Assembly: GCF_046119375.1 (NCBI RefSeq)
Contig: NW_027362764.1
Coordinates: 496,992,001 to 497,056,000, forward strand
Direction of reading: 5' to 3'
Length of the DNA stretch: 64,000 nucleotides
Origin: Phyllobates terribilis
Taxonomy: Eukaryota
A program made the position numbers and the translations under genes. The notes beneath the pieces were generated by a model. That model did not search any database and was not told where the DNA came from. It worked only from the letters and a program-made list of their open reading frames with translations. Below, piece after piece: positions 1 through 64,000 of the stretch (positions are counted from its first letter, which is position 1; every line of letters starts with the position of its first letter).

Positions 1-1417
1 TTCAAGAATGTCCATAGATATCTACCAGCAACACAGAGGGAACAGAATAAGACTATGGTCACACACAGTTTACTATGCAGATATTCCACACCACCTGCAA
101 GAAATCTCCCATGGTTTTATATCAATGCTGCTGCTCATATGGCCGTGAATTATTCTGGTATTGATTTAAAAACACCTTCAATAAGAGACATATCATTTGT
201 TGAGGTCTGGTTGGGACAAAAGCGCACAATAGGGCAATACTGCAACTATGTGGGGTAGTTGGGTACTGATGCTTTTTTCAAGGTAAAAAAACCCCAAATA
301 TTTGAAAAAGGTGCCGAAACGCGTTGGTGTATTAAAATCTTTATATTACACCATCGAGGATTCTTCATTCCCGCAAGCGCAGCCCAGGGTACTGCGATAT
401 CGCCAGTAAAGTGTATTGCTATGTAGAAGAACTTGTCCTCCAGTCATGTGGATTGTAAGGTTCTTCTAGGTGTTGTTTCTCTACACAATTACACAGTACC
501 CTCAGCGTAGTCATTCTTTATTTTTTTTTTTAGCAAACAGACTAAAATATTTGAGGGGGTTTTCAAAAGTTATTCCATAAAAATGAAATAAAATTACTTG
601 CATAATATTTATAGGGTCTTAATAGCTGAGTGTCTGATCTCCGCTCTACCTAGATATCTATATACACAGATATGCCCGTATCTGGCCTGTTCTGGACGCT
701 CCATACACAATGCTTCCTTTTAAGGCTTTATTGCTATGACTCACTTCAATGTGAAAGTATTTTATAACTGCAATTTCTACAACAAATTTTCAGCCCTGGG
801 TGTTACACGTCTCTACTATTCGGCTTAGCTGCTTCCCCTTTTACAATGTATATAGGAGAACCATATGACATAGAGCCAGATGAGCCCTCCTGATAAATAG
901 ATGGTTTACATCCCCACAGTACTTTCTACATCACAGATCATTGTAGTGTAAAAGTTTCTTTCCGCTTTGTAAAACTTATATTCAAAAAATGTGTTTTAGA
1001 AAACAGTAGTAACATTCACCATTAGGTCAATTTTACAGGAAACTTTCAAAAGTTCTTATAGGAAGATCTACCTCCAAAAAGAAAGAATTTCCTCTGTATC
1101 AAACTTCCTGCTTTTCCTCTCAGAATAAGAAAAAAAAACACAAGTGGATACAAATCTTTGGGGAAACCATCACCCGTCTTTTTCATATGAACCTGCAAAT
1201 GCTTCATATCGTTATCGATTGCCTGACCAAAGACAAATAACCTGAAAAAAGTACCCGACAAAAGTAAACAGTTCTTTCACCTACAGACTAACCGAGCAAG
1301 GTCACAAGTCACCATCACCTCTAAGCAATGTGGAAAAGCTGGAATTTCTGGTGGCTGAAGACTAGATCTCACACAATCCCGCTACCTGCCATGTGTATGG
1401 CCACAAGCCAAGGATTA

Positions 1418-2370
1418 GGCTATGTGCCCACGATGCAGAAATACTCCGGATTTTTCCTGAGCGTTTCTGCATCTCCCTGGCAGAAAAAAAGCATGTGGAT
1501 TGTACATGCGGATTGTATATGTGGATTGTACATGCGTTTTTCCTGCCAGGGACATGTGGATGTGAAGCGTTCTTCACATGCATTTCCGCATGCGGGTTGA
1601 CAAGCGCTTTCCAAGAGATTTTAGCATCACTTGGAAAGTGCTTGTCAACTTGGTCACACGATATAAATCCATGCAAACGGCATATATAGTGTGACCAAGA
1701 GAATGTTTAAAGATAAAAAAATAAATCTATACTTACCTTCCGATGGCCCCCGGAGTCTTGCTTCGCTCCGTCATGGATTTATATAGTGACCGTAAAGAAT
1801 GGTAAAAAATAAAAAATAAATATATACTTACCTTCTGATGACCCCCGGTGTGCTTGTGTCTGCTTGCCGGCAGCTCGCGGTACACTGAAAGGACCTGCCG
1901 ACATCAGCGGTCGCATGACCCGTCACATGACTAAATGACGTCAGCGCAGGTCCTTCAGTCCACCGCGATCTGCTGGCAAGCGAAGACAAGCACACCGGGG
2001 GCCAACAGGAGGTAAGTATAATGTATATTTTATTCTTTTTTTTACAGGTACTATGGTACCCGGGTCCGGAGGAGAGTTTCTTCTCCTCGAGACCCGAGTA
2101 CCATCAGCACATTGAAACGCATGGAATCCGCATGTACAGATGCAGTGATGCGTAATCCATGCGTTCCAATGCAAGTCAATGGCGGAGAAAACGCAGCGCC
2201 TCTGCAAAATAATTGGTAGTGCTGCGTTTTTTTCCGCAATGATAATCCGCAGCGGAAATTTCCGCAGCATGTGCACAACACGTGGATTATCATTGGGGGA
2301 CACGGCAGACCTTCTACCAAGCGTTTGCCGCTGCGGAAACGCTTAAAAAATGCATCGTGGGCACACAGCC
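1418..2370. mobile_element. Non-autonomous PIF/Harbinger-like MITE in GFOD1 intron 1
   Basis: Terminal inverted repeats GGCTATGTGCCCACGATGCA (1418) and TGCATCGTGGGCACACAGCC (2370), flanked by TTA and TAA. Internal palindrome around 1830-2015. Related copies at 39534, 60878 and 62072. Confidence 0.7.
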
Positions 2371-2540
2371 TAAATCCTGGGTTCTCCACATCTATGAAAA
2401 TAATTATACATGGGGTAATAAAGGTGAGCAGAACAAGGACGGATTTCACAGTGTACACACAACTAACACGTATCACTAAGAGAAAATGGTGCATAATATA
2501 CAATATGGTCTCACTGTATGGGATCACTAATATATTAGAG

Positions 2541-5500
2541 CAGGGCTGCTGAGTCGGTAAGCCAAACCACCGACTCAGACTCCTCAATTTCCCTTACTTC
2601 CGACTCCAACTCCACGACTTGGACTCCACAGCACTGCTTCACTACTGAGCGTGTACATAAAGTGCTGCACAGATTCATCTCACTGCCTCACTACTGAGCG
2701 TGTACATAAAGTGCTGCACAGATTCATCTCACTACTGAGCGTGTACATAAAGTGCAGCACAGATTCATCTCACTGCCTCACTACTGAGCATGTACATAAA
2801 GTGCAGCACAGATTCATCTCACTGCCTCACTACTGAGAATGTACATAAAGTGCAGCACAGATTCATCTCACTGCCTCACTACTGAGCGTGTACATAAAGT
2901 GCAGCACAGATTCATCTCACTGCCTCACTACTGAGCATGTACATAAAGTGCAGCACAGATTCATCTCACTGCCTCACTACTGAGCGTGTACATAAAGTGC
3001 AGCACAGATTCATCTCACTGCCTCACTACTGAGCATGTACATAAAGTGCAGCACAGATTCATCTCACTGCCTCACTACTGAGCATGTACATAAAGTGGAG
3101 CAGATTCATCTCACTGCCTCACTACTGAGCGTGTACATAAAGTGCAGCACAGATTCATCTCACTGCCTGAATACTGAGCGTGTACATAAAGTGCAGCACA
3201 GATTCATCTCACTGCCTTACTACTGAGCATGTACATAAAGTGGAGCAGATTCATCTCACTGCCTCACTACTGAGCGTGTACATAAAGTGCAGCACAGATT
3301 CATCTCACTGCCTCACTACTGAGCATGTACATAAAGTGCAGCACAGATTCATCTCACTACTGAGCATGTACATAAAGTGGAGCAGATTCATCTCACTGCC
3401 TCACTACTGAGCGTGTACATAAAGTGCAGCACAGATTCATCTCACTGCCTCACTACTGAGCGTGTACATAAAGTGCAGCACAGATTCATCTCAATGCCTC
3501 ACTTCTGAGCATGTACATAAAGTGCAGCACAGATTCATCTCACTGCCTCACTACTGAGCATGTACATAAAGTGCAGCACAGATTCATCTCACTGCCTCAC
3601 TGCTGAGCATGTACATAAAGTGCAGCACAGATTCATCTCACTGCCTCACTACTGAGCGTGTACATAAAGTGCAGCACAGATTCATCTCACTGCCTCACTA
3701 CTGAGCATGTACATAAAGTGCAGCACAGATTCATCTCACTGCCTCACTACTGAGCATGTACATAAAGTGGAGCAGATTCATCTCACTGCCTCACTACTGA
3801 GCGTGTACATAAAGTGCAGCACAGATTCATCTCACTGCCTGAATACTGAGCGTGTACATAAAGTGCAGCACAGATTCATCTCACTGCCTTACTACTGAGC
3901 ATGTACATAAAGTGGAGCAGATTCATCTCACTGCCTCACTACTGAGCGTGTACATAAAGTGCAGCACAGATTCATCTCACTGCCTCACTACTGAGCATGT
4001 ACATAAAGTGCAGCACAGATTCATCTCACTACTGAGCATGTACATAAAGTGGAGCAGATTCATCTCACTGCCTCACTACTGAGCGTGTACATAAAGTGCA
4101 GCACAGATTCATCTCACTGCCTCACTACTGAGCGTGTACATAAAGTGCAGCACAGATTCATCTCAATGCCTCACTTCTGAGCATGTACATAAAGTGCAGC
4201 ACAGATTCATCTCACTGCCTCACTACTGAGCATGTACATAAAGTGCAGCACAGATTCATCTCACTGCCTCACTGCTGAGCATGTACATAAAGTGCAGCAC
4301 AGATTCATCTCACTGCCTCACTACTGAGCGTGTACATAAAGTGCAGCACAGATTCATCTCACTGCCTCACTACTGAGCATGTACATAAAGTGCAGCACAG
4401 ATTCATCTCACTGCCTCACTACTGAGCGTGTACATAAAGTGCAGCACAGATTCATCTCACTGCCTCACTACTGAGCATGTACATAAAGTGCAGCACAGAT
4501 TCATCTCACTACTGAGCATGTACATAAAGAGCAGCACAGATTCATCTCACTGCCTCTCTACTGAGCATGTACATAAAGTGCAGCACAGATTCATCTCACT
4601 GCCTCACTACTAAGCATGTACATAAAGTGCAGCACAGATTCATCTCACTGCCTCACTACTGAGCGTGTACATAAAGTGCAGCACAGATTCATCTCACTGC
4701 CTCGCTACTGAGCATGTACATAAAGTGCTGCACAGATTCATCTCACTGCCTCACTACTGAGCATTTACATAAAGTGTAGCACAGATTCATCTCACTGCCT
4801 CACTACTGAGCATGTACATAAAGTGGAGCACAGATTCATCTCACTGCCTCACTACTGAGCATGTACATAAAGTGGAGCACAGATTCATCTCACTGCCTCA
4901 CTACTGAGCATGTACATAAAGTGGAGCACAGATTCATCTCACTGCCTCACTACTGAGAATGTACATAAAGTGCAGCACAGATTCATCTCACTGCCTCACT
5001 ACTGAGCATGTAAATAGAGTGCAGCACAGATTCATCTCACTGCCTCACTACTGAGCATGTACATAAAGTGTAGCACAGATTCATCTCACTGCCTCACTAC
5101 TGAGCATGTACATAAAGTGCAGCACAGATTCATCTCACTGCCTCACTATTGAGCATGTACATAAAGTGCAGCACAGATTCATCTCACTGCCTCACTACTG
5201 AGCATGTACATAAAGTGCAGCACAGATTCATCTCACTGCCTTACTACTGAGTATGTACATAAAGTGCAGCACAGATTCATCTCACTGCCTCACTACTGAG
5301 CATGTACATAAAGTGGAGCACAGATTTATCTCACTGCCTCACTACTGAGCATGTACATAAAGTGCAGCACAGATTCATCTCACTGCCTCACTACTGAGCG
5401 TGTACATAAAGTGCAGCACAGATTCATCTCACTGCCTCACTACTGAGCGTGTACATAAAGTGGATAACAGATTCATCTCACTGCCTCACTACTGAGCGTG

Positions 5501-8122
5501 TACATAAAGTGCAGCACAGATTCATCTCATTGCCTCACTACTGAGTATGTACATAAAGTGCAGCACAGATTCATCTCATTGCCTCACTACTAAGAGTGTA
5601 CATAAAGTGCAGCACAGATTCATCTCACTGCCTCACTACTGAGTATGTACATAAAGTGCAGCACAGATTCATCTCACTGCCTCACTATTGAGCATGTACA
5701 TAAAGTGGAGCATAGATTCATCTCACTGCCTCACTACTGAGCATGTACATAAAGTGCAGCACAGATTCATCTCACTGCCTCACTACTGAGCATGTACATA
5801 AAGTGCTTCATCTCACTGCCTCACTACTAAGCGTGTACATAAAGTGCAGCACAGATTCATCTCACTGCCTCACTACTGAGAATGTACATAAAGTGCAGCA
5901 CAGATTCATCTCACTGCCTCACTACTGAGCATGTACATAAATGCAGCACAGATTCATCTCACTGCCTCACTACTGAGCATGTACATAAAGTGCAGCACAG
6001 ATTCATCTCACTGCCTCACTACTGAGCATGTACATAAAGTGCAGCACAGATTCATCTCACTGCCTTACTACTGAGCATGTACATAAAGTGCAGCACAGAT
6101 TCATCTCACTGCCTCACTACTAAGCGTGTACATAAAGAGCAGCACAGATTCATCTCACTGCCTCACTACTGAGCGTGTACATAAAGTGCAGCAGATTCAT
6201 CTCACTGCCTCACTACTGAGCATGTACATAAAGTGCAGCACAGATTCATCTCACTGCCTCACTACTGAGCATGTACATAAAGTGGAGCATAGATTCATCT
6301 CACTGCCTCACTACTGAGCATGTACATAAAGTGCAGCACAGATTCATCTCACTGCCTCACTACTAAGCGTGTACATAAAGTGCTTCATCTCACTGCCTCA
6401 CTACTAAGCGTGTACATAAAGTGCAGCACAGATTCATCTCACTGCCTCACTACTGAGAATGTACATAAAGTGCAGTACAGATTCATCTCACTGCCTCACT
6501 ACTGAGCATGTACATAAAGTGCAGCACAGATTCATCTCACTGCCTCACTACTGAGCGTGTACATAAAGTGCAGCACAGATTCATCTCACTACTGAGCATG
6601 TACATAAAGTGTAGCACAGATTCATCTCACTGCCTCACTACTGAGCATGTACATAAAGTGCAGCACAGATTCATCTCACTGGCTCACTACTGAGCATGTA
6701 CATAAAGTGCAGCACAGATTCATCTCACTGCCTCACTACTGAGCATGTACATAAAGTGCAGCACAGATTCATCTCACTGCCTCACTACTGAGCATGTACA
6801 TAAAGTGCAGCACAGATTCATCTCACTGCCTCACTACTGAGAATGAACATAAAGTGCAGCACAGATTCATCTCACTGCCTCACTACTGAGCATGTACATA
6901 AAGTGGAGCACAGATTCATCTCACTGCCTCACAACTGAGCATGTACATAAAGTGGATCACAGATTCATCTCACTGCCTCACTACTGAGCGTGTACATAAA
7001 GTGCAGTACAGATTCATCTCATTGCCTCACTACTGAGTATGTACATAAAGTGCAGCACAGATTCATCTCACTGCCTCACTACTGAGCGTGTACATAAAGT
7101 GCAGCACAGATTCATCTCAATGCCTCACTACTAAGCATGTACATAAAGTGCAACACAGATTCATCTCACTGCCTCACTACTGAGTATGTACATAAAGTGC
7201 AGCACAGATTCATCTCACTGCCTCACTACTGAGCATGTACATAAAGTGGAGCATAGATTCATCTCACTGCCTCACTACTGAGCATGTACATAAAGTGCAG
7301 CACAGATTCATCTCACTGCCTCACTACTAAGCGTGTACATAAAGTGCTTCATCTCACTGCCTCACTACTAAGAGTGTACATAAAGTGCAGCACAGATTCA
7401 TCTCATTGCCTCACTACTGAGAATGTACATAAAGTGCAGCACAGATTCATCTCACTGCCTCACTACTGAGCATGTACATAAAGTGCAGCACAGATTCATC
7501 TCACTGCCTTACTACTGAGCATGTACATAAAGTGCAGCACAGATTCATCTCACTGCCTCACTACTAAGCGTGTGCATAAAGAGCAGCACAGATTCATCTC
7601 ACTGCCTCACTACTGAGCGTGTACATAAAGTGCAGCACAGATTCATCTCACTGCTTCACTACTGAGCATTTACATAAAGTGCAGCACAGATTCATCTCAC
7701 TGCCTCACTATTGAGCATGTACATAAAGTGCAGCACAGATTCATCTCACTGCCTCACTACTGAGCATGTACATAAAGTGCAGCACAGATTCATCTCACTG
7801 CCTCACTACTGAGCATGTACATAAAGTGCAGCACAGATTCATCTCACTGCCTCACTACTGAGCATGTACATAAAGTGCAGCACAGATTCATCTCACTGCC
7901 TCACTACTGAGCATGTACATAAAGTGCAGCACAGATTCATCTCACTGCCTCACTACTGAGCATGTACATAAAGTGGAGCACAGATTCATCTCACTGCCTC
8001 ACTACTGAGCATGTACATAAAGTGCAGCACAGATTCATCTCACTGCCTCACTACTGAGCATGTACATAAAGTGCAGCACAGATTTATCTCACTGCCTCAT
8101 TACTGCCGACTCCACAGCCCTG
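2541..8122. mobile_element. hAT-type MITE inflated by an internal 49-bp satellite
   Basis: TIRs CAGGGCTGCTGAGTCGG (2541) and CCGACTCCACAGCCCTG (8106-8122). Perfect 8-bp TSD TATTAGAG at 2533-2540 and 8123-8130. Confidence 0.9.
2640..8105. repeat. 49-bp minisatellite, about 110 copies
   Basis: Unit ACTGAGCATGTACATAAAGTGCAGCACAGATTCATCTCACTGCCTCACT; period read directly (e.g. 7741 to 7790). Confidence 0.97.
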
Positions 8123-8772
8123 TATTAGAGTATCATATAAGCTGCAACGATTATATATGCTGTATTTTGAATAGAGTAAGGAATATTCCCATTTCAACGC
8201 CTAAAGATTCAGCAAATTCAAGTATCATTAACCTACAAATCCATCAGCAGAATACAGCAATTCATTGTCTGGACACATTAGGCTAATTTCATTTGCATAA
8301 AACACTTGGAATTACTATGCACTTACATTTGTATTACACATAATAGTGTTTCGCTATTAGGTACAGTATTTATTAATTTTTTCATATGATGGCAAATTAA
8401 AGTTTTGTTTTTCCTTCCTATTCTGGTCACTCAGATTTAATTCATCCTCATCTCTCATAGTATAGCTGCATGTGGGATGTTCTGTGACTCCTTCGGTTCT
8501 ATGGTATCTGGTGTATGTATATAAACGAAAGTAAGTCCAGCTCCTCCCCTCGGGAAAGTACCAGGGTGACTCCTAAGCAGGACGCTTGCATTTCAAGACC
8601 AGCGGCCGGGTCTGCTGGGCAACGCATCCCAGTGGTGATATGATGGCGCGCTCCCTTTTGACGCTTCGTTGCATCTCTGGACGCTGAGCCTGAATCTTCC
8701 AGGGCCGCGGGATTGCGGCGCTAGCGGTTTAGGTGCATATTAAGGTATCTGGGTTTTTATTGGATGAGCAAA

Positions 8773-10059
8773 TGTGGCGCTCCTGAGGGTTCAGTCACCA
8801 CAGGGGTACTGCACCTCAGCTCGAGGTGTGGTATCTCCTCTTCCAGGTAAGGATGGAGCACTTCTCAGGACCCTACTTCACCATTCAACACTACACCACT
8901 CCTGTCCTGTAGGGGGCCTAAATGCACCAGGGTGCTGCCCCAGCCCGGGATATAGGAGATGGGGGGGAACCAAAGATAGGGGGAACCATGTAGTGGGTGG
9001 AGGACACACTTACAGGAAGCACTTATAGCAACATATAAAACCAACAGCCATCTTAAGTTCAAGGTCTTTGATTGTGATCTTCATCAGTGATAGTGGTCTC
9101 CATCTCTGATTGTGGGCACCCACCAGAGTTCACCTACAGGCCTCATCCGACTGAAGATACACGGTCCTCGTTCTCTGGCCTTGAGACGAGGAGCGGGTCA
9201 GAGTTAATCACTGCCTCTACCCGGTCAAGGTCCCTACCTAAGAAGGCCTGGAGGGGAGTAGAGGAGACAAGCTCCACAGGCAAAAGGATCCCAGGGGGAT
9301 ACGGACGGAGCGGCACACGCCACCTGTATTTCTTACTCTGGCCTAGCAGGGGGATTCCTGCTGCAATAGGGGTGACCGGCCCTCGATATCTGACTCTGTT
9401 ACTTCACGTCTCTGTCAGAAAAGCCCGGAGGCTTAGTGGATCCCAGGAGGGATACGGACGGAGCGGCATACGCCACCTGTACCTCTCTACCTGCGTTCAT
9501 CCAGTGGGACCCGGCCTTATACCTAGTTCTAACCACGCAAACAGTCAAGTGGAGACTTAGTGGGAGAACTCACCTAGGAGAGGAACACACACACCAGAAG
9601 GGTCTCGACAGGTGCTCCTGATCTATCTGGAAAGTGCTGGACCCCCTTCCTGGTGGCCGCAGTACACAGCGAGGAGCAGAGGGAAGCTTTGCGGCTAAAG
9701 TTCATCTGAATGTTAGTAAAAACCCTGGATGACTTCACACCCCGCTTCAGCCTGTTATTTACTGCGTGGCACTGCACCCACCATCCTTCCTCACACTGCC
9801 CTGAGGCCTGCGGGGAGCCGTCCCATCTTAGCTGTCCGTAACACCGGCCTCAGTGGACTGAGACAGCGCTGGTGTCCATCACCGGAAACCGTAGGTGGCG
9901 TAGTCGGAAAATTACCACTCAACCCTGAAAGCCCATTAAATCTTTTATGTGACCGCCCTGGGCACGGACCGGGTCCGGGCCACGACTGCAACCCCCCCCC
10001 AACATCTGACCCGGCTCTGAGTAACCCCACTTCCCAGGGTGAGGGCTGTGAGCGTCACA
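8773..10059. mobile_element. Solo LTR (Gypsy-like), about 1.29 kb
   Basis: TG...CA ends with short inverted termini TGTGGCGCTC / GAGCGTCACA and a 4-bp TSD CAAA (8769-8772, 10060-10063). No gag/pol coding inside. Confidence 0.75.
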
Positions 10060-10065
10060 CAAACG

Positions 10066-10100
10066 CCTTCTGATGAAGCAGGATGCGAAACGTGTCAAGG
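10066..10100 (+). ncRNA. Minimal type I hammerhead ribozyme motif, Penelope-like element type
   Basis: CCTT-CTGATGA-A-GCA(GGA)TGC-GAAAC-GT-GTC-AAGG. Intact CUGAUGA/GAAA core, 3-bp stem II, 4-bp stem I, GUC cleavage triplet (cut after 10096). Confidence 0.6.
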
Positions 10101-10514
10101 GGCCTATGGTGACACATGAGTATTATTTGCATTAGGTGACAAGTTCACTGGTCCGATATTCTTTGAAGAGACATAACAGACTGGGAATCTTGTATGGGTA
10201 TTTTTGGAGTATGATATAAACCTTATGCATTGGGCACTTAACTTTATATTTTCTATAAGGGATTTATAATATCCGGTGATGTCTTTCGGATTATTTGAAG
10301 ATAAATTCCTTTATTAATATTGAAACATTCATAGAGCACATAATCAGTGTCTAGGTCAGGAACAAGAGTACAGCGTCCCCCCTAAATGAATATATCGCAA
10401 AGACTAAACATACACAGAAGGTGGAGCACTCCAAACAATCTCTACTACAAAAATGACCAACAGAGTAGCCATAACCACCAATAGAGTTGAAATATAGTTT
10501 ATTGAACAAATATA

Positions 10515-12142
10515 CAGTACAGACCAAAAGTTTGGACACACCTTCTCATTTAAAGATTTTTCTGTATTTTGATGACTATGAAAATTGTACATTCACACTG
10601 AAGGCATCAAAACTATGAATTAACACATGTGGAATTATATACTTAACAAAAAAGTGTGAAACAACTGAAAATATGTCTTATATTCTAGGTTCTTCAAAGT
10701 AGCCACCTTTTGCTTTGATGACTCATTTGCACACTCTTGGCATTCTCTTGATGAGCTTCAAGAGGTAGTCACCGGAAATGGTCTTCCAACAATCTTTAAG
10801 GAGTTCCCAGAGATGCTTAGCACTTGTTGGCCCTTTTGCCTTTACTCTGCGGTCCAGCTCACCCCAAACCATCTCGATTGGGTTCAGGTCTGGTGACTGG
10901 AGGCCAGGTCATCTGGCGTAGCACCCCATCACTCTCCTTCTTGGTCAAATAGCCCTTACACAGCCTGGAAGTGTGTTTGGGGTCATTGTCCTGTTGAAAA
11001 ATAAATGATGGTCCAACTAAACGCAAACCGGATTGAATAGCATGCTGCTGCAAGATGCTGTGGTAGCCATGCTGGGTCAGTATGCCTTCAATTTTGAATA
11101 AATCCCTAACAGTGTCACCAGCAAAGGACCCCCACACCATCACACCTCCTCCTCCATGCTTCACGGTGGGAACCAGGCATGTAGAGTCCATCCGTTCACC
11201 TTTTCTGCGTCGCACAAAGACACGATGGTTGGAACCAAAGATCTCAAATTTGGACTCATCAGACCAAAGCACAGATTTCCACTGGTCTAATGTCCATTCC
11301 TTGTGTTCTTTAACCCAAACAAGTCTCTTCTGCTTGTTGCCTGTCCTTAGCACTGGTTTCCTAGCAGCTATTTTACCATGAAGGCCTGCTGCACAAAGTC
11401 TCTTCTTAACAGTTGCTGTAGAGATGTGTCTGCTGCTAGAACTCTGTGTGGCATTGACATGGTCTCTAATCTGAGCTGATGTTAACCTGCGACTTCTGAG
11501 GCTGGTGACTCGGATAAACTTATCCTCAGAAGCAGAGGTGACTCTTGGTCTTCCTTTCCTGGGGCGGTCCTCATGTGAGCCAGTTTCTTTGTAGCGCTTG
11601 ATGATTTTTGCAACTGCACTTGGGGACACTTTCAAAGTTTGCCCAATTTTTCAGACTGACTGACCTTCATTTCTTAAAGTAATGATGGCCACTCGTTTTT
11701 CTTTACTTAGCTGCTTTTTTCTTGCCATAATACAAATTCTAACTGTCTATTCAGTAGGACTATCAGCTGTGTATCCACCAGACTTCTGCACAACACAACT
11801 GATGGTCCCAACCCCATTTATAAGTCAAGAAATCCCACTTATTAAACCTGACAGGGCACACCTGTGAAGTGAAAACCATTTCAGGTGACTACCTCTTGAA
11901 GCTCATCAAGAGAATGCCAAGAGTGTGCAAAGCAGTCATCAAAGCAAAAGGTGGCTACTTTGAAGAACCTAGAATATAAGACATATTTTCAGTTGTTTCA
12001 CACTTTTTTGTTAAGTATATAATTCCACATGTGTTAATTCATAGTTTTGATGCCTTCAGTGTGAATGTACAATTTTCAAAGTCATAAAAATACAGAAAAA
12101 TGTTTAAATGAGAAGGTGTGTCCAAACTTTTGGTCTGTACTG
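10515..12142 (-). mobile_element. Full-length Tc1-like DNA transposon with about 267-bp TIRs
   Basis: TA flanks; termini CAGTACAGACCAAAAGTTTGGACACACC and its reverse complement. Near-identical long TIRs at 10515-10781 and 11876-12142. Confidence 0.95.
10678..11728 (-). pseudogene. Disrupted Tc1 DD34E transposase
   Basis: Begins MARKKQLSKEKR at 11728; motifs WSDESKF, FQQDNDPKH and NPIE. In-frame TGA at codon 26 (11651-11653) and a 2-bp deletion near 10900 (WPP-QSP). Confidence 0.92.
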
Positions 12143-12639
12143 TATATGTATTATAAAAATTACCATTATATACGTATGAGTCTATCAAGGAGGAAAAAAA
12201 TGGGGAGCATCAAAATCCAAAATACTATGCAATACTCAGCAAAACAACACCCATTGAAACAGTATAAGCCAACCATGTAGCATTACAGAACCCAAATAGG
12301 TCAAGTGGAGTAAAGTGATTAAAGATAGTGTTGCTTACCCATGATGAGGGAAGATAAAATGAGCCCACCACGCTGTCCCGACGCACGTTTCGCGTATAAG
12401 CTTTCTGAAGGGGAGGTGGCATGAATGTGTATTCATTACTACGTCTAACGCATGAGGAACTATAGATTTTTTCCCTTATGAGCATGTGTCATGATACAAG
12501 GTTTATTATAACAGAAATAAAGTCGCCATGAGACTTCCACACCAACAATACAAATTCCTATACAATGTCTAATTTTAAAGATCATCATTATGACATGTTT
12601 CTTGAAATAAGAGCAGTCAATGGCGTCAGTCAGTTTTGG

Positions 12640-12966
12640 CAGGGCTGTGGAGTCGGTAAGCTAAACCTCCGACTCCTCAATTTCCATGACTCTGACTCCA
12701 CGACTCCCTCATACATGGCTCATGGTTAAGTGATAAATTTACTGTAGCACAGATTCATCTCAGCTAAAAGTCTAGACCCTTAGATCAGGAATAGGACAGA
12801 CATTTATAGGACATTTCATAACTTTCCCAAATTCTTATGAAAAAATATTCCCCACAAACTGCATTGAACTATTGTACCCAATGTATTATATATTTTAGGA
12901 GTTGGAGTCTGTCCATTTTATACCGACTCCACCAAAATAGACACCGTCTCCAACTCCACAGCCCTG
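12640..12966. mobile_element. Short (327 bp) copy of the same hAT MITE family as 2541-8122
   Basis: TIRs CAGGGCTGTGGAGTCGG and ...ACTCCACAGCCCTG. Perfect 8-bp TSD AGTTTTGG (12632-12639, 12967-12974). Confidence 0.9.
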
Positions 12967-13254
12967 AGTTTTGGATCTGTAATAAGATGAATTCAGCACA
13001 GCGACAAGACTTATGTTATCAATTCACCTTGACACATATAACCGAGATTAACAGATATTTCAGAAAAAAAAGTTAATTATGTAAAGAGCCTTGAAAAAGA
13101 TCTCACTGGGCAAGATATGGGACCAATGGAAACATTCAAAGCATCCTTACTGCATGCCTGGGCTTCCCAAATTACACCTGCATGGCACCACATTGGTGAA
13201 GAATATAGGACTGAATAATAAGAGTGATTTTATGACTCATGAAAACAACCTTTT

Positions 13255-13730
13255 CTACCACTACCACCACTAATACTACCAACACTACTACTACCACTAC
13301 TACTACCACTAATACCACCACAACTACTACTATCACTACTACTATTATCACTACTACCACTAATACCGCTAATACTACCATTAATACCAATACTACAACC
13401 ACTACTCCTATTATTATCACTACTACTACCACTACTACCCCCACTACTACTACCACCACTAGTACTACTACTATTACCACTACTACTATTACCATTACTA
13501 CTACCACTAATACCACTAGTTCTACCACCACTACTACTACTAGCATTACTACTACCACTACTACTACTAGCATTACTATTACTACTAATACCACTAGTAC
13601 TACCACCACTACTACTACTAGCATTACTACTACCACTAGTACTATTACTACCACTACTATTACCACTACTACTACCACCACTAGTACTACCACCACTACT
13701 ACTACCACTAGTACTACTATTTCTACTACA
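13255..13730. repeat. Imperfect (ACT/ACC/ATT)n trinucleotide microsatellite
   Basis: Direct reading; it produces the poly-Thr (+) and poly-Val (-) ORFs. Confidence 0.95.
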
Positions 13731-14098
13731 AGAGAAGATTTATTTGGGATGGTTTTCATTAAATCTTTTGCCATGGAGAATAGTGGGCTGCACAACACAA
13801 GTGTTACATGTAACATAGAAATGACAATTAAGATGCTTAACAAATGTCAGGTCATTGCTACAATGCTAACTCTCCTCAGAATAGATTACAAAGTGTAACG
13901 TGTGGTAATGTATGAGCTGCTGATACGTGGCGTATTTACATTACTGACATTCATAAAGAGATTCTTCCACTACTTGAATAACGAGATTCTTACATGTAGT
14001 GCTCAGACAGCGCAGAAAGGGCCATATTTGGTCAAACTACTGAAATACCCAGACATGTACATCTGGCCTAAATGATAGCCATACACATTATTAAGCTA

Positions 14099-14414
14099 GG
14101 ACTCTTTCACATAGCATTTTTTCCAACGTTCAGTGGCCTCATTAGGGCTTACATCCGAACCCCTCCCCCTGCAAAACGTGAGTCAAGCATATGCGCCGAT
14201 GGGGCCATTGACTATAATGATGCCGTATACGCCTATTGGAAGTAGACAGCTAAACGTAGACTACTATGTCTTAATGTCCACCTCCAATAATCCAATATAA
14301 TGCATCATTACAGTCAATGGCCCCATGGGCGCATACGCCCGAATTTGCAAGGGGCTCGGACATAAGCCCAATGGGGCCACTGAACATAGGAAAAAAAGCT
14401 ATGTGAAAGAGCCC
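14099..14414. mobile_element. Small TIR MITE (Harbinger-like)
   Basis: GGACTCTTTCACATAGC ... GCTATGTGAAAGAGCCC inverted termini. Confidence 0.6.
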
Positions 14415-15937
14415 TACCCTGAACATGCAGAATCGACAGACCACCTCATTTGTTTGACCAACATTTCTTTGGCAGATTATGTTGGTAAGAAGGACTGAAA
14501 GAGTCTGGCAGCGGCATGTCCTCCTCCCCCATGGGAATCACATGCACGCTCGGCCAAATACATAAATGTCTACAGGGGAGATGGAAGGAGAAGCTGATGG
14601 ACAAACAAACATTCAGCCGACAACTATTGAAGGTGTATCGCCATCTTAAAGTATACATCTATTTTCATAAGGAGAGCGATAATAGGGCAGGATTTTGCAT
14701 TATAATTGTGTTTAAACTATTGAATTCAGGAATTTTGATGTCAGTGGGGCTGTCGGGGACATTGATATTGGTGGCCTATTATTACCATAGGTCATCAGTA
14801 TTAGATCGGTGGGAGTCCAACACCCAACGCCACCACTGCTCAGCTGTCTGGAGCTCCAGCACAGTGTAGAGCGGGCACACCACACCTCCATACTCTGTGC
14901 AGCGGCTCTTCTCTGCTGCAGCTCAATTCCCATTGACTTTAATGGGAGCTAAGCGCCACTACCCAAGACTAATCACTAGAGCTGTGCTCTTCAAACTCGG
15001 TAGATTTCCAGACACTGAAGAAGAGGCTAACAGATGAGTTTTGGGGGTGGCAGGTAGCGAACACCCACCGATCTGATATTGAAGACTTATCTAAGTATAG
15101 GCCATAAATTGCAAAGTCCTGGTAAAGTCTTTTCCTGCAGCCCGGACTGGCAGAGGTCTATGCTGTGTGACGCCTATGACTAGGCTACATCCTGCAGACA
15201 GAGAGGGACGTTATTTAATGAAGTACAATTCGCAGCACAGACTCGGACTGGTATATGCTGCATATTGCCTAATACAGTGATTTTAAAAAATGATTATACT
15301 ACAAAGTCTTTTCCATTGTCTTGTGAATCTGAAGGTATGCGGAAAGCATTTTCTTACTGTGTTCCTCATCAGTGACCACTGGATTGAAAACCAAGATCTA
15401 TGGGCAATGGTATACTGTAAAAGTGCAGATGTTTTTTATTTCACTAAAATTGGGGATTCTTATGATGGTTCGTATCACAGGTGTGAATGGGGGTCATTTG
15501 CTTCACTTCATCTTACAAGATGTCCCTCATACACATATAGGCTCATGGGACCCAAAATTCCAGATATGACGTCCATTCTATTCTGCATATCGGACCCCAT
15601 GCATGTGTGAACAGCTGTCATGCAAATAGTTTCCTATGTAAAAACATGAGCTGTATGATGAGGTGACGAGAGCCCCACACATGTATTGATCATCTCTTAT
15701 TTACAAAGAATAAACCACAAAACACAATGGTTATATACACATCCATCCAAAGCAGTATTGTGTCTAGTCTGAGGATACAAGCTCCTTACACTGCGGACTA
15801 TGCTCGCTGCTGTCATTGCCTGCCATGTGACAAGTGTCATCCCTACACGTGCCAGGAACTGTTCCAGACCCTGAATCTTATAGCTGCAGAGGTCTGGCAG
15901 ATACTTTGATGGCTTTACCTTAACTCTTCCCATAAAC

Positions 15938-17245
15938 CACTCAAACATACAGAGGACCAAAATGAAAAACTTGGACAAAGTAGTCGGCCAACCAGTAAAC
16001 AGTATAATGGCCCCACATAGTCCTCCATACAGAATAATGGGCCCCACATAGTCCTCCATACAGAATAATAGGCCCCACATAGTCCTCCATACAGAATAAT
16101 GGGCCCCAGAAAGTCCTCCATACAGAATAATGGGCCCCAAATAGTCCTACATACAGAATAATGGTCCCCAGAGAGTCCTCCATACAGAATAATGGGCCCC
16201 ACATTGTCCTACATACAGAATAATGGGTCCCATAGTCCTCCATACAGAATAATGGGCCCCACATAGTCCTCCATACAGAATAATGGGCCCCACATAGTCC
16301 TCCATACAGAATAATGGGCCCCACATAGTCCTCCATACAGAATAATGGGCCCCACATAGTCCTACATACAGAATAATGGGTCCCATAGTCCTCCATACAG
16401 AATAATGGGCCCCACATAGTCCTCCATACAGAATAATGGGCCCCACATAGTCCTCCATACAGAATAATGGGCCCCACATAGTCCTCCATACAGAATAATG
16501 GGCCCCAGAAAGTCCTTCATACAGAATAATGGGCCCCACATAGTCCTACATACAGAATAATGGGCCCCACATAGTCCTCCATACAGAATAATGGGCCCCA
16601 CATAGTCCTCCATACAGAATAATGGGCCCCAGAAAGTCCTTCATACAGAATAATGGGCCCCACATAGTCCTACATACAGAATAATGGGTCCCACATAGTC
16701 CTCCATACAGTATAATGGGCCCCACATAGTCCTCCATACAGAATAATGAGCCCCACATAGTGTTCCATACAGCATAATGGGCCCCACATAGTCCTCCATA
16801 CAGAATAATGGGCCCCACATAGTCCTCCATACAGAATAATGGGCCCCACATAGTCCTCCATTACAGAATAATGGCCCCACATAGACCTCCATACAGAATA
16901 ATGGGCCCCACATAGTCCTCCATACAGAATAATGGGCCCCACATAGTCCTCCATACAGAATAATGGGCCCCACATAGTCCTCCATACAGAATAATGGGCC
17001 CCACATAGTCCTCCATACAGAATAATGGCCCCACATAGTCCTCCATACAGAATAATGGGCCCCACATAGTCCTCCATACAGAATAATAGGCCCCACATAG
17101 TCCTCCATACAGAATAATGAGCCCCACATAGTCCTCCATACAGAATAATGGGCCCCACATAGGGTTTGCAGTTCTGGTGTCGAGGGCCAAATAAAACCAC
17201 CCTACAGGCCAGATTTAGCCCACGGGCCAGAGTTTGCCGCATATG
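15938..17245. mobile_element. hAT/Charlie-like non-autonomous element carrying a 31-bp minisatellite
   Basis: Right end GGCCAGATTTAGCCCACGGGCCAGAGTTTGCCGCATATG resembles Charlie-type ends. Flanks CCATAAAC (15930-15937) and CCATAAAT (17246-17253) match 7/8. The left TIR looks partly deleted. Confidence 0.55.
15999..17160. repeat. 31-bp minisatellite, about 37 copies
   Basis: Unit CCCCACATAGTCCTCCATACAGAATAATGGG; period 31 (16261 to 16292). Confidence 0.96.
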
Positions 17246-17490
17246 CCATAAATGAACCCAACACTGATGCAAGTCTAAAGAAGATACAAATCTCCCCTAA
17301 ATGATTCCCAGTGCCATTTACATAATACTAAGGCCAATCTAATGGCAGGTAAATGCTGGGCATGTTTATGGCAGGCCCACATGCCTAGCAGGATGCCCAT
17401 CAGGTTCCAGGCTGCAGGCACCACTGCTGTGGGCACATCCTGCCCTGTGGGCACAGGCAGACTCGTTGATGGGCATTATGTGGCACTCAC

Positions 17491-17743
17491 CTAAGGTCTT
17501 GACCGCGATCTGCTTAGTGAGGGGAGGAGGCAGGTTGATGCACACCAGGTCCACGTCTTGGTGCAGTAAGACGTCGTCGATGCGGTTGGTATAGAAGGGC
17601 ACACTCATCTCCTTGGCGAGCTCCTCGGCCTCCTCCTGCGTCCTGCCCCATAAAGCCTTCACCGAAAACCCCTCGTCTTTTAGTAAAGGGATGATCACCC
17701 TGGACGTCAGGCTGGTGCCGAACACCCCGACCCCGGGCAGCAT
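17491..17743 (-). CDS. GFOD1: GFOD1 (Gfo/Idh/MocA family oxidoreductase domain-containing 1), first coding exon (253 nt); the rest of the gene lies left of the window
   Basis: Translates [84 protein letters not shown]+G, nearly identical to remembered vertebrate GFOD1. Start context ACCATG, donor AG|GTGAGT at 17490. Synteny with SIRT5 and NOL7. Confidence 0.95.
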
Positions 17744-18140
17744 GGTGGTCACACAATGGCAAGGGGCAGCAGGAAGCAGCAGAGGTTACAGGCGCAGGAT
17801 GCCCAGTCCTGGAGGAGCAGGGATGCCTACTGGGTGCCCTCCTCACCTCGCAGGCTGCAGGGGCCAAGCTCTCTCCCCCATGTCCTGCTCATGCCGGTAT
17901 CCTGCACACAGCCGGCCTGCCTCGCCTCTTCTCACCCAGGGACAGCGGAGAGGGCAGAGAGCAGCCTGCGGGCAGTGCCAGCGCCTCAGCTTGTGACACA
18001 CAGCATGCCGGGCTGCCTCCTGCCATGATCGCAGGCTTCTCCTCTTCATTGCTGTGCGGCAGGGAGAGGGCGGAGACAGCTGCTGTCACCTACGGCCTGG
18101 GCTCGCCTGCAACGCCCTCTCCCGGGCGACACCCGCCAGT
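17744..18140 (-). promoter_or_regulatory. GFOD1: GC/CpG-rich GFOD1 5' leader and probable promoter
   Basis: GC-rich unique sequence directly upstream of the ATG. The TSS cannot be determined from sequence. Confidence 0.55.
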
Positions 18141-18145
18141 GGCTG

Positions 18146-19507
18146 AGGGCTCCTAGGGACCTCACTGCAGCCCATACATGAAAGGGTATGGCCAGTATGG
18201 AGGGGCTGTCAGGGGACCCCACTGTAGCCCATATATGTAAGGGCATGGCCAATATGGGGGGGCTGTCAGGGGACCTCACTGCAACCAATACATGTAAGGG
18301 TATGACCAGTATAGAGGGGCTCCCAGGGACCTCACTGCAACCAATACATGTAAGGGTATGACCAGTATAGAGGGGCTTCCAGGGACCTCACTGCAACCAA
18401 TACATGTAAGGGCATGGCCAGTATGGAGGGGCTCCCAGGGAACCCCACTGCAGCCCATACATGTAAGGGTATGGCCAGTATGGAGGGGCTCCCAGGGTAT
18501 CTCACTGCAGCCCATACATGTAAAGGCATGGCCAGTATGGAGGGGCTCCCAGGGGACCCCACTGCAACCAATACATGTAAGGGCATGGCCAGTATGGAGG
18601 GGCTCCCAGGGGACCTCACTGCAACCCACACATGTAAGGACATGGCCAGTAGGGAGGGGCTCACAGGAGACCTCACTGCAACCAATACATGTAAGGGCAT
18701 GGCCAGTATGGAGGGGACCCCACTGCAACCAATACATGTAAGGGCATGGCCAGTATGGAGGAGCTCCCAGAGGACCTCACTGCAACCCACACATGTAAGG
18801 GCATGGCCAGTATGGAGGGGCTCCCAGGGGACCCCACTGCAACCAATACATGTAAGGGCATGGCCAGTATGGAGGAGCTCCCAGGGGACCTCACTGCAAC
18901 CCACACATGTAAGGGCATGGCCAGTATGGAGGGGCTCCCATGAGACCTCACTGCAACCAATACATGTAAGGGCATGGCCAGTATGGAGGGGCTCACAGGG
19001 GACCTCACTGCAGCCCATACATGTAAGGATATGGCCAGTATGGAGGGGCTCCCAGGGACCTCGCTGGAGCCCATACATGTAAGGGCATGGCCAGTATGGA
19101 GGGGCTCCCAGGGACCTCACTGCAGCCCATACATGAAAGGGTATGGCCAGTATGGAGGGGCTGTCAGGGGACCCCACTGCAGCCCATATATGTAAGAGCA
19201 TGGCCAATATGGAGGGGCTGTCAGGGGACCTCACTGCAACCAATACATGTAAGGGTATGGCCAGTATGGAGGGGCTCCCAGGGAACCCCACTGCAGCCCA
19301 TACATGTAAGGGTATGGCCAGTATGGAAGGGCTCCCAGGGACCTCACTGCAGCCCATACATGTAAGGGCATAGCCAGTATGGAAGGGCTCCCAGGGATCT
19401 CACTGCAGCCCATACATGTAAGGATATGGCCAGTATGGAGGGGCTCCCATGGGACCTCACTGCAGCCCCTACATGTAAAGGCATGGCCAGTATGGAGGGG
19501 CTCCCAT
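18146..19507. repeat. 56-57-bp minisatellite, about 24 copies, abutting the GFOD1 5' region
   Basis: Unit CCAGTATGGAGGGGCTCCCAGGGGACCTCACTGCAACCAATACATGTAAGGGCATGG (18807 to 18864). No TIR or TSD seen. Confidence 0.95.
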
Positions 19508-20147
19508 TAAGTGCACATGGCAGCACAAACCTTTTAGTCAGTAACATGCATTGAACAAGAATGTTTGATACTAACAGAATAATAATTATATATATAATGC
19601 CTATATAATGCCTGCTGCTTGTAACCCTTTATTGACTTGAGCTTCATTCACACATCCACTTTTCATGTTCGTGTATCTATGTTTTTCAAAGACCCATTCA
19701 CATGTCTGTGTTTTTTTTTTCTTTAGAGGAATAACTGGTCCTTGAAAAAAAAAATCAGAGACATCCATCTTTGATCTGCGTTATGGATGAAAATCATTCA
19801 TATACTGTAAGTCTATGGGTCCATGAAAAATTAATGAGAGGTCATATTGTCACCAGTGTGCTGTCCGTCATTTATATTGTTATGATTAGGAGAAACTTTG
19901 TAATTTATTTATATTTCAAATGTGAAAATCCCTGAAGAAACTCTGATGGTAAAAACTTACACTGACTAAACACTGATGAAACTAAGATCCAAAACACTGA
20001 AGAAAATTAGATCGTTTTTTTGTGTAGCAGAAATATCACTTACGTCTGAATGAGACCTTAGGGCTCGTGCAGACGTCCGTGGATCTCAGTGTTCACAGAC
20101 TGGCTGCGAGAAATCCGACCGGGGCATGACAACTTCATATATATTTA

Positions 20148-23100
20148 CTAGTTATTGAACCATTTCTAACCCCGGGTGAAGAGCATTTTTATTGGTGTAT
20201 GATCCCCCATCCTGATATATGCTTCCCCATCCTGATATATGCTCCCCAATCCTGGTCCCCCATCCTGGTATATGCTCCCCCATCCTGGTATATGATCCCC
20301 TATCCTGGTATATGCTCTCCCATCCTGGTATATGCTCCCAAATCCTGGTCCCTCGTCCTGATATATGCTCTTCCATCCTGGTATATGCTCTCCCATCCTG
20401 GTCCCCTATCCTGGTATATGTGCCCCAATCCTGGTCCCCCATCCGGGCATATGCTCCCCCATCCTGGTATCTGCTCCCCCATCCTGGTATATGCTCCCCC
20501 ATCCTGGTCCCCTATCCTGGTATATGCTCCCCCATCCTGGTATATGCTCCCCCATCTTTGTCCCCTATCCTGGTATATGCTCTCCCATCCTGGTATATGC
20601 TCCCCCATCCTGGTCCTCCATCCTGGTATATGCTACCCCATCCTGGTATATGCTACCAAATCCTGGTCCCACATACTGGTATATGCTCCCCCATCCTGGT
20701 CCCCTATCCTGGTATATGCTCCCCCATCCTGGTCCTCCATCCTGGTATATGCTCCCCCATCCTGGCATATGCTCCCCCATCCTGGTATATGCTCCCCCAT
20801 CCTGGTATATGCTCCCCAATGCTGGTACCCTATCCTAGTATATGTTTTCCATCCTGGTCCCCTGTCCTGGCATATGCTCCCCCATCCTGGCATATGCTCT
20901 CCCATTCTGGTATATGCTCCCCCATCCTGGTTTATGCTCCCCCATCTTGGTCTCCTATCCTGGTATACGCTTCCCAATCCTGGTTCCCCATCCTGGTATA
21001 TGCTTCTCCATCCTGGTATATGCTCCCCCATCCTAGTCCCTTATCCTGTTATGTGCTCCCCCATCCTGGTATATGCTTCCCCATCCTGTTATATGCTCCC
21101 CCATCCTGGTATATGCTGCCCCATCTTGGTATATGCTCTCCCATCCTGGTATTTTCACCCCCATCCTGGTATATGCTCCCCCATCCTGATCCCCTATCCT
21201 GGTATATGCTCCCCCATCCTGGTATATGATCCCTCATCCTGGTATATGCCCCCCCCATTCTGGTCCCTTATCCTGGTATATGCTCCTCCATCCTGGTATG
21301 TGCTCTCCCATGCTGGTATATGCTCCCCAATCCTAGTCCCCCATCCAGGTATATGCTCCCCCATCCTGGTATATGCTCCCCCATCCTGGTATATGCTCCT
21401 CAATCCTGGTATATGCTACCCAATCCTGGTCCCCTATCCTGGTATGTGCTCCCCCATCCTGGTATATGCTCCCCCATCCTGTTGTGCTCCCCCATCCTGG
21501 TATATGCTCCCCCATCCTTTTCCCTTATCCTGTTATGTGCTCCCCCATCCTGGTATATGCTCCCCCATCCTATTCCCTTATCCTGTTATGTGCTCCCCCA
21601 TCCTGGTATATGCTCCCCCATCCTGGTCCCCTATCCTGGTATATGCTCCCCCCTCTTGGTATATGCTCCCTCATCCTGGTATATGCTCCCTCAACCGGGT
21701 ATATTCTCCCCAATCCTGGTCCTCCATCCTAGTATATGCTCCCCCATCCTATTATATGCTCCCCCATCCTGGTATATGCTCCCATATCCTGGTCCCCTAT
21801 CCTGGTATATACTCCCCAATCCTGGTCCCCTATACTGGTATATGCTCCCCCATCCTGGTCCCCTATCCTGGTATATGCTCCCCTATCCTGGTCCCCCATC
21901 CTGGTATATGCTCCCCCATCCTGATCCCCTATCCTGGTATATGCTCCCCAATCCTGCCCCCCCATCGTAATATTTGCTCCCCTATCCTGGTATCTGGTCC
22001 CCTCTCCTGGTATATGCTTCCCAATCCTGGTCCCCTATCCTGGTATATGCTCCCCCATCCTGGTATATGCTCCTCAATCCTGGTCCCCCATCCTGGTATA
22101 TGCTCCCCCATCCGGGTATCTGGTCCCCTATCATGGTATATGCTCCCCAATCCTGGTATATTCTCCCCCATCCTGGTATATGCTCCCCTATCCTGGTCCC
22201 CCATCATGGTATATGCTACCCCATTGTGGTCCCCAAATCCTGTTATGTGCTCCCCTATCCTGGTATAAGTTCCCCCATCTTGGTATTTGTGCCCCCATCC
22301 TGGTATATGCTCCCTCAACCGGGTATATGCTCCACAATCCTGGTCCCCCATCCTGGTACATGCTCGCCCATCCTATTGTATGGTCCCCCATCCTGGTATA
22401 TGCTCCCACATCCTGGTCCCCTATCATGGTATATACTCCCCAATCCTGGTCCCCTATACTGGTATATGCTCCCCCATCCTGGTCCCCTATCCTGGTATAT
22501 GCTCCCCAATCCTGGTCCCCCATCCTGGTATATGCTCCCCCCATCCTGGTCCCCTATCCTGGTATATGCTCCCCAATCCTGGTGCCCCCATCGGGGTATA
22601 TACTCCCCCATCCTGGTATCTCGTCCCCTCTCCTGGTATATGCTCCCCAAGCCTGGTCCCCCATCCTGGTATATGCTCCCCAATTCTGGTCCCCTATCCT
22701 GGTATATGCTCCTCAATCCTGGTCCCCCATCCTGGTATATGCTCCCCAAACCTGGTATCTGGTCCCCCATCCTGGTATATGCTCCCCCATCCTGGTATAT
22801 GCTCCCCTATCCTGGTCCCACAACATGGTATATGCTACCCCATTGTGGTCCCCTATCCTGTTATGTGCTCTCCTATCCTGGTATATGCTACCCCATCTTG
22901 GTATTTGTGCCCCCATACTGATATTTGTGCTCCCATCCTGGTTTATGCTCCCCCATCCTGGTGTATGCTTCCCCCCATCCTTGTATATGCTCCCCCATCA
23001 TGGTATTTGTGCCCCCATCCTGCTGTATGCTTCCCCATCCTGGTATATGCTCCCCCATGCTGGTATTTGTGTCCCCATCCTGCTATATGCTCCCCCCTCC

Positions 23101-23753
23101 TGTTATGTGCTCCCCCATCCTGGTATTTGCGCCCGCATCCTGGTCCCCCATCCTGTTATGTGCTCCCCCATCCTGGTATTTGCGCCTCCATCCTGGTATA
23201 TGCTCCCCCATCCTTCTCCCCCCACCTGGTATATGCTCCTCCATCCATCCATAAATTAAATAAAAAAAACACTCCTACTCAGCTTTCCATCCCTCCCCTG
23301 CAGTGCGTCGCAGGAATCAGCGCCTGCATTGTGCGATATCCGGCGCCATTTTATTGAAGACAAATTTGCAGAGTGTCTTAAACACAATGGTGCTGGAGTA
23401 TGCGCATACGCATTCTGCGATGTCCGGCGCCATTTTGCTGAAGACACACTGCAAATGTGTCTTCACTAAAATGGGGCCAGATATCACGCTATGCGCAGGC
23501 GTCGATTCCAACGTCACACTCCTCCCCCAGCCCGAACAGAGGCACGTCACACTCCTCCCCGGCAGGTATATGCTTATCTCGTCGGAGATCGCAATATGCA
23601 TTCAGTGCCTACACATACCGCGATATCCGGTGCCACACTCCTCATCCCTGTCTGGGATGTGGATGTGGTCTTCTGTCTGGGGCCAGACTGCACAGGCGCA
23701 TTGCAGTCTATAGAGGCTTTGACAGACGGAAACATCTCTGCCTATATTATAGA
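20148..23753 (-). mobile_element. Non-autonomous Helitron carrying a 3-kb minisatellite
   Basis: Minus strand reads A|TCTATAATATAGG (5' TC at 23753) ... AATAACTAG|T (3' CTAG at 20151-20148). Inserted between A and T with no TSD. The subterminal hairpin is degenerate. Confidence 0.7.
20199..23250. repeat. Compound 14/20-bp C-rich minisatellite
   Basis: Interleaved CCCCCATCCTGGTATATGCT and CCCCATCCTGGTCC units. Confidence 0.95.
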
Positions 23754-25959
23754 TGAGGCTGTCACGCTCAGGTTGGTAGAGCCGCGACCAGTCTGTATAT
23801 TACAATCTGTGCTTGGACCGAGATCCACGGACGTCCGCATGAGGCCTAAGGTCGGGGTCACACGAGCGATGCTTCTCTCATGTGAGAATCTTGGCTGATT
23901 ATGCTAATGCCACTCTGATCACACTCTGTCAGAGATTGAGCTGAGTGTCATCTTGGTGTGATCCGATTCTCTCACATGTGAGAATCATATGTGATAAAGC
24001 GACTTACTTTGCTGTATGTGGAGGTAGACAAGTAACACTGTCTCTTTAAATTTCCAGTTGGTTTATTAAGCGGCATAAACCAATGCAGAGTTCATGAAAA
24101 ATAAACATAGCCCATCTGGCATAACAGCAAAACAAACTAAGAAAATGTCCAGCAAAGTCCTTGCACCGGCCGCTCAGGATCAGCAAAAAACCTACCCGGT
24201 TCAGCTTAGCACAAAACAACACAAACTGCCCTCTCTGGAGCTGGCCTCCAGATACTGACCAATACCTGAGTGTCAGGGCTGGCTATTAGTCGCGAACGAT
24301 CCGACACAAAGAGTTGGCTCGCTAATGGGAGCCGGCACCCCAGTGAGAGCCACTAACTTCTCTAAATGGCTCTCACTGGGCGTAAAATCGCGATGTTCGG
24401 CGGTTGAAACTCCGCTCACCCAAACCAAACTCCGCCCACTCTTCTATTTAATTGACTAATCGTGAGTGGGCGGAGTTTCAGCCGTGGATGGGCGGAGTTT
24501 CACCTATGGTGAACCCATATTTAATAGGGATCCATTTAGGATCCAAAAGAGCTCTTTTTGGTGAGCAGAGGCAGAAGAGCCAGATCGCCAAAAAGAGCTG
24601 GACTGCCCATCACTACTGGCTATTTAAAGCCCAGACACTCCCCTGATTGGAAGGATGGTGGATAACGTCCCTCCCTGCACTTCGTTATCCACTGAAAACA
24701 TTTCCTTGTAACTGTGGTTCTATTAACTCTCTCTGCACCAAGTGTGCAGGAGAACTCACATGTTTTCACATCACTGAGGCTAAGAGTCTCAGCGACACAT
24801 ACCTCCCTTCCGAAACACTACCAGTGACTTTGTCACACGTATCACAGGTGCAGAGGAGACGGAGAACTTAATTTCTCCATTGTCTGAGTCCTCGGATATT
24901 GGACTGAACTCAGATAACATCCAATTGTAGTCCAATGTTTCACACGCACCCATAGACTTGTAAGAGTGCACGTGATCCTAATTCCCGAGCCACTCGCAGC
25001 GTGCAACTCCACATGAGAAAAAAATTGCAGATCTGCACTGCCCCCTAGAATACCATTGGGCCAAGTGCTATGTGATAAAACATTGGATAGCAGTTGACGT
25101 ATTATACTCTAGTGTGAGCGAGCCCTTATACTGAGGACCTATCCTTAGGGTAGATTATCAATATCAGATCAGTGGGTTCCGACACACGGCACCATCTTCG
25201 CCAGGGGACAGATTTACATAGTGTCCTAAATTGAAGATCTCCCCTCCGTGACACTGGTGGCTGCTGCTGGTACTGCAGGCCAGATCCTATTGTTTGAATA
25301 GGAGTAGATCTGCAGTGCTGTTCCTTCCATACCCTGTTTACATCCGGTACCAGCTGAGTGGTAAGGGGGCTGTCTGTCAGACCCCCACTGATCCCAGTGT
25401 TCTTTATGGAGATGAAGATCATTAACCTCATAATGTCACAATTTTCCATATCTTCATTTAAAATGACGTAACTTCTTAATTTTTCCATCAACATACACTA
25501 TATGGACGAAATTATTGGGACACCTACACATTACACATATAGGAGCTTTTATGATCTTCCATTTTAAATCCACAGCCATTAATACTGAGTTTATCCCCAC
25601 CATACAGCTAGAACAGCTTCCACTCTTCTGGGAAGACTTTCTAGATTTTGGAGGTGTCTGTGGGAATTTTTGTGGATTCCTCCAGACTCTGATGCGGATG
25701 GGTGAGCCTGGATTTACCTTTGATTGGGATTATCCATTAAAAAAGCTTTATTTTACTCATTCGGAACAGCTTTTATTTCTATTTTCTAGTGTGAAGATCT
25801 ATAGTTTCCCTTTAGGTTGTTCACCCAATACTGGAGGAATACGAGAGTTTCTCTTTAGGTATACTGGATCATGTAGGAATATCTAGATTTTCCCTTTAAG
25901 TACAACAGGTATTGTAGGAAAGTCTAACGTTTCCCTTGAAATATACCGGACACTGGAGG

Positions 25960-26119
25960 CGGATCTAGAGAACACCGGTTTAGGAGGAGGATCGTGCTGT
26001 GACTGTTCCTGTTGCTGAGGCTTATTTGGCTGCGCTGCTCTTGCTCGGCACTAGGTGGCGCTGTGGACTGCGTGTCACAGTTCGGTATTGAAGTTGCTGC
26101 AGGCCTGGCTGCACGGCAG
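25960..26119 (+). promoter_or_regulatory. SIRT5: Probable SIRT5 CpG-island promoter and non-coding exon 1
   Basis: CpG-rich unique island (about 25960-26340) upstream of the first coding exon; donor-like CAG|GTAACA at 26120. The start coordinate is approximate. Confidence 0.55.
26048..26061 (+). promoter_or_regulatory. CTCF-like motif
   Basis: GCACTAGGTGGCGC versus the consensus CCASYAGRKGGCRS (1 mismatch). Confidence 0.6.
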
Positions 26120-27010
26120 GTAACAGTCACCGTGTAGGTCGGGGCTTCCAGTATCCGGGGAGGGCTCCCGGTACTGGCTGCAGAATACGGCTGCCTCCCC
26201 CATTGCAGCCACTCCTCTCCCGCTATGGGCCGGGATAGCAGACACGTGTCCTCTGAGCGTCCTGTCCTGCACCGTGTGATGGTGTCCCTGCTGTAGGGTC
26301 GTGCTGTAGACTACGTAGTGTAGGGCAGGTGTGGTGGGCACTGCATACTGCGTCCTGTGTCTGCCCACCTCTGTATGTAGGGTGGCATTGCTTCCGTATA
26401 GGCAGCCATAAGGGAATGCTGCACTAATGGGACCCTTCTGTTAACCCCTAATGAAAGCTCTGCACTGCCTCACTCACAGAGGCGATTGTCTAGGCACTAA
26501 AGTGTTAAACTACCAACATGAGTGCTGATCACAGGGGTAGTGGTGTTAGTGGAGGACACGGGTACCACCAGTGTAACCGGCCATAGAGGCTGCTGTGAGC
26601 ACTCAGTAGGCTCCAGCTTCCTAACAAGTCCCACATGGTGGCCGTTCACCCCAGCTTCTCCTGCCCATGTCACTATCTAGGTGGCTTCCTGGGCACATTT
26701 ATATGTTCCTATAAATGCTAAGCATTTTGATCTAATTGCAGCTACACGGAGACCTTCTGCTGATTGATAGCAGCGGTCCACAATATTACCCCCAGCAGAG
26801 TGGGGTTGGCCACCTGAACGGAAACCAAACGGCCCCTATTCTAGTTAATGAGGTTAATTGGTGCTGCTTGTGGAGTTTTCCTATTCTAGCAGAACAGAAC
26901 TCCAGCCCCTGGTGTGATCCGGCCCTAAGTAACCCTGAGTAATATAGACAGGATGTACGTCACTCTGTATAAAGATACGGTGACCGGGTAGGATACCACT
27001 CCATATACCC

Positions 27011-27359
27011 AGTGAAGAAAGAATCTGGCACTCATCGAGTTGCAAAAAAATGTCAGATTTATTAGCAAAGCAATGCAAAAAAGAGTGACGTTTCGATCGA
27101 AAGGGCCTTCTTCAGACAGAATGCATATGGTACACTGCATGTAACAGTGCTGTGGGGAATAGGGGTTCAATGCACATAGAATCTGTGCAAATCCTATGGG
27201 CATTAAACCCTATTCCCCCACAGCGCTCTTACATGCAGTGTACCATATGCATTCTGTCTGAAGAAGGTCCTTTCGACCGAAACGTTACTTTTTAGATTGC
27301 TTTGCTAATAAATCTGACATTTTTATGCAACTCGATTGGTGCCGGTTTCTTTCTTCACT
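27011..27359. repeat. Long inverted repeat (about 155-bp arms) made of two head-to-head Penelope-like ends
   Basis: AGTGAAGAAAGAATCTGGCAC...GGGGAATAGGG mirrored by CCCTATTCCCC...GTGCCGGTTTCTTTCTTCACT. Each arm contains CTGAAGAAGG..CGAAACGT. Confidence 0.75.
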
Positions 27360-27564
27360 AAACCAGAATAATGGGTACACAGTGTCACTGTAGACAGTCT
27401 TAAGAACCAAATGTGTCACAGTGGCTCGTGCTGGATGATAAATCTGGTGTATAGACTAGGATTATACCGCCTTCCCTATTGGTTCACTTTTTTGGCTGTG
27501 TTCACATGTTGGTTTTTTTTTTTTTTTTTTTTTGTTCCCACAAGTGCTTTGTGCTGTTACTTAA

Positions 27565-27906
27565 AGGGGTTGTCTGATCTAAAACTACTGTATGTGACTG
27601 CAGACTTGTAATGCACACACCATATGCACTGCACGCTTTGAGGATTCTCCGGTGTCAGTGACGGGAACAACGGTCAGGTAACCTCAACATGCATACTCAT
27701 GGGCATGGCTGCGCTCAATGCAATTGTATTGAGCATGCCGGGAACAGTCTAGTCGGATTCTTGCTGGTGGTATGGATATCGCATACTTGCAGTCTCCTTA
27801 CCGGCGCTGACACCAGAGAATCCTCAGTGCGCATCTCTACAGGGAAGAAAAATCCAGTGCAAATCCATGGAGAATCCACAGTAAAATTCAGAATAACATC
27901 CCATTT
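27565..27906. mobile_element. T2/Kolobok-like MITE
   Basis: TTAA|AGGGGTTGTC start and TTAA right flank; internal GTGACTGCAGACTTG motifs shared with 48894-49240. Confidence 0.55.
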
Positions 27907-29691
27907 TTAAGTGCAAATTCATTTGAGTATACTTTTTGGTCCAATTGATGTCCGTGAAAAACCTGACCTGCCGCAGACTGCATCGGACTAGTGTTATTTA
28001 ATTGCGCCGTTCAGATGAGTTTTTTTTCACATGGATGTAATTTCCCTGTGGGAAAAAATAAATCGCAGCATGAACTAGTGTATTTTGGATGAGCCTCGTC
28101 TACTCAAGTCTTTGGGTGCGCATCGGAAACTGTGATCTTGTAAATTTTATTTACTGCTGATAGCATAAAGATGAAAAATCCTTTTTTTTTTTTTTTTAAT
28201 TTCTTTTAATACACTTGTGTGAATGTCGCCTTACAGTCATATTTAGTTTAGGATACACCACAGATTTCATCACTTTACAATGAAAGAGGTAATATGTGCC
28301 GTGAAGGCTGCAACAGAAATTAGTAGGGAACGTTCCCAAAGGCTGTGTGCGGAAAATTCACTACTTATTAGCATTGCAGCATTATGGCTGACACGTCTTA
28401 ATCTCATCCCCAAACTGCGGAGCATAAACTACCCTGCTCTGTGGATGTGAATTACACCCTTTAGGGTGCGTTCACACGGTCAGAATTTGACGCGGTTTTG
28501 ATGCTACGTGTTTATGCAGCGTCACACCCGCAGCGTCCAGATGTTACAGCATAGTGAATGGGATTTCTAGAAATCCCATGTCCACCATGTGTCTCTGTGC
28601 ACCTGTGGATCACCTGCAGAAACTGACATGCGGCTCTTCTTTCACACCCGCAGGATGTCAATTTCTCTTGCGGGTCCGCTAGTGGACTTTTCCCATAGAT
28701 TAACACCTATGAGGAATGTCCACATGTGTTTAAAGAAAAAAAAAAAATTGCGTCGCTCATTTGCGTAATGAGGGCTGAAGCCGCGCGGCTATTCCGGAGC
28801 ATCGGGGCCGCAGGTGGCTACGGTTTGTGGGCACATACTCTTAGACAATGCATTTATTGTGCAGTGAAAATACGCAGCATCAGAAACTCATTGTGAGGTT
28901 AATGCATAGGTCGAAATGTGCAGAACCACGGCTTCATTTCTATATCTACAGCAATTTTTGCCACTGAAAAGTTTTCACAGCAGCAGGTCTGCAGAAGAAA
29001 AGTCCATTGCATACGACCCTTTTGTGTTAAAGACTTGTATATTTTTGTGTGTTTTTTTTTCCTGTTGGAGGGAGCGTGTTTGTTTAGGATACATATGTGC
29101 CATTTCCTAGCCTCAGTTCTTCTATGTGGCCCAGTGTTTTTCCATTCTGATCTGCTACAGGTGGTGGAATAAATCTGCTGGAATTACTGAATTTAGGCTT
29201 TGCAGATTAATATGGCGTTGCGTTACCAGAGAAGACGTCTCTACTAGAAACCTTTCTTCTGGCTTAATCTTTCCAGCCCACTAATGGCCAATAATCAAAA
29301 ACAGGTTATGAGCCCCACTGTCAGTAAAATTCAGAATGGCATTGTCTGTGCGCACGTAGCACTTTATAGAGAGCTATGGCTGGAGTAGCATGTCTCCTGC
29401 CCCTGACTCACAACGCACAGCCCATTCTCCCACATTTCTAAAGGCTCACGTATCTGCTGATAGAGTAAGATGCCAAGTCTATCTCCACCATATATCCTTG
29501 ATACTAAATTGTGAGATTAAGTGCTAAACTAAGACTCGATCCTCCCACCAAATGCTGCTTCTGCATTAGCCCTTCCCTGTAGAAATAGAGCCATTTTATA
29601 ACCTATAATTTGTGCTGCTGTATCTTCCATCAGTAACCCTTTCACTGACACATTATTATGCTTTGCATTTCAGCTGCCCTAGCTGCTCCTA

Positions 29692-29803
29692 ATGACTTTT
29701 CTTCCATTGCACGCCCGAAGACTGGTAACCCAGGTCTATTGCGGCCTGAAACCTTTACCCCGTCTGACGAGTGTAAATGTGAATATGGCATGTCCGAGTT
29801 CTA
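29692..29803 (+). CDS. SIRT5: SIRT5 coding exon 1 (112 nt; mitochondrial presequence)
   Basis: MTFLPLHARRLVTQVYCGLKPLPRLTSVNVNMACPSS. Acceptor TTTCAG ending at 29673; donor A|GTAAGT at 29804. Confidence 0.9.
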
Positions 29804-31739
29804 GTAAGTATCTAATGGTGCAACGTAAGACAATGGTGCTATTTCTTTTAAATATCTTCTTGTGTACTAATATATGTTGGTTTATTCTGTTGACTCTTTG
29901 GATAGTTTAGATTTCGCTGTAGACTCATTGTACCTTCATGTCCACTTTGTGTCCTGTAATATTTCCTATGTTTTATTATAGTTGTTTAAACCCTTGTAAC
30001 TTCTATATTGGATCTGATTTGGTTAAATGAGTTTTCCCACAAACAAAGTTGATTTTAATCAATACATCTTGGGAATTATTATTCCAAGATCTATTGATTA
30101 AAATGAACTTTGTTCTTGGGGAAAACCCCTTTAAGAAATCTTACCCCGCCAGTCATAACCACATTCCCTACAGTAAAATAAAACCTTTCCTATGTGTGTA
30201 AGGCTAGTTTCACACATCTAAGATTCATCTGGTCCGGCCGAGGGTATCCCGACCTGATCTTAACCTCATATGCGTTTTCGGATTAGTTTCTGATTTGTCG
30301 TGAATTTGTTTCGCACACTTTACAAACATCTCAGACCTGCAGCTCTTGTCAGTTTATGCTCTGGATATTTTTCACATTTGCATGAGTCTTAAAAATCTCA
30401 TCACTGTATAATGTATAGGATTTTCTACGAGCGAATAATCCGTGGTAAATCTGCTGCATTTTCTGTCCAATACAGGTCAGATTACTTTTGGATTTTGTGG
30501 TGTGAAATGCAGTACCAGGTCTATAAATGTGAATTTGTATCATCTACACACTGCAGACTACTCCGGCAAGGAAATTGACTTTTAAATCTGCAGTGTCAAT
30601 TCTTACTACAGATTTGCATCATGGATTTTACCCACTTCAGAAGGGCTAAAATCCACAGCAAGCCTGCAGCAAAATCGACGTGTTGCATGTGCGGATTTTG
30701 CTGCCTATTTCGCCCAGGAATTCTACTATGTGCACTTGGCTGTAATGTGAATCTGAAACATAAATGGGCTATGTAAAATTGTAACTCAGAAGAAAGGCTA
30801 CATCCGTATATAAGTTTTAGCTTGGCTAATAATATGTAATAATTTGGATAGAGTTTTTGAATAGTATGTCGGGCTGACAGCTCTATCACGGCCATTAGTG
30901 ATTGGTAGGTGCTCTTTAGTTAACATAACAAAGGTTATATATAGGTTTATGATTTGGCACATGATTATTCCTTTTTTTGTGAATACTCTCTGCAGCTAAA
31001 AGTTCCAATGTGTCAAATGTTATTGTGAATACAGGAGAATCTGATAGTGTTACTTACAGCAACCCAGTGGTGGGGTCTGCTTGTATCCCAGCTACCACCC
31101 CGACTACGCTGTTTCGCCACGCTTCTTCCAGGCAAATCATTTGACACAATTGGAACTTTAAGCTGCAGAGAGTATTCTTTGAAACTATATTAGCACTTGC
31201 ACCTTACTGATACCATTTCTGATATTCCTGCACTCATGTATCCTATATGCATCATTTATTTATTAGCTTATTTTGGTGGTCTTATTAGCTTTTTTTTTTT
31301 TTAGTGAATTCTGAGTTGCAGACAGTATTCTTTAGTCTATTAGCACTTGCACCTTATTGATATTATTTCTGATATGCCTGCACCCATATACCTTGTATGC
31401 ATTACTTATTTAACTTACTTGGGTGGTCTTGTTACCTTTTTTTTACTACGCATTTATTTGCCATTAGTTGACATTACTAATATATACCATGTAGCGTGTG
31501 GATAACAATCAGACAAAGTCTATAACTAGGTGATGCCTGCTTATTTTATATTGTTTTTCTAAATAAAGAATTGATATTTTATCTACCCGCATACTTTCCT
31601 TAACTTTGAAACCTGCTATTTCAGGCTGTGCTTATTGAATTTGATCAGAAGGCTCGTGCCTAATATGTGTATATGACTAGTGTGTTTAGTAATGTATAAA
31701 GGCATGTAAATGAACAGCATTATTTTTCCTGTTTATCAG

Positions 31740-31873
31740 ATTTAGCAGAATTTCGAGAAGCTTTTGCTAAGGCGAAGCACATAGCAGTGATTACGGGGGC
31801 AGGTGTCAGCGCTGAGAGTGGAGTCCCCACTTTTAGAGGCGCTGGAGGATACTGGAGAAAGTGGCAAGCGCAG
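31740..31873 (+). CDS. SIRT5: SIRT5 coding exon 2 (134 nt)
   Basis: [45 protein letters not shown], with the sirtuin GAGxSxxxGxPTFR NAD-binding motif; AG/GT boundaries. Confidence 0.97.
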
Positions 31874-31929
31874 GTATGACCTTCCTAATCTGTATTCTTC
31901 AGCAATTGTACTGTAGTGTCCATTCTTAA

Positions 31930-32495
31930 AGGGGTGGTCTGGTATCTATAATGCCTTTTTATAAATATCTATCTTTAAGCTCTAACCACTTTTGTAATTT
32001 CTTTATTCTGAAATCCCCTACCATTCTCCCTATACAGCTAAACCCTACATTTGTTTTTGTTTTTTTTTAGCTGTCATAAGGGGTGGTCATAGAAGCAAGG
32101 TGAGCAACAGCAGCACCACCCCACATCTTCTATCACTGCCTTGAAAATAATTATCATCTGGGGGTAGCGCTGCTGTCTCACACCCTACCTATATTACCTC
32201 CCCTGATGATCTAATTTCAGGGAAAGAGACAGCAGTGTCCGAAGCGGAGTGACTGACAGCAGCGCCTCCCCACAGCATCTATAACTGTCCTCAAACTGAT
32301 TATTGGGATTGATGGCTGCAGCGAAGTGACTTCAGGGCCATCCATCTGTGACATTCTGTTTGAGACTGCCTTCAACTGAAATGTCACGTAACCTAAAGTA
32401 AAAATGCTGATATAGGGAGAATGGTAAGGGATTTTATAATGAAGCAAATTACATAAGTGGTTGGGGCTTAAAGATGGGTATTTATAAAGGGCAAG
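31930..32495. mobile_element. Palindromic T2-like MITE with degraded right end
   Basis: TTAA|AGGGGTGGTC start; AAATCCCCTACCATTCTCCC mirrored by GGGAGAATGGTAAGGGGATTT. Confidence 0.55.
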
Positions 32496-32669
32496 TTGAA
32501 AGAAGACTTGTGTCTCGTCAATGTAATTGTTTTATATGCTCTAAACCCTGCTCTTCCCCTGATATGGCATTCTTGTTTAGTTTTTTCTTGAATTACTTAG
32601 CAAATCTAAAGGCATCTCGAACCTGTGGTGGAAATAATTTTCTGACTCAATGAGGTATTCGCATCTTAA

Positions 32670-33124
32670 AGAAGCACTCCCATCAAAGTTTTTTTGTTTT
32701 TTTTAATCTTCTTAATATATTGCAGTCATCACATTATATAGCACTGTGTACTTTAAAATTGCTCATTTTACCCTTCTACCCAGCTAATTCTTCTTATCTC
32801 TGCTCTATGTAGAAACAGGAAGTCTCTTGTTCCTGCAGAAATTATTCCTGCTCTTCAACTCCTGACCCAGCTGCTCCCCCTCCCCCTGCCATTGACTTTC
32901 ACAGTGACTGATGAGTCATACAGGAAAAATTGACCTCCTGTTTCTACATAGAGCTTGGAAGGATTCAGCTAGTCAGTTTTTACTCACGTGATGTCATAGA
33001 TCCAACGGAAAGCAGTCAAATTAGCTTGGTAGAAAGGCAAAATGAGCAATTGTAAGTACACAGTGCTATATAATATGATGACTGCAATATATTAAGAGGA
33101 CACAAATTTGATAGGAGTGCTTCT
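32670..33124. mobile_element. T2/Kolobok-like MITE with long TIRs
   Basis: TTAA|AGAAGCACTCC ... GGAGTGCTTCT|TTAA; arms complementary over more than 100 bp. Confidence 0.85.
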
Positions 33125-34682
33125 TTAAGTAAATTGAAAACCGCATAAAATGCTGGTAGGTGCTGGTCCCTCTAGGACCCTGACATACTTGGAGATCAGG
33201 GGTATTGTAGTGATGGTGCTCTCCATTTAAGTTTTCCTGGAGAGCACGAAGAGTGGCCATCTCACTGTAAAAATGGAGACTACAGCAGCTGGGAGTCCAC
33301 CATCAGGGATCTTGGTTTCCTTGCTTTACCAATAGTTGCTGGTCTTTCCGCATGGACACTATCAGGTATTGATGGCAATGGACAGTGTGAAAAGTATAGT
33401 TAACGTTACTTCCATGGTGGAAACAGTGAATGAATACTAGTTACTAGTCTTAAGTTGTGTTTTTTTAATTTTTTTTTTTATTTCTAGGAAACTGCAAGAG
33501 AACTAAACTAAAACTCAAACCACTTATACAGGGGACTTCGCCGCTATAAGATATCATATCTGTGGTGTAGACTTCTCTAATTTCATTTTACATGAAAAAA
33601 TATCTTTATCAAATATGTAAATACTGGGATCTCCGTGCTCTCTTGGTGAGGCCAAGGGCACATTGCACTGTTTTTCTCACTCCATTACAATCCTACATGC
33701 CTCTCCTGATTGACAGCGCTCGCTTTGAAGCACTGTCTGAACTGAATCCTCAGCCCTGCACGTACTGACACTACAGGAGCAGAGGGCACACAGTGTCGGT
33801 GTGTGTGCAGGTTTGTTCTCATTCCTACTGTCTGCTCTCTGAACACAGGATCATACAGTAGTGAGCCGCAAATGCTGACGGGGATGAGAGCATGCATGCA
33901 CTCACACTTCAGGAGCGCACACAGTGTTAATGCAGACGAGTTCTTATGTCGGCATCAGACTCCCACTATTGTGTGATCCTGTGTGCAACGATCGGCCACA
34001 GCAGACATGAGGCATGAGGGCACGTCCTCGCTGACAGTGTGCGCTCTCGGGTCTTGCGTTGTCAGTGCGTGTCTGTGGATGCAATACAAAGCGAGCTCTG
34101 TCAATCATCATAAGATGAGGTGTGGGTTATTGTAACTGAGCAGTGCACTGAGCCTTTTCCCACGACAAGGTCTCCTCACTTACACATTTAATAAAACTTT
34201 TTATATGTAAAAAGGAAAACTACAGGTATAAACTTAAAGCATTTTCTTCATTTCTTTAAGAAATATTAGAAAAATCAATTGCAATATATTTGGAATAAAG
34301 TCATTCTTTAAATTGGCTCAGAGGAGAGAGAGAGAAAAAAAGTCCTACCAACATGTCACTCATTGAAGAGAAGATGCATGAAAAGAATGATTGGAACAGA
34401 ATATGCAAGTGGCGTGTTTTTTTACTACATGGTGCTATATAATTATTGTAGGTGACAACTTTTGATCTAAGAGTCCGGCGATCCAGTGTTGTCAACAAAG
34501 GACTGCATTATTCTTCCCAGATATATTAATGTTACTGCTTAAGAATAAGCTCAACTGTAAAATACATAATTATAATGGGCAGCTTGTTCTTCAGTTTTCA
34601 TTCAAGCATAAATGAGGGGTAAGATTTGTGGCAAACTTTTTTTTTTTTTCCTCTAAAACCACTTTGTTCTTTATTATAATAG

Positions 34683-34908
34683 CACCTGGCGACCCCTGAA
34701 GCTTTTGCCAGGAATCCATCTCGTGTATGGGAGTTTTATCACTATCGTAGGGAAGTGATGCTTACAAAAAGCCCAAACCCAGCACACCTGGCCATCGCAG
34801 AATGTGAATCTCGACTCAGCAAACAGGGAAGGAAAGTAGTGGTGATAACGCAGAATATTGACGAGTTGCATCGCAAGGCAGGAACGCGCAAACTGTATGA
34901 AATTCATG
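34683..34908 (+). CDS. SIRT5: SIRT5 coding exon 3 (226 nt)
   Basis: [75 protein letters not shown]. Contains the YxxR acyl-specificity pair, the QNID motif and the catalytic His. Confidence 0.97.
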
Positions 34909-35248
34909 GTAGGATGGCTCTTTAGTTCATAAACACTCATACCCCCCCTTCCTGTTTGTTTTGGACATAAGGTCCAATATTCTTTGCAATGAGAAAATCT
35001 GAATATGAAAAGACACCACTTTCCCAGTATATTATGGCTCTGCAAATAAAATGGCATGCTGGGACTTGCTGTCAGTCTGCACACCACTGCCCTAAAGTGT
35101 TTCTGATAATACACTCCTCAACATTGAAATTACAACATCAATAAGAAAAAGTCCTGGAATTAAGAAAATCACAGGATGGTTAGACATGTTAATGATCTGC
35201 AAATGATGGAAACAAAATTTTCAGAGTTTCTCTATTTAGTGTAACATA

Positions 35249-36817
35249 CAGCTCTGGCAAAAATTAAGAGACCACTGCACAGTTTTCTAAAAATCCCCAT
35301 CTCTACATGTCTGACAGCCATTCCATTCCAGTGTCAGTTGAATTCCAACCACAGTCCACCTCATTCTACTTAATGTGCTTCTGATTAGGTGATCACCTGA
35401 ACCAAATCTTATGTAACGAGGGAAAGTATAAAAAACACTGCTGTGGTCTTCACAATACTCTTGCAATAGGACAAGCTGGATGGCAAAACAAGTGCTAGGA
35501 ATAGCCTAAAGGTAATTTGAATGAAAAAATAACTTTTAACCATGCCAAAGGAGTTGAAAAGATAAGTCTTGAGTGAGGAAAATGGCTCAATTCTGGCTTT
35601 ACTAGCGGAGGGATACAGTGAGCGTCATGTTGCCTCAATTCTTAAAATTTCGAAGATGGCAGTCCATTACAAAAGGTCAAGCAGCAGACATTGGGGACAA
35701 CAAAGCTACTGACCGGGATGACTGTCATTTTATTCGAATGTCACTCAGCAACCGCAGGATGACATCAAGTGACCTACAAAAGGAATGGCAGCTGGGGTGA
35801 AGCGGAAAGAACAGTTCGTAACAGGCTCCTAGAGGCAGGCCTCAAGTCATGTAAAGCTAGAAAAAAGCCTTTCATCAATGAGAAGCGAAGGAGTGCCAGG
35901 CTGAAGTTTGCCAAAGACCATAAGGATTGGACCATAGAGGACTGGAGTAAGGTAATCTTCTCTGAGTCTAATTTTCAGCTTTGCCCAACACCTGGTCGTC
36001 TAATGGTTAGACGGAGACCTGGAGAAGCATACAAGCCACAGTGTCTTGCACCCACTGTGAAATTTGGTGGAGGATCGGTGATGATCTGGGGATGCTTCAG
36101 CAAGGTTGGAATTGGGCAGGTTAATTATTGCGAAGTACGTATGAATCAAGCTGCATACAAGGTTATCCTTGAAAAACCCTTGCTTCCTTCTGCTCAGGCA
36201 ATGTTCCCCAACTCTGAGGACTGTTTTTTCCAGCAGGACAATGCCCCATGCCACATAGCTAGATCAATCAATGTGTGGATGAAGGAGCACCACATCAAGA
36301 CCCTGTCATGGCCAGCCCAATCTCCAGACCTGAACCCCATTGAAAACCTCTGGAATGTAATCAAGAGGAAGATGGATAGTCATAAGTCATCAAACAAAGA
36401 AGAACTGCTTAAATTTTTGTGCCTGGAGTGGCATAAGGTCATCCAAAAGCAGTGTGAAAGACTGGTGGAAAGCATGCCAAGACGCATGAAAGCTGTGATT
36501 AAAAATCATGGTTATTCCACCAAATATTGATTTCTGAACTCTTCCTGAGTTAAAACATGAGTATTGTTTCTAAATGAATAAGAACTTGTTTTCTTTGCAT
36601 TAATTGAGGTCTGAAAGCACTTTCTTTTTTTATTATTTTGACGATTTCTCATTTGCTACAAATAAATACAAAAGTTTTAGCTTTGAATTTCGGAGACATG
36701 TTGTCAGTAGTTTATAGAATAAAACAATGTACATTTTACTCAAAAATATACCTATAAAGAGAAAAATCAAAGAAAGTGAAAATTTTGCAGTGGTCTCTTA
36801 AATTTTTGCCAGAGCTG
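35249..36817 (+). mobile_element. Full-length Tc1-like transposon in SIRT5 intron 3
   Basis: TA flanks; TIRs CAGCTCTGGCAAAAATTAAGAGACCACTGCA and its reverse complement. Confidence 0.93.
35542..36530 (+). pseudogene. Disrupted Tc1 transposase
   Basis: The ATG at 35542 is followed by an early stop and frameshifts. ORF 35769-36530 has FQQDNAPCH and SPDLNPIENLW, but IFSESNF lacks the first catalytic Asp. Confidence 0.88.
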
Positions 36818-37106
36818 TAAGTGGCACGTGCAGAAATACAGGCACTAACTCACCTTGGCATGCTATCAATGAGGTTAGTAGTGATTGGGAATGTTCCGCC
36901 ATGTTTAATGCAATTGGACATGCAAATCTTCAAGTTTCTTTGCAATTGCTGACCAATTATGTCCCAGATGTGCTCAACGCCACTCTTTTGCGTTAGACAC
37001 TGATTGCTGGAGATTGGTCTGGAAACTACGTGGACAAGACCACAAAGTGGCCTTCACGAGGGAACGTCACACCGATCCTACTCCCTGGGTTATGGTGTGT
37101 GTGTGT

Positions 37107-37137
<31 letters not shown>

Positions 37138-37149
37138 GTTTATGTACGG

Positions 37150-37460
37150 TAGCCAGACCGCTCTAGTCTTCATTCCAGGTATGCTAACAGCTTGACGCTA
37201 CATTGATTTGGTTGTGGAGGTATGGCAATTTCTCAAGTGTCAAAGGAGCTATTTTTCAACACAATGCCAGGCCACATGGTGCTTGTACTACTATGAGCAG
37301 CCTGTGTGGCCTAAATGTGCTACCATGGTCTGCAGTGTCTCTGGACTTGTCACACATCACACATCTGATGTCATTGGTTGGCAATTATAAAGGGGAACTG
37401 CCAACAAGTGATTTGTATGCTTGCGTGTATTCAGCATGGCAGAACATTTCAGACAACTAT
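37150..37460 (+). mobile_element. Old Tc1/mariner transposase remnant
   Basis: Degenerate IFQHNARPH and LPWSAVSLDLSHI motifs in ORF 37203. Confidence 0.5.
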
Positions 37461-37574
37461 TAATACCCACAAGAAGCAAAATGAACAAACCCTGCTGTAA
37501 ATAAAAAGCAAAAGTGCATTTAAATAAAATGGGGTTCTTCGTAACATTGTTTTTGATCAAAAATAGCATGAAAG

Positions 37575-37851
37575 TAGGGTTGAGCGAGTATGCTCGGGCC
37601 GAGCGCCGAGTATTTACCGCTGCTCGGTGATATGGTTGAATTGCTCTCGTGTGCATGATTTGCGACTGTTTGACAGCTTTATTACATGTGAGGAATGTCT
37701 ATTTCTTACACATTCCTCACATGTAATAAAGCTGTCAAACAGTTGCAAATCATGCACACGGGAGCGATTCAACCATATGACCGAGCAGCTATAAATACTC
37801 AGAGCTCGGCCCAAGCATACTCGCCGAAAGGAACATACTCGCTCAACACTA
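37575..37851. mobile_element. Palindromic hAT MITE
   Basis: TAGGGTTGAGCGAGTA ... TACTCGCTCAACACTA with an 8-bp TSD CATGAAAG. Confidence 0.88.
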
Positions 37852-37909
37852 CATGAAAGCTATCCCACCACGGCTAGGTGAACCCATGCAGGATAGTCTT
37901 ACTGTCTAA

Positions 37910-38108
37910 GGCCACGGCCCCACTATCAGTATTTGATCAGTATTCGGTCAGTGTTTTTTCTCAGCCGTGAGAGCCAAAACCAAGAGTGGGTCAAAAATGC
38001 AGAAGTGGTGCACTTTGTTATACCTTTTCTCTGATTGTTCCTCACCTGCTTTTGTCTCCCACTCCTGAGATAAAGTACTGACCAAATAGTGCTAGTGGGG
38101 CCGTGGCC
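37910..38108. mobile_element. Small Harbinger-like MITE
   Basis: TIRs GGCCACGGCCCCACT / AGTGGGGCCGTGGCC. Confidence 0.7.
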
Positions 38109-39533
38109 ATATATTAAAAACCTTACTATTTGTCAAAGTTGACCTCACTGTGTGATTAAGGGCAGACAAAAGATCGGGTCCGAACTGTGGACACCAGCCA
38201 AGGGAAGATTTTAAAATGTATTATTCAGCTGTAGGAAGGGAGGCCACACCCTGGTTTGCACAGAATGCAAAAAATACAAAGCTAAAACACAAAATTTGAA
38301 CTTGGTTTAAGTTGGTATACATGCAGCACATAAATGCATGTTCACAATGGCTATAAATCAGAAAAAACCTACAAGACGCAGAATGAACATAACACATGCT
38401 GTAAATAAATAAAAAGCAAAAGTGCATTTACATAAAATAGGGTTCTTAGTAACACTGTTTTTGCTCAAAAATAGCATAAAAGCTATGGCGTGTAAGTGCG
38501 GGGATTGTGCCGCCCTGGCAGAATACGCCATACTGAATAAAATGGGGTGTTTCGAAAATTTTGCTTCTTTTTTTCAACATATTCATATACTTAATTTATA
38601 TTGGTCCTTTTTAATTTCCTTTAATTTTGAGGACTTTTCCTTCTTGGTGTTACAATTTCAATGTTGATTGTAATTAAAGGGGGTGTCTCTTCTTAGTAAA
38701 TCGTTAAAATGGTAAATTGCTTACAAAAACAATCAACCTTATTTCGTATTATAGTCCTCGCCTTTCTAAAGAACGAAGGGATTTTTAATTCTATAGCTTC
38801 TGCCTTGATGCTTTATAAAAAATATAATCCTCAGCGCTTTAGAATTGATAAGATGGGAACAAGTAAATTTGACAAATGCTTTCTTCCTAAAATAATGTGA
38901 CACTTCTCCTGGGGACAGCTACAATACCAGACATAACCCATGAGCAGATTTGACACTGTTCTTAGAAGATAGCCATGTCTAATCCTGTACATTGCTTAAA
39001 GGGGTTGTCCTTTTAAAAAAAAAAAAAAAAACTCCACTGCTCCCTGGAGTTCTTTGTCAGCGCTGCAGCAGTAATGTCATTGTTGTAACACACGACCATT
39101 GCAGCCAATCACCGGCCTCAGCCAGCTATGATGCCCATAGAAGCCCTAAGGCTGGGGATTGGCTGTTGCATTCATGTGTTGTAGGCAGGATGTCACCGCT
39201 TAAGCCCTATGAACAACTTTGGGATGTGGCAGAGATGTGGCACTGGTCCATCAGGGGATTCAATTAGAAAATAATGTCTGTTTTAATGTTTTTAAGCATT
39301 TAACCTCCCATATGTAAGGAAAGTCCTGAAGAAAAGGGGCCTACCCATGAGCCTGTTGGTGCCGGTGCGTACAGCATTAACATCTTTAGTGAAAAACGAC
39401 TATACACTTGCTGATATTTCAGCGGAGGTATCTAGCTAGCCATAATGTGCCCTAGAAAATTGGTTGTTTCCTGTGGTAGTTGGAAGCAGGACTTCATGTG
39501 AAATGGCTTGTCTGCAATTGGATAACCCCTTAA

Positions 39534-40394
39534 GGCTGCGTGCCCACTATGCGTTTTTACCGTGGAATTTCCGTAGCGAAAACGCTTGGTAATACGTGCC
39601 CCATGGTCCCCAGTGATGCTCCGCATGTGCACATGCGGAAATTTCCACTGCGGATTATCATTGCGGAAAAATACGCAGCATGTCCATTAATTTTGCAGAC
39701 ACGCAGCATAATCGCTACCATTGACTTGCATTGGACCGCGTGACATCCGCATCACTACATCTGCACAAGCGGATATCACACGGTTCAATGTGCGGATGGT
39801 ACCCAGGTCTGGAGAAGAGGAGACTCTCATCCAGACCTGGGTACCATAGAAACTGTAAAAAAAAAAAAAATTAAAATAAAAAATAAAGATTATACTTGCC
39901 TTCCGATGTCCTCCCGGTGTTTTCTCCCCTCCGTCTGGTCTGCTGTATGGGTCGCGGTGTTGTGAAGGACCTGCCATGACGTCATTGAGTCATGTGACCT
40001 GTCACCGTAGATCCTTCACACGACCGCGAGCCGCCCAAGACATCGGACGCAGCAGAGAAAACACCGGGAGGACATTGGAAGGTAAATATAATCTTTATTT
40101 TTTACCATTCTTATTCTTTTTTTTTTTTTTTTTTTTAATAGCTTGGTCACACTATATAAATCCATGCCGGTTGCATGGATTTATATAGTGTGAACAAGTT
40201 GTCAAGCACTTTTCCAAGTGATGCTAAAATCACTTGGAAAAGCGCTTGATAACCCGCATGCAGAAATGCATGAAAAAACACTGGACAAACGCTTCTACCT
40301 GGCAGGAAAAACGCATGTAAAATCCGCATGCGTTTTTTCTGCCAGGGAGAAGCGGAAAAAATATGCAGCATCTCTGCATCGTGGGCGCATAGCC
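39534..40394. mobile_element. Harbinger-like MITE in SIRT5 intron 3, same group as 1418-2370
   Basis: TAA|GGCTGCGTGCCCAC ... GTGGGCGCATAGCC|TTA; shared internal modules; internal palindrome about 39890-40095. Confidence 0.72.
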
Positions 40395-40581
40395 TTAAGG
40401 GACACATGGCTGGTATGTCACAGCTTCTCTGCAAATTTGGGAGTACAGAATTTTTGCATTGATGGATTTCTCATATTCACGATATATACAATAATACAAT
40501 ATTGTAACGACTTGATACAGCCTAAATTAAGCTTGATGTGATTGCGAGCAATTCTTATTAAAGTTATGTGATTTCTTTCAG

Positions 40582-40669
40582 GTAGCTTGTTTAAGACCCG
40601 ATGTAACACTTGTGGCAGTGTGAAGGAAAACTACAAGAGTCCTGTCTGTTCCTCCCTTGAAGGAAAAGG
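40582..40669 (+). CDS. SIRT5: SIRT5 coding exon 4 (88 nt)
   Basis: [30 protein letters not shown], with the first Zn-binding CxxC; phases consistent. Confidence 0.96.
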
Positions 40670-40853
40670 GTAACTTTTGGCTATTTCTGTATTCGTTGTT
40701 GTCTTGGGGTGATTTATTATTGTGCAGTATGTTGATCACCTGCTTGGTATGGATGCCTGTGGTCTCCAGTATAAAAGCATTGACAATCTAGATTGTTCTG
40801 TCTTTGGCCATTGTTAATGATCACACTTACTATTTTTTTTGCACTTTAATTAG

Positions 40854-40907
40854 CGCTCCTGATCCTGAGGTAGAAGATGCTGCTATTCCAGTAGAGGATC
40901 TACCACG
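40854..40907 (+). CDS. SIRT5: SIRT5 coding exon 5 (54 nt)
   Basis: APDPEVEDAAIPVEDLPR; TAG| and |GTGAG boundaries. Confidence 0.95.
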
Positions 40908-42394
40908 GTGAGGACTTCTGTGAAGTAATGTTTCTGCATTCTTTGGTCATATGCAGTTTTTTGGCATTTCCTCCAACTATATGAACCACTTTATCAGTAA
41001 AAATAAACTTCCTTATGTTAGGAAATACAAATGATCATTTGGAGCTGAAAACAACTTTGGTTTGATCTTTTAAAAGCTTTGAATACATTTGCAACCTTTT
41101 TATAATTGCCAAACTAAATGCTCTACATAGTCTTCGTGAAAGACTTGCTTCCATTTTGCTGCTGTAGTGTCTGCGCAACTGCTTCATATAGCTGGTTTTG
41201 CTGCTGTTTGACATGGATCTGATGACGTTTTCTCCTGGAGATATAAGTAGGGAAGTAAACCCTACCTCCCCCTGCAGACTGTGTATTGAGGGAAGATGAC
41301 ACCCAAAGTCTGCAGGGGGAGGTAGGGCTCACACTCGCAATACCATCAGTGTAGAGAGGACAGAATCTGTAGGTGGGTGAGATCACACAGTGTTGGCACA
41401 GATAATAAGTGGTAACTGTCCAAGGCTGCAGCATAGGAATAAAGCCTTGCAATGGTAGCTGCACCTGATTTCACAGACTTAATGCCAAGTATGTATTACT
41501 GGGATGGATATGGCCACAAGAGCCAAAACTAGAAGCAAGCTACAGTCTGCATATCTGGGTCTAAAAAAGTAACTGAACTCACAGCCTGACAATTAGTGCA
41601 ATTTAACCACTTGCATATGTAAAAATATATATATTTTTTACATTTTAAAGGTGTCCACAGCCTTGCAAAGTACTACATGTACAATCTTACCACAAATGAA
41701 TATTTACATTGGATAGTATTTGTGAAATGTATGGTGTCTATTTAGTCTGTAATATATTATGTACTGTAAATTAATACCCCCCCCCCTTTTTTTTTTTTTT
41801 TGGTCACTTTCAAAAAGTTAGTTGCATGCTTGATTAGCTGGAGTTAACCTGATATTCAGACACTTGCTGGATCCATCTGGATACCATATTGTAATTTTTA
41901 ATGATTATGCCTTTCTTGGAAGAAAAAAGACATATAAAGCAAATGTATGCGGGAAAATTTCAGGATTTAAAAAATGATTCCTAATTGATAGAACAGGTGT
42001 GAAATAACAAAATCAGATAGTACTTGCTCTCACCAGGTCCTTCTCTGCATTGGTGACATCATGTTGACAGCTCACATCACTGCTGCCGAGCTCAGTGGCT
42101 CATCCCATCTATCTTGGTCAAGCTGCTGAGCTCAGTGATTTACTGCAGCTTGATGTGAGCTGATGTCACCGCTGCAGCCAAAACACCAAGATCAGAGCAG
42201 CTGCGGAGATCTGCTGCTAGATCCGGAGTGGGTGAGTACTATATGATTGTTATTTTATGACAAATGTTTGGAATCTACCTCTTTTACTGCCTGAAACTTC
42301 CATTTGTGTTTTACATTTTCTGCATTGTATCTTCCAGAGAGAATAGTGGAGGTAAACGTGCTATAATCTAATGAAATTTTTCATCTGTGTGCAG

Positions 42395-42518
42395 TTGTGA
42401 AGAAAAGGACTGCAGTGGCCTCTTACGACCAAATGTGGTGTGGTTTGGGGAGACCTTGGACTCAAATCTCCTAGGAGAGGTGGAAAAAGAGTTGGAAATT
42501 TGTGACTTGTGCTTGGTG
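42395..42518 (+). CDS. SIRT5: SIRT5 coding exon 6 (124 nt)
   Basis: [41 protein letters not shown], with the second Zn-binding Cys pair and the RPxVVWFGE motif. Confidence 0.97.
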
Positions 42519-42799
42519 GTAAGTAGGGAAATCCAAGACCTGGTAAATACAGCACCATAATAAAAACATGTTGCAATGTACATATACTGGATAGGTAACG
42601 AACATATGGAATGACTCTCTCCATATACATCAATTATTTTTATGTGTTCATTAAATGTGATACTGTTATTGCAATTGAAAAAGTTACCAAATACCTCAAT
42701 CAAATGTCTTCTATCTGGCTGTTCCAGATGAATACATCTACCACATATTTGATAAATCGTCGTCAAAATATGGCTCTGACATACTGTCCTCCTGTGCAG

Positions 42800-42915
42800 G
42801 TTGGAACGTCTTCTGTCGTCTATCCTGCTGCCATGTTTGCACCACAAGTGGCTGCAAGAGGGGTACCTGTAGCTGAGTTCAACATGGAAAGCACCCCAGC
42901 GACACTGGGCTTCAC
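42800..42915 (+). CDS. SIRT5: SIRT5 coding exon 7 (116 nt)
   Basis: [39 protein letters not shown], with the GTS and EFN motifs. Confidence 0.97.
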
Positions 42916-43289
42916 GTAAGTAATATTTGCATTGAATTTCAAAAAGAAGGTTCTGAGCTTTGCATGCTATATATGGGGCAGGGAAAGAATGGTTGGTTCG
43001 TGAAGTTACTGTGTTAAAACAGAGGAAAATGGGGAAACTCGAGGATCTAGGCAATTTTGACAGTCAGTTTGTGATGGTTAGATGACTGGGTTAGAGCATC
43101 TCCAAAAAAAAGCAAGTCTTATGGTGTTGTTCCTGGTATGCAGTGGTTGGTAGATACTAAGAGTGGTCCAAAGTACCGCCAATGAACCTGTGATGGGGTC
43201 ATGAGCAACCAAGGCTTTTTTTTATGTCATTGGGAGTGAAGGTTGGTCCAATCCCAGAGAAGAGCTCTTATTGCTGTTAATAAAAAAAA

Positions 43290-43640
43290 ATGCTGGGTGT
43301 AATAGAAAGTTGCCGGAATATGCAGTGCATCACAGCGTGCTGTGTACAGAACTGCGTATATGCAGACTGGTCAAAGTGTCCATGTTGATTCCTGTCCATT
43401 GCCAAAAGCACCTACAGTGGGCATGTGAGCATCACTACTGGACCATGGAGCAATGGAAGAATGTGGCCTGTCTTGATGAATCATACACTTTCAGATCATG
43501 TGGACGGCGTGGCATTTATGAAGATGTTACTTTGACATGTAGCTCATATATAAACATAATACAAAATATACCCCATAATAGCAGCAAAATTTCCTAATGG
43601 CAATAACCTTTTTCAGAAGGATAATGTACACATGCATACT
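43290..43640 (+). mobile_element. Old Tc1 transposase remnant
   Basis: Degenerate LQWACEHHYWTMEQWKNVACLDES motif. Confidence 0.5.
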
Positions 43641-43776
43641 GCAAACCGTTTTCATTAATGGTATTAGGTACGTACTAATTGTCCCATATTTGGGGGGGGG
43701 GAATCCTTCCTGACTCCTCATACGACATTCGGACTAGCTCCCAGAATCAACGTTACATTGTTGTATCTCACTGTTA

Positions 43777-44990
43777 CAGTGGCTTTTGAAAGTATTCACA
43801 CCTACCTTTACCTATTTTGTCACATTACAACCTGTGTTTTACATATCTTTGTCATCCGATTTGTGTGTGATGCGTCAGCACTAAGTAGTCTAAGTTGGTG
43901 AAGTGAGAAAAACATTGGCTTAAATTTGAAATCAAATAACTAAAAATTGGCATGTGCATATTCACCCCTTTTGTGATGAAGTCCCTAAAAATTTCTGGTG
44001 CAAGCAGTTCCCTTCAGAAGTCACATCCTTTGTGAAAGGAAGTCCACCTGTGTACAATCTGTGTCACATGGTCTGTCGGTATATACACATCTTTTCTGAT
44101 AGGCCACAGAGGCTGCTATGGCATTAAGCAAGAGGCACCACTAACCAAACACCATGAAGGCCAAGGAGATCTCCAAACAAATCAGGGACAAAGTTGGGGT
44201 TGAGTTTTATATATTAAAATAATATCTCAATCTCTGATAATCCCCCGGAGCATCATCAAATCCATTATCCTCAAATGGAAAGAACATTGGTACCACAACA
44301 AACCTGCCAAAAGGGCTGCGCACCAAAACACTGCTCACCAAAATGCCCTCCTTGCCTGGGCAAGGAGGGCATTAGTTAATCACTTCAACAGCAGGATGTG
44401 GGATGTTTTTTTCAATTCAGGTACAGGGAAAATGGTCCCAGTTGAGGGGAAGATGGATGGTGCGAAATACAGGGATATTCTTGAGCAAAACCGGTTTGTC
44501 TGTCAGTGATTTTACTGGGAAGGTGGTTCACCTTCCAACAAGACAATGACACAAAGCATACTGCTAAGAGCAACACTTTGAGTGGTTTAAGGGGAAACGT
44601 CTATATGTTTGGAGTGGCCTAGTCAAAGCCCAGACATGAATCCAATTGATAATCTGTGGTCAGACTTGAAGATTACTGTTCACCAGAGGAAACCATCTAA
44701 CTTGAAGGAGCTGGCGCAGTTTTCCTTGAGGAAAGGGCAAAAACACCAGTGGCAAGATGTGGAAAGCTGAGACTTTTCCAAAGTGACTTGCAGCTGTAAT
44801 TGCCGCAAAAGGAGGCTCTACAAAGTACTGACTTCTGGGGGTGAATAGTTATGCACACTGAAGTTTTCAGTAATTTTGTCCAATAAAAAAAAACAAAAAA
44901 CAAATGTTCAGTTGTAGGCATGTTCTTTACATGAACTGATGCAAACCCTCAAAAAAAAAAGTGAAATCCAGGTTGTGAGGCAGCAAAACA
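43777..44990 (+). mobile_element. Degraded, internally deleted Tc1-like element
   Basis: TA|CAGTGGCTTTTGAAAGTATTCAC start; transposase remnants ([20 protein letters not shown]); no clear right TIR. Confidence 0.75.
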
Positions 44991-45324
44991 CGGTATGTTC
45001 TACTAGGAAATAGAGGGCCATTATCACTGAGCCATTTTTTTTCCACTAGTCTCAACATTCTAATTTTATGTGGCCCCATATCAAACTTTATTTAATATAT
45101 TTAGAAATCCTCTATGATGCAGTCAGATTTCCACAAACTCGCACAATGAAAAAGTTTGAGAAATTTTGTTCTCCATCTTCTCCTCAGTGTGCACCTGTTC
45201 TCTTTTCCGAGAGAATCTGTTCACCCTATGCTGACACTCTGATCACATTTTCATCATTGTCATTTGCATAATTCACCCTATTCTCTCGAATGAGAGAATC
45301 TACGACTGTCCGACCGTAACCTAA

Positions 45325-45428
45325 AGGGGAATCTGTCGACACAAAATGACTGTTCAAACCAGATCACAGCCGCTTGTCTTCCATCTACTGTTTGGTTTGA
45401 ACAGTCATTTTGTGCTGTCAGATTGCCC
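45325..45428. mobile_element. 104-bp hairpin MITE (T2-like) in the last SIRT5 intron
   Basis: GGGAATCTGTCGACACAAAATGACTGTTCAAACCA mirrored by TGGTTTGAACAGTCATTTTGTGCTGTCAGATTGCCC; TTAA right flank. Confidence 0.75.
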
Positions 45429-45616
45429 TTAATCTGTCCATGCACTTTAGATGGCTCATGCACATTAATTAAAATGGCGAGAGGGGAATAAGCTGCTACT
45501 AAACCCTTCTGGAACAAATGATTTGACTTTGCCTGCCATATACACATTCTATATAATGGTGCGTTATACATTTTGATTTGCCCAAAACAGTGATTTCTTT
45601 TTTTTTTTTTGCTTAG

Positions 45617-45692
45617 GTTTCATTTCCAGGGACCCTGTGGAACAACTTTGCCTCCAGCACTTGCTCGCCATGAGACAGAGTTCATCTCTTGA
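45617..45692 (+). CDS. SIRT5: SIRT5 last coding exon (76 nt, including the TGA)
   Basis: [24 protein letters not shown]. The eight exons sum to 930 nt = 309 aa plus stop. Confidence 0.96.
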
Positions 45693-45947
45693 ATGAGCTA
45701 CACGGCAGAGAGGGTTAATTTGGTGTGTGAGCACATGAGGACTGCAAAGGGGAGATTAACTTGCCTATTGGGCTGGTCCTGTCCACAATTCCTGGGTATT
45801 GTCCATTACTATGAACATTATAATGCACCAAAAATGTATCTCATGATCGAGAGCAGAAAACTAGAATCCAAATCATGTTGATCATGGGTAATCCAGCTTG
45901 CAGCTTTCAGTTGTTCAGGTCTACATGTTATATGCTGGATCTTTATT

Positions 45948-45965
45948 AATAAAATAAAAAAATAA
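45948..45965 (+). terminator. SIRT5: Candidate proximal SIRT5 poly(A) signals (overlapping AATAAA cluster)
   Basis: AATAAAATAAAAAATAAA about 255 nt after the stop codon. Confidence 0.55.
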
Positions 45966-46244
45966 AAATTGCCCATTGACGCATTTACATTCTATCATGT
46001 TTTCTGTAAAAGCCTTGTATTTTCGCATGTTACAGAGGTAGTGGTGAATGTTCACACTTTCTTTACAGGTTCTGGGGGCCCATCACTGCGACAGTTGTGT
46101 GTATATTCCTATTTGTTTCTGCTGTAGTATCCTTTCAGAACCAAGACATTAAACTGTTAAAATGAAAATAATTACACTTCGGATCTGATTTGTGTGAGAA
46201 CGGTTGCTTTATCTTATTACTATTACAATACCATTTCTGAAGCT

Positions 46245-46250
46245 AATAAA
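46245..46250 (+). terminator. SIRT5: Candidate distal SIRT5 poly(A) signal
   Basis: Isolated AATAAA about 550 nt after the stop codon. Confidence 0.4.
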
Positions 46251-47344
46251 CCTTGATGAGTAAGTCTTCAAAGTGAACATACCATTTTTTTATTAAGATG
46301 ATGATCATCTTGCTATATCAGTTTACTTCTATTGAGTTTTTACATAATTTTGTTCAGGCCTGTTTGCTCATCCTTAAATGTGTCTTGCGTCCAGCATTGT
46401 AGCTCAGCCCCATTCACTTTTTTGCTGCAGAGAATGCCGCAGCACTTTTACTATGCTGATGAGTGGTGGTCCTGGGGGTTTATCTGCACACATTAATATC
46501 GCCTATCCTAACCCACTTACTAAGGCTCATTTGCCTCTATATGGGTGATAGTTGTGTGAATCTCCTGAAAATTGGGTACACAGATCTTGTCTGACGTTTC
46601 GACTAAGGCTGCGGTCACACTATTAGTATTTGATCACTATTCCACATCAGTATTTGTAAGCCAAAACCAGGAGTGGACAAAAAATACATAAGTGGTGACG
46701 TGTTTCTATTACCCCTTTCCTCTGATTCTGGCTTACAAATACTCATGTAAAATACTGATGTGTGACCGTAGTCCAATACAGATGTTCTTGAAAGACCTTC
46801 TGTATGTAAACCAGTTGAAATACAGATGTCCTTGAAAAATGTGTGTGTCAAAATGACGGATAAGATCTGTCTATCCTATTGCCGGATCATGTAAAATGTA
46901 CAAATTTAAGCATTATTGATTATCTTCCTTCTCTTCTGATTTAGTAGACGTGACGTCATGGATGCGTCTGGCCTATTGATAGAAGGAGGCGCTAGGGATT
47001 CTAGCAGGTAGGATGACGTTCACAGTAGTCTGGTGACCACAGATTACTGGCCCACGCTCCTTTTTTTGAATCTTTTTGCTCATCTCTAAAATTTGTAGCT
47101 AAATTGATTTAATTTAGAATCAGGTTGCACAAATAATTCTCATAGTAACTTTGTCACTTTATGGTTTACTTGTTAGTGGTTTTAGTCTGTGCCCCTCTCG
47201 TAAGAGAAATCTGTTTCCCATGCCCTGAATGAGGTTTATATAGCTCAGCGACTCAGGAGGCCGAGCAGCAGATGGCACCAATGATCGGGCAGGCGGTCTC
47301 TCAGACTGCCTTAGGTCTCCTGTAGGCACGATAGTTGTAGACAC

Positions 47345-47655
47345 TAGTGATGAGCGAGTATGTTCTGTTAACCCTTTCGCCGAGTATGCTCGGGCCGAGC
47401 ACCGAGTAGTTACAGCTGCTCGATGTTATGTTTAAATTGCTCCCGTATGCATGATTTGCGACTGTTTGACAGCTTTAATGCATGTGAGGAATGTCTGCTT
47501 CTTGCACATTCCTCACATGCATTAAAGGTGTCAAACAGTCGCAAATCATGCACACAGGAGCGATTTAAACATAACACCGAGCAGCAGTAACTACTTGGTG
47601 CTCGGCCCGAGCATACTCGGCGAAAGGGTTAACAGAACATACTCGCTCATCACTA
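47345..47655. mobile_element. Almost fully palindromic hAT MITE (same family as 37575-37851)
   Basis: TAGTGATGAGCGAGTATG ... CATACTCGCTCATCACTA; 8-bp TSD GTAGACAC; arms of about 150 bp. Confidence 0.92.
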
Positions 47656-47958
47656 GTAGACACAGATCACAGCTCTCCCTTTTTAATATAGCAAAACTAA
47701 AAACCATGCACTTAGGAAAAGAAATAATGAATAAAGTGCTGTTATCCTGAAATTGAAGGAACCTTGGTGGTCAGAGTGCCAATTTTGACTCTTTGACCCC
47801 CCCCCCCCCCCCCAAAAAAAAAAAAAGTACCTACAGAGGGCACGTGATCGTAACCAGACAGCAGAGCAGTGGGAGAAGGAGGCTTGGTCTAATGCATCAC
47901 ATTATCTTTTACATCATGTGGATTCCCAATCAGATGGCAGCAGTGTGATGCTATAGAC

Positions 47959-48150
47959 TAGTGTTTCCAAACTCCAGTCCTCATGGCCCTCAACGGGTCA
48001 TATTTCTGGATTTCCTTAGTATTGCACAGGTGATAGAACCTGTGTCAACTTCTGATACCTTGATGGTAAATCCATCACATGTGCAATACTATGGAAATTC
48101 TAAAAACATTACCTGTGGGGGCCGTGAGGACTGGAGTTTGGGAAACGCTG
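47959..48150. mobile_element. Small hAT MITE
   Basis: TAGTGTTTCCAAACTCCAGTCCTCA ... TGAGGACTGGAGTTTGGGAAACGCTG; 8-bp TSD CTATAGAC. Confidence 0.88.
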
Positions 48151-48718
48151 CTATAGACAATGTTCTGCTAGAGAACTGGCATTTATGTGGTTGCCATTGT
48201 CACGTACCGCCTGCCCAAATATTGTTGCAGGCTAAGTACACGCCCTCATGCCAACAGTATTCTCGAATGGTAGTGGTATCTTGCTGCAGGATAATGCCCC
48301 ACTCATAATATTGATCGGGATTGGTTTGAGGAACGTGGCAAAGTTAAAGGTATTGCCTTGGCCTCCAAAATTCCCACAACTCAATAAGATTGAGCACCAT
48401 GGAGGAACTGAAAGCCTCTGCTGCCCTCATATTCGTCAGTGCTGTCCTGGTGCCATGAGTCGGACATGTTACATGGAGGCACACAGGTTTTTTCCCAGAC
48501 ATTCCAGGAGAGTTCACAAGGTAAAAAAAAAAAAAGTGGCATCTTCCATTTCATGTCATGTTACACATCTCTATATTGTAGACTAATACGTTCTTGATTT
48601 TGCAATGCTGATGCAAAACCTAGAATAGGGCCTACTCCTGGTCCTGAGTATTATGCCACTCAATGTTTGCATCTCCTTCCACCATCCATAGTAATTCCTA
48701 AATGCCCCTGACCTTTAA

Positions 48719-49276
48719 AGGGGTGTTCTCAAGTTTAGACGTTATCCCCCATCTACTCAATAAGCGATAATTTCCTGATCGCTGGGTGTCTGACCGCTGG
48801 GACCCATCCACTGATCCCAAGAATCGGGGCTCTGAAGACCACTGTGTGACTGGAGCAGTCGATTATCCGCACTGCCGCTCAATTCATTCATAAAGGGGTT
48901 GGCTGACTTCGGGGTACAAGTCTGCAATCACTCTGTGAGGATTCATAAGTCTGCAGTCACACTGTCCTTACTCCGCACTATGTTCTGTGAGGATCCTCTG
49001 ATGCGGGCGTGTGACTGCAAGTATATGATTTGCATACACAGTCACGTGCCGACTAGACGTGCACGGCCTCGTTCAATGCAAGTGTATTCAGCAGGGCCGG
49101 ACGTGTCTAGTCAGAATGTGGCTGGAAGTAGGAAAATGGAATACTTGCAGTCATATGATTACTCCTAGCCTGGCACTGGAGCATTCTCACAGTGCATATA
49201 GAGTGACTGCAGACTTGTACCCCAAGGCCCGACAGCCCCTTTTATCTTCAGCAGTCTCATTAAACGAGAGCACCCT
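48719..49276. mobile_element. T2-like MITE with a second T2-like MITE (48894-49240) nested inside
   Basis: Outer TTAA|AGGGGTGTTCTC ... GAGAGCACCCT; inner AGGGGTTGGCTGAC ... GACAGCCCCT. Confidence 0.65.
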
Positions 49277-49366
49277 TTTAGATTGTGTACTTTTGAAAAA
49301 CCAAGCTTGCAATAAATTGGCTTTGCAATGCTAGTGTATTACAGCTCTGTGCATGAGTGGAAAATA

Positions 49367-50969
49367 CTCTTTGGACAAAAGTATCTGGGACACACCTCTT
49401 AATGATTCTATTACTGCTTTTCAATTGCCCCAGGTGTATAAAATCCATCCCCTAGGCATGCAGTCTGCCTTTACTAATATTTGTGAAAAAGAATGGCTCA
49501 CTGAATTTTCGTGGAACTATGATGGGAAGGCACTATTGTGACCTGTCATTATATAAAATTTCTTCCTTCTTTAATATTCCGCAATGAACTGAATAATATG
49601 AAGTAGAAGTGTTTAGGAACACAACCTGGCCACGAAATTACAGATTGGTGTCGCCGAGCGCAGAGAAGTATAGTGCATAAAAGTCACCACTGCTCTTCAA
49701 GCTCAGTAACTGCACAGTTCCTATCCTCTTCTGCTATTAACATCAGCACAAAACTTCATGGTTGATGCGAAGGGTCTCTATTGCCGAGCTGCTGCATGCA
49801 AGCCTTACATCACCAAGCACAATGTCAAGCTGGTGGAAAGCTCATCACCACAAAACTCTGGAGCTGTGGAAACAAACATGTTCAGAGGAGTGATGAATTT
49901 GCTTCTTTATCGGGCAGTCTGATGGACAAGTCTGGGTTTGGTGAATGCCAGGAGAATGTTACATGCATCACAACATTATGCCAACTATAAAGTTTGGTGC
50001 AGAAGAGATAAACCTATGTTTTGTATTTTTTTTTTGCTGTGTTTTTTTTTTTTTTTTTTTTTTTTTACAGAGGTAGGCAAAGGCCCTTAGTTCCAGTGAA
50101 GGGAAATCTTAAAGGGGTTGTTCACTAGTCTGACAACCCCTTCTTAATCCCTATGTTTCACACCAGTAAAATAACACCGATGTTTATGGCTGGTGTTTCA
50201 ACGGTGTCTGCACTGGCTCTCCTGGGACTTTGGCCACAGGGATCACATGACACATCAGCGCAGGCATCACTCTCCCTGACTTCGGACATAACTGACATCT
50301 GGAGGAACTGAGAGATGCATCCTCCAGATGTCTGACTTGTCTGAGGGAGTGAAGCTGGCTCTGACTGGCTGCAGGGATCGCATGACATAATGTCACGCAA
50401 GGCCTAGGAAGGCTAGTGCTGACACCACTGGAATGGTGCTGGCGACAGAGGTGAACATAGGTGCTATTATATTCTAGGGGGTTGGGGGGGAAACAGGGAT
50501 TGAGAAGGTGTCAGAGTTGTGAACAGCCCCTTTAACTCTTCAGACATTTTGTACCAATGCTGCTTCCACCTTGTGGGAACAGTTTGGAGAAGGCGCCCCA
50601 GTGCACAAAGCAATGTCCATAATGCCATTGATGGGGGAGTTTGGTGTGGAAGAACTTTACCGGCCGCAGAGAGCACTGACATTCGAACTCTTTTGGTATG
50701 AATGCTAGCAGAGATTACTAACCCGGCCCTGTCATCCAATATCAGTGTCTGACCCCACAAATGCTCTCCTGGATGAAGGGACAAAAATTGCCATAGACTC
50801 CTCCAAAATCTTGTAGAAAAGCTTCCTAGAAGATGGAAGGTGTTATAGGTATAAAGAGAAGGGGGGCAAACGGGACTCCATGTTAATGACTGTAGATTTA
50901 GAATGGCATGTCCTAAAAGCCCCTGTAGATGTAATGTGCAGGTGTCACAACATTTGTTTCCATATAGTG
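49367..50969 (+). mobile_element. Degraded Tc1-like element interrupted by a T2 MITE
   Basis: Degenerate TIRs (CTCTTTGGACAAAAGTATCTGGGACAC / GTGTCACAACATTTGTTTCCATATAGTG) and transposase remnants. Confidence 0.65.
50113..50531. mobile_element. T2/Kolobok-like MITE
   Basis: TTAA|AGGGGTTGTTCAC ... GTGAACAGCCCCT|TTAA. Confidence 0.88.
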
Positions 50970-50979
50970 TGTGCATATA

Positions 50980-52144
50980 CAGGTGCATCTCACTAAATTA
51001 GAATATAATCAAAAAGTTAATTTATTTCAGTTCTTCAATACAAAAAGTGAAACTCATATAGAGTCATTACAAACAGAGTGATCTATTTCAAGTGTTTAAT
51101 TCAGTTAATGTTGATGATTATGGCTTACAGCCAATGAAAATGACTTTTGTGTTATCTCAGTAAATTAGAATAATTAACAAAAAACACCTGCAAAGGCTTC
51201 CTAAGCATTTAAAAAGGTCCCTTAGTCTGTTTCAGTAGGCTCCACAATCATGGGGAACACTGCTGACTTGACAGATGTCCAGAAGGCAGTCATTGACGCA
51301 CTCCACAAGGTCCCAGAGTTCCAATTTTCATTTGGAAATCAAGGTCCCAGAGTCTGGAGGAAGAGTGGAGAGGCCACAATCCAAGCTGCTTGAGGTCTAG
51401 TGTGAAGTTTCCACAATCGGTGATGGTTTGGGGAGCCATGTCATCTGCTGGTGTAGGTCCACTGTGTTTTATCAAGACCAAAGTCAGCACAGCCATCTGC
51501 CAGGAAATTTTAGAGCACTTCATGCTTCCCTCTGCGGACAAGCTTTTTGGAGATGGAAATTTCATTCTCCAGCAGGACTTGGCACCTGTCCACACTGCCT
51601 AAAGTACCAATACCTGGTTTACACACAACAGTATCACTGTGCTTGATTGGCCAGCAAACTCGTCTGACCTTAACCCCATAGAGAATCTATGGGGTATTTT
51701 CAAGAGGAAAATGAGACACCAGATCCAACAAGGCAGATGACCTGAAGGCTGCTATCAAAGCAACCTGGGCTTCCATAACACCTCAGCAGTGCCACAGGCT
51801 GATCGCCTCCATGCCACGCCGCATTGATGCAGTAATTGATGCAAAAGGAGCCCCGACCAAGTATTGAAGGCATTTACTGAACATACATTTCAGTAGGCCA
51901 ACATTTCAGATTTTAAAATAATTTTTCAAGCTGTTGCTATAAAGTATTCTAATTTACTGAGATAATGACTTTTGTGTTTTCATTGGCTGTAAACCATAAT
52001 CATCAACATTAACAGAAATAAACACTTGAAATAGATCACTCTGTTTGTAATGATTCTATATAATATATCAGTTTCACTTTTTGTATTGAAGAACTGAAAT
52101 AAATAAACTTTTTGATGATATTCTAATTTAGTGAGATGCACCGG
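50980..52144 (+). mobile_element. Internally deleted Tc1-like element with long TIRs
   Basis: TA|CAGGTGCATCTCACTAAATTAGAATAT ... ATATTCTAATTTAGTGAGATGCACCGG|TA; C-terminal transposase remnant (ILQQDLAPVH, WPANSSDLNPIENLW). Confidence 0.9.
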
Positions 52145-52431
52145 TATGTATGAACATAGTCCATTCAGTTGGTCAGGGCCTCTATGGACTAGTCAGAAAA
52201 TGATCACCTTTTAACATCAATTATTCTGATTGGGGAACAATAATGAATAAATATACATTTATGAGCAAGCTTTCAGGATGTGTCAGTGTACATGATATCA
52301 AACCACTTGAATAGTTTTGCAGTTTGAATTTTCATTCAGTCAAGAATTAAATCACCAAATCTATATGATTTACTGTAGCTGCACAAGGAAGACAGCTCCG
52401 CAATGATGTTGGTGCTCTTGCATATTCTTTG

Positions 52432-54422
52432 CACTGCAGCGCTCCTCCCCTGCAGCAGAGTGCGCACCTTCATTGTGGTTTTCCGTACACAGCAGCGCTC
52501 CTCCCCTGCAGCAGAGGGCGAACCTTCATTGTGGTTTTCCGTACACTGCAGCGCTCCTCCGGTGCAGCAGAGGGCGCTCCTGCATTGTGGTTTTCCGTAC
52601 ACTGCAGCGCTCCTCCCCTGCAGCAGAGTGCGCACCTTCATTGTGGTTTTCCGTACACAGCAGCGCTCCTCCCCTGCAGCAGAGGGCGCACCTTCATTGT
52701 GGTTTTCCGTACACTGCAGCGTTCCTCCCGTGCAGCAGAGGGCGCACCTTCATTGTGGTTTTCCGTACACTGCAGCATTCCTCCCGTGCAGCAGAGGGCG
52801 CTCCTGCATTGTGGTTTTCCGTACACTGCAGCGTTCCTCCCGTGCAGCAGAGGGCGCACCTTCATTGTGGTTTTCCGTACACTGCAGCGTTCCTCCCGTG
52901 CAGCAGAGGGCGCACCTTCATTGTGGTTTTCCGTACACAGCAGCGCTCCTCCCCTGCAGCAGAGGGCGCTCCTGCATTGTGGTTTTCCGTACACTGCAGC
53001 GCTTCTACCCTGCAGCAGAGGGCGCTCCTGCATTGTGGTTTTCCGTACACTGCAGCGCTTCTACCCTGCAGCAGAGGGCGCTCCTGCATTGTGGTTTTCC
53101 GTACACTGCAGCGTTCCTCCAGTGCAGCAGAGGGCGCACCTGCATTGTGGTTTTCCGTACACTGCAGCGTTCCTCCAGTGCAGCAGAGGGCGCTCCTGCA
53201 TTGTGGTTTTCCGTACACTGCAGCGCTCCTCCCCTGCAGCAGAGGGCGCACCTTCATTGTGGTTTTCCGTACACAGCAGCGTTCTTCCAGTGCAGCAGAG
53301 GGCGCTCCTGCATTGTGGTTTTCCGTACACTGCAGCGTTCCTCCAGTGCAGCAGAGGGCGCTCCTGCATTGTGGTTTTCCGTACACTGCAGCGTTCCTCC
53401 GGTGCAGCAGAGGGCGCTCCTGCATTGTGGTTTTCCGTACACTGCAGCGTTCCTCCGGTGCAGCAGAGGGCGCTCCTGCATTGTGGTTTTCCGTACATTG
53501 CAGCGGTCCTCCCAGCAGCAGAGGGCGCACCTGCATTGTAACTGTCCTTACACAGCAGCGTTCCTCCACTGCAGCAGAGGGCGCTCCTGCATTGTGGTTT
53601 TCCGTACACTGCAGCGTTCCTCCAGTGCAGCAGAGGGCGCTCCTGCATTGTAGTTTTCCGTACACTGCAGCGTTCCTCCAGTGCAGCAGAGGGCGCTCCT
53701 GCATTGTGGTTTTCCGTACACTGCAGCGTTCCTCCAGTGCAGCAGAGGGCGCTCCTGCATTGTGGTTTTCCGTACACTGCAGCGTTCCTCCGGTGCAGCA
53801 GAGGGCGCTCCTGCATTGTGGTTTTCCGTACACTGCAGCGTTCCTCCAGTGCAACAGAGGACGCTCCTGCATTGTAGTTTTCCGTACACTGCAGCGTTCC
53901 TCCGGTGCAGCAGAGGGCGCTCCTGCATTGTGGTTTTCCGTACATTGCAGCGGTCCTCCCTGCAGCAGAGGGCGCACCTGCATTGTAACTGTCCTTACAC
54001 AGCAGCGTTCCTCCAGTGCAGCAGGGGGCGCACCTGCATTGTGGGTTTCCGTACACTGCAGCGTTCCTCCAGTGCAGCAGAGGGCGCTCCTGCATTGTGG
54101 TTTTCCGTACACTGCAGCGGTCCTCCCTGCAGCAGAGGGCGCTCCTGCATTGTAACTTTCCGTACACTGCAGCGGTCCTCCCTGCAGCAGAGGGCGCTCC
54201 TGCATTGTAACTTTCCGTACACTGCAGCGGTCCTCCCTGCAGCAGAGGGCGCTCCTGCATTGTGGTTTTCCGTACACTGCAGCGCTCCTCCCCTGCAGCA
54301 GAGGGCGCTGCTGCATTGTAACTTTCCGTACACTGCAGCACTCCTCACATGTAGCAGAGGGCGCTCCTGCAGTGTAGCGTTAGAAGACTTGCAGCGCTCC
54401 TCCCGTGCAGCAGAGGGCGCTC
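52432..54422 (+). repeat. 56-bp minisatellite, about 35 copies, with a CTCF-like motif in nearly every unit
   Basis: Unit GCAGCAGAGGGCGCTCCTGCATTGTGGTTTTCCGTACACTGCAGCGTTCCTCCAGT; period 56 (53404 to 53460). Confidence 0.96.
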
Positions 54423-54511
54423 TACGTTCACTATCACGTCGATCACACTGGTGCAGGTTGTTGGTTTCTGGTCTTCCTCTTCCGGTGGTCAGCTGACGTT
54501 TGCGGAGAAGC
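54423..54511 (+). promoter_or_regulatory. NOL7: Minimal unique NOL7 core promoter / 5' UTR
   Basis: ETS/GABP-like CTTCCGG (54479-54485) and CRE-like TGACGT (54494-54499) within the roughly 90 bp between the array and the ATG. Confidence 0.55.
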
Positions 54512-54630
54512 ATGACTCCTGAGCACGAACTGGAGAGTGAGGAGGATGAAGCGCCGGAGGAGGTGACCTTCCACAGCGCTAAGAGCCGGGCGGAGGAGAG
54601 TGCGCGGGTCAGACGGGAGGCGGCCAGCAG
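54512..54630 (+). CDS. NOL7: NOL7 (nucleolar protein 7) first coding exon (119 nt); later exons lie beyond the window
   Basis: MTPEHELESEEDEAPEEVTFHSAKSRAEESARVRREAASR matches the remembered NOL7 motif DEAPEELTF. Donor AG|GTAAGA at 54631. Synteny downstream of SIRT5. Confidence 0.85.
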
Positions 54631-54769
54631 GTAAGAGGGCACATATCACCGAGCTTTCCGGTGGTTGCAGACGCGTGTATTTTCTAGTGATCGGCTGACC
54701 AACGGGTCGTATGCTCTAGGTAAGTGTGATGTGTGGTCCCTCAGCAGCACTCATCTATGTAACATGTCA

Positions 54770-57700
54770 TCCTGAGTGACCGGCAGGGGGAGCCGCGTGT
54801 GTAATGTATCACATCCCGAGAGTAACCGGCAGGGGGAGCCACGTGTGTAATGTATCACATCCCGAGAGTGACCGGCAGGGGGAGCCACGTGTGTAATGTA
54901 TCACATCCCGAGAGTGACTGGCAGGGGGAGCTGCGTGTGTAATGTATCACATCCCGAGAGTGACCGGCAGGGGGCGCTACGTGTGTAATGTATCACATCC
55001 CGAGAGTAACCGGCAGGGGGAGCCACGTGTGTAATGTATCACATCCCGAGAGTGACCGGCAGGGGGAGCCACGTGTGTAATGTATCACATCCTGAGAGTG
55101 ACCGGCAGGGGGCGCTACGTGTGTAATGTATCACATCCCGAGAGTGACTGGCAGGGGGCGCTGCGTGTGTAATGTATCACATCCCGAGAGCGACCGGCAG
55201 GGGGAGCTGCGTGTGTAATGTATCACATCCCGAGAGTGACCAGCAGGGGGAGCTGCGTGTGTAATGTATCACATCCTGAGAGTGACCGGCAGGGGGAGCT
55301 GCGTGTGTAATGTATCACATCCTGAGAGTGACCGGCAGGGGGAGCTGCGTGTGTAATGTATCACATCCCGAGAGTGACCGGCAGGGGGAGCTGTGTGTGT
55401 AATGTATCACATCCCGAGAGTGACCGGCAGGGGGAGCCGCGTGTGTAATGTATCACATCCCGAGAGTGACCGGCAGGGGGCGCTACGTGTGTAATGTATC
55501 ACATCCCGAGAGTAACCGGCAGGGGGAGCCACGTGTGTAATGTATCACATCCCGAGAGTGACCGGCAGGGGGCGCTGCGTGTGTAATGTATCACATCCCG
55601 AGAGTGACCGGCAGGGGGAGCCGCGTGTGTAATGTATCACATCCCGAGAGTGACCGGCAGGGGGAGCTGCGTGTGTAATGTATCGCATCCTGAGAGTGAC
55701 CGGCAGGGGGCGCTGCGTGTGTAATGTATCGCATCCCGAGAGTGACCGGCAGGGGGCGCTGCGTGTGTAATGTATCGCATCCTGAGAGTGACCGGCAGGG
55801 GGCGCTGCGTGTGTAATGTATCGCATCCCGAGAGTGACCGGCAGGGGGAGCCGCGTGTGTAATGTATCGCATCCCGAGAGTGACCGGCAGGGGGAGCCGC
55901 GTGTGTAATGTATCGCATCCCGAGAGTGACCGGCAGGGGGAGCCACGTGTGTAATGTATCACATCCCGAGAGTGACTGGCAGGGGGAGCCGCGTGTGTAA
56001 TGTATCACATCCCGAGAGTGACCGGCAGGGGGCGCTGCGTGTGTAATGTATCACATCCCGAGAGTGACCGGCAGGGGGAGCCGCGTGTGTAATGTATCAC
56101 ATCCCGAGAGTGACCGGCAGGGGGAGCTGTGTGTGTAATGTATCACATCCCGAGAGTGACCGGCAGGGGGAGCCGCGTGTGTAATGTATCACATCCCGAG
56201 AGTGACCGGCAGGGGGAGCCGCGTGTGTAATGTATCGCATCCTGAGAGTGACCGGCAGGGGGAGCTGCGTGTGTAATGTATCGCATCCTGAGAGTGACCG
56301 GCAGGGGGCGCTGCGTGTGTAATGTATCGCATCCCGAGAGTGACCGGCAGGGGGAGCTGCGTGTGTAATGTATCACATCCCGAGAGTGACCGGCAGGGGG
56401 AGCCGCGTGTGTAATGTATCACATCCCGAGAGTGACCGGCAGGGGGAGCCGCGTGTGTAATGTATCACATCCCGAGAGTGACCGGCAGGGGGAGCCGCGT
56501 GTGTAATGTATCACATCCCGAGAGTGACCGGCAGGGGGAGCCGCGTGTGTAATGTATCACATCCCGAGAGTGACCGGCAGGGGGAGCCGCGTGTGTAATG
56601 TATCACATCCCGAGAGTGACCGGCAGGGGGCGCTGCGTGTGTAATGTATCACATCCCGAGAGTGACCGGCAGGGGGAGCCGCGTGTGTAATGTATCACAT
56701 CCCGAGAGTGACCGGCAGGGGGAGCTGTGTGTGTAATGTATCACATCCCGAGAGTGACCGGCAGGGGGAGCCACGTGTGTAATGTATCACATCCCGAGAG
56801 TGACCGGCAGGGGGAGCCGCGTGTGTAATGTATCACATCCCGAGAGTGACTGGCAGGGGGAGCTGCGTGTGTAATGTATCACATCCCGAGAGTGACCGGC
56901 AGGGGGCGCTGCGTGTGTAATGTATCACATCCCGAGAGTGACCGGCAGGGGGAGCCGCGTGTGTAATGTATCACATCCCGAGAGTGACCAGCAGGGGGAG
57001 CTGTGTGTGTAATGTATCACATCCCGAGAGTGACCGGCAGGGGGAGCTGCGTGTGTAATGTATCACATCCCGAGAGTGACCAGCAGGGGGAGCTGCGTGT
57101 GTAATGTATCACATCCCGAGAGTGACCAGCAGGGGGAGCTGTGTGTGTAATGTATCACATCCCGAGAGTGACCAGCAGGGGGAGCCGCGTGTGTAATGTA
57201 TCACATCCCGAGAGTGACTGGCAGGGGGCGCTGTGTGTGTAATGTATTTCATCCTCAGGGAGAGCTGTGTGTGTAATGTATCACATCCCGAGAGTGACCG
57301 GCAGGGGGAGCTGTGTGTGTAATGTATCACATCCCGAGAGTGACCGGCAGGGGGAGCTGTGTGTGTAATGTATCACATCCCGAGAGTGACCGGCAGGGGG
57401 AGCTGTGTGTGTAATGTATCACATCCCGAGAGTGACCGGCAGGGGGAGCTGTGTGTGTAATGTATCACATCCCGAGAGTGACCGGCAGGGGGAGCCACGT
57501 GTGTAATGTATCACATCCTGAGAGTGACCAGCAGGGGGAGCTGTGTGTGTAATGTATCACATCCCGAGAGTGACCGGCAGGGGGAGCTGCGTGTGTAATG
57601 TATCACATCCCGAGAGTGACCAGCAGGGGGAGCTGTGTGTGTAATGTATCACATCCCGAGAGTGACCAGCAGGGGGAGCCGCGTGTGTAATGTATCACAT

Positions 57701-60700
57701 CCCGAGAGTGACTGGCAGGGGGCGCTGTGTGTGTAATGTATTTCATCCTCAGGGAGAGCTGTGTGTGTAATGTATCACATCCCGAGAGTGACCGGCAGGG
57801 GGAGCTGTGTGTGTAATGTATCACATCCCGAGAGTGACCGGCAGGGGGAGCTGCGTGTGTAATGTATCACATCCCGAGAGTGACCGGCAGGGGGAGCTGC
57901 GTGTGTAATGTATCACATCCCGAGAGTGACCAGCAGGGGGAGCTGTGTGTGTAATGTATCACATCCCGAGAGTGACCAGCAGGGGGAGCCGCGTGTGTAA
58001 TGTATCACATCCCGAGAGTGACTGGCAGGGGGCGCTGTGTGTGTAATGTATTTCATCCTCAGGGAGAGCTGTGTGTGTAATGTATCACATCCCGAGAGTG
58101 ACCGGCAGGGGGAGCTGTGTGTGTAATGTATCACATCCCGAGAGTGACCGGCAGGGGGAGCCGCGTGTGTAATGTATCACATCCCGAGAGTGACCGGCAG
58201 GGGGAGCCACGTGTGTAATGTATCACATCCTGAGAGTGACCGGCAGGGGGCGCTACGTGTGTAATGTATCACATCCCGAGAGTGACTGGCAGGGGGCGCT
58301 GCGTGTGTAATGTATCACATCCCGAGAGCGACCGGCAGGGGGAGCTGCGTGTGTAATGTATCACATCCCGAGAGTGACCAGCAGGGGGAGCTGCGTGTGT
58401 AATGTATCACATCCTGAGAGTGACCGGCAGGGGGAGCTGCGTGTGTAATGTATCACATCCTGAGAGTGACCGGCAGGGGGAGCTGCGTGTGTAATGTATC
58501 ACATCCCGAGAGTGACCGGCAGGGGGCGCTGCGTGTGTAATGTATCACATCCCGAGAGTGACCAGCAGGGGGAGCCACGTGTGTAATGTATCACATCCCG
58601 AGAGTGACCGGCAGGGGGAGCCACGTGTGTAATGTATCACATCCTGAGAGTGACCGGCAGGGGGAGCTGCGTGTGTAATGTATCACATCCCGAGAGTGAC
58701 CGGCAGGGGGAGCCACGTGTGTAATGTATCACATCCTGAGAGTGACCGGCAGGGGGCGCTACGTGTGTAATGTATCACATCCCGAGAGTGACTGGCAGGG
58801 GGCGCTGCGTGTGTAATGTATCACATCCCGAGAGCGACCGGCAGGGGGAGCTGCGTGTGTAATGTATCACATCCCGAGAGTGACCAGCAGGGGGAGCTGC
58901 GTGTGTAATGTATCACATCCTGAGAGTGACCGGCAGGGGGAGCTGCGTGTGTAATGTATCACATCCTGAGAGTGACCGGCAGGGGGAGCTGCGTGTGTAA
59001 TGTATCACATCCCGAGAGTGACCGGCAGGGGGCGCTGCGTGTGTAATGTATCACATCCCGAGAGTGACCAGCAGGGGGAGCTGTGTGTGTAATGTATCAC
59101 ATCCCGAGAGTGACCGGCAGGGGGAGCTGCGTGTGTAATGTATCACATCCCGAGAGTGACCAGCAGGGGGAGCTGTGTGTGTAATGTATCACATCCCGAG
59201 AGTGACCAGCAGGGGGAGCCGCGTGTGTAATGTATCACATCCCGAGAGTGACTGGCAGGGGGCGCTGTGTGTGTAATGTATTTCATCCTCAGGGAGAGCT
59301 GTGTGTGTAATGTATCACATCCCGAGAGTGACCGGCAGGGGGAGCTGTGTGTGTAATGTATCACATCCCGAGAGTGACCGGCAGGGGGAGCTGCGTGTGT
59401 AATGTATCACATCCCGAGAGTGACTGGCAGGGGGCGCTGTGTGTGTAATGTATTTCATCCTCAGGGAGAGCTGTGTGTGTAATGTATCACATCCCGAGAG
59501 TGACCGGCAGGGGGAGCTGCGTGTGTAATGTATCACATCCTGAGAGTGACCGGCAGGGGGAGCTGCGTGTGTAATGTATCACATCCCGAGAGTGACCGGC
59601 AGGGGGCGCTGCGTGTGTAATGTATCACATCCCGAGAGTGACCAGCAGGGGGAGCTGTGTGTGTAATGTATCACATCCCGAGAGTGACCGGCAGGGGGAG
59701 CTGCGTGTGTAATGTATCACATCCCGAGAGTGACCAGCAGGGGGAGCTGTGTGTGTAATGTATCACATCCCGAGAGTGACCAGCAGGGGGAGCCGCGTGT
59801 GTAATGTATCACATCCCGAGAGTGACTGGCAGGGGGCGCTGTGTGTGTAATGTATTTCATCCTCAGGGAGAGCTGTGTGTGTAATGTATCACATCCCGAG
59901 AGTGACCGGCAGGGGGAGCTGCGTGTGTAATGTATCACATCCCGAGAGTGACCAGCAGGGGGAGCTGTGTGTGTAATGTATCACATCCCGAGAGTGACCA
60001 GCAGGGGGAGCCGCGTGTGTAATGTATCACATCCCGAGAGTGACTGGCAGGGGGCGCTGTGTGTGTAATGTATTTCATCCTCAGGGAGAGCTGTGTGTGT
60101 AATGTATCACATCCTGAGAGTGACCGGCAGGGGGAGCTGCGTGTGTAATGTATCACATCCCGAGAGTGACCGGCAGGGGGCGCTGCGTGTGTAATGTATC
60201 ACATCCCGAGAGTGACCAGCAGGGGGAGCTGTGTGTGTAATGTATCACATCCCGAGAGTGACCGGCAGGGGGAGCTGCGTGTGTAATGTATCACATCCTG
60301 AGAGTGACCGGCAGGGGGAGCTGCGTGTGTAATGTATCACATCCTGAGAGTGACCGGCAGGGGGAGCTGCGTGTGTAATGTATCACATCCCGAGAGTGAC
60401 CGGCAGGGGGCGCTGCGTGTGTAATGTATCACATCCCGAGAGTGACCAGCAGGGGGAGCTGTGTGTGTAATGTATCACATCCCGAGAGTGACCGGCAGGG
60501 GGAGCTGCGTGTGTAATGTATCACATCCCGAGAGTGACCAGCAGGGGGAGCTGTGTGTGTAATGTATCACATCCCGAGAGTGACCAGCAGGGGGAGCCGC
60601 GTGTGTAATGTATCACATCCCGAGAGTGACTGGCAGGGGGCGCTGTGTGTGTAATGTATTTCATCCTCAGGGAGAGCTGTGTGTGTAATGTATCACATCC

Positions 60701-60803
60701 CGAGAGTGACCGGCAGGGGGAGCTGTGTGTGTAATGTATCACATCCCAAGAGTGACCAGCAGGGGGCGCTTTGTGTGTAATGTATTTCATCCTCAGGGGG
60801 AGC
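54770..60803 (+). repeat. 46-bp minisatellite, about 130 copies, in NOL7 intron 1, with a CTCF-like core per unit
   Basis: Unit GTGACC(G/A)GCAGGGGG(A/C)GC(C/T)GCGTGTGTAATGTATCACATCCCGAGA; period 46 (56161 to 56207); occasional 34-bp variant units. Confidence 0.97.
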
Positions 60804-60877
60804 GGAGGATGCAGCATTTACATTTTCGGCCTCTTCAGTAAACACTTTTATGCTCATAGACAGTTATTCCAGGCCAA

Positions 60878-61657
60878 GCTGCAGAAACGCTTAAAAAACG
60901 CATGGTAGAAGGCCTGCCATGTTCCCCAATGATAATCCGCATGTGCTGTGTACATGCTGCGGAAATTTCCGCTGCAGGTTATCATTGCGGGAAAAAAACG
61001 CAGCACTACCAATTATTTTGCGGGAGCGCTGCGTTTTCGCCGCCATTGACTTGCATTGGAACGCATGGATTCCGCAAGACTGCCTCTGTACATGCGGAAT
61101 CCAAGCGTTTCAATGTGCGGATGGTACCCGGGTGTGGAGGAGAGGAGACTCTCCTCTGGACCAGGGTACCATAGAACCTGTAAAAAAAAAAAAATGGCCC
61201 CCGCTGCGCTTGTATTTCCTTGCCGGCAGCTCACGGACTGAAGGACCTTCGCTGACGTCATAGTCATGTGACGGCAGGTCCTTCAGTGTAGTCTACCGCG
61301 ATCTGCCGGCAAGGAAGGACGGAGCGAAGCAAGACTGCGGGGGCCATCGGAAGGTAAGTATATATTTATTTTTTACCATTCTTTCGGTCACAGTATATAA
61401 ATCCATGCCGGTTGCATGGATTTATATCGTGTGACCAAGTTGACAAGCACTTTCCAAGTGATGCTAAAATCGCTTGGAAAGCGCTTGTCAACCTGCATGA
61501 GGAAATGCAAGTGAAGAACGCTTCACATCCGCATGTCCCTGGCAGGAAAACGCATGTACAATCCGCATGTACAATCCGCATGCGTTTTTTCTGCCAGGGA
61601 GATGCAGAAACGCTCAGGAAAAAATCCGGAGCATTTCTACATCGTGGGCACATAGCC
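60878..61657. mobile_element. Harbinger-like MITE, inverted relative to 1418-2370, with a rearranged left end
   Basis: Right TIR CGTGGGCACATAGCC|TAA; highly similar to the reverse complement of 1418-2370. Confidence 0.8.
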
Positions 61658-61730
61658 TAAGAAACAGACTGTAGTAAGAGTTTATCTATCTGCAATGAAC
61701 TATTTTACAGACTGGCTCACCAGTACTTAA

Positions 61731-63433
61731 CCCCTTCATAACTGGGCTTTTTTTCATGTTTACACTCTTGTTTTTCCTGCCATTCTTCTAAGAGCTATAA
61801 CTTTATCTAGTCGTATGAGATCTTGTTTTTTTTGTGAGACGAGATGTAGTTGTGAATGACACCATTTATTTTATGATGTGACACCCTCTAACCAGTCCAG
61901 CAAAATCTGAACTCCAATATGGCGCTTCTTCCCTTCTGAGCTTTGCACTGTGCCTCAAAAGTCGTTTTTGACCACATGTGGGGTATCGGTGTGTTCAGGA
62001 GAAATTGCACAACAAATTTTGGGGGCCATTTTCTCCTGCTATCCTTGTGAAATGGAAATATTGCGGGTTAAGGCTATGTGCCCACGTAACAGATTTGATG
62101 CAGAGCGTTTTTGCCTCTCTGGCAGAAAAAAACGCATGCAGATTTACATGCGTTTTTTCTGCCAGGTAGAAGCGTTTTTTCAAGCACATTTCCAAGCGAT
62201 TTTGAGCATCACTTGGAAAAGTGCTTGACAAGTTGATCACACAATATAAATCCATGCAACCAGCATGGATTTATAATGTGTGAACAACTTAGATGCTTTA
62301 AATGCAGCATCTATAGTAAAAAAAAAAAAGAATTAAAACGTTAAAAATAAACAAAACCTGTTTATTCACCCCTCCGACGGCCCCCGGTCTGCTCTCCAGT
62401 CTCCTCCGGTCTGCTCCCGGCCGTGTCTTCTCTCTTCAGCGTCTCGCAGTGTACTGTCAGGACCTGCGGTGACGTCATGTAGTCAGCTGATGGTCACGCG
62501 ACCATCATCTGACTAAATGACGTCACCGCAGGTCCTGACAGTACACTGCGGGACGCTGAAGAGAGAAGACGCGGCCGGGAGCAGACCGGGGGCCGCCGGA
62601 GAGGTGAATATACAGGTTTTGTTTATTTTTAACTTTTTTATTTCTTTTTTTCACCGCATGGTAGCCGGGATGAAGAGGAGTTGTAGTCTCGTCTTCATCC
62701 CAGGTACCCCACACACCGCGATTACGCTGCAGCGTAATCGCGGTAGAAATGGTCATGCTGCGTTTTGCAAAGCAATGCGAATTCGTCGCGCAAATTAGCG
62801 CATCATGTGCACAGCACATCCGAATTCACATTAGTTTGCATGGCAGACGGTTTTACAAGCATTTTCGCGGCGGTAAAAACTCCACAAAAACCACTACGTG
62901 GGCACATAGCCTAAAACAACATTTTTGTGAAAAAAAAATATATTTTTTCATTTTCACAGATCAACGTAAAATTCTGTGAAGCACCTGTGGGTTCAAGGTG
63001 CTCACCACATGTGTAGATAAATTCCTCAAAGTCACTTCAAATGTGATGTAGTCCCTAAAGAAATGGTATTGTGAATTTTGTTGGAAAAATGAGAATTTTT
63101 TTTTTAACCCTTCTAACTTCCTAACAAAAAAATAGTTTAAAAAATGGTGCAGATGTAAAGTAGACATGTGGGAAATGTTATTTATTAACTATATTGTGTG
63201 ACACATCTCTCTGATTTAAGGGCTTAAGAATGAAAAGTTTGAAAAATGCAATATTTTCGCCAAACGTTTTGATATTTTCACAAATAAACGCAAGTCATAT
63301 TGAACAAATTTTTCTCCGAATCGCTGGGATATGTTGAAGCTTTCCAGAGTTATTACCACATAAAGTGACACTGGTCAGAATTGTAAAATTTGGCCCGGTC
63401 ATGAAGGTGAAAACAGGCTCGGGGGTGAAGTGG
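61731..63433. mobile_element. piggyBac-like non-autonomous element with a nested MITE
   Basis: TTAA|CCCCTTCAT ... GTGAAGTGG|TTAA. Confidence 0.6.
62072..62911. mobile_element. Harbinger-like MITE nested in the piggyBac-like element
   Basis: TAA|GGCTATGTGCCCACGTA ... TACGTGGGCACATAGCC|TAA (TAA TSD); central palindrome of about 290 bp. Confidence 0.85.
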
Positions 63434-63705
63434 TTAAGTGAAATTCAGCATGGAAGGCAAGTTCATGTCTGCTGTTAACCGAATTCTCTGCCTTTAAACA
63501 TACAGTGAATTACAGATAGAAGTTTGTACTGCTTGTAGCAAAAGCGACACAAAAATATTGTGTTGTAGCTACTAGCCGCAATGTAAGAAAGCCTAGGACT
63601 CAGTGTAAGCTGGTGTATTTCTGAGAGGAAAGCTCTGCTTGCATTAAGGGCGGTGATTTATAGCCTGCTGTGTATACATGTATAAAGACTGGTTATTTGT
63701 ATATA

Positions 63706-64000
63706 CAGTTGTGGCCAAACGTTTTGAGATTGACACGAATTTTGGTTTTCACAAATTTTGCTCCTTCAGGTTCTATAGCGGCAATTTGCATTAAAGGGGT
63801 ATTCCCATCTCCAAGATACTATCCCAATATGTAGTAGGTGTAATAATAATATTAGCAAATACCTCCAATTAGAAATGTAGTATAGATTTTCTGATTCGCT
63901 ATGTTGATTTGTTCGTTCACCCATCACAGCACCATGAGAGAGGGGATTCGCCCACCAAGGACAGGAAACCTACAGGCTTAAAAGGGCGGCAACTCTCTTC
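63706..64000. mobile_element. Start of a Tc1-like element, interrupted at 63795 by a T2-like MITE that runs off the window
   Basis: TA|CAGTTGTGGCCAAACGTTTTGAG; TTAA|AGGGGTATTCCCATC. Confidence 0.55.

What the first reader, a model, noticed from the sequence alone, without database searches (positions are those of the whole stretch)
52432..60803. NOL7 exon 1 is enclosed by two unrelated, co-oriented CTCF-motif tandem arrays: candidate repeat-built super-insulator
Seen: a 119-nt first coding exon and about 90 bp of unique promoter are flanked by 2 kb of a 56-bp repeat and 6 kb of a 46-bp repeat. The two units share little besides the CTCF-like core CAGCAG(A/G)GGGCGC, on the + strand in both arrays, giving up to about 165 same-orientation sites. 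Established: clustered, co-oriented CTCF sites block cohesin extrusion directionally (IgH 3' CBE cluster, DXZ4, Pcdh). Inference: two independent amplifications converged on CTCF sites at a housekeeping ribosome-biogenesis promoter. They may form a copy-number-variable, methylation-switchable boundary between SIRT5 and the NOL7 side.
Basis: partly seen in the sequence, partly recalled or inferred. Interest (0 to 1): 0.82.

Follow-up and report, generated by a model that had tools for sequence, protein, structure and literature searches.

The report
CTCF-motif minisatellites flanking NOL7 exon 1
Two unrelated tandem-repeat arrays sit on either side of the first exon of a frog NOL7 gene, and almost every repeat unit carries a strong same-strand match to the CTCF binding motif, far more often than chance allows; whether they bind CTCF or insulate anything is untested.

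Summary
The sequence observation holds. A 56-bp x36 array (52432-54422) and a 46-bp x133 array (54774-60803) flank NOL7 exon 1. RNA contigs confirm the exon: TSS about 54477-54487, ATG 54512, splice donor after 54630.

A CTCF weight matrix finds 153 sites at p<1e-5. All are on the + strand. None occur in the window's five other arrays. Dinucleotide shuffles of the units reach the observed scores in 7e-4 (A) and 1.2e-4 (B) of trials. Outside a 12-nt core the two units are unrelated.

The functional reading is untested, and some evidence goes against full occupancy:
- Core columns vary no less than the rest of the unit.
- Variation in B is nearly all CpG decay, and it increases away from the promoter.
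- B's usual motif has a CpG at the methylation-sensitive position 2.

One point in favour: a related species carries a 56-bp repeat whose motif half is 32/33 identical to A while the other half is 15/23.

First readers noted CTCF-like arrays at about ten other loci in this genome. None of those was checked here.

Verdict: a new member of a known kind (CTCF-motif tandem repeats), of moderate interest.

The parts
31721..45692 (+). SIRT5 coding exons seen in the window. These are the [15 protein letters not shown] exon at 31721-31876, exons at about 42.4 and 42.8 kb, and the last coding exon ending with a stop at 45692.
   Evidence: Motif search in the six-frame translation. PDB search gave SIRT5 at E=1.8e-22.
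52432..54422 (+). Array A: a 56-bp minisatellite of about 36 copies, GC 0.60, CpG o/e 0.64. It has 31 sites at p<1e-5 (usual core GCAGCAGAGGGCGCT, 14-17.7 bits), all on the + strand. It ends 55-65 bp upstream of the NOL7 TSS.
   Evidence: No RNA contig depth over its last unit in run X6.
54423..54476 (+). Unique core promoter of NOL7. It has no significant similarity to either repeat unit.
54477..54630 (+). NOL7 exon 1. The 5' ends of the RNA contigs are at 54477 and 54487, over an ETS-like CTTCCGG at 54479-54485. The ATG is at 54512, the CDS is 54512-54630 (119 nt), and the donor GT is at 54631.
   Evidence: Bud21/NOL7 were the only PDB hits. (a 1704-nt RNA contig at depth 442, with a loose end after 54630).
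54631..54773 (+). Unique start of intron 1. RNA depth here is 2.5, against 442 in the exon.
54774..60803 (+). Array B: a 46-bp minisatellite of about 133 copies in NOL7 intron 1, GC 0.575. It has 122 sites at p<1e-5 and 111 at p<1e-6 (19.6-23.4 bits), all on the + strand. Eight truncated 34-bp units in the distal part lack the 5' half of the motif. CpG o/e falls from 0.82-0.96 in the first 2 kb to 0.57-0.75 distally.
60895..61660 (+). A hAT-like MITE copy next to array B, with a diverged or missing 5' terminal repeat. It is not the source of the B unit.
   Evidence: Other copies lie at 1415-2326 (- strand) and 39579-40399 (+ strand).

Best explanation
These are two locus-specific, GC-rich minisatellites (VNTR-type arrays). 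They grew independently by unequal exchange or replication slippage, one on each side of the NOL7 transcription start. Array A is in the proximal upstream region. Array B is 143 bp into intron 1. Each amplified a short unit that contains a real CTCF-class motif, so the locus carries about 150 co-oriented CTCF-competent sequences facing downstream into NOL7.

Most likely mechanism (inferred, not shown): CTCF can occupy copies that are unmethylated, mainly those inside the promoter's CpG-island zone (the end of A and the first ~2 kb of B). That would give a promoter-anchored, rightward-facing CTCF cluster. The bulk of the arrays, especially the distal 4 kb of B, is methylated in the germline, is decaying at CpGs, and is functionally passive. 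Array length reflects repeat dynamics, not selection for 150 sites.

Shown: the arrays, the motif content, the orientation, the lack of relation between the units, the gene model and the CpG gradient.

Inferred: binding, methylation state and any architectural effect.
For: - Arrays and coordinates.
- PWM hits: A 31 and B 122 at p<1e-5, none on the - strand, none in five other arrays of the window, and 4 in 44 kb of non-array DNA.
- The IUPAC consensus at one mismatch or fewer gives 69 matches against 0.61 expected.
- Unit shuffles reach the observed score in 7e-4 (A) and 1.2e-4 (B) of 200,000 trials.
- The units are not alignable outside the 12-nt core: the shuffle fraction reaching the observed score is 0.41, and 0.93 for the non-core remainder.
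- Neither unit occurs elsewhere in the window, and the array borders are sharp.
- Variation among B copies is nearly all CpG to TpG/CpA: 100% transitions at CpG columns, which vary about 5-fold more than other columns.
- CpG per unit falls with distance from the promoter (Spearman rho -0.40, p=5e-6).
- TSS and splicing come from RNA contigs.
- A contig from related organism C shows a tandem 56-bp repeat. Its motif-bearing 33 nt is 32/33 identical to A and the remaining 23 nt is about 15/23 (Fisher p=0.002).
- Frog CTCF uses the vertebrate motif, with convergent orientation at TAD borders, in X. tropicalis (PMC8270788).
Against: - There are no occupancy, methylation or contact data.
Its consensus is right and the tool-based IUPAC scan agrees, but the exact bit scores are approximate.
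- Core columns are no more conserved among copies than the rest of the unit. A: 0.040 against 0.039. B: 0.041 against 0.003, that is, the core is more variable.
- The CpG gradient could instead reflect different ages of sub-arrays. Neighbouring units are not independent, so the p-value is overstated.
- The organism C evidence is one 86-nt contig of unknown locus.
- Motif-rich satellites can lack CTCF signal. Human alpha-satellite higher-order repeats are an example (bioRxiv 10.64898/2026.07.18.739380).
Confidence: 0.5

Rival explanations
1. The arrays are a selected, repeat-built insulator or loop anchor. Many copies are occupied by CTCF, stall cohesin directionally, and separate the SIRT5 side from the NOL7 side. 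Strength would be tuned by copy number and methylation.
For: - Two unrelated units both carry strong co-oriented motifs. Joint chance is about 1e-7 given composition.
- The motif half of the A-type unit is conserved in another species while the other half diverged.
- In B, the CpG at motif positions 2-3 has decayed mostly to the motif-improving CCAG (26 copies) and less often to the motif-destroying CTGG (14). The other CpGs decayed almost only to TpG (24:0 and 18:1).
- Multiple tandem CTCF sites insulate better than single ones (PMC12885311).
- DXZ4/Dxz4 is a precedent (titles and abstracts).
Against: - There is no per-copy constraint on the core.
- The variant counts reflect a few events spread by higher-order repeats (11 of the 14 CTGG copies share one 19-mer), so they carry little statistical weight.
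- CpG decay in the distal part of B suggests germline methylation at the methylation-sensitive position 2.
- The arrays are tandem, not convergent, so nothing is enclosed.
- The upstream (ZF9-11) module typical of insulator-type sites is only partly present in A (CTGCAG..TTCC with a 2-nt insertion) and absent in B (one search compared).
- In DNA run X7, summed depth on the arrays equals only about 10-12 copies' worth of the promoter depth. This observation is ambiguous.
Confidence: 0.15
2. Incidental motif. G-rich minisatellite cores arise at promoter or CpG-island recombination and instability hotspots. Here they happen to resemble the CTCF core, and the arrays are methylated or nucleosomal and not bound in vivo.
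For: - About 30% of the window is minisatellite, so arrays near a promoter are common here.
- 0.5-0.7% of composition-matched shuffled units reach p<1e-5, and the finding was picked after the fact from many windows.
- CpG decay is seen within the arrays.
- Motif-rich human satellites can lack CTCF signal.
Against: - The observed scores are far above the loose threshold, and two adjacent unrelated arrays on the same strand is about 1e-7 by shuffles.
- Five other arrays in the same window score nothing.
- The motif half is preferentially conserved across species.
Confidence: 0.27
3. Another DNA-binding protein, not CTCF, reads the repeats. Candidates are a lineage-specific zinc-finger protein, or ETS/E2F-type factors on the TTTTCCGT segment of unit A. 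Array A would then act as a multi-copy proximal promoter element of NOL7.
For: - A ends only 55-65 bp from the TSS, and the TSS itself lies on an ETS-like CTTCCGG.
- The non-core part of B (columns 22-46) is almost invariant among copies.
Against: - No matrix for other factors was tested.
- The only element the two unrelated units share is the CTCF-class core.
- In organism C, the half of unit A that diverged is the half containing TTTTCCGT.
Confidence: 0.08

Closest known systems
DXZ4/Dxz4 and other CTCF-binding macrosatellites
   Same: A tandem array in which every unit carries a CTCF site in one orientation. In those cases binding depends on methylation and chromatin state, and orientation sets the direction of contacts (abstracts of PMC3491370 and bioRxiv 10.1101/165340).
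   Different: Units there are kilobases long and X-linked, and binding has been shown by experiment. Here the units are 46 and 56 bp, the locus is an autosomal-type housekeeping promoter, and there are no binding data.
Human VNTRs and satellites with predicted CTCF motifs (HRNR VNTR; gamma satellites, rDNA, some alpha-satellite higher-order repeats)
   Same: [quoted passage not shown] There is motif enrichment over GC-matched nulls, and methylation-dependent accessibility (bioRxiv 10.64898/2026.07.18.739380).
   Different: The motif density here is much higher, at one strong site per 46-56 bp. There are two unrelated arrays side by side around one TSS, and the organism is an amphibian. Some of the human motif-rich arrays show no CTCF signal.
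Clustered co-oriented CTCF sites at boundaries (IgH 3' CBEs, Pcdh, alpha-globin, Sox2 insulator screens)
   Same: Several same-orientation sites add up in insulation strength, and the core faces into the loop (PMC12885311).
   Different: Those are a few to about ten unique sites, spaced hundreds of bp to kb apart and individually conserved. They often carry the upstream ZF9-11 motif. Here there are about 150 near-identical copies with no per-copy constraint.
TE-driven CTCF-site expansion (e.g. SINE B2 in rodents)
   Same: Lineage-specific multiplication of CTCF motifs by a repeat mechanism.
   Different: The multiplication here is in situ and tandem, not dispersed. Neither unit occurs elsewhere in the window, and the adjacent MITE does not contain the unit.

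Membership tests
Minisatellite / VNTR | Head-to-tail units of about 10-100 bp in arrays of 0.5 kb to several kb | tested here: met
   56 bp x35.6 and 46 bp x132.9, with 91-92% matches.
Minisatellite / VNTR | Copy-number polymorphism between individuals | tested here: inconclusive
   In DNA run X7 (another sample), summed array depth over unique depth is about 10-12, against 36 and 133 copies in the window. In RNA run X6 the ratio for B is about 100. This could be polymorphism or an enrichment library.
CTCF-site cluster / repeat-built insulator | Match to the vertebrate CTCF core motif, above chance | tested here: met
   The weight matrix was recalled from memory; the IUPAC scan is tool-based.
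CTCF-site cluster / repeat-built insulator | Uniform orientation of the sites | tested here: met
   All 153-158 array sites are on the + strand and none is on the - strand.
CTCF-site cluster / repeat-built insulator | Upstream ZF9-11 motif (CTGCAGTTCC-like), a 5-10 bp linker away from the core, typical of insulator-grade sites | tested here: inconclusive
   Unit A has CTGCAGCG(T/C)TCC 6 nt upstream of the core. Both halves of the motif are present, but with a 2-nt insertion. Unit B has nothing similar. The comparison is with the consensus and IL3 site quoted, and no matrix was scored.
CTCF-site cluster / repeat-built insulator | In vivo CTCF and cohesin occupancy | not testable with these tools
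   No ChIP or CUT&RUN data are accessible, and library types of the runs are hidden.
CTCF-site cluster / repeat-built insulator | Contact boundary or stripe in Hi-C | not testable with these tools
   No contact data are available.
CTCF-site cluster / repeat-built insulator | Unmethylated state of the position-2 CpG | tested here: inconclusive
   B's usual core CCGG has a CpG at position 2. 40 of 125 copies have lost it to CCAG or CTGG, and CpG o/e declines distally. This points to germline methylation of at least the distal part. No direct methylation data exist.
CpG-island promoter | GC above 0.55 and CpG o/e above 0.6 around an active TSS | tested here: met
   A 0.60/0.64, unique segment 0.56/0.86, B 0.575/0.75, against 0.41/0.21 in the 2 kb to the left. 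The TSS comes from RNA contigs.
TE-borne CTCF expansion | The unit is part of a dispersed element with copies elsewhere | tested here: not met
   No hits of either unit outside its own array in the window. The adjacent MITE aligns only from about 60895 and lacks the unit. The test covers only this 64-kb window.

The most novel reading that the evidence does not exclude
In this frog lineage, CTCF sites are systematically multiplied in situ into promoter-flanking minisatellites. This would be a tandem route of CTCF-site expansion comparable to the SINE-driven waves in mammals. It might arise because bound CTCF/cohesin sites are prone to breakage and unequal repair, or because arrays of sites are favoured as robust promoter anchors. 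NOL7 would be a locus where this happened twice independently, with the motif half of the unit kept under constraint across species.
Probability: 0.2. Interest if true: 0.75.

Novelty: new member of a known kind. Interest (0 to 1): 0.45.

Why it matters
If the arrays are bound, this locus would be a natural copy-number series of co-oriented CTCF sites wrapped around a strongly expressed promoter. That would help answer how the number, spacing (46 or 56 bp) and methylation of sites translate into cohesin stalling.

If CTCF-motif minisatellites prove enriched across this genome, they would point to a repeat-based mode of CTCF-site birth outside mammals. They might also link CTCF occupancy to minisatellite instability.

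If the arrays are unbound, the locus is a clear warning that motif density alone does not predict architecture.

Tried and rejected
- **Common origin of the two units:** rejected. Local alignment is no better than shuffles, and the non-core remainder is worse than average.
not supported. Promoter against unit A gives a shuffle fraction of 0.24, and the other flanks give 0.09-0.68.
- **TE origin:** the right flank of B is a hAT-like MITE with two other copies in the window, but it does not contain the unit.
- **Coding repeat:** array A is open in several frames on both strands, with ORFs up to 560 aa. This is a mechanical property of a stop-free unit, and RNA depth over the end of A is 0.
- **Structured RNA:** no Rfam family matches in 51.5-62 kb.
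- **Exon 2:** the spliced continuation is not in the window, so intron 1 is longer than 9.4 kb.
- **Look-up of the B unit in earlier scan notes by sequence:** blank.
- **Literature on CTCF tandem arrays in frogs:** nothing specific was found.
- **Per-copy purifying selection on the core:** not seen.


Full report
**What is there**

Tandem Repeats Finder reports a 56-bp array at 52432-54422 (35.6 copies, 92% matches). It also reports a 46-bp array at 54774-60792 (132.9 copies, 91% matches), with a terminal 126-bp higher-order unit reaching 60803.

Both arrays are GC-rich (0.58-0.60), in contrast to 0.36-0.46 in the surrounding DNA. Array B has a strong G-over-C skew.

The 351-bp unique interval between them holds an ATG at 54512 and a 119-nt open stretch ending in a GT donor at 54631.

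**Gene model**

The 39 aa of this exon hit only three of 177,635 PDB sequences: yeast Bud21/Utp16 (two entries) and human NOL7. All three align at the acidic D/E-APEE segment. Each hit is weak on its own (E 0.3-0.5), but they are unanimous.

RNA contigs settle the matter:
- A 1704-nt contig in run X6 (depth 442) ends at 54487 on its 5' side. After 54630 it runs into sequence that is not in the window.
- A second RNA contig (X10) starts at 54477.
- Intron depth is 2.5.

The TSS is therefore at about 54477-54487, on an ETS-like CTTCCGG. Array A ends only 55-65 bp upstream of it, and array B begins 143 bp into intron 1.

SIRT5 is upstream on the same strand. One exon matches SIRT5 at E=1.8e-22, and the last coding exon stops at 45692. 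Array A therefore starts 6.7 kb after the SIRT5 stop codon.

**The motif claim**

The substance of the claim survives, however. Its consensus TGGCCACCAGGGGGCGCTA is the familiar one. The results:

| Region | Sites at p<1e-5 | Notes |
|---|---|---|
| Array A | 31 | all + strand |
| Array B | 122 | 111 also pass p<1e-6; all + strand |
| Five other minisatellites in the window | 0 | |
| 44 kb of non-array DNA | 4 | |

Usual copy scores are 15.6-16.1 bits in A and 19.6-23 bits in B, out of a maximum of 27.9. B is therefore the better match, not the worse one.

A tool-only check with the IUPAC consensus CCASYAGRKGGCRSY at one mismatch or fewer gives 69 matches against 0.61 expected. Of these, 66 are in the arrays and all of those are on the + strand.

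Because an array is one unit copied many times, the fair null is per unit. Among 200,000 dinucleotide-preserving shuffles of each unit, 7e-4 (A) and 1.2e-4 (B) reach the observed score. Between 0.5% and 0.7% reach p<1e-5.

**Are the two arrays independent?**

Local alignment of the units finds only the 12-mer GCAG[AG]GGG[CA]GCT. Its score is matched by 41% of shuffles. The non-core remainders align worse than average shuffles.

Neither unit occurs elsewhere in the window. The flanks show no significant similarity to the units, so the idea that A was amplified from the promoter is not supported.

The right flank of B is a hAT-like MITE with two other copies in the window, and it does not contain the unit.

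Two unrelated arrays with strong motifs on the same strand is about 1e-7 by the shuffle rates. That remains small even after allowing for after-the-fact selection among a few thousand array pairs.

**Evidence bearing on function**

*Constraint among copies.* There is none on the core. Minor-allele frequency at non-CpG core columns equals that of the rest of the unit in A (0.040 against 0.039). It is higher than the rest in B (0.041 against 0.003).

*CpG decay.* Variation in B is nearly all CpG to TpG/CpA. CpG columns are about 5-fold more variable, and 100% of their changes are transitions.

The affected CpGs include the one inside the motif. CCGG is the ancestral-looking majority, 26 copies are CCAG (a better motif, with the CpG lost) and 14 are CTGG (motif damaged). 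This CpG is at position 2 of the core, where methylation inhibits CTCF binding in vitro (review PMC8084297).

*Gradient.* CpG o/e in B is 0.82-0.96 over the first 2 kb next to the promoter and 0.57-0.75 over the distal 4 kb (Spearman rho -0.40, p=5e-6). Mean motif score stays flat. I read this as a promoter CpG island reaching into the proximal part of B, with germline methylation beyond it. An age difference between sub-arrays would also explain it, and the p-value is overstated because neighbouring units are not independent.

*Cross-species hint.* A contig from organism C (run X15) matches 54390-54422, the motif-bearing 33 nt of unit A, with one difference. On both sides it is flanked by the same 23-24 nt. 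It is therefore a tandem 56-bp repeat whose other half matches A at only about 15 of 23 positions (Fisher p=0.002). This is the best evidence for constraint on the motif half. It rests on one 86-nt contig of unknown locus.

*Upstream module.* Insulator-grade CTCF sites often carry a CTGCAGTTCC-like motif a 5-10 bp linker upstream of the core (PMC12885311). Unit A has CTGCAGCG(T/C)TCC 6 nt upstream of its core. Both halves are present, but with a 2-nt insertion, so the result is inconclusive. Unit B has nothing similar.

Both arrays face the same way, so they do not enclose the exon as a loop. They would act as one broad anchor with the promoter inside it.

**An unexplained observation**

In RNA run X6, the summed depth on the first B unit over the unique intron depth is about 100. 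This fits 100-130 intronic copies.

In DNA run X7, from another sample, the same ratio is about 11.5 for B and about 10 for A. X7 contigs also carry Tn5/Nextera ends around a 117-bp promoter fragment.

There are three possible readings:
- X7 is an accessibility-type library whose signal covers only about 0.5 kb of each array next to the promoter. This would fit my reading.
- That individual has much shorter arrays.
- Contig depth sums mislead.

I could not resolve this.

**Context**

About 30% of this window is minisatellite, so arrays next to a promoter are not rare in this genome.

First readers of this scan flagged CTCF-like tandem arrays at about ten other loci of the same genome, mostly beside promoters. 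These notes are unverified and I could not read those loci.

X. tropicalis uses the vertebrate CTCF motif, with convergent orientation at TAD borders (PMC8270788).

Tandem repeats carrying CTCF motifs are a known kind:
- DXZ4/Dxz4.
- The human HRNR VNTR, where predicted sites scale with repeat length (PMC10234305).
- Gamma satellites, rDNA and some alpha-satellite higher-order repeats. The last of these have motifs but no DiMeLo-seq signal.

I found no paper on such arrays in amphibians.

**Verdict**

The most likely account is two independent promoter-flanking minisatellites that each amplified a CTCF-competent site. Binding would plausibly be limited to unmethylated copies near the TSS. The rest of the arrays would be carried along by repeat dynamics.

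The 'super-insulator' reading is possible but has no direct support, and several indirect points count against full occupancy.

The finding is a new member of a known kind and of moderate interest. The genome-wide version of the idea is the more interesting one, and it can be tested cheaply with a motif scan of all arrays and the assembly's own methylation calls.

Noticed in passing
window 2632-8105, 13255-13729, 15999-17162, 18147-19506, 20193-23246: Five further minisatellite arrays (49, 15/27, 31, 57 and 20 bp units). Together with A and B they make up about 19.5 kb, or 30% of the window. None has a CTCF-class motif at p<1e-5.
   Followed up: partly
window 1415-2326 (-), 39579-40399 (+), 60895-61660 (+): Three copies of a roughly 0.8-0.9 kb hAT-like MITE with TAGGCTGTGTGCCCAC-type terminal repeats. 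Two of them lie with the same end next to a large array: the 49-bp array at 2632 and array B, which ends at 60803. This adjacency may not be a coincidence.
   Followed up: partly
window 26045 (+), 47262 (+), 41263 (-), 50561 (-): Four single-copy CTCF-class motif matches at p<1e-5 (19.2, 17.9, 13.6 and 15.4 bits). They lie in SIRT5 introns and in the SIRT5-NOL7 intergenic region.
   Followed up: no
window 54390-54422, contig of run X15 (organism C): A related species carries a tandem 56-bp repeat whose motif-bearing half is 32/33 identical to unit A, while the other half is about 65% identical. Its locus in that species is unknown.
   Followed up: partly
window 54375-54815, run X7: DNA contigs from another sample have Tn5/Nextera adapter ends around 54499-54615. 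Summed array depth equals only about 10-12 copies' worth of the unique depth. This points to an enrichment library or to much shorter arrays in that individual.
   Followed up: no
window 57222-60700: Eight truncated 34-bp units, each lacking 12 nt that include the 5' half of the motif, are scattered through the distal part of array B only. They form part of a 126-bp higher-order repeat (46+46+34).
   Followed up: partly
window 52403-54496: Array A is free of stop codons in several frames on both strands, with ORFs up to 560 aa. This is a mechanical effect of the unit, and no RNA covers the end of A.
   Followed up: yes
window 54643: An A>C difference in the intron in both an RNA run (X6) and a DNA run (X7) from other samples. 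It is an ordinary polymorphism.
   Followed up: no

What the first reader, a model, noticed from the sequence alone, without database searches (positions are those of the whole stretch)
52432..54422. The 56-bp unit appears to hold an extended CTCF site (upstream module plus core), amplified from the NOL7 promoter
Seen: units read CTGCAGCGTT-CCTCCAGT-GCAGCAGAGGGCGCT, with CTGCAG starting 18 bp before the core. Established: CTCF zinc fingers 9-11 recognise an upstream TGCAG-type module a short fixed spacer from the core, which raises residence time. The spacing here matches my recollection of the short-spacer extended motif. The last copy (54391-54422) runs straight into the unique promoter and no TIR or TSD flanks the array, so the array probably grew from a native promoter CTCF site (inference).
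Basis: partly seen in the sequence, partly recalled or inferred. Interest (0 to 1): 0.72.

Follow-up and report, generated by a model that had tools for sequence, protein, structure and literature searches.

The report
CTCF-motif minisatellite abutting frog NOL7 promoter
A 2-kb tandem repeat ending 90 bases before the start codon of a poison-frog NOL7 gene carries, in most of its 36 units, a strong same-direction match to the docking site of the genome-folding protein CTCF, so it is a plausible but untested repeat-built CTCF platform of a kind already known from mammals.

Summary
A 56-bp x 36 array lies at 52432-54422 and ends 90 nt before the ATG of NOL7 exon 1. Of the 36 units, 31 carry a + strand CTCF core scoring at least 11 bits. 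CTGCAG starts exactly 18 bp before the core in 24 units. Published data show this is the commonest register of the two-part CTCF site (5-bp spacer).

The match has limits:
- Only the CTGCAG half of the 10-bp upstream motif fits (6-7 of 10 positions).
- Six units have lost it, and five have a spacer 1 bp shorter.

No TIR, TSD or other copy of the unit is seen in the window. Identical units and block duplications point to unequal crossing-over.

Nearly a third of the window is minisatellite. Only the two CpG-rich arrays flanking exon 1 carry CTCF cores.

Two claims remain untested. CTCF binding could not be examined. Nor could the claim that the array grew from a native promoter site:
- no DNA could be fetched for other frogs' NOL7 loci.

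The scan has already noted similar CTCF-motif minisatellites near promoters on other pieces of this genome, some said to belong to abundant transposon-derived satellites.

Verdict: real feature, first reading partly supported, new member of a known kind, moderate interest.

The parts
52432..54422 (+). 56-bp minisatellite with 36 units, each holding a forward CTCF-like core. GC 0.60, CpG observed/expected 0.64.
53106..53138 (+). Representative extended site: CTGCAG-type upstream half-module, 8-nt gap to the core, then the 15-bp core.
   Evidence: register compared with published sites
54389..54421 (+). Last, promoter-proximal copy. It is truncated right after the core and ties for the best core score in the array (17.2 bits).
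54331..54386 (+). Penultimate unit, strongly degenerate, with a weak core (6.8 bits).
54423..54511 (+). Unique 89-nt stretch between the array and the ATG, presumed core promoter and 5' UTR. The transcription start site was not determined.
   Evidence: no similarity to the unit
54512..54630 (+). NOL7 exon 1 coding part. The donor GT is at 54631.
54774..60803 (+). Context: 46-bp x 133 array in intron 1, unrelated in sequence to the 56-bp unit. 111 units carry a still stronger CTCF core on the same strand.

Best explanation
This is a locally amplified, CpG-rich 56-bp minisatellite abutting the core promoter of NOL7 in a dendrobatid frog.

Shown:
- The array and its internal block duplications are real. 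The array therefore turns over by unequal crossing-over or slippage.
- 31 of 36 units hold a CTCF core on the + strand.
- 24-25 units also hold the CTGCAG half of the upstream (ZF9-11) module in the canonical 5-bp-spacer register.

Inferred:
- If the array is accessible, several CTCF molecules can dock side by side. The extended site spans about 34 bp of each 56-bp unit.
- All bound molecules would have their ZF3 / N-terminal side facing the NOL7 gene. The array would then act as a one-directional cohesin stop, loop anchor or boundary at the promoter.
- The partial upstream module would add some stability.
- Core position 2 is CpA, not CpG, so core binding should be little affected by DNA methylation.
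- Origin by in-place amplification of one native promoter-proximal site is plausible but unproven.
For: - Array and units.
- Core scores: 31 units at 11 bits or more and 26 at 14 bits or more (p about 6e-6 or better), all on the + strand.
- Chance of such a core in a shuffled unit: 2 in 5000.
- The other four arrays in the window have best scores of -7.8 to 2.1.
- Upstream-module census.
- Published register and example sites.
- The upstream motif raises affinity and insulation in mammals.
- The two-part motif is conserved from lamprey to human, and a mammalian CTCF motif marks Xenopus TAD borders.
- CpG observed/expected is 0.64 in the array and 0.86 at exon 1, against 0.00-0.13 in the other four arrays.
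- Identical units and duplication at lag 3 and lag 8.
- No TIR, TSD or extra copy in the window.
- Methylation rule for core positions 2 and 12.
- Closely spaced CTCF sites can be co-occupied.
Against: - There are no binding, accessibility, methylation or expression data for this locus.
- The first core position is G, the rarest base there in the matrix I used.
- The 3' half of the upstream motif does not match. 11 of 36 units lack the canonical register.
- The non-CTCF half of the unit is just as invariant as the core. Conservation therefore reflects homogenisation, not demonstrable selection on the site.
- Minisatellites fill about 30% of this window, so an array next to a promoter is not unusual here.
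- Genome-wide copy number of the unit is unknown.
Confidence: 0.5

Rival explanations
1. Neutral by-product. The array is an ordinary G+C-rich minisatellite, expanded by unequal crossing-over in a recombination-prone, promoter-adjacent and subtelomere-like region. The CTCF-like word rode along and is not occupied or has no effect.
For: About 30% of the window is minisatellite. Frog extended subtelomeres are packed with recombination-driven tandem repeats enriched in AGGG-type words. Frogs lack PRDM9, so crossovers are expected to favour promoters and CpG islands, as in other vertebrates where PRDM9 does not direct them. Variation among units shows no constraint specific to the core.
Against: Two unrelated arrays flanking the same exon both carry strong cores on the same strand. 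The chance is about 4e-4 for one and 2e-4 for the other, and the four other arrays have none. Both CTCF-bearing arrays keep their CpGs while the others do not.
Confidence: 0.3
2. The array is one local block of a dispersed satellite family, possibly derived from a transposon, that happens to carry a CTCF motif. It was not amplified from a native NOL7 site.
For: Earlier notes of this scan (unchecked by me) describe other CTCF-motif arrays in this genome as blocks of very abundant satellites, one copied from a transposon end. Bredeson et al. describe tandem arrays derived from transposons in frogs.
Against: There is no other copy of the unit in the remaining 56 kb, and no TIR or TSD. The abundant satellite in those notes is described as CpG-free and 57 bp, while this unit has four CpGs. 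The 57-bp array in this window is unrelated.
Confidence: 0.2
3. The array works through other factors than CTCF. It would be a repeat-built promoter or enhancer module, like the human TERRA 29-bp repeats that carry an NRF1 site in each unit. The invariant second half of the unit (TGCATTGTGGTTTTCCGTA) would be the bound part.
For: That half is as invariant as the core. It contains RUNX-like (TGTGGTT) and ETS-like (TTCCGT) words, by my own reading without a matrix test.
Against: No matrix was scored for these factors. The words are short and common, and invariance is explained by homogenisation.
Confidence: 0.1

Closest known systems
Two-part vertebrate CTCF site (core bound by ZF3-7 plus upstream motif bound by ZF9-11), for example the IL3 +2.9 kb insulator site
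   Same: A 15-bp core fitting the consensus at 14 of 15 positions. CTGCAG lies 18 bp before the core, the same register as both IL3 sites and the common 5-bp-spacer class.
   Different: The 3' four bases of the upstream 10-mer do not fit TTCC. The first core base is G rather than C. Binding is untested.
CTCF-bound tandem repeats of mammals (the DXZ4, ICCE and FIRRE macrosatellites, and VNTRs regulated by CTCF such as those of SLC6A4)
   Same: Many same-direction CTCF motifs created by tandem amplification; lineage-specific (one search lists the papers).
   Different: The unit is 56 bp rather than kilobases. The array abuts a housekeeping promoter and is not on a sex chromosome. No occupancy data exist.
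Clustered CTCF sites (2xCTSes) at mammalian promoters
   Same: Closely spaced CTCF motifs at a promoter that can be co-occupied.
   Different: Those clusters hold two or a few sites that are conserved between species. This one holds 36 sites made by recent repeat expansion.
Recombination-driven minisatellites of frog extended subtelomeres (Bredeson et al. 2024)
   Same: High local density of arrays, G+C-rich units and signs of unequal crossing-over.
   Different: That work does not describe CTCF motifs in the units. The chromosomal position of this window is unknown.
Human TERRA promoter 61-29-37 bp repeats
   Same: CpG-island tandem repeats at a promoter, with a factor site in every unit and CTCF nearby.
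   Different: There the repeated site is for NRF1, and the CTCF site lies outside the repeats.

Membership tests
Two-part (extended) CTCF binding site | 15-bp core fitting CCA(C/G)CAG(G/A)(G/T)GGC(G/A)(C/G)(C/T) | tested here: met
   14 of 15 positions fit in the consensus unit. The matrix consensus agrees with the published string.
Two-part (extended) CTCF binding site | Upstream 9-10-bp motif resembling CTGCAGTTCC | tested here: inconclusive
   6-7 of 10 positions match. CTGCAG is perfect in 24 units, but the last four positions mismatch. The match is comparable to the conserved UPK2 site CTGCAGCCCA. No matrix for the upstream motif was available.
Two-part (extended) CTCF binding site | Spacer of 5 or 6 bp to the 19-bp core, so that CTGCAG starts 18 or 19 bp before CCA | tested here: met
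   The distance is 18 bp in 24 of 36 units (25 counting the TTGCAG of the last copy) and 17 bp in 5 units. Literature register.
Two-part (extended) CTCF binding site | Occupancy by CTCF that depends on ZF9-11 | not testable with these tools
   No ChIP, footprint or EMSA data could be reached.
CTCF-bound tandem repeat (DXZ4 / FIRRE type) | CTCF motif in each repeat unit | tested here: met
CTCF-bound tandem repeat (DXZ4 / FIRRE type) | Demonstrated CTCF binding and anchoring of long-range contacts | not testable with these tools
   No data were available.
Transposon-borne CTCF-site expansion (SINE B2 type) or dispersed satellite | The unit lies inside a mobile element (TIR, TSD or tail) with dispersed copies | tested here: not met
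   No TIR or TSD between the flanks, and no second copy in the window. The genome-wide count could not be made, so this test covers only the 64 kb of the window.
Frog subtelomeric recombination-driven minisatellite | Tandem array of units longer than 10 bp in a repeat-dense, recombinogenic chromosome end | tested here: inconclusive
   The array and the dense neighbourhood are shown: six large arrays cover about 30% of the window, against 10.67% genome-wide in X. tropicalis. Chromosome position and recombination rate are unknown.
NOL7 (U3 snoRNA-associated protein, NUC129 domain) | Exon 1 peptide orthologous to NOL7 | tested here: met
   95% identity over 39 residues to a Ranitomeya imitator protein named NOL7 that carries PF08157 NUC129. 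The only PDB hits are yeast Bud21/Utp16 and human NOL7. A SIR2-domain gene lies upstream in R. imitator.

The most novel reading that the evidence does not exclude
In dendrobatid frogs, native promoter-proximal CTCF sites are repeatedly amplified in place into arrays of tens to hundreds of co-oriented, extended CTCF sites. The driver would be crossover activity at promoters in a genome without PRDM9. This would be a transposon-independent route to the birth of CTCF sites and would build unusually strong one-directional boundaries around housekeeping promoters. NOL7 exon 1 would be one case, bracketed by two unrelated arrays of this kind.
Probability: 0.15. Interest if true: 0.7.

Novelty: new member of a known kind. 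Interest (0 to 1): 0.4.

Why it matters
If CTCF really occupies these units, the locus would show a vertebrate creating dozens of strong, same-direction CTCF sites next to a promoter by repeat expansion alone. The natural unit variants (CTGCAG against CAGCAG, 18-bp against 17-bp register) would then serve as a ready-made test of the upstream-motif rules outside mammals. The scan has noted similar arrays elsewhere in this genome. Together they could bear on how frog genomes gain and lose chromatin boundaries. If CTCF does not bind, the array is one more minisatellite in a repeat-dense region.

Tried and rejected
- **Sequencing runs.** Later work on the array was done in local scripts only.
- **Cross-species promoter comparison.** The exon-1 peptide found frog NOL7 proteins. 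No DNA could be fetched for Ranitomeya imitator, Hyperolius riggenbachi or Pseudophryne corroboree because their files are too large.
- **Other look-ups.** P0002, P0003, P0006 and the window's own 40-aa ORF are not on record. The word search with the 40-aa peptide found no candidate.
- **TGCAGC as an internal sub-repeat.** I tested whether the upstream TGCAGC is only an internal repeat of the unit. There is no significant internal periodicity, so I rejected the idea.
- **Decayed units in the flanks.** The alignments are not significant: 50 of 500 shuffles reach the left-flank score, and about 230 of 500 the right-flank score. Only a weak in-register trace appears at 52410-52431.
- **Relation to neighbouring arrays.** The 56-bp unit shares nothing with the 46-bp array, and only a 9-mer with the 57-bp array.
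- **Other scans.** Pfam on exon 1 alone gave nothing. Rfam on the whole window gave nothing. No upstream neighbour gene was found among the ten longest of the 29 ORFs of 90 aa or more between 23 and 52 kb.

Full report
**1. The observation**

Tandem Repeats Finder reports one array at 52432-54422, with period 56, 35.6 copies and 92% matches. Anchoring on the conserved core gives 36 units spaced 56 bp (30 times) or 55 bp (5 times).

It has the 10-mer CTGCAGCGTT, an 8-nt linker and the core GCAGCAGAGGGCGCT.

The last copy is cut right after its core, at 54421/54422. It is followed by 89 nt of unique sequence and then the ATG at 54512.

**2. The gene**

The ORF from 54512 to the donor GT at 54631 encodes 39-40 residues.
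- Against all PDB chains, its only hits are yeast Bud21/Utp16 and human NOL7. These are weak (E 0.3-0.5) but mutually consistent.
- A HMMER search of 1.84 billion representative proteins found three significant hits.
- The best hit is 95% identical and comes from Ranitomeya imitator. Its source names it NOL7, and it carries the NUC129 domain PF08157.
- In R. imitator a SIR2-domain gene lies upstream on the same strand.

So the gene is NOL7 and the genome is that of a dendrobatid frog. Earlier scan notes call it the golden poison frog. I did not verify the species.

**3. The CTCF core**

The matrix consensus agrees with the composite consensus printed by Bowers and Cockerill.
- 31 of 36 units score 11 bits or more. 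26 score 14 bits or more, a p-value of about 6e-6 or better. All are on the + strand.
- Against the published degenerate consensus, the unit fits 14 of 15 positions. The only miss is G instead of C at position 1.
- Only 2 of 5000 shuffles of the unit reach its score.

**4. The upstream module and its spacing**

The literature shows it is right.
- The composite consensus is CTGCAGTTCC, then five N, then TGG, then CCACCAG....
- Both IL3 insulator sites have their 10-mer followed by 8 nt and then CCA. CTGCAG therefore starts 18 bp before the core.
- FOXJ3 has 19 bp and UPK2 has 16 bp.
- The 5-bp spacer is the commonest form and the 6-bp spacer comes next. The 5-bp form binds more strongly in vitro.

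In this array CTGCAG starts at 18 bp in 24 units, and the last copy has TTGCAG there. It starts at 17 bp in five units, and six units read CAGCAG instead.

The limits are real.
- Only 6-7 of the 10 upstream positions match.
- The TTCC half sits 2 bp out of register.
- The 7th and 8th positions of the 9-mer (T and C), which the affinity study singles out, are G and T here.
- The match is about as good as the mammal-conserved UPK2 site CTGCAGCCCA.

TGCAGC occurs twice in the unit, so I tested for an internal sub-repeat. I found none.

**5. How the array grew**

Several units are identical to one another. Mean differences dip at lags of 3 and 8 units, and one three-unit block recurs 447 bp away. 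This is the signature of unequal crossing-over.

The variable columns are mostly in the linker, at the degenerate last core position and in the second half of the unit. The non-CTCF half is as invariant as the core. The data therefore show homogenisation, not selection on the site.

The penultimate unit is badly decayed, while the last, promoter-side core has the joint best score in the array. That fits a preserved native site, but it is a single observation.

**6. Mobile-element test**

The 400-bp flanks share no inverted or direct repeat. The flanks do not resemble the unit significantly. No copy of the unit longer than 11 nt lies elsewhere in the window.

Within 64 kb, the array is therefore local.

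**7. Context**

Six large minisatellites fill about 30% of the window. Only the two that flank NOL7 exon 1 carry CTCF cores:
- this 56-bp array;
- an unrelated 46-bp x 133 array in intron 1, with 111 units at 16 bits or more on the same strand.

Both keep their CpGs, with observed/expected of 0.64 and 0.75 (0.86 around exon 1). The other four arrays are at 0.00-0.13. High CpG content could mean a hypomethylated germline state or simply young age.

Frog chromosome ends are known to be dense in recombination-driven tandem repeats. Frogs also lack PRDM9, and where PRDM9 does not direct crossovers in other vertebrates, recombination is raised at promoters and CpG islands. That gives a neutral route to arrays next to promoters.

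**8. Likely working**

These points are inferred, not shown.
- The two-part motif is conserved from lamprey to human. A mammalian CTCF motif marks Xenopus domain borders. Frog CTCF should therefore recognise these units.
- An extended site covers about 34 of the 56 bp, so neighbouring units could be filled together, as at mammalian clustered sites.
- All motifs point the same way, with the ZF3 / N-terminal side toward the gene. That is the side that stops cohesin.
- Core position 2 is followed by A. The only core CpG is at position 12, where methylation barely matters.

**9. What could not be done**

I have no read depth, no RNA evidence and no cross-species k-mer evidence.

DNA of other frogs' NOL7 loci could not be fetched. 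The origin claim and the dispersed-satellite rival both stay open.

Earlier scan notes report similar arrays near promoters elsewhere in this genome, some as blocks of abundant satellites. These are unchecked leads. The library search found no paper on CTCF-motif tandem repeats in frogs.

**10. Verdict**

- The extended-site reading is partly supported.
- The origin claim is untested.
- The feature is a new member of a known kind, the tandem repeat that carries CTCF motifs.
- Interest is moderate.

Noticed in passing
window 54774-60803: A 46-bp x 133 array in NOL7 intron 1 is unrelated to the 56-bp unit. 111 of its units carry a stronger CTCF core (16 bits or more) on the same strand. CpG observed/expected is 0.75 and GC skew about +0.25. 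Exon 1 is thus bracketed by two co-oriented CTCF-motif arrays.
   Followed up: partly
window 2632-8105, 15999-17162, 18147-19506, 20193-23246: Four further large minisatellites (49 bp x 113, 31 bp x 38, 57 bp x 24, 20 bp x 168). All are CpG-poor (observed/expected 0.00-0.13) and none has a CTCF-like core.
   Followed up: partly
window 26045, 47262 (+ strand) and 50561 (- strand): Three isolated strong CTCF-like matches (18.8, 17.6 and 15.3 bits) lie outside any array.
   Followed up: no
window 35769-36530: A remnant of a Tc1/mariner transposase (Pfam DDE_3 and HTH_Tnp_Tc3_2).
   Followed up: partly
window 61386-62283 and 62322-62651: Long, near-perfect inverted repeats (arms up to 104 nt) lie just after the 46-bp array. 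They look like palindromic MITE-type elements. The region has a high CpG observed/expected (0.82) despite low G+C.
   Followed up: no
window 52410-52431: The left edge of the array shows a weak in-register trace of a decayed partial unit (11 of 13 matches to unit positions 30-42, then TTCTTTG where the unit has TTCCGTA). It is not significant on its own.
   Followed up: partly
protein P0001 (Ranitomeya imitator, GCA_958301615.1): The public NOL7 gene model of R. imitator fuses a retroelement protease-like N-terminus and a stretch with no counterpart in other NOL7 proteins to the true NOL7 exons. It looks like an annotation artefact. The upstream gene has a SIR2 domain, as expected for SIRT5-NOL7 synteny.
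   Followed up: no
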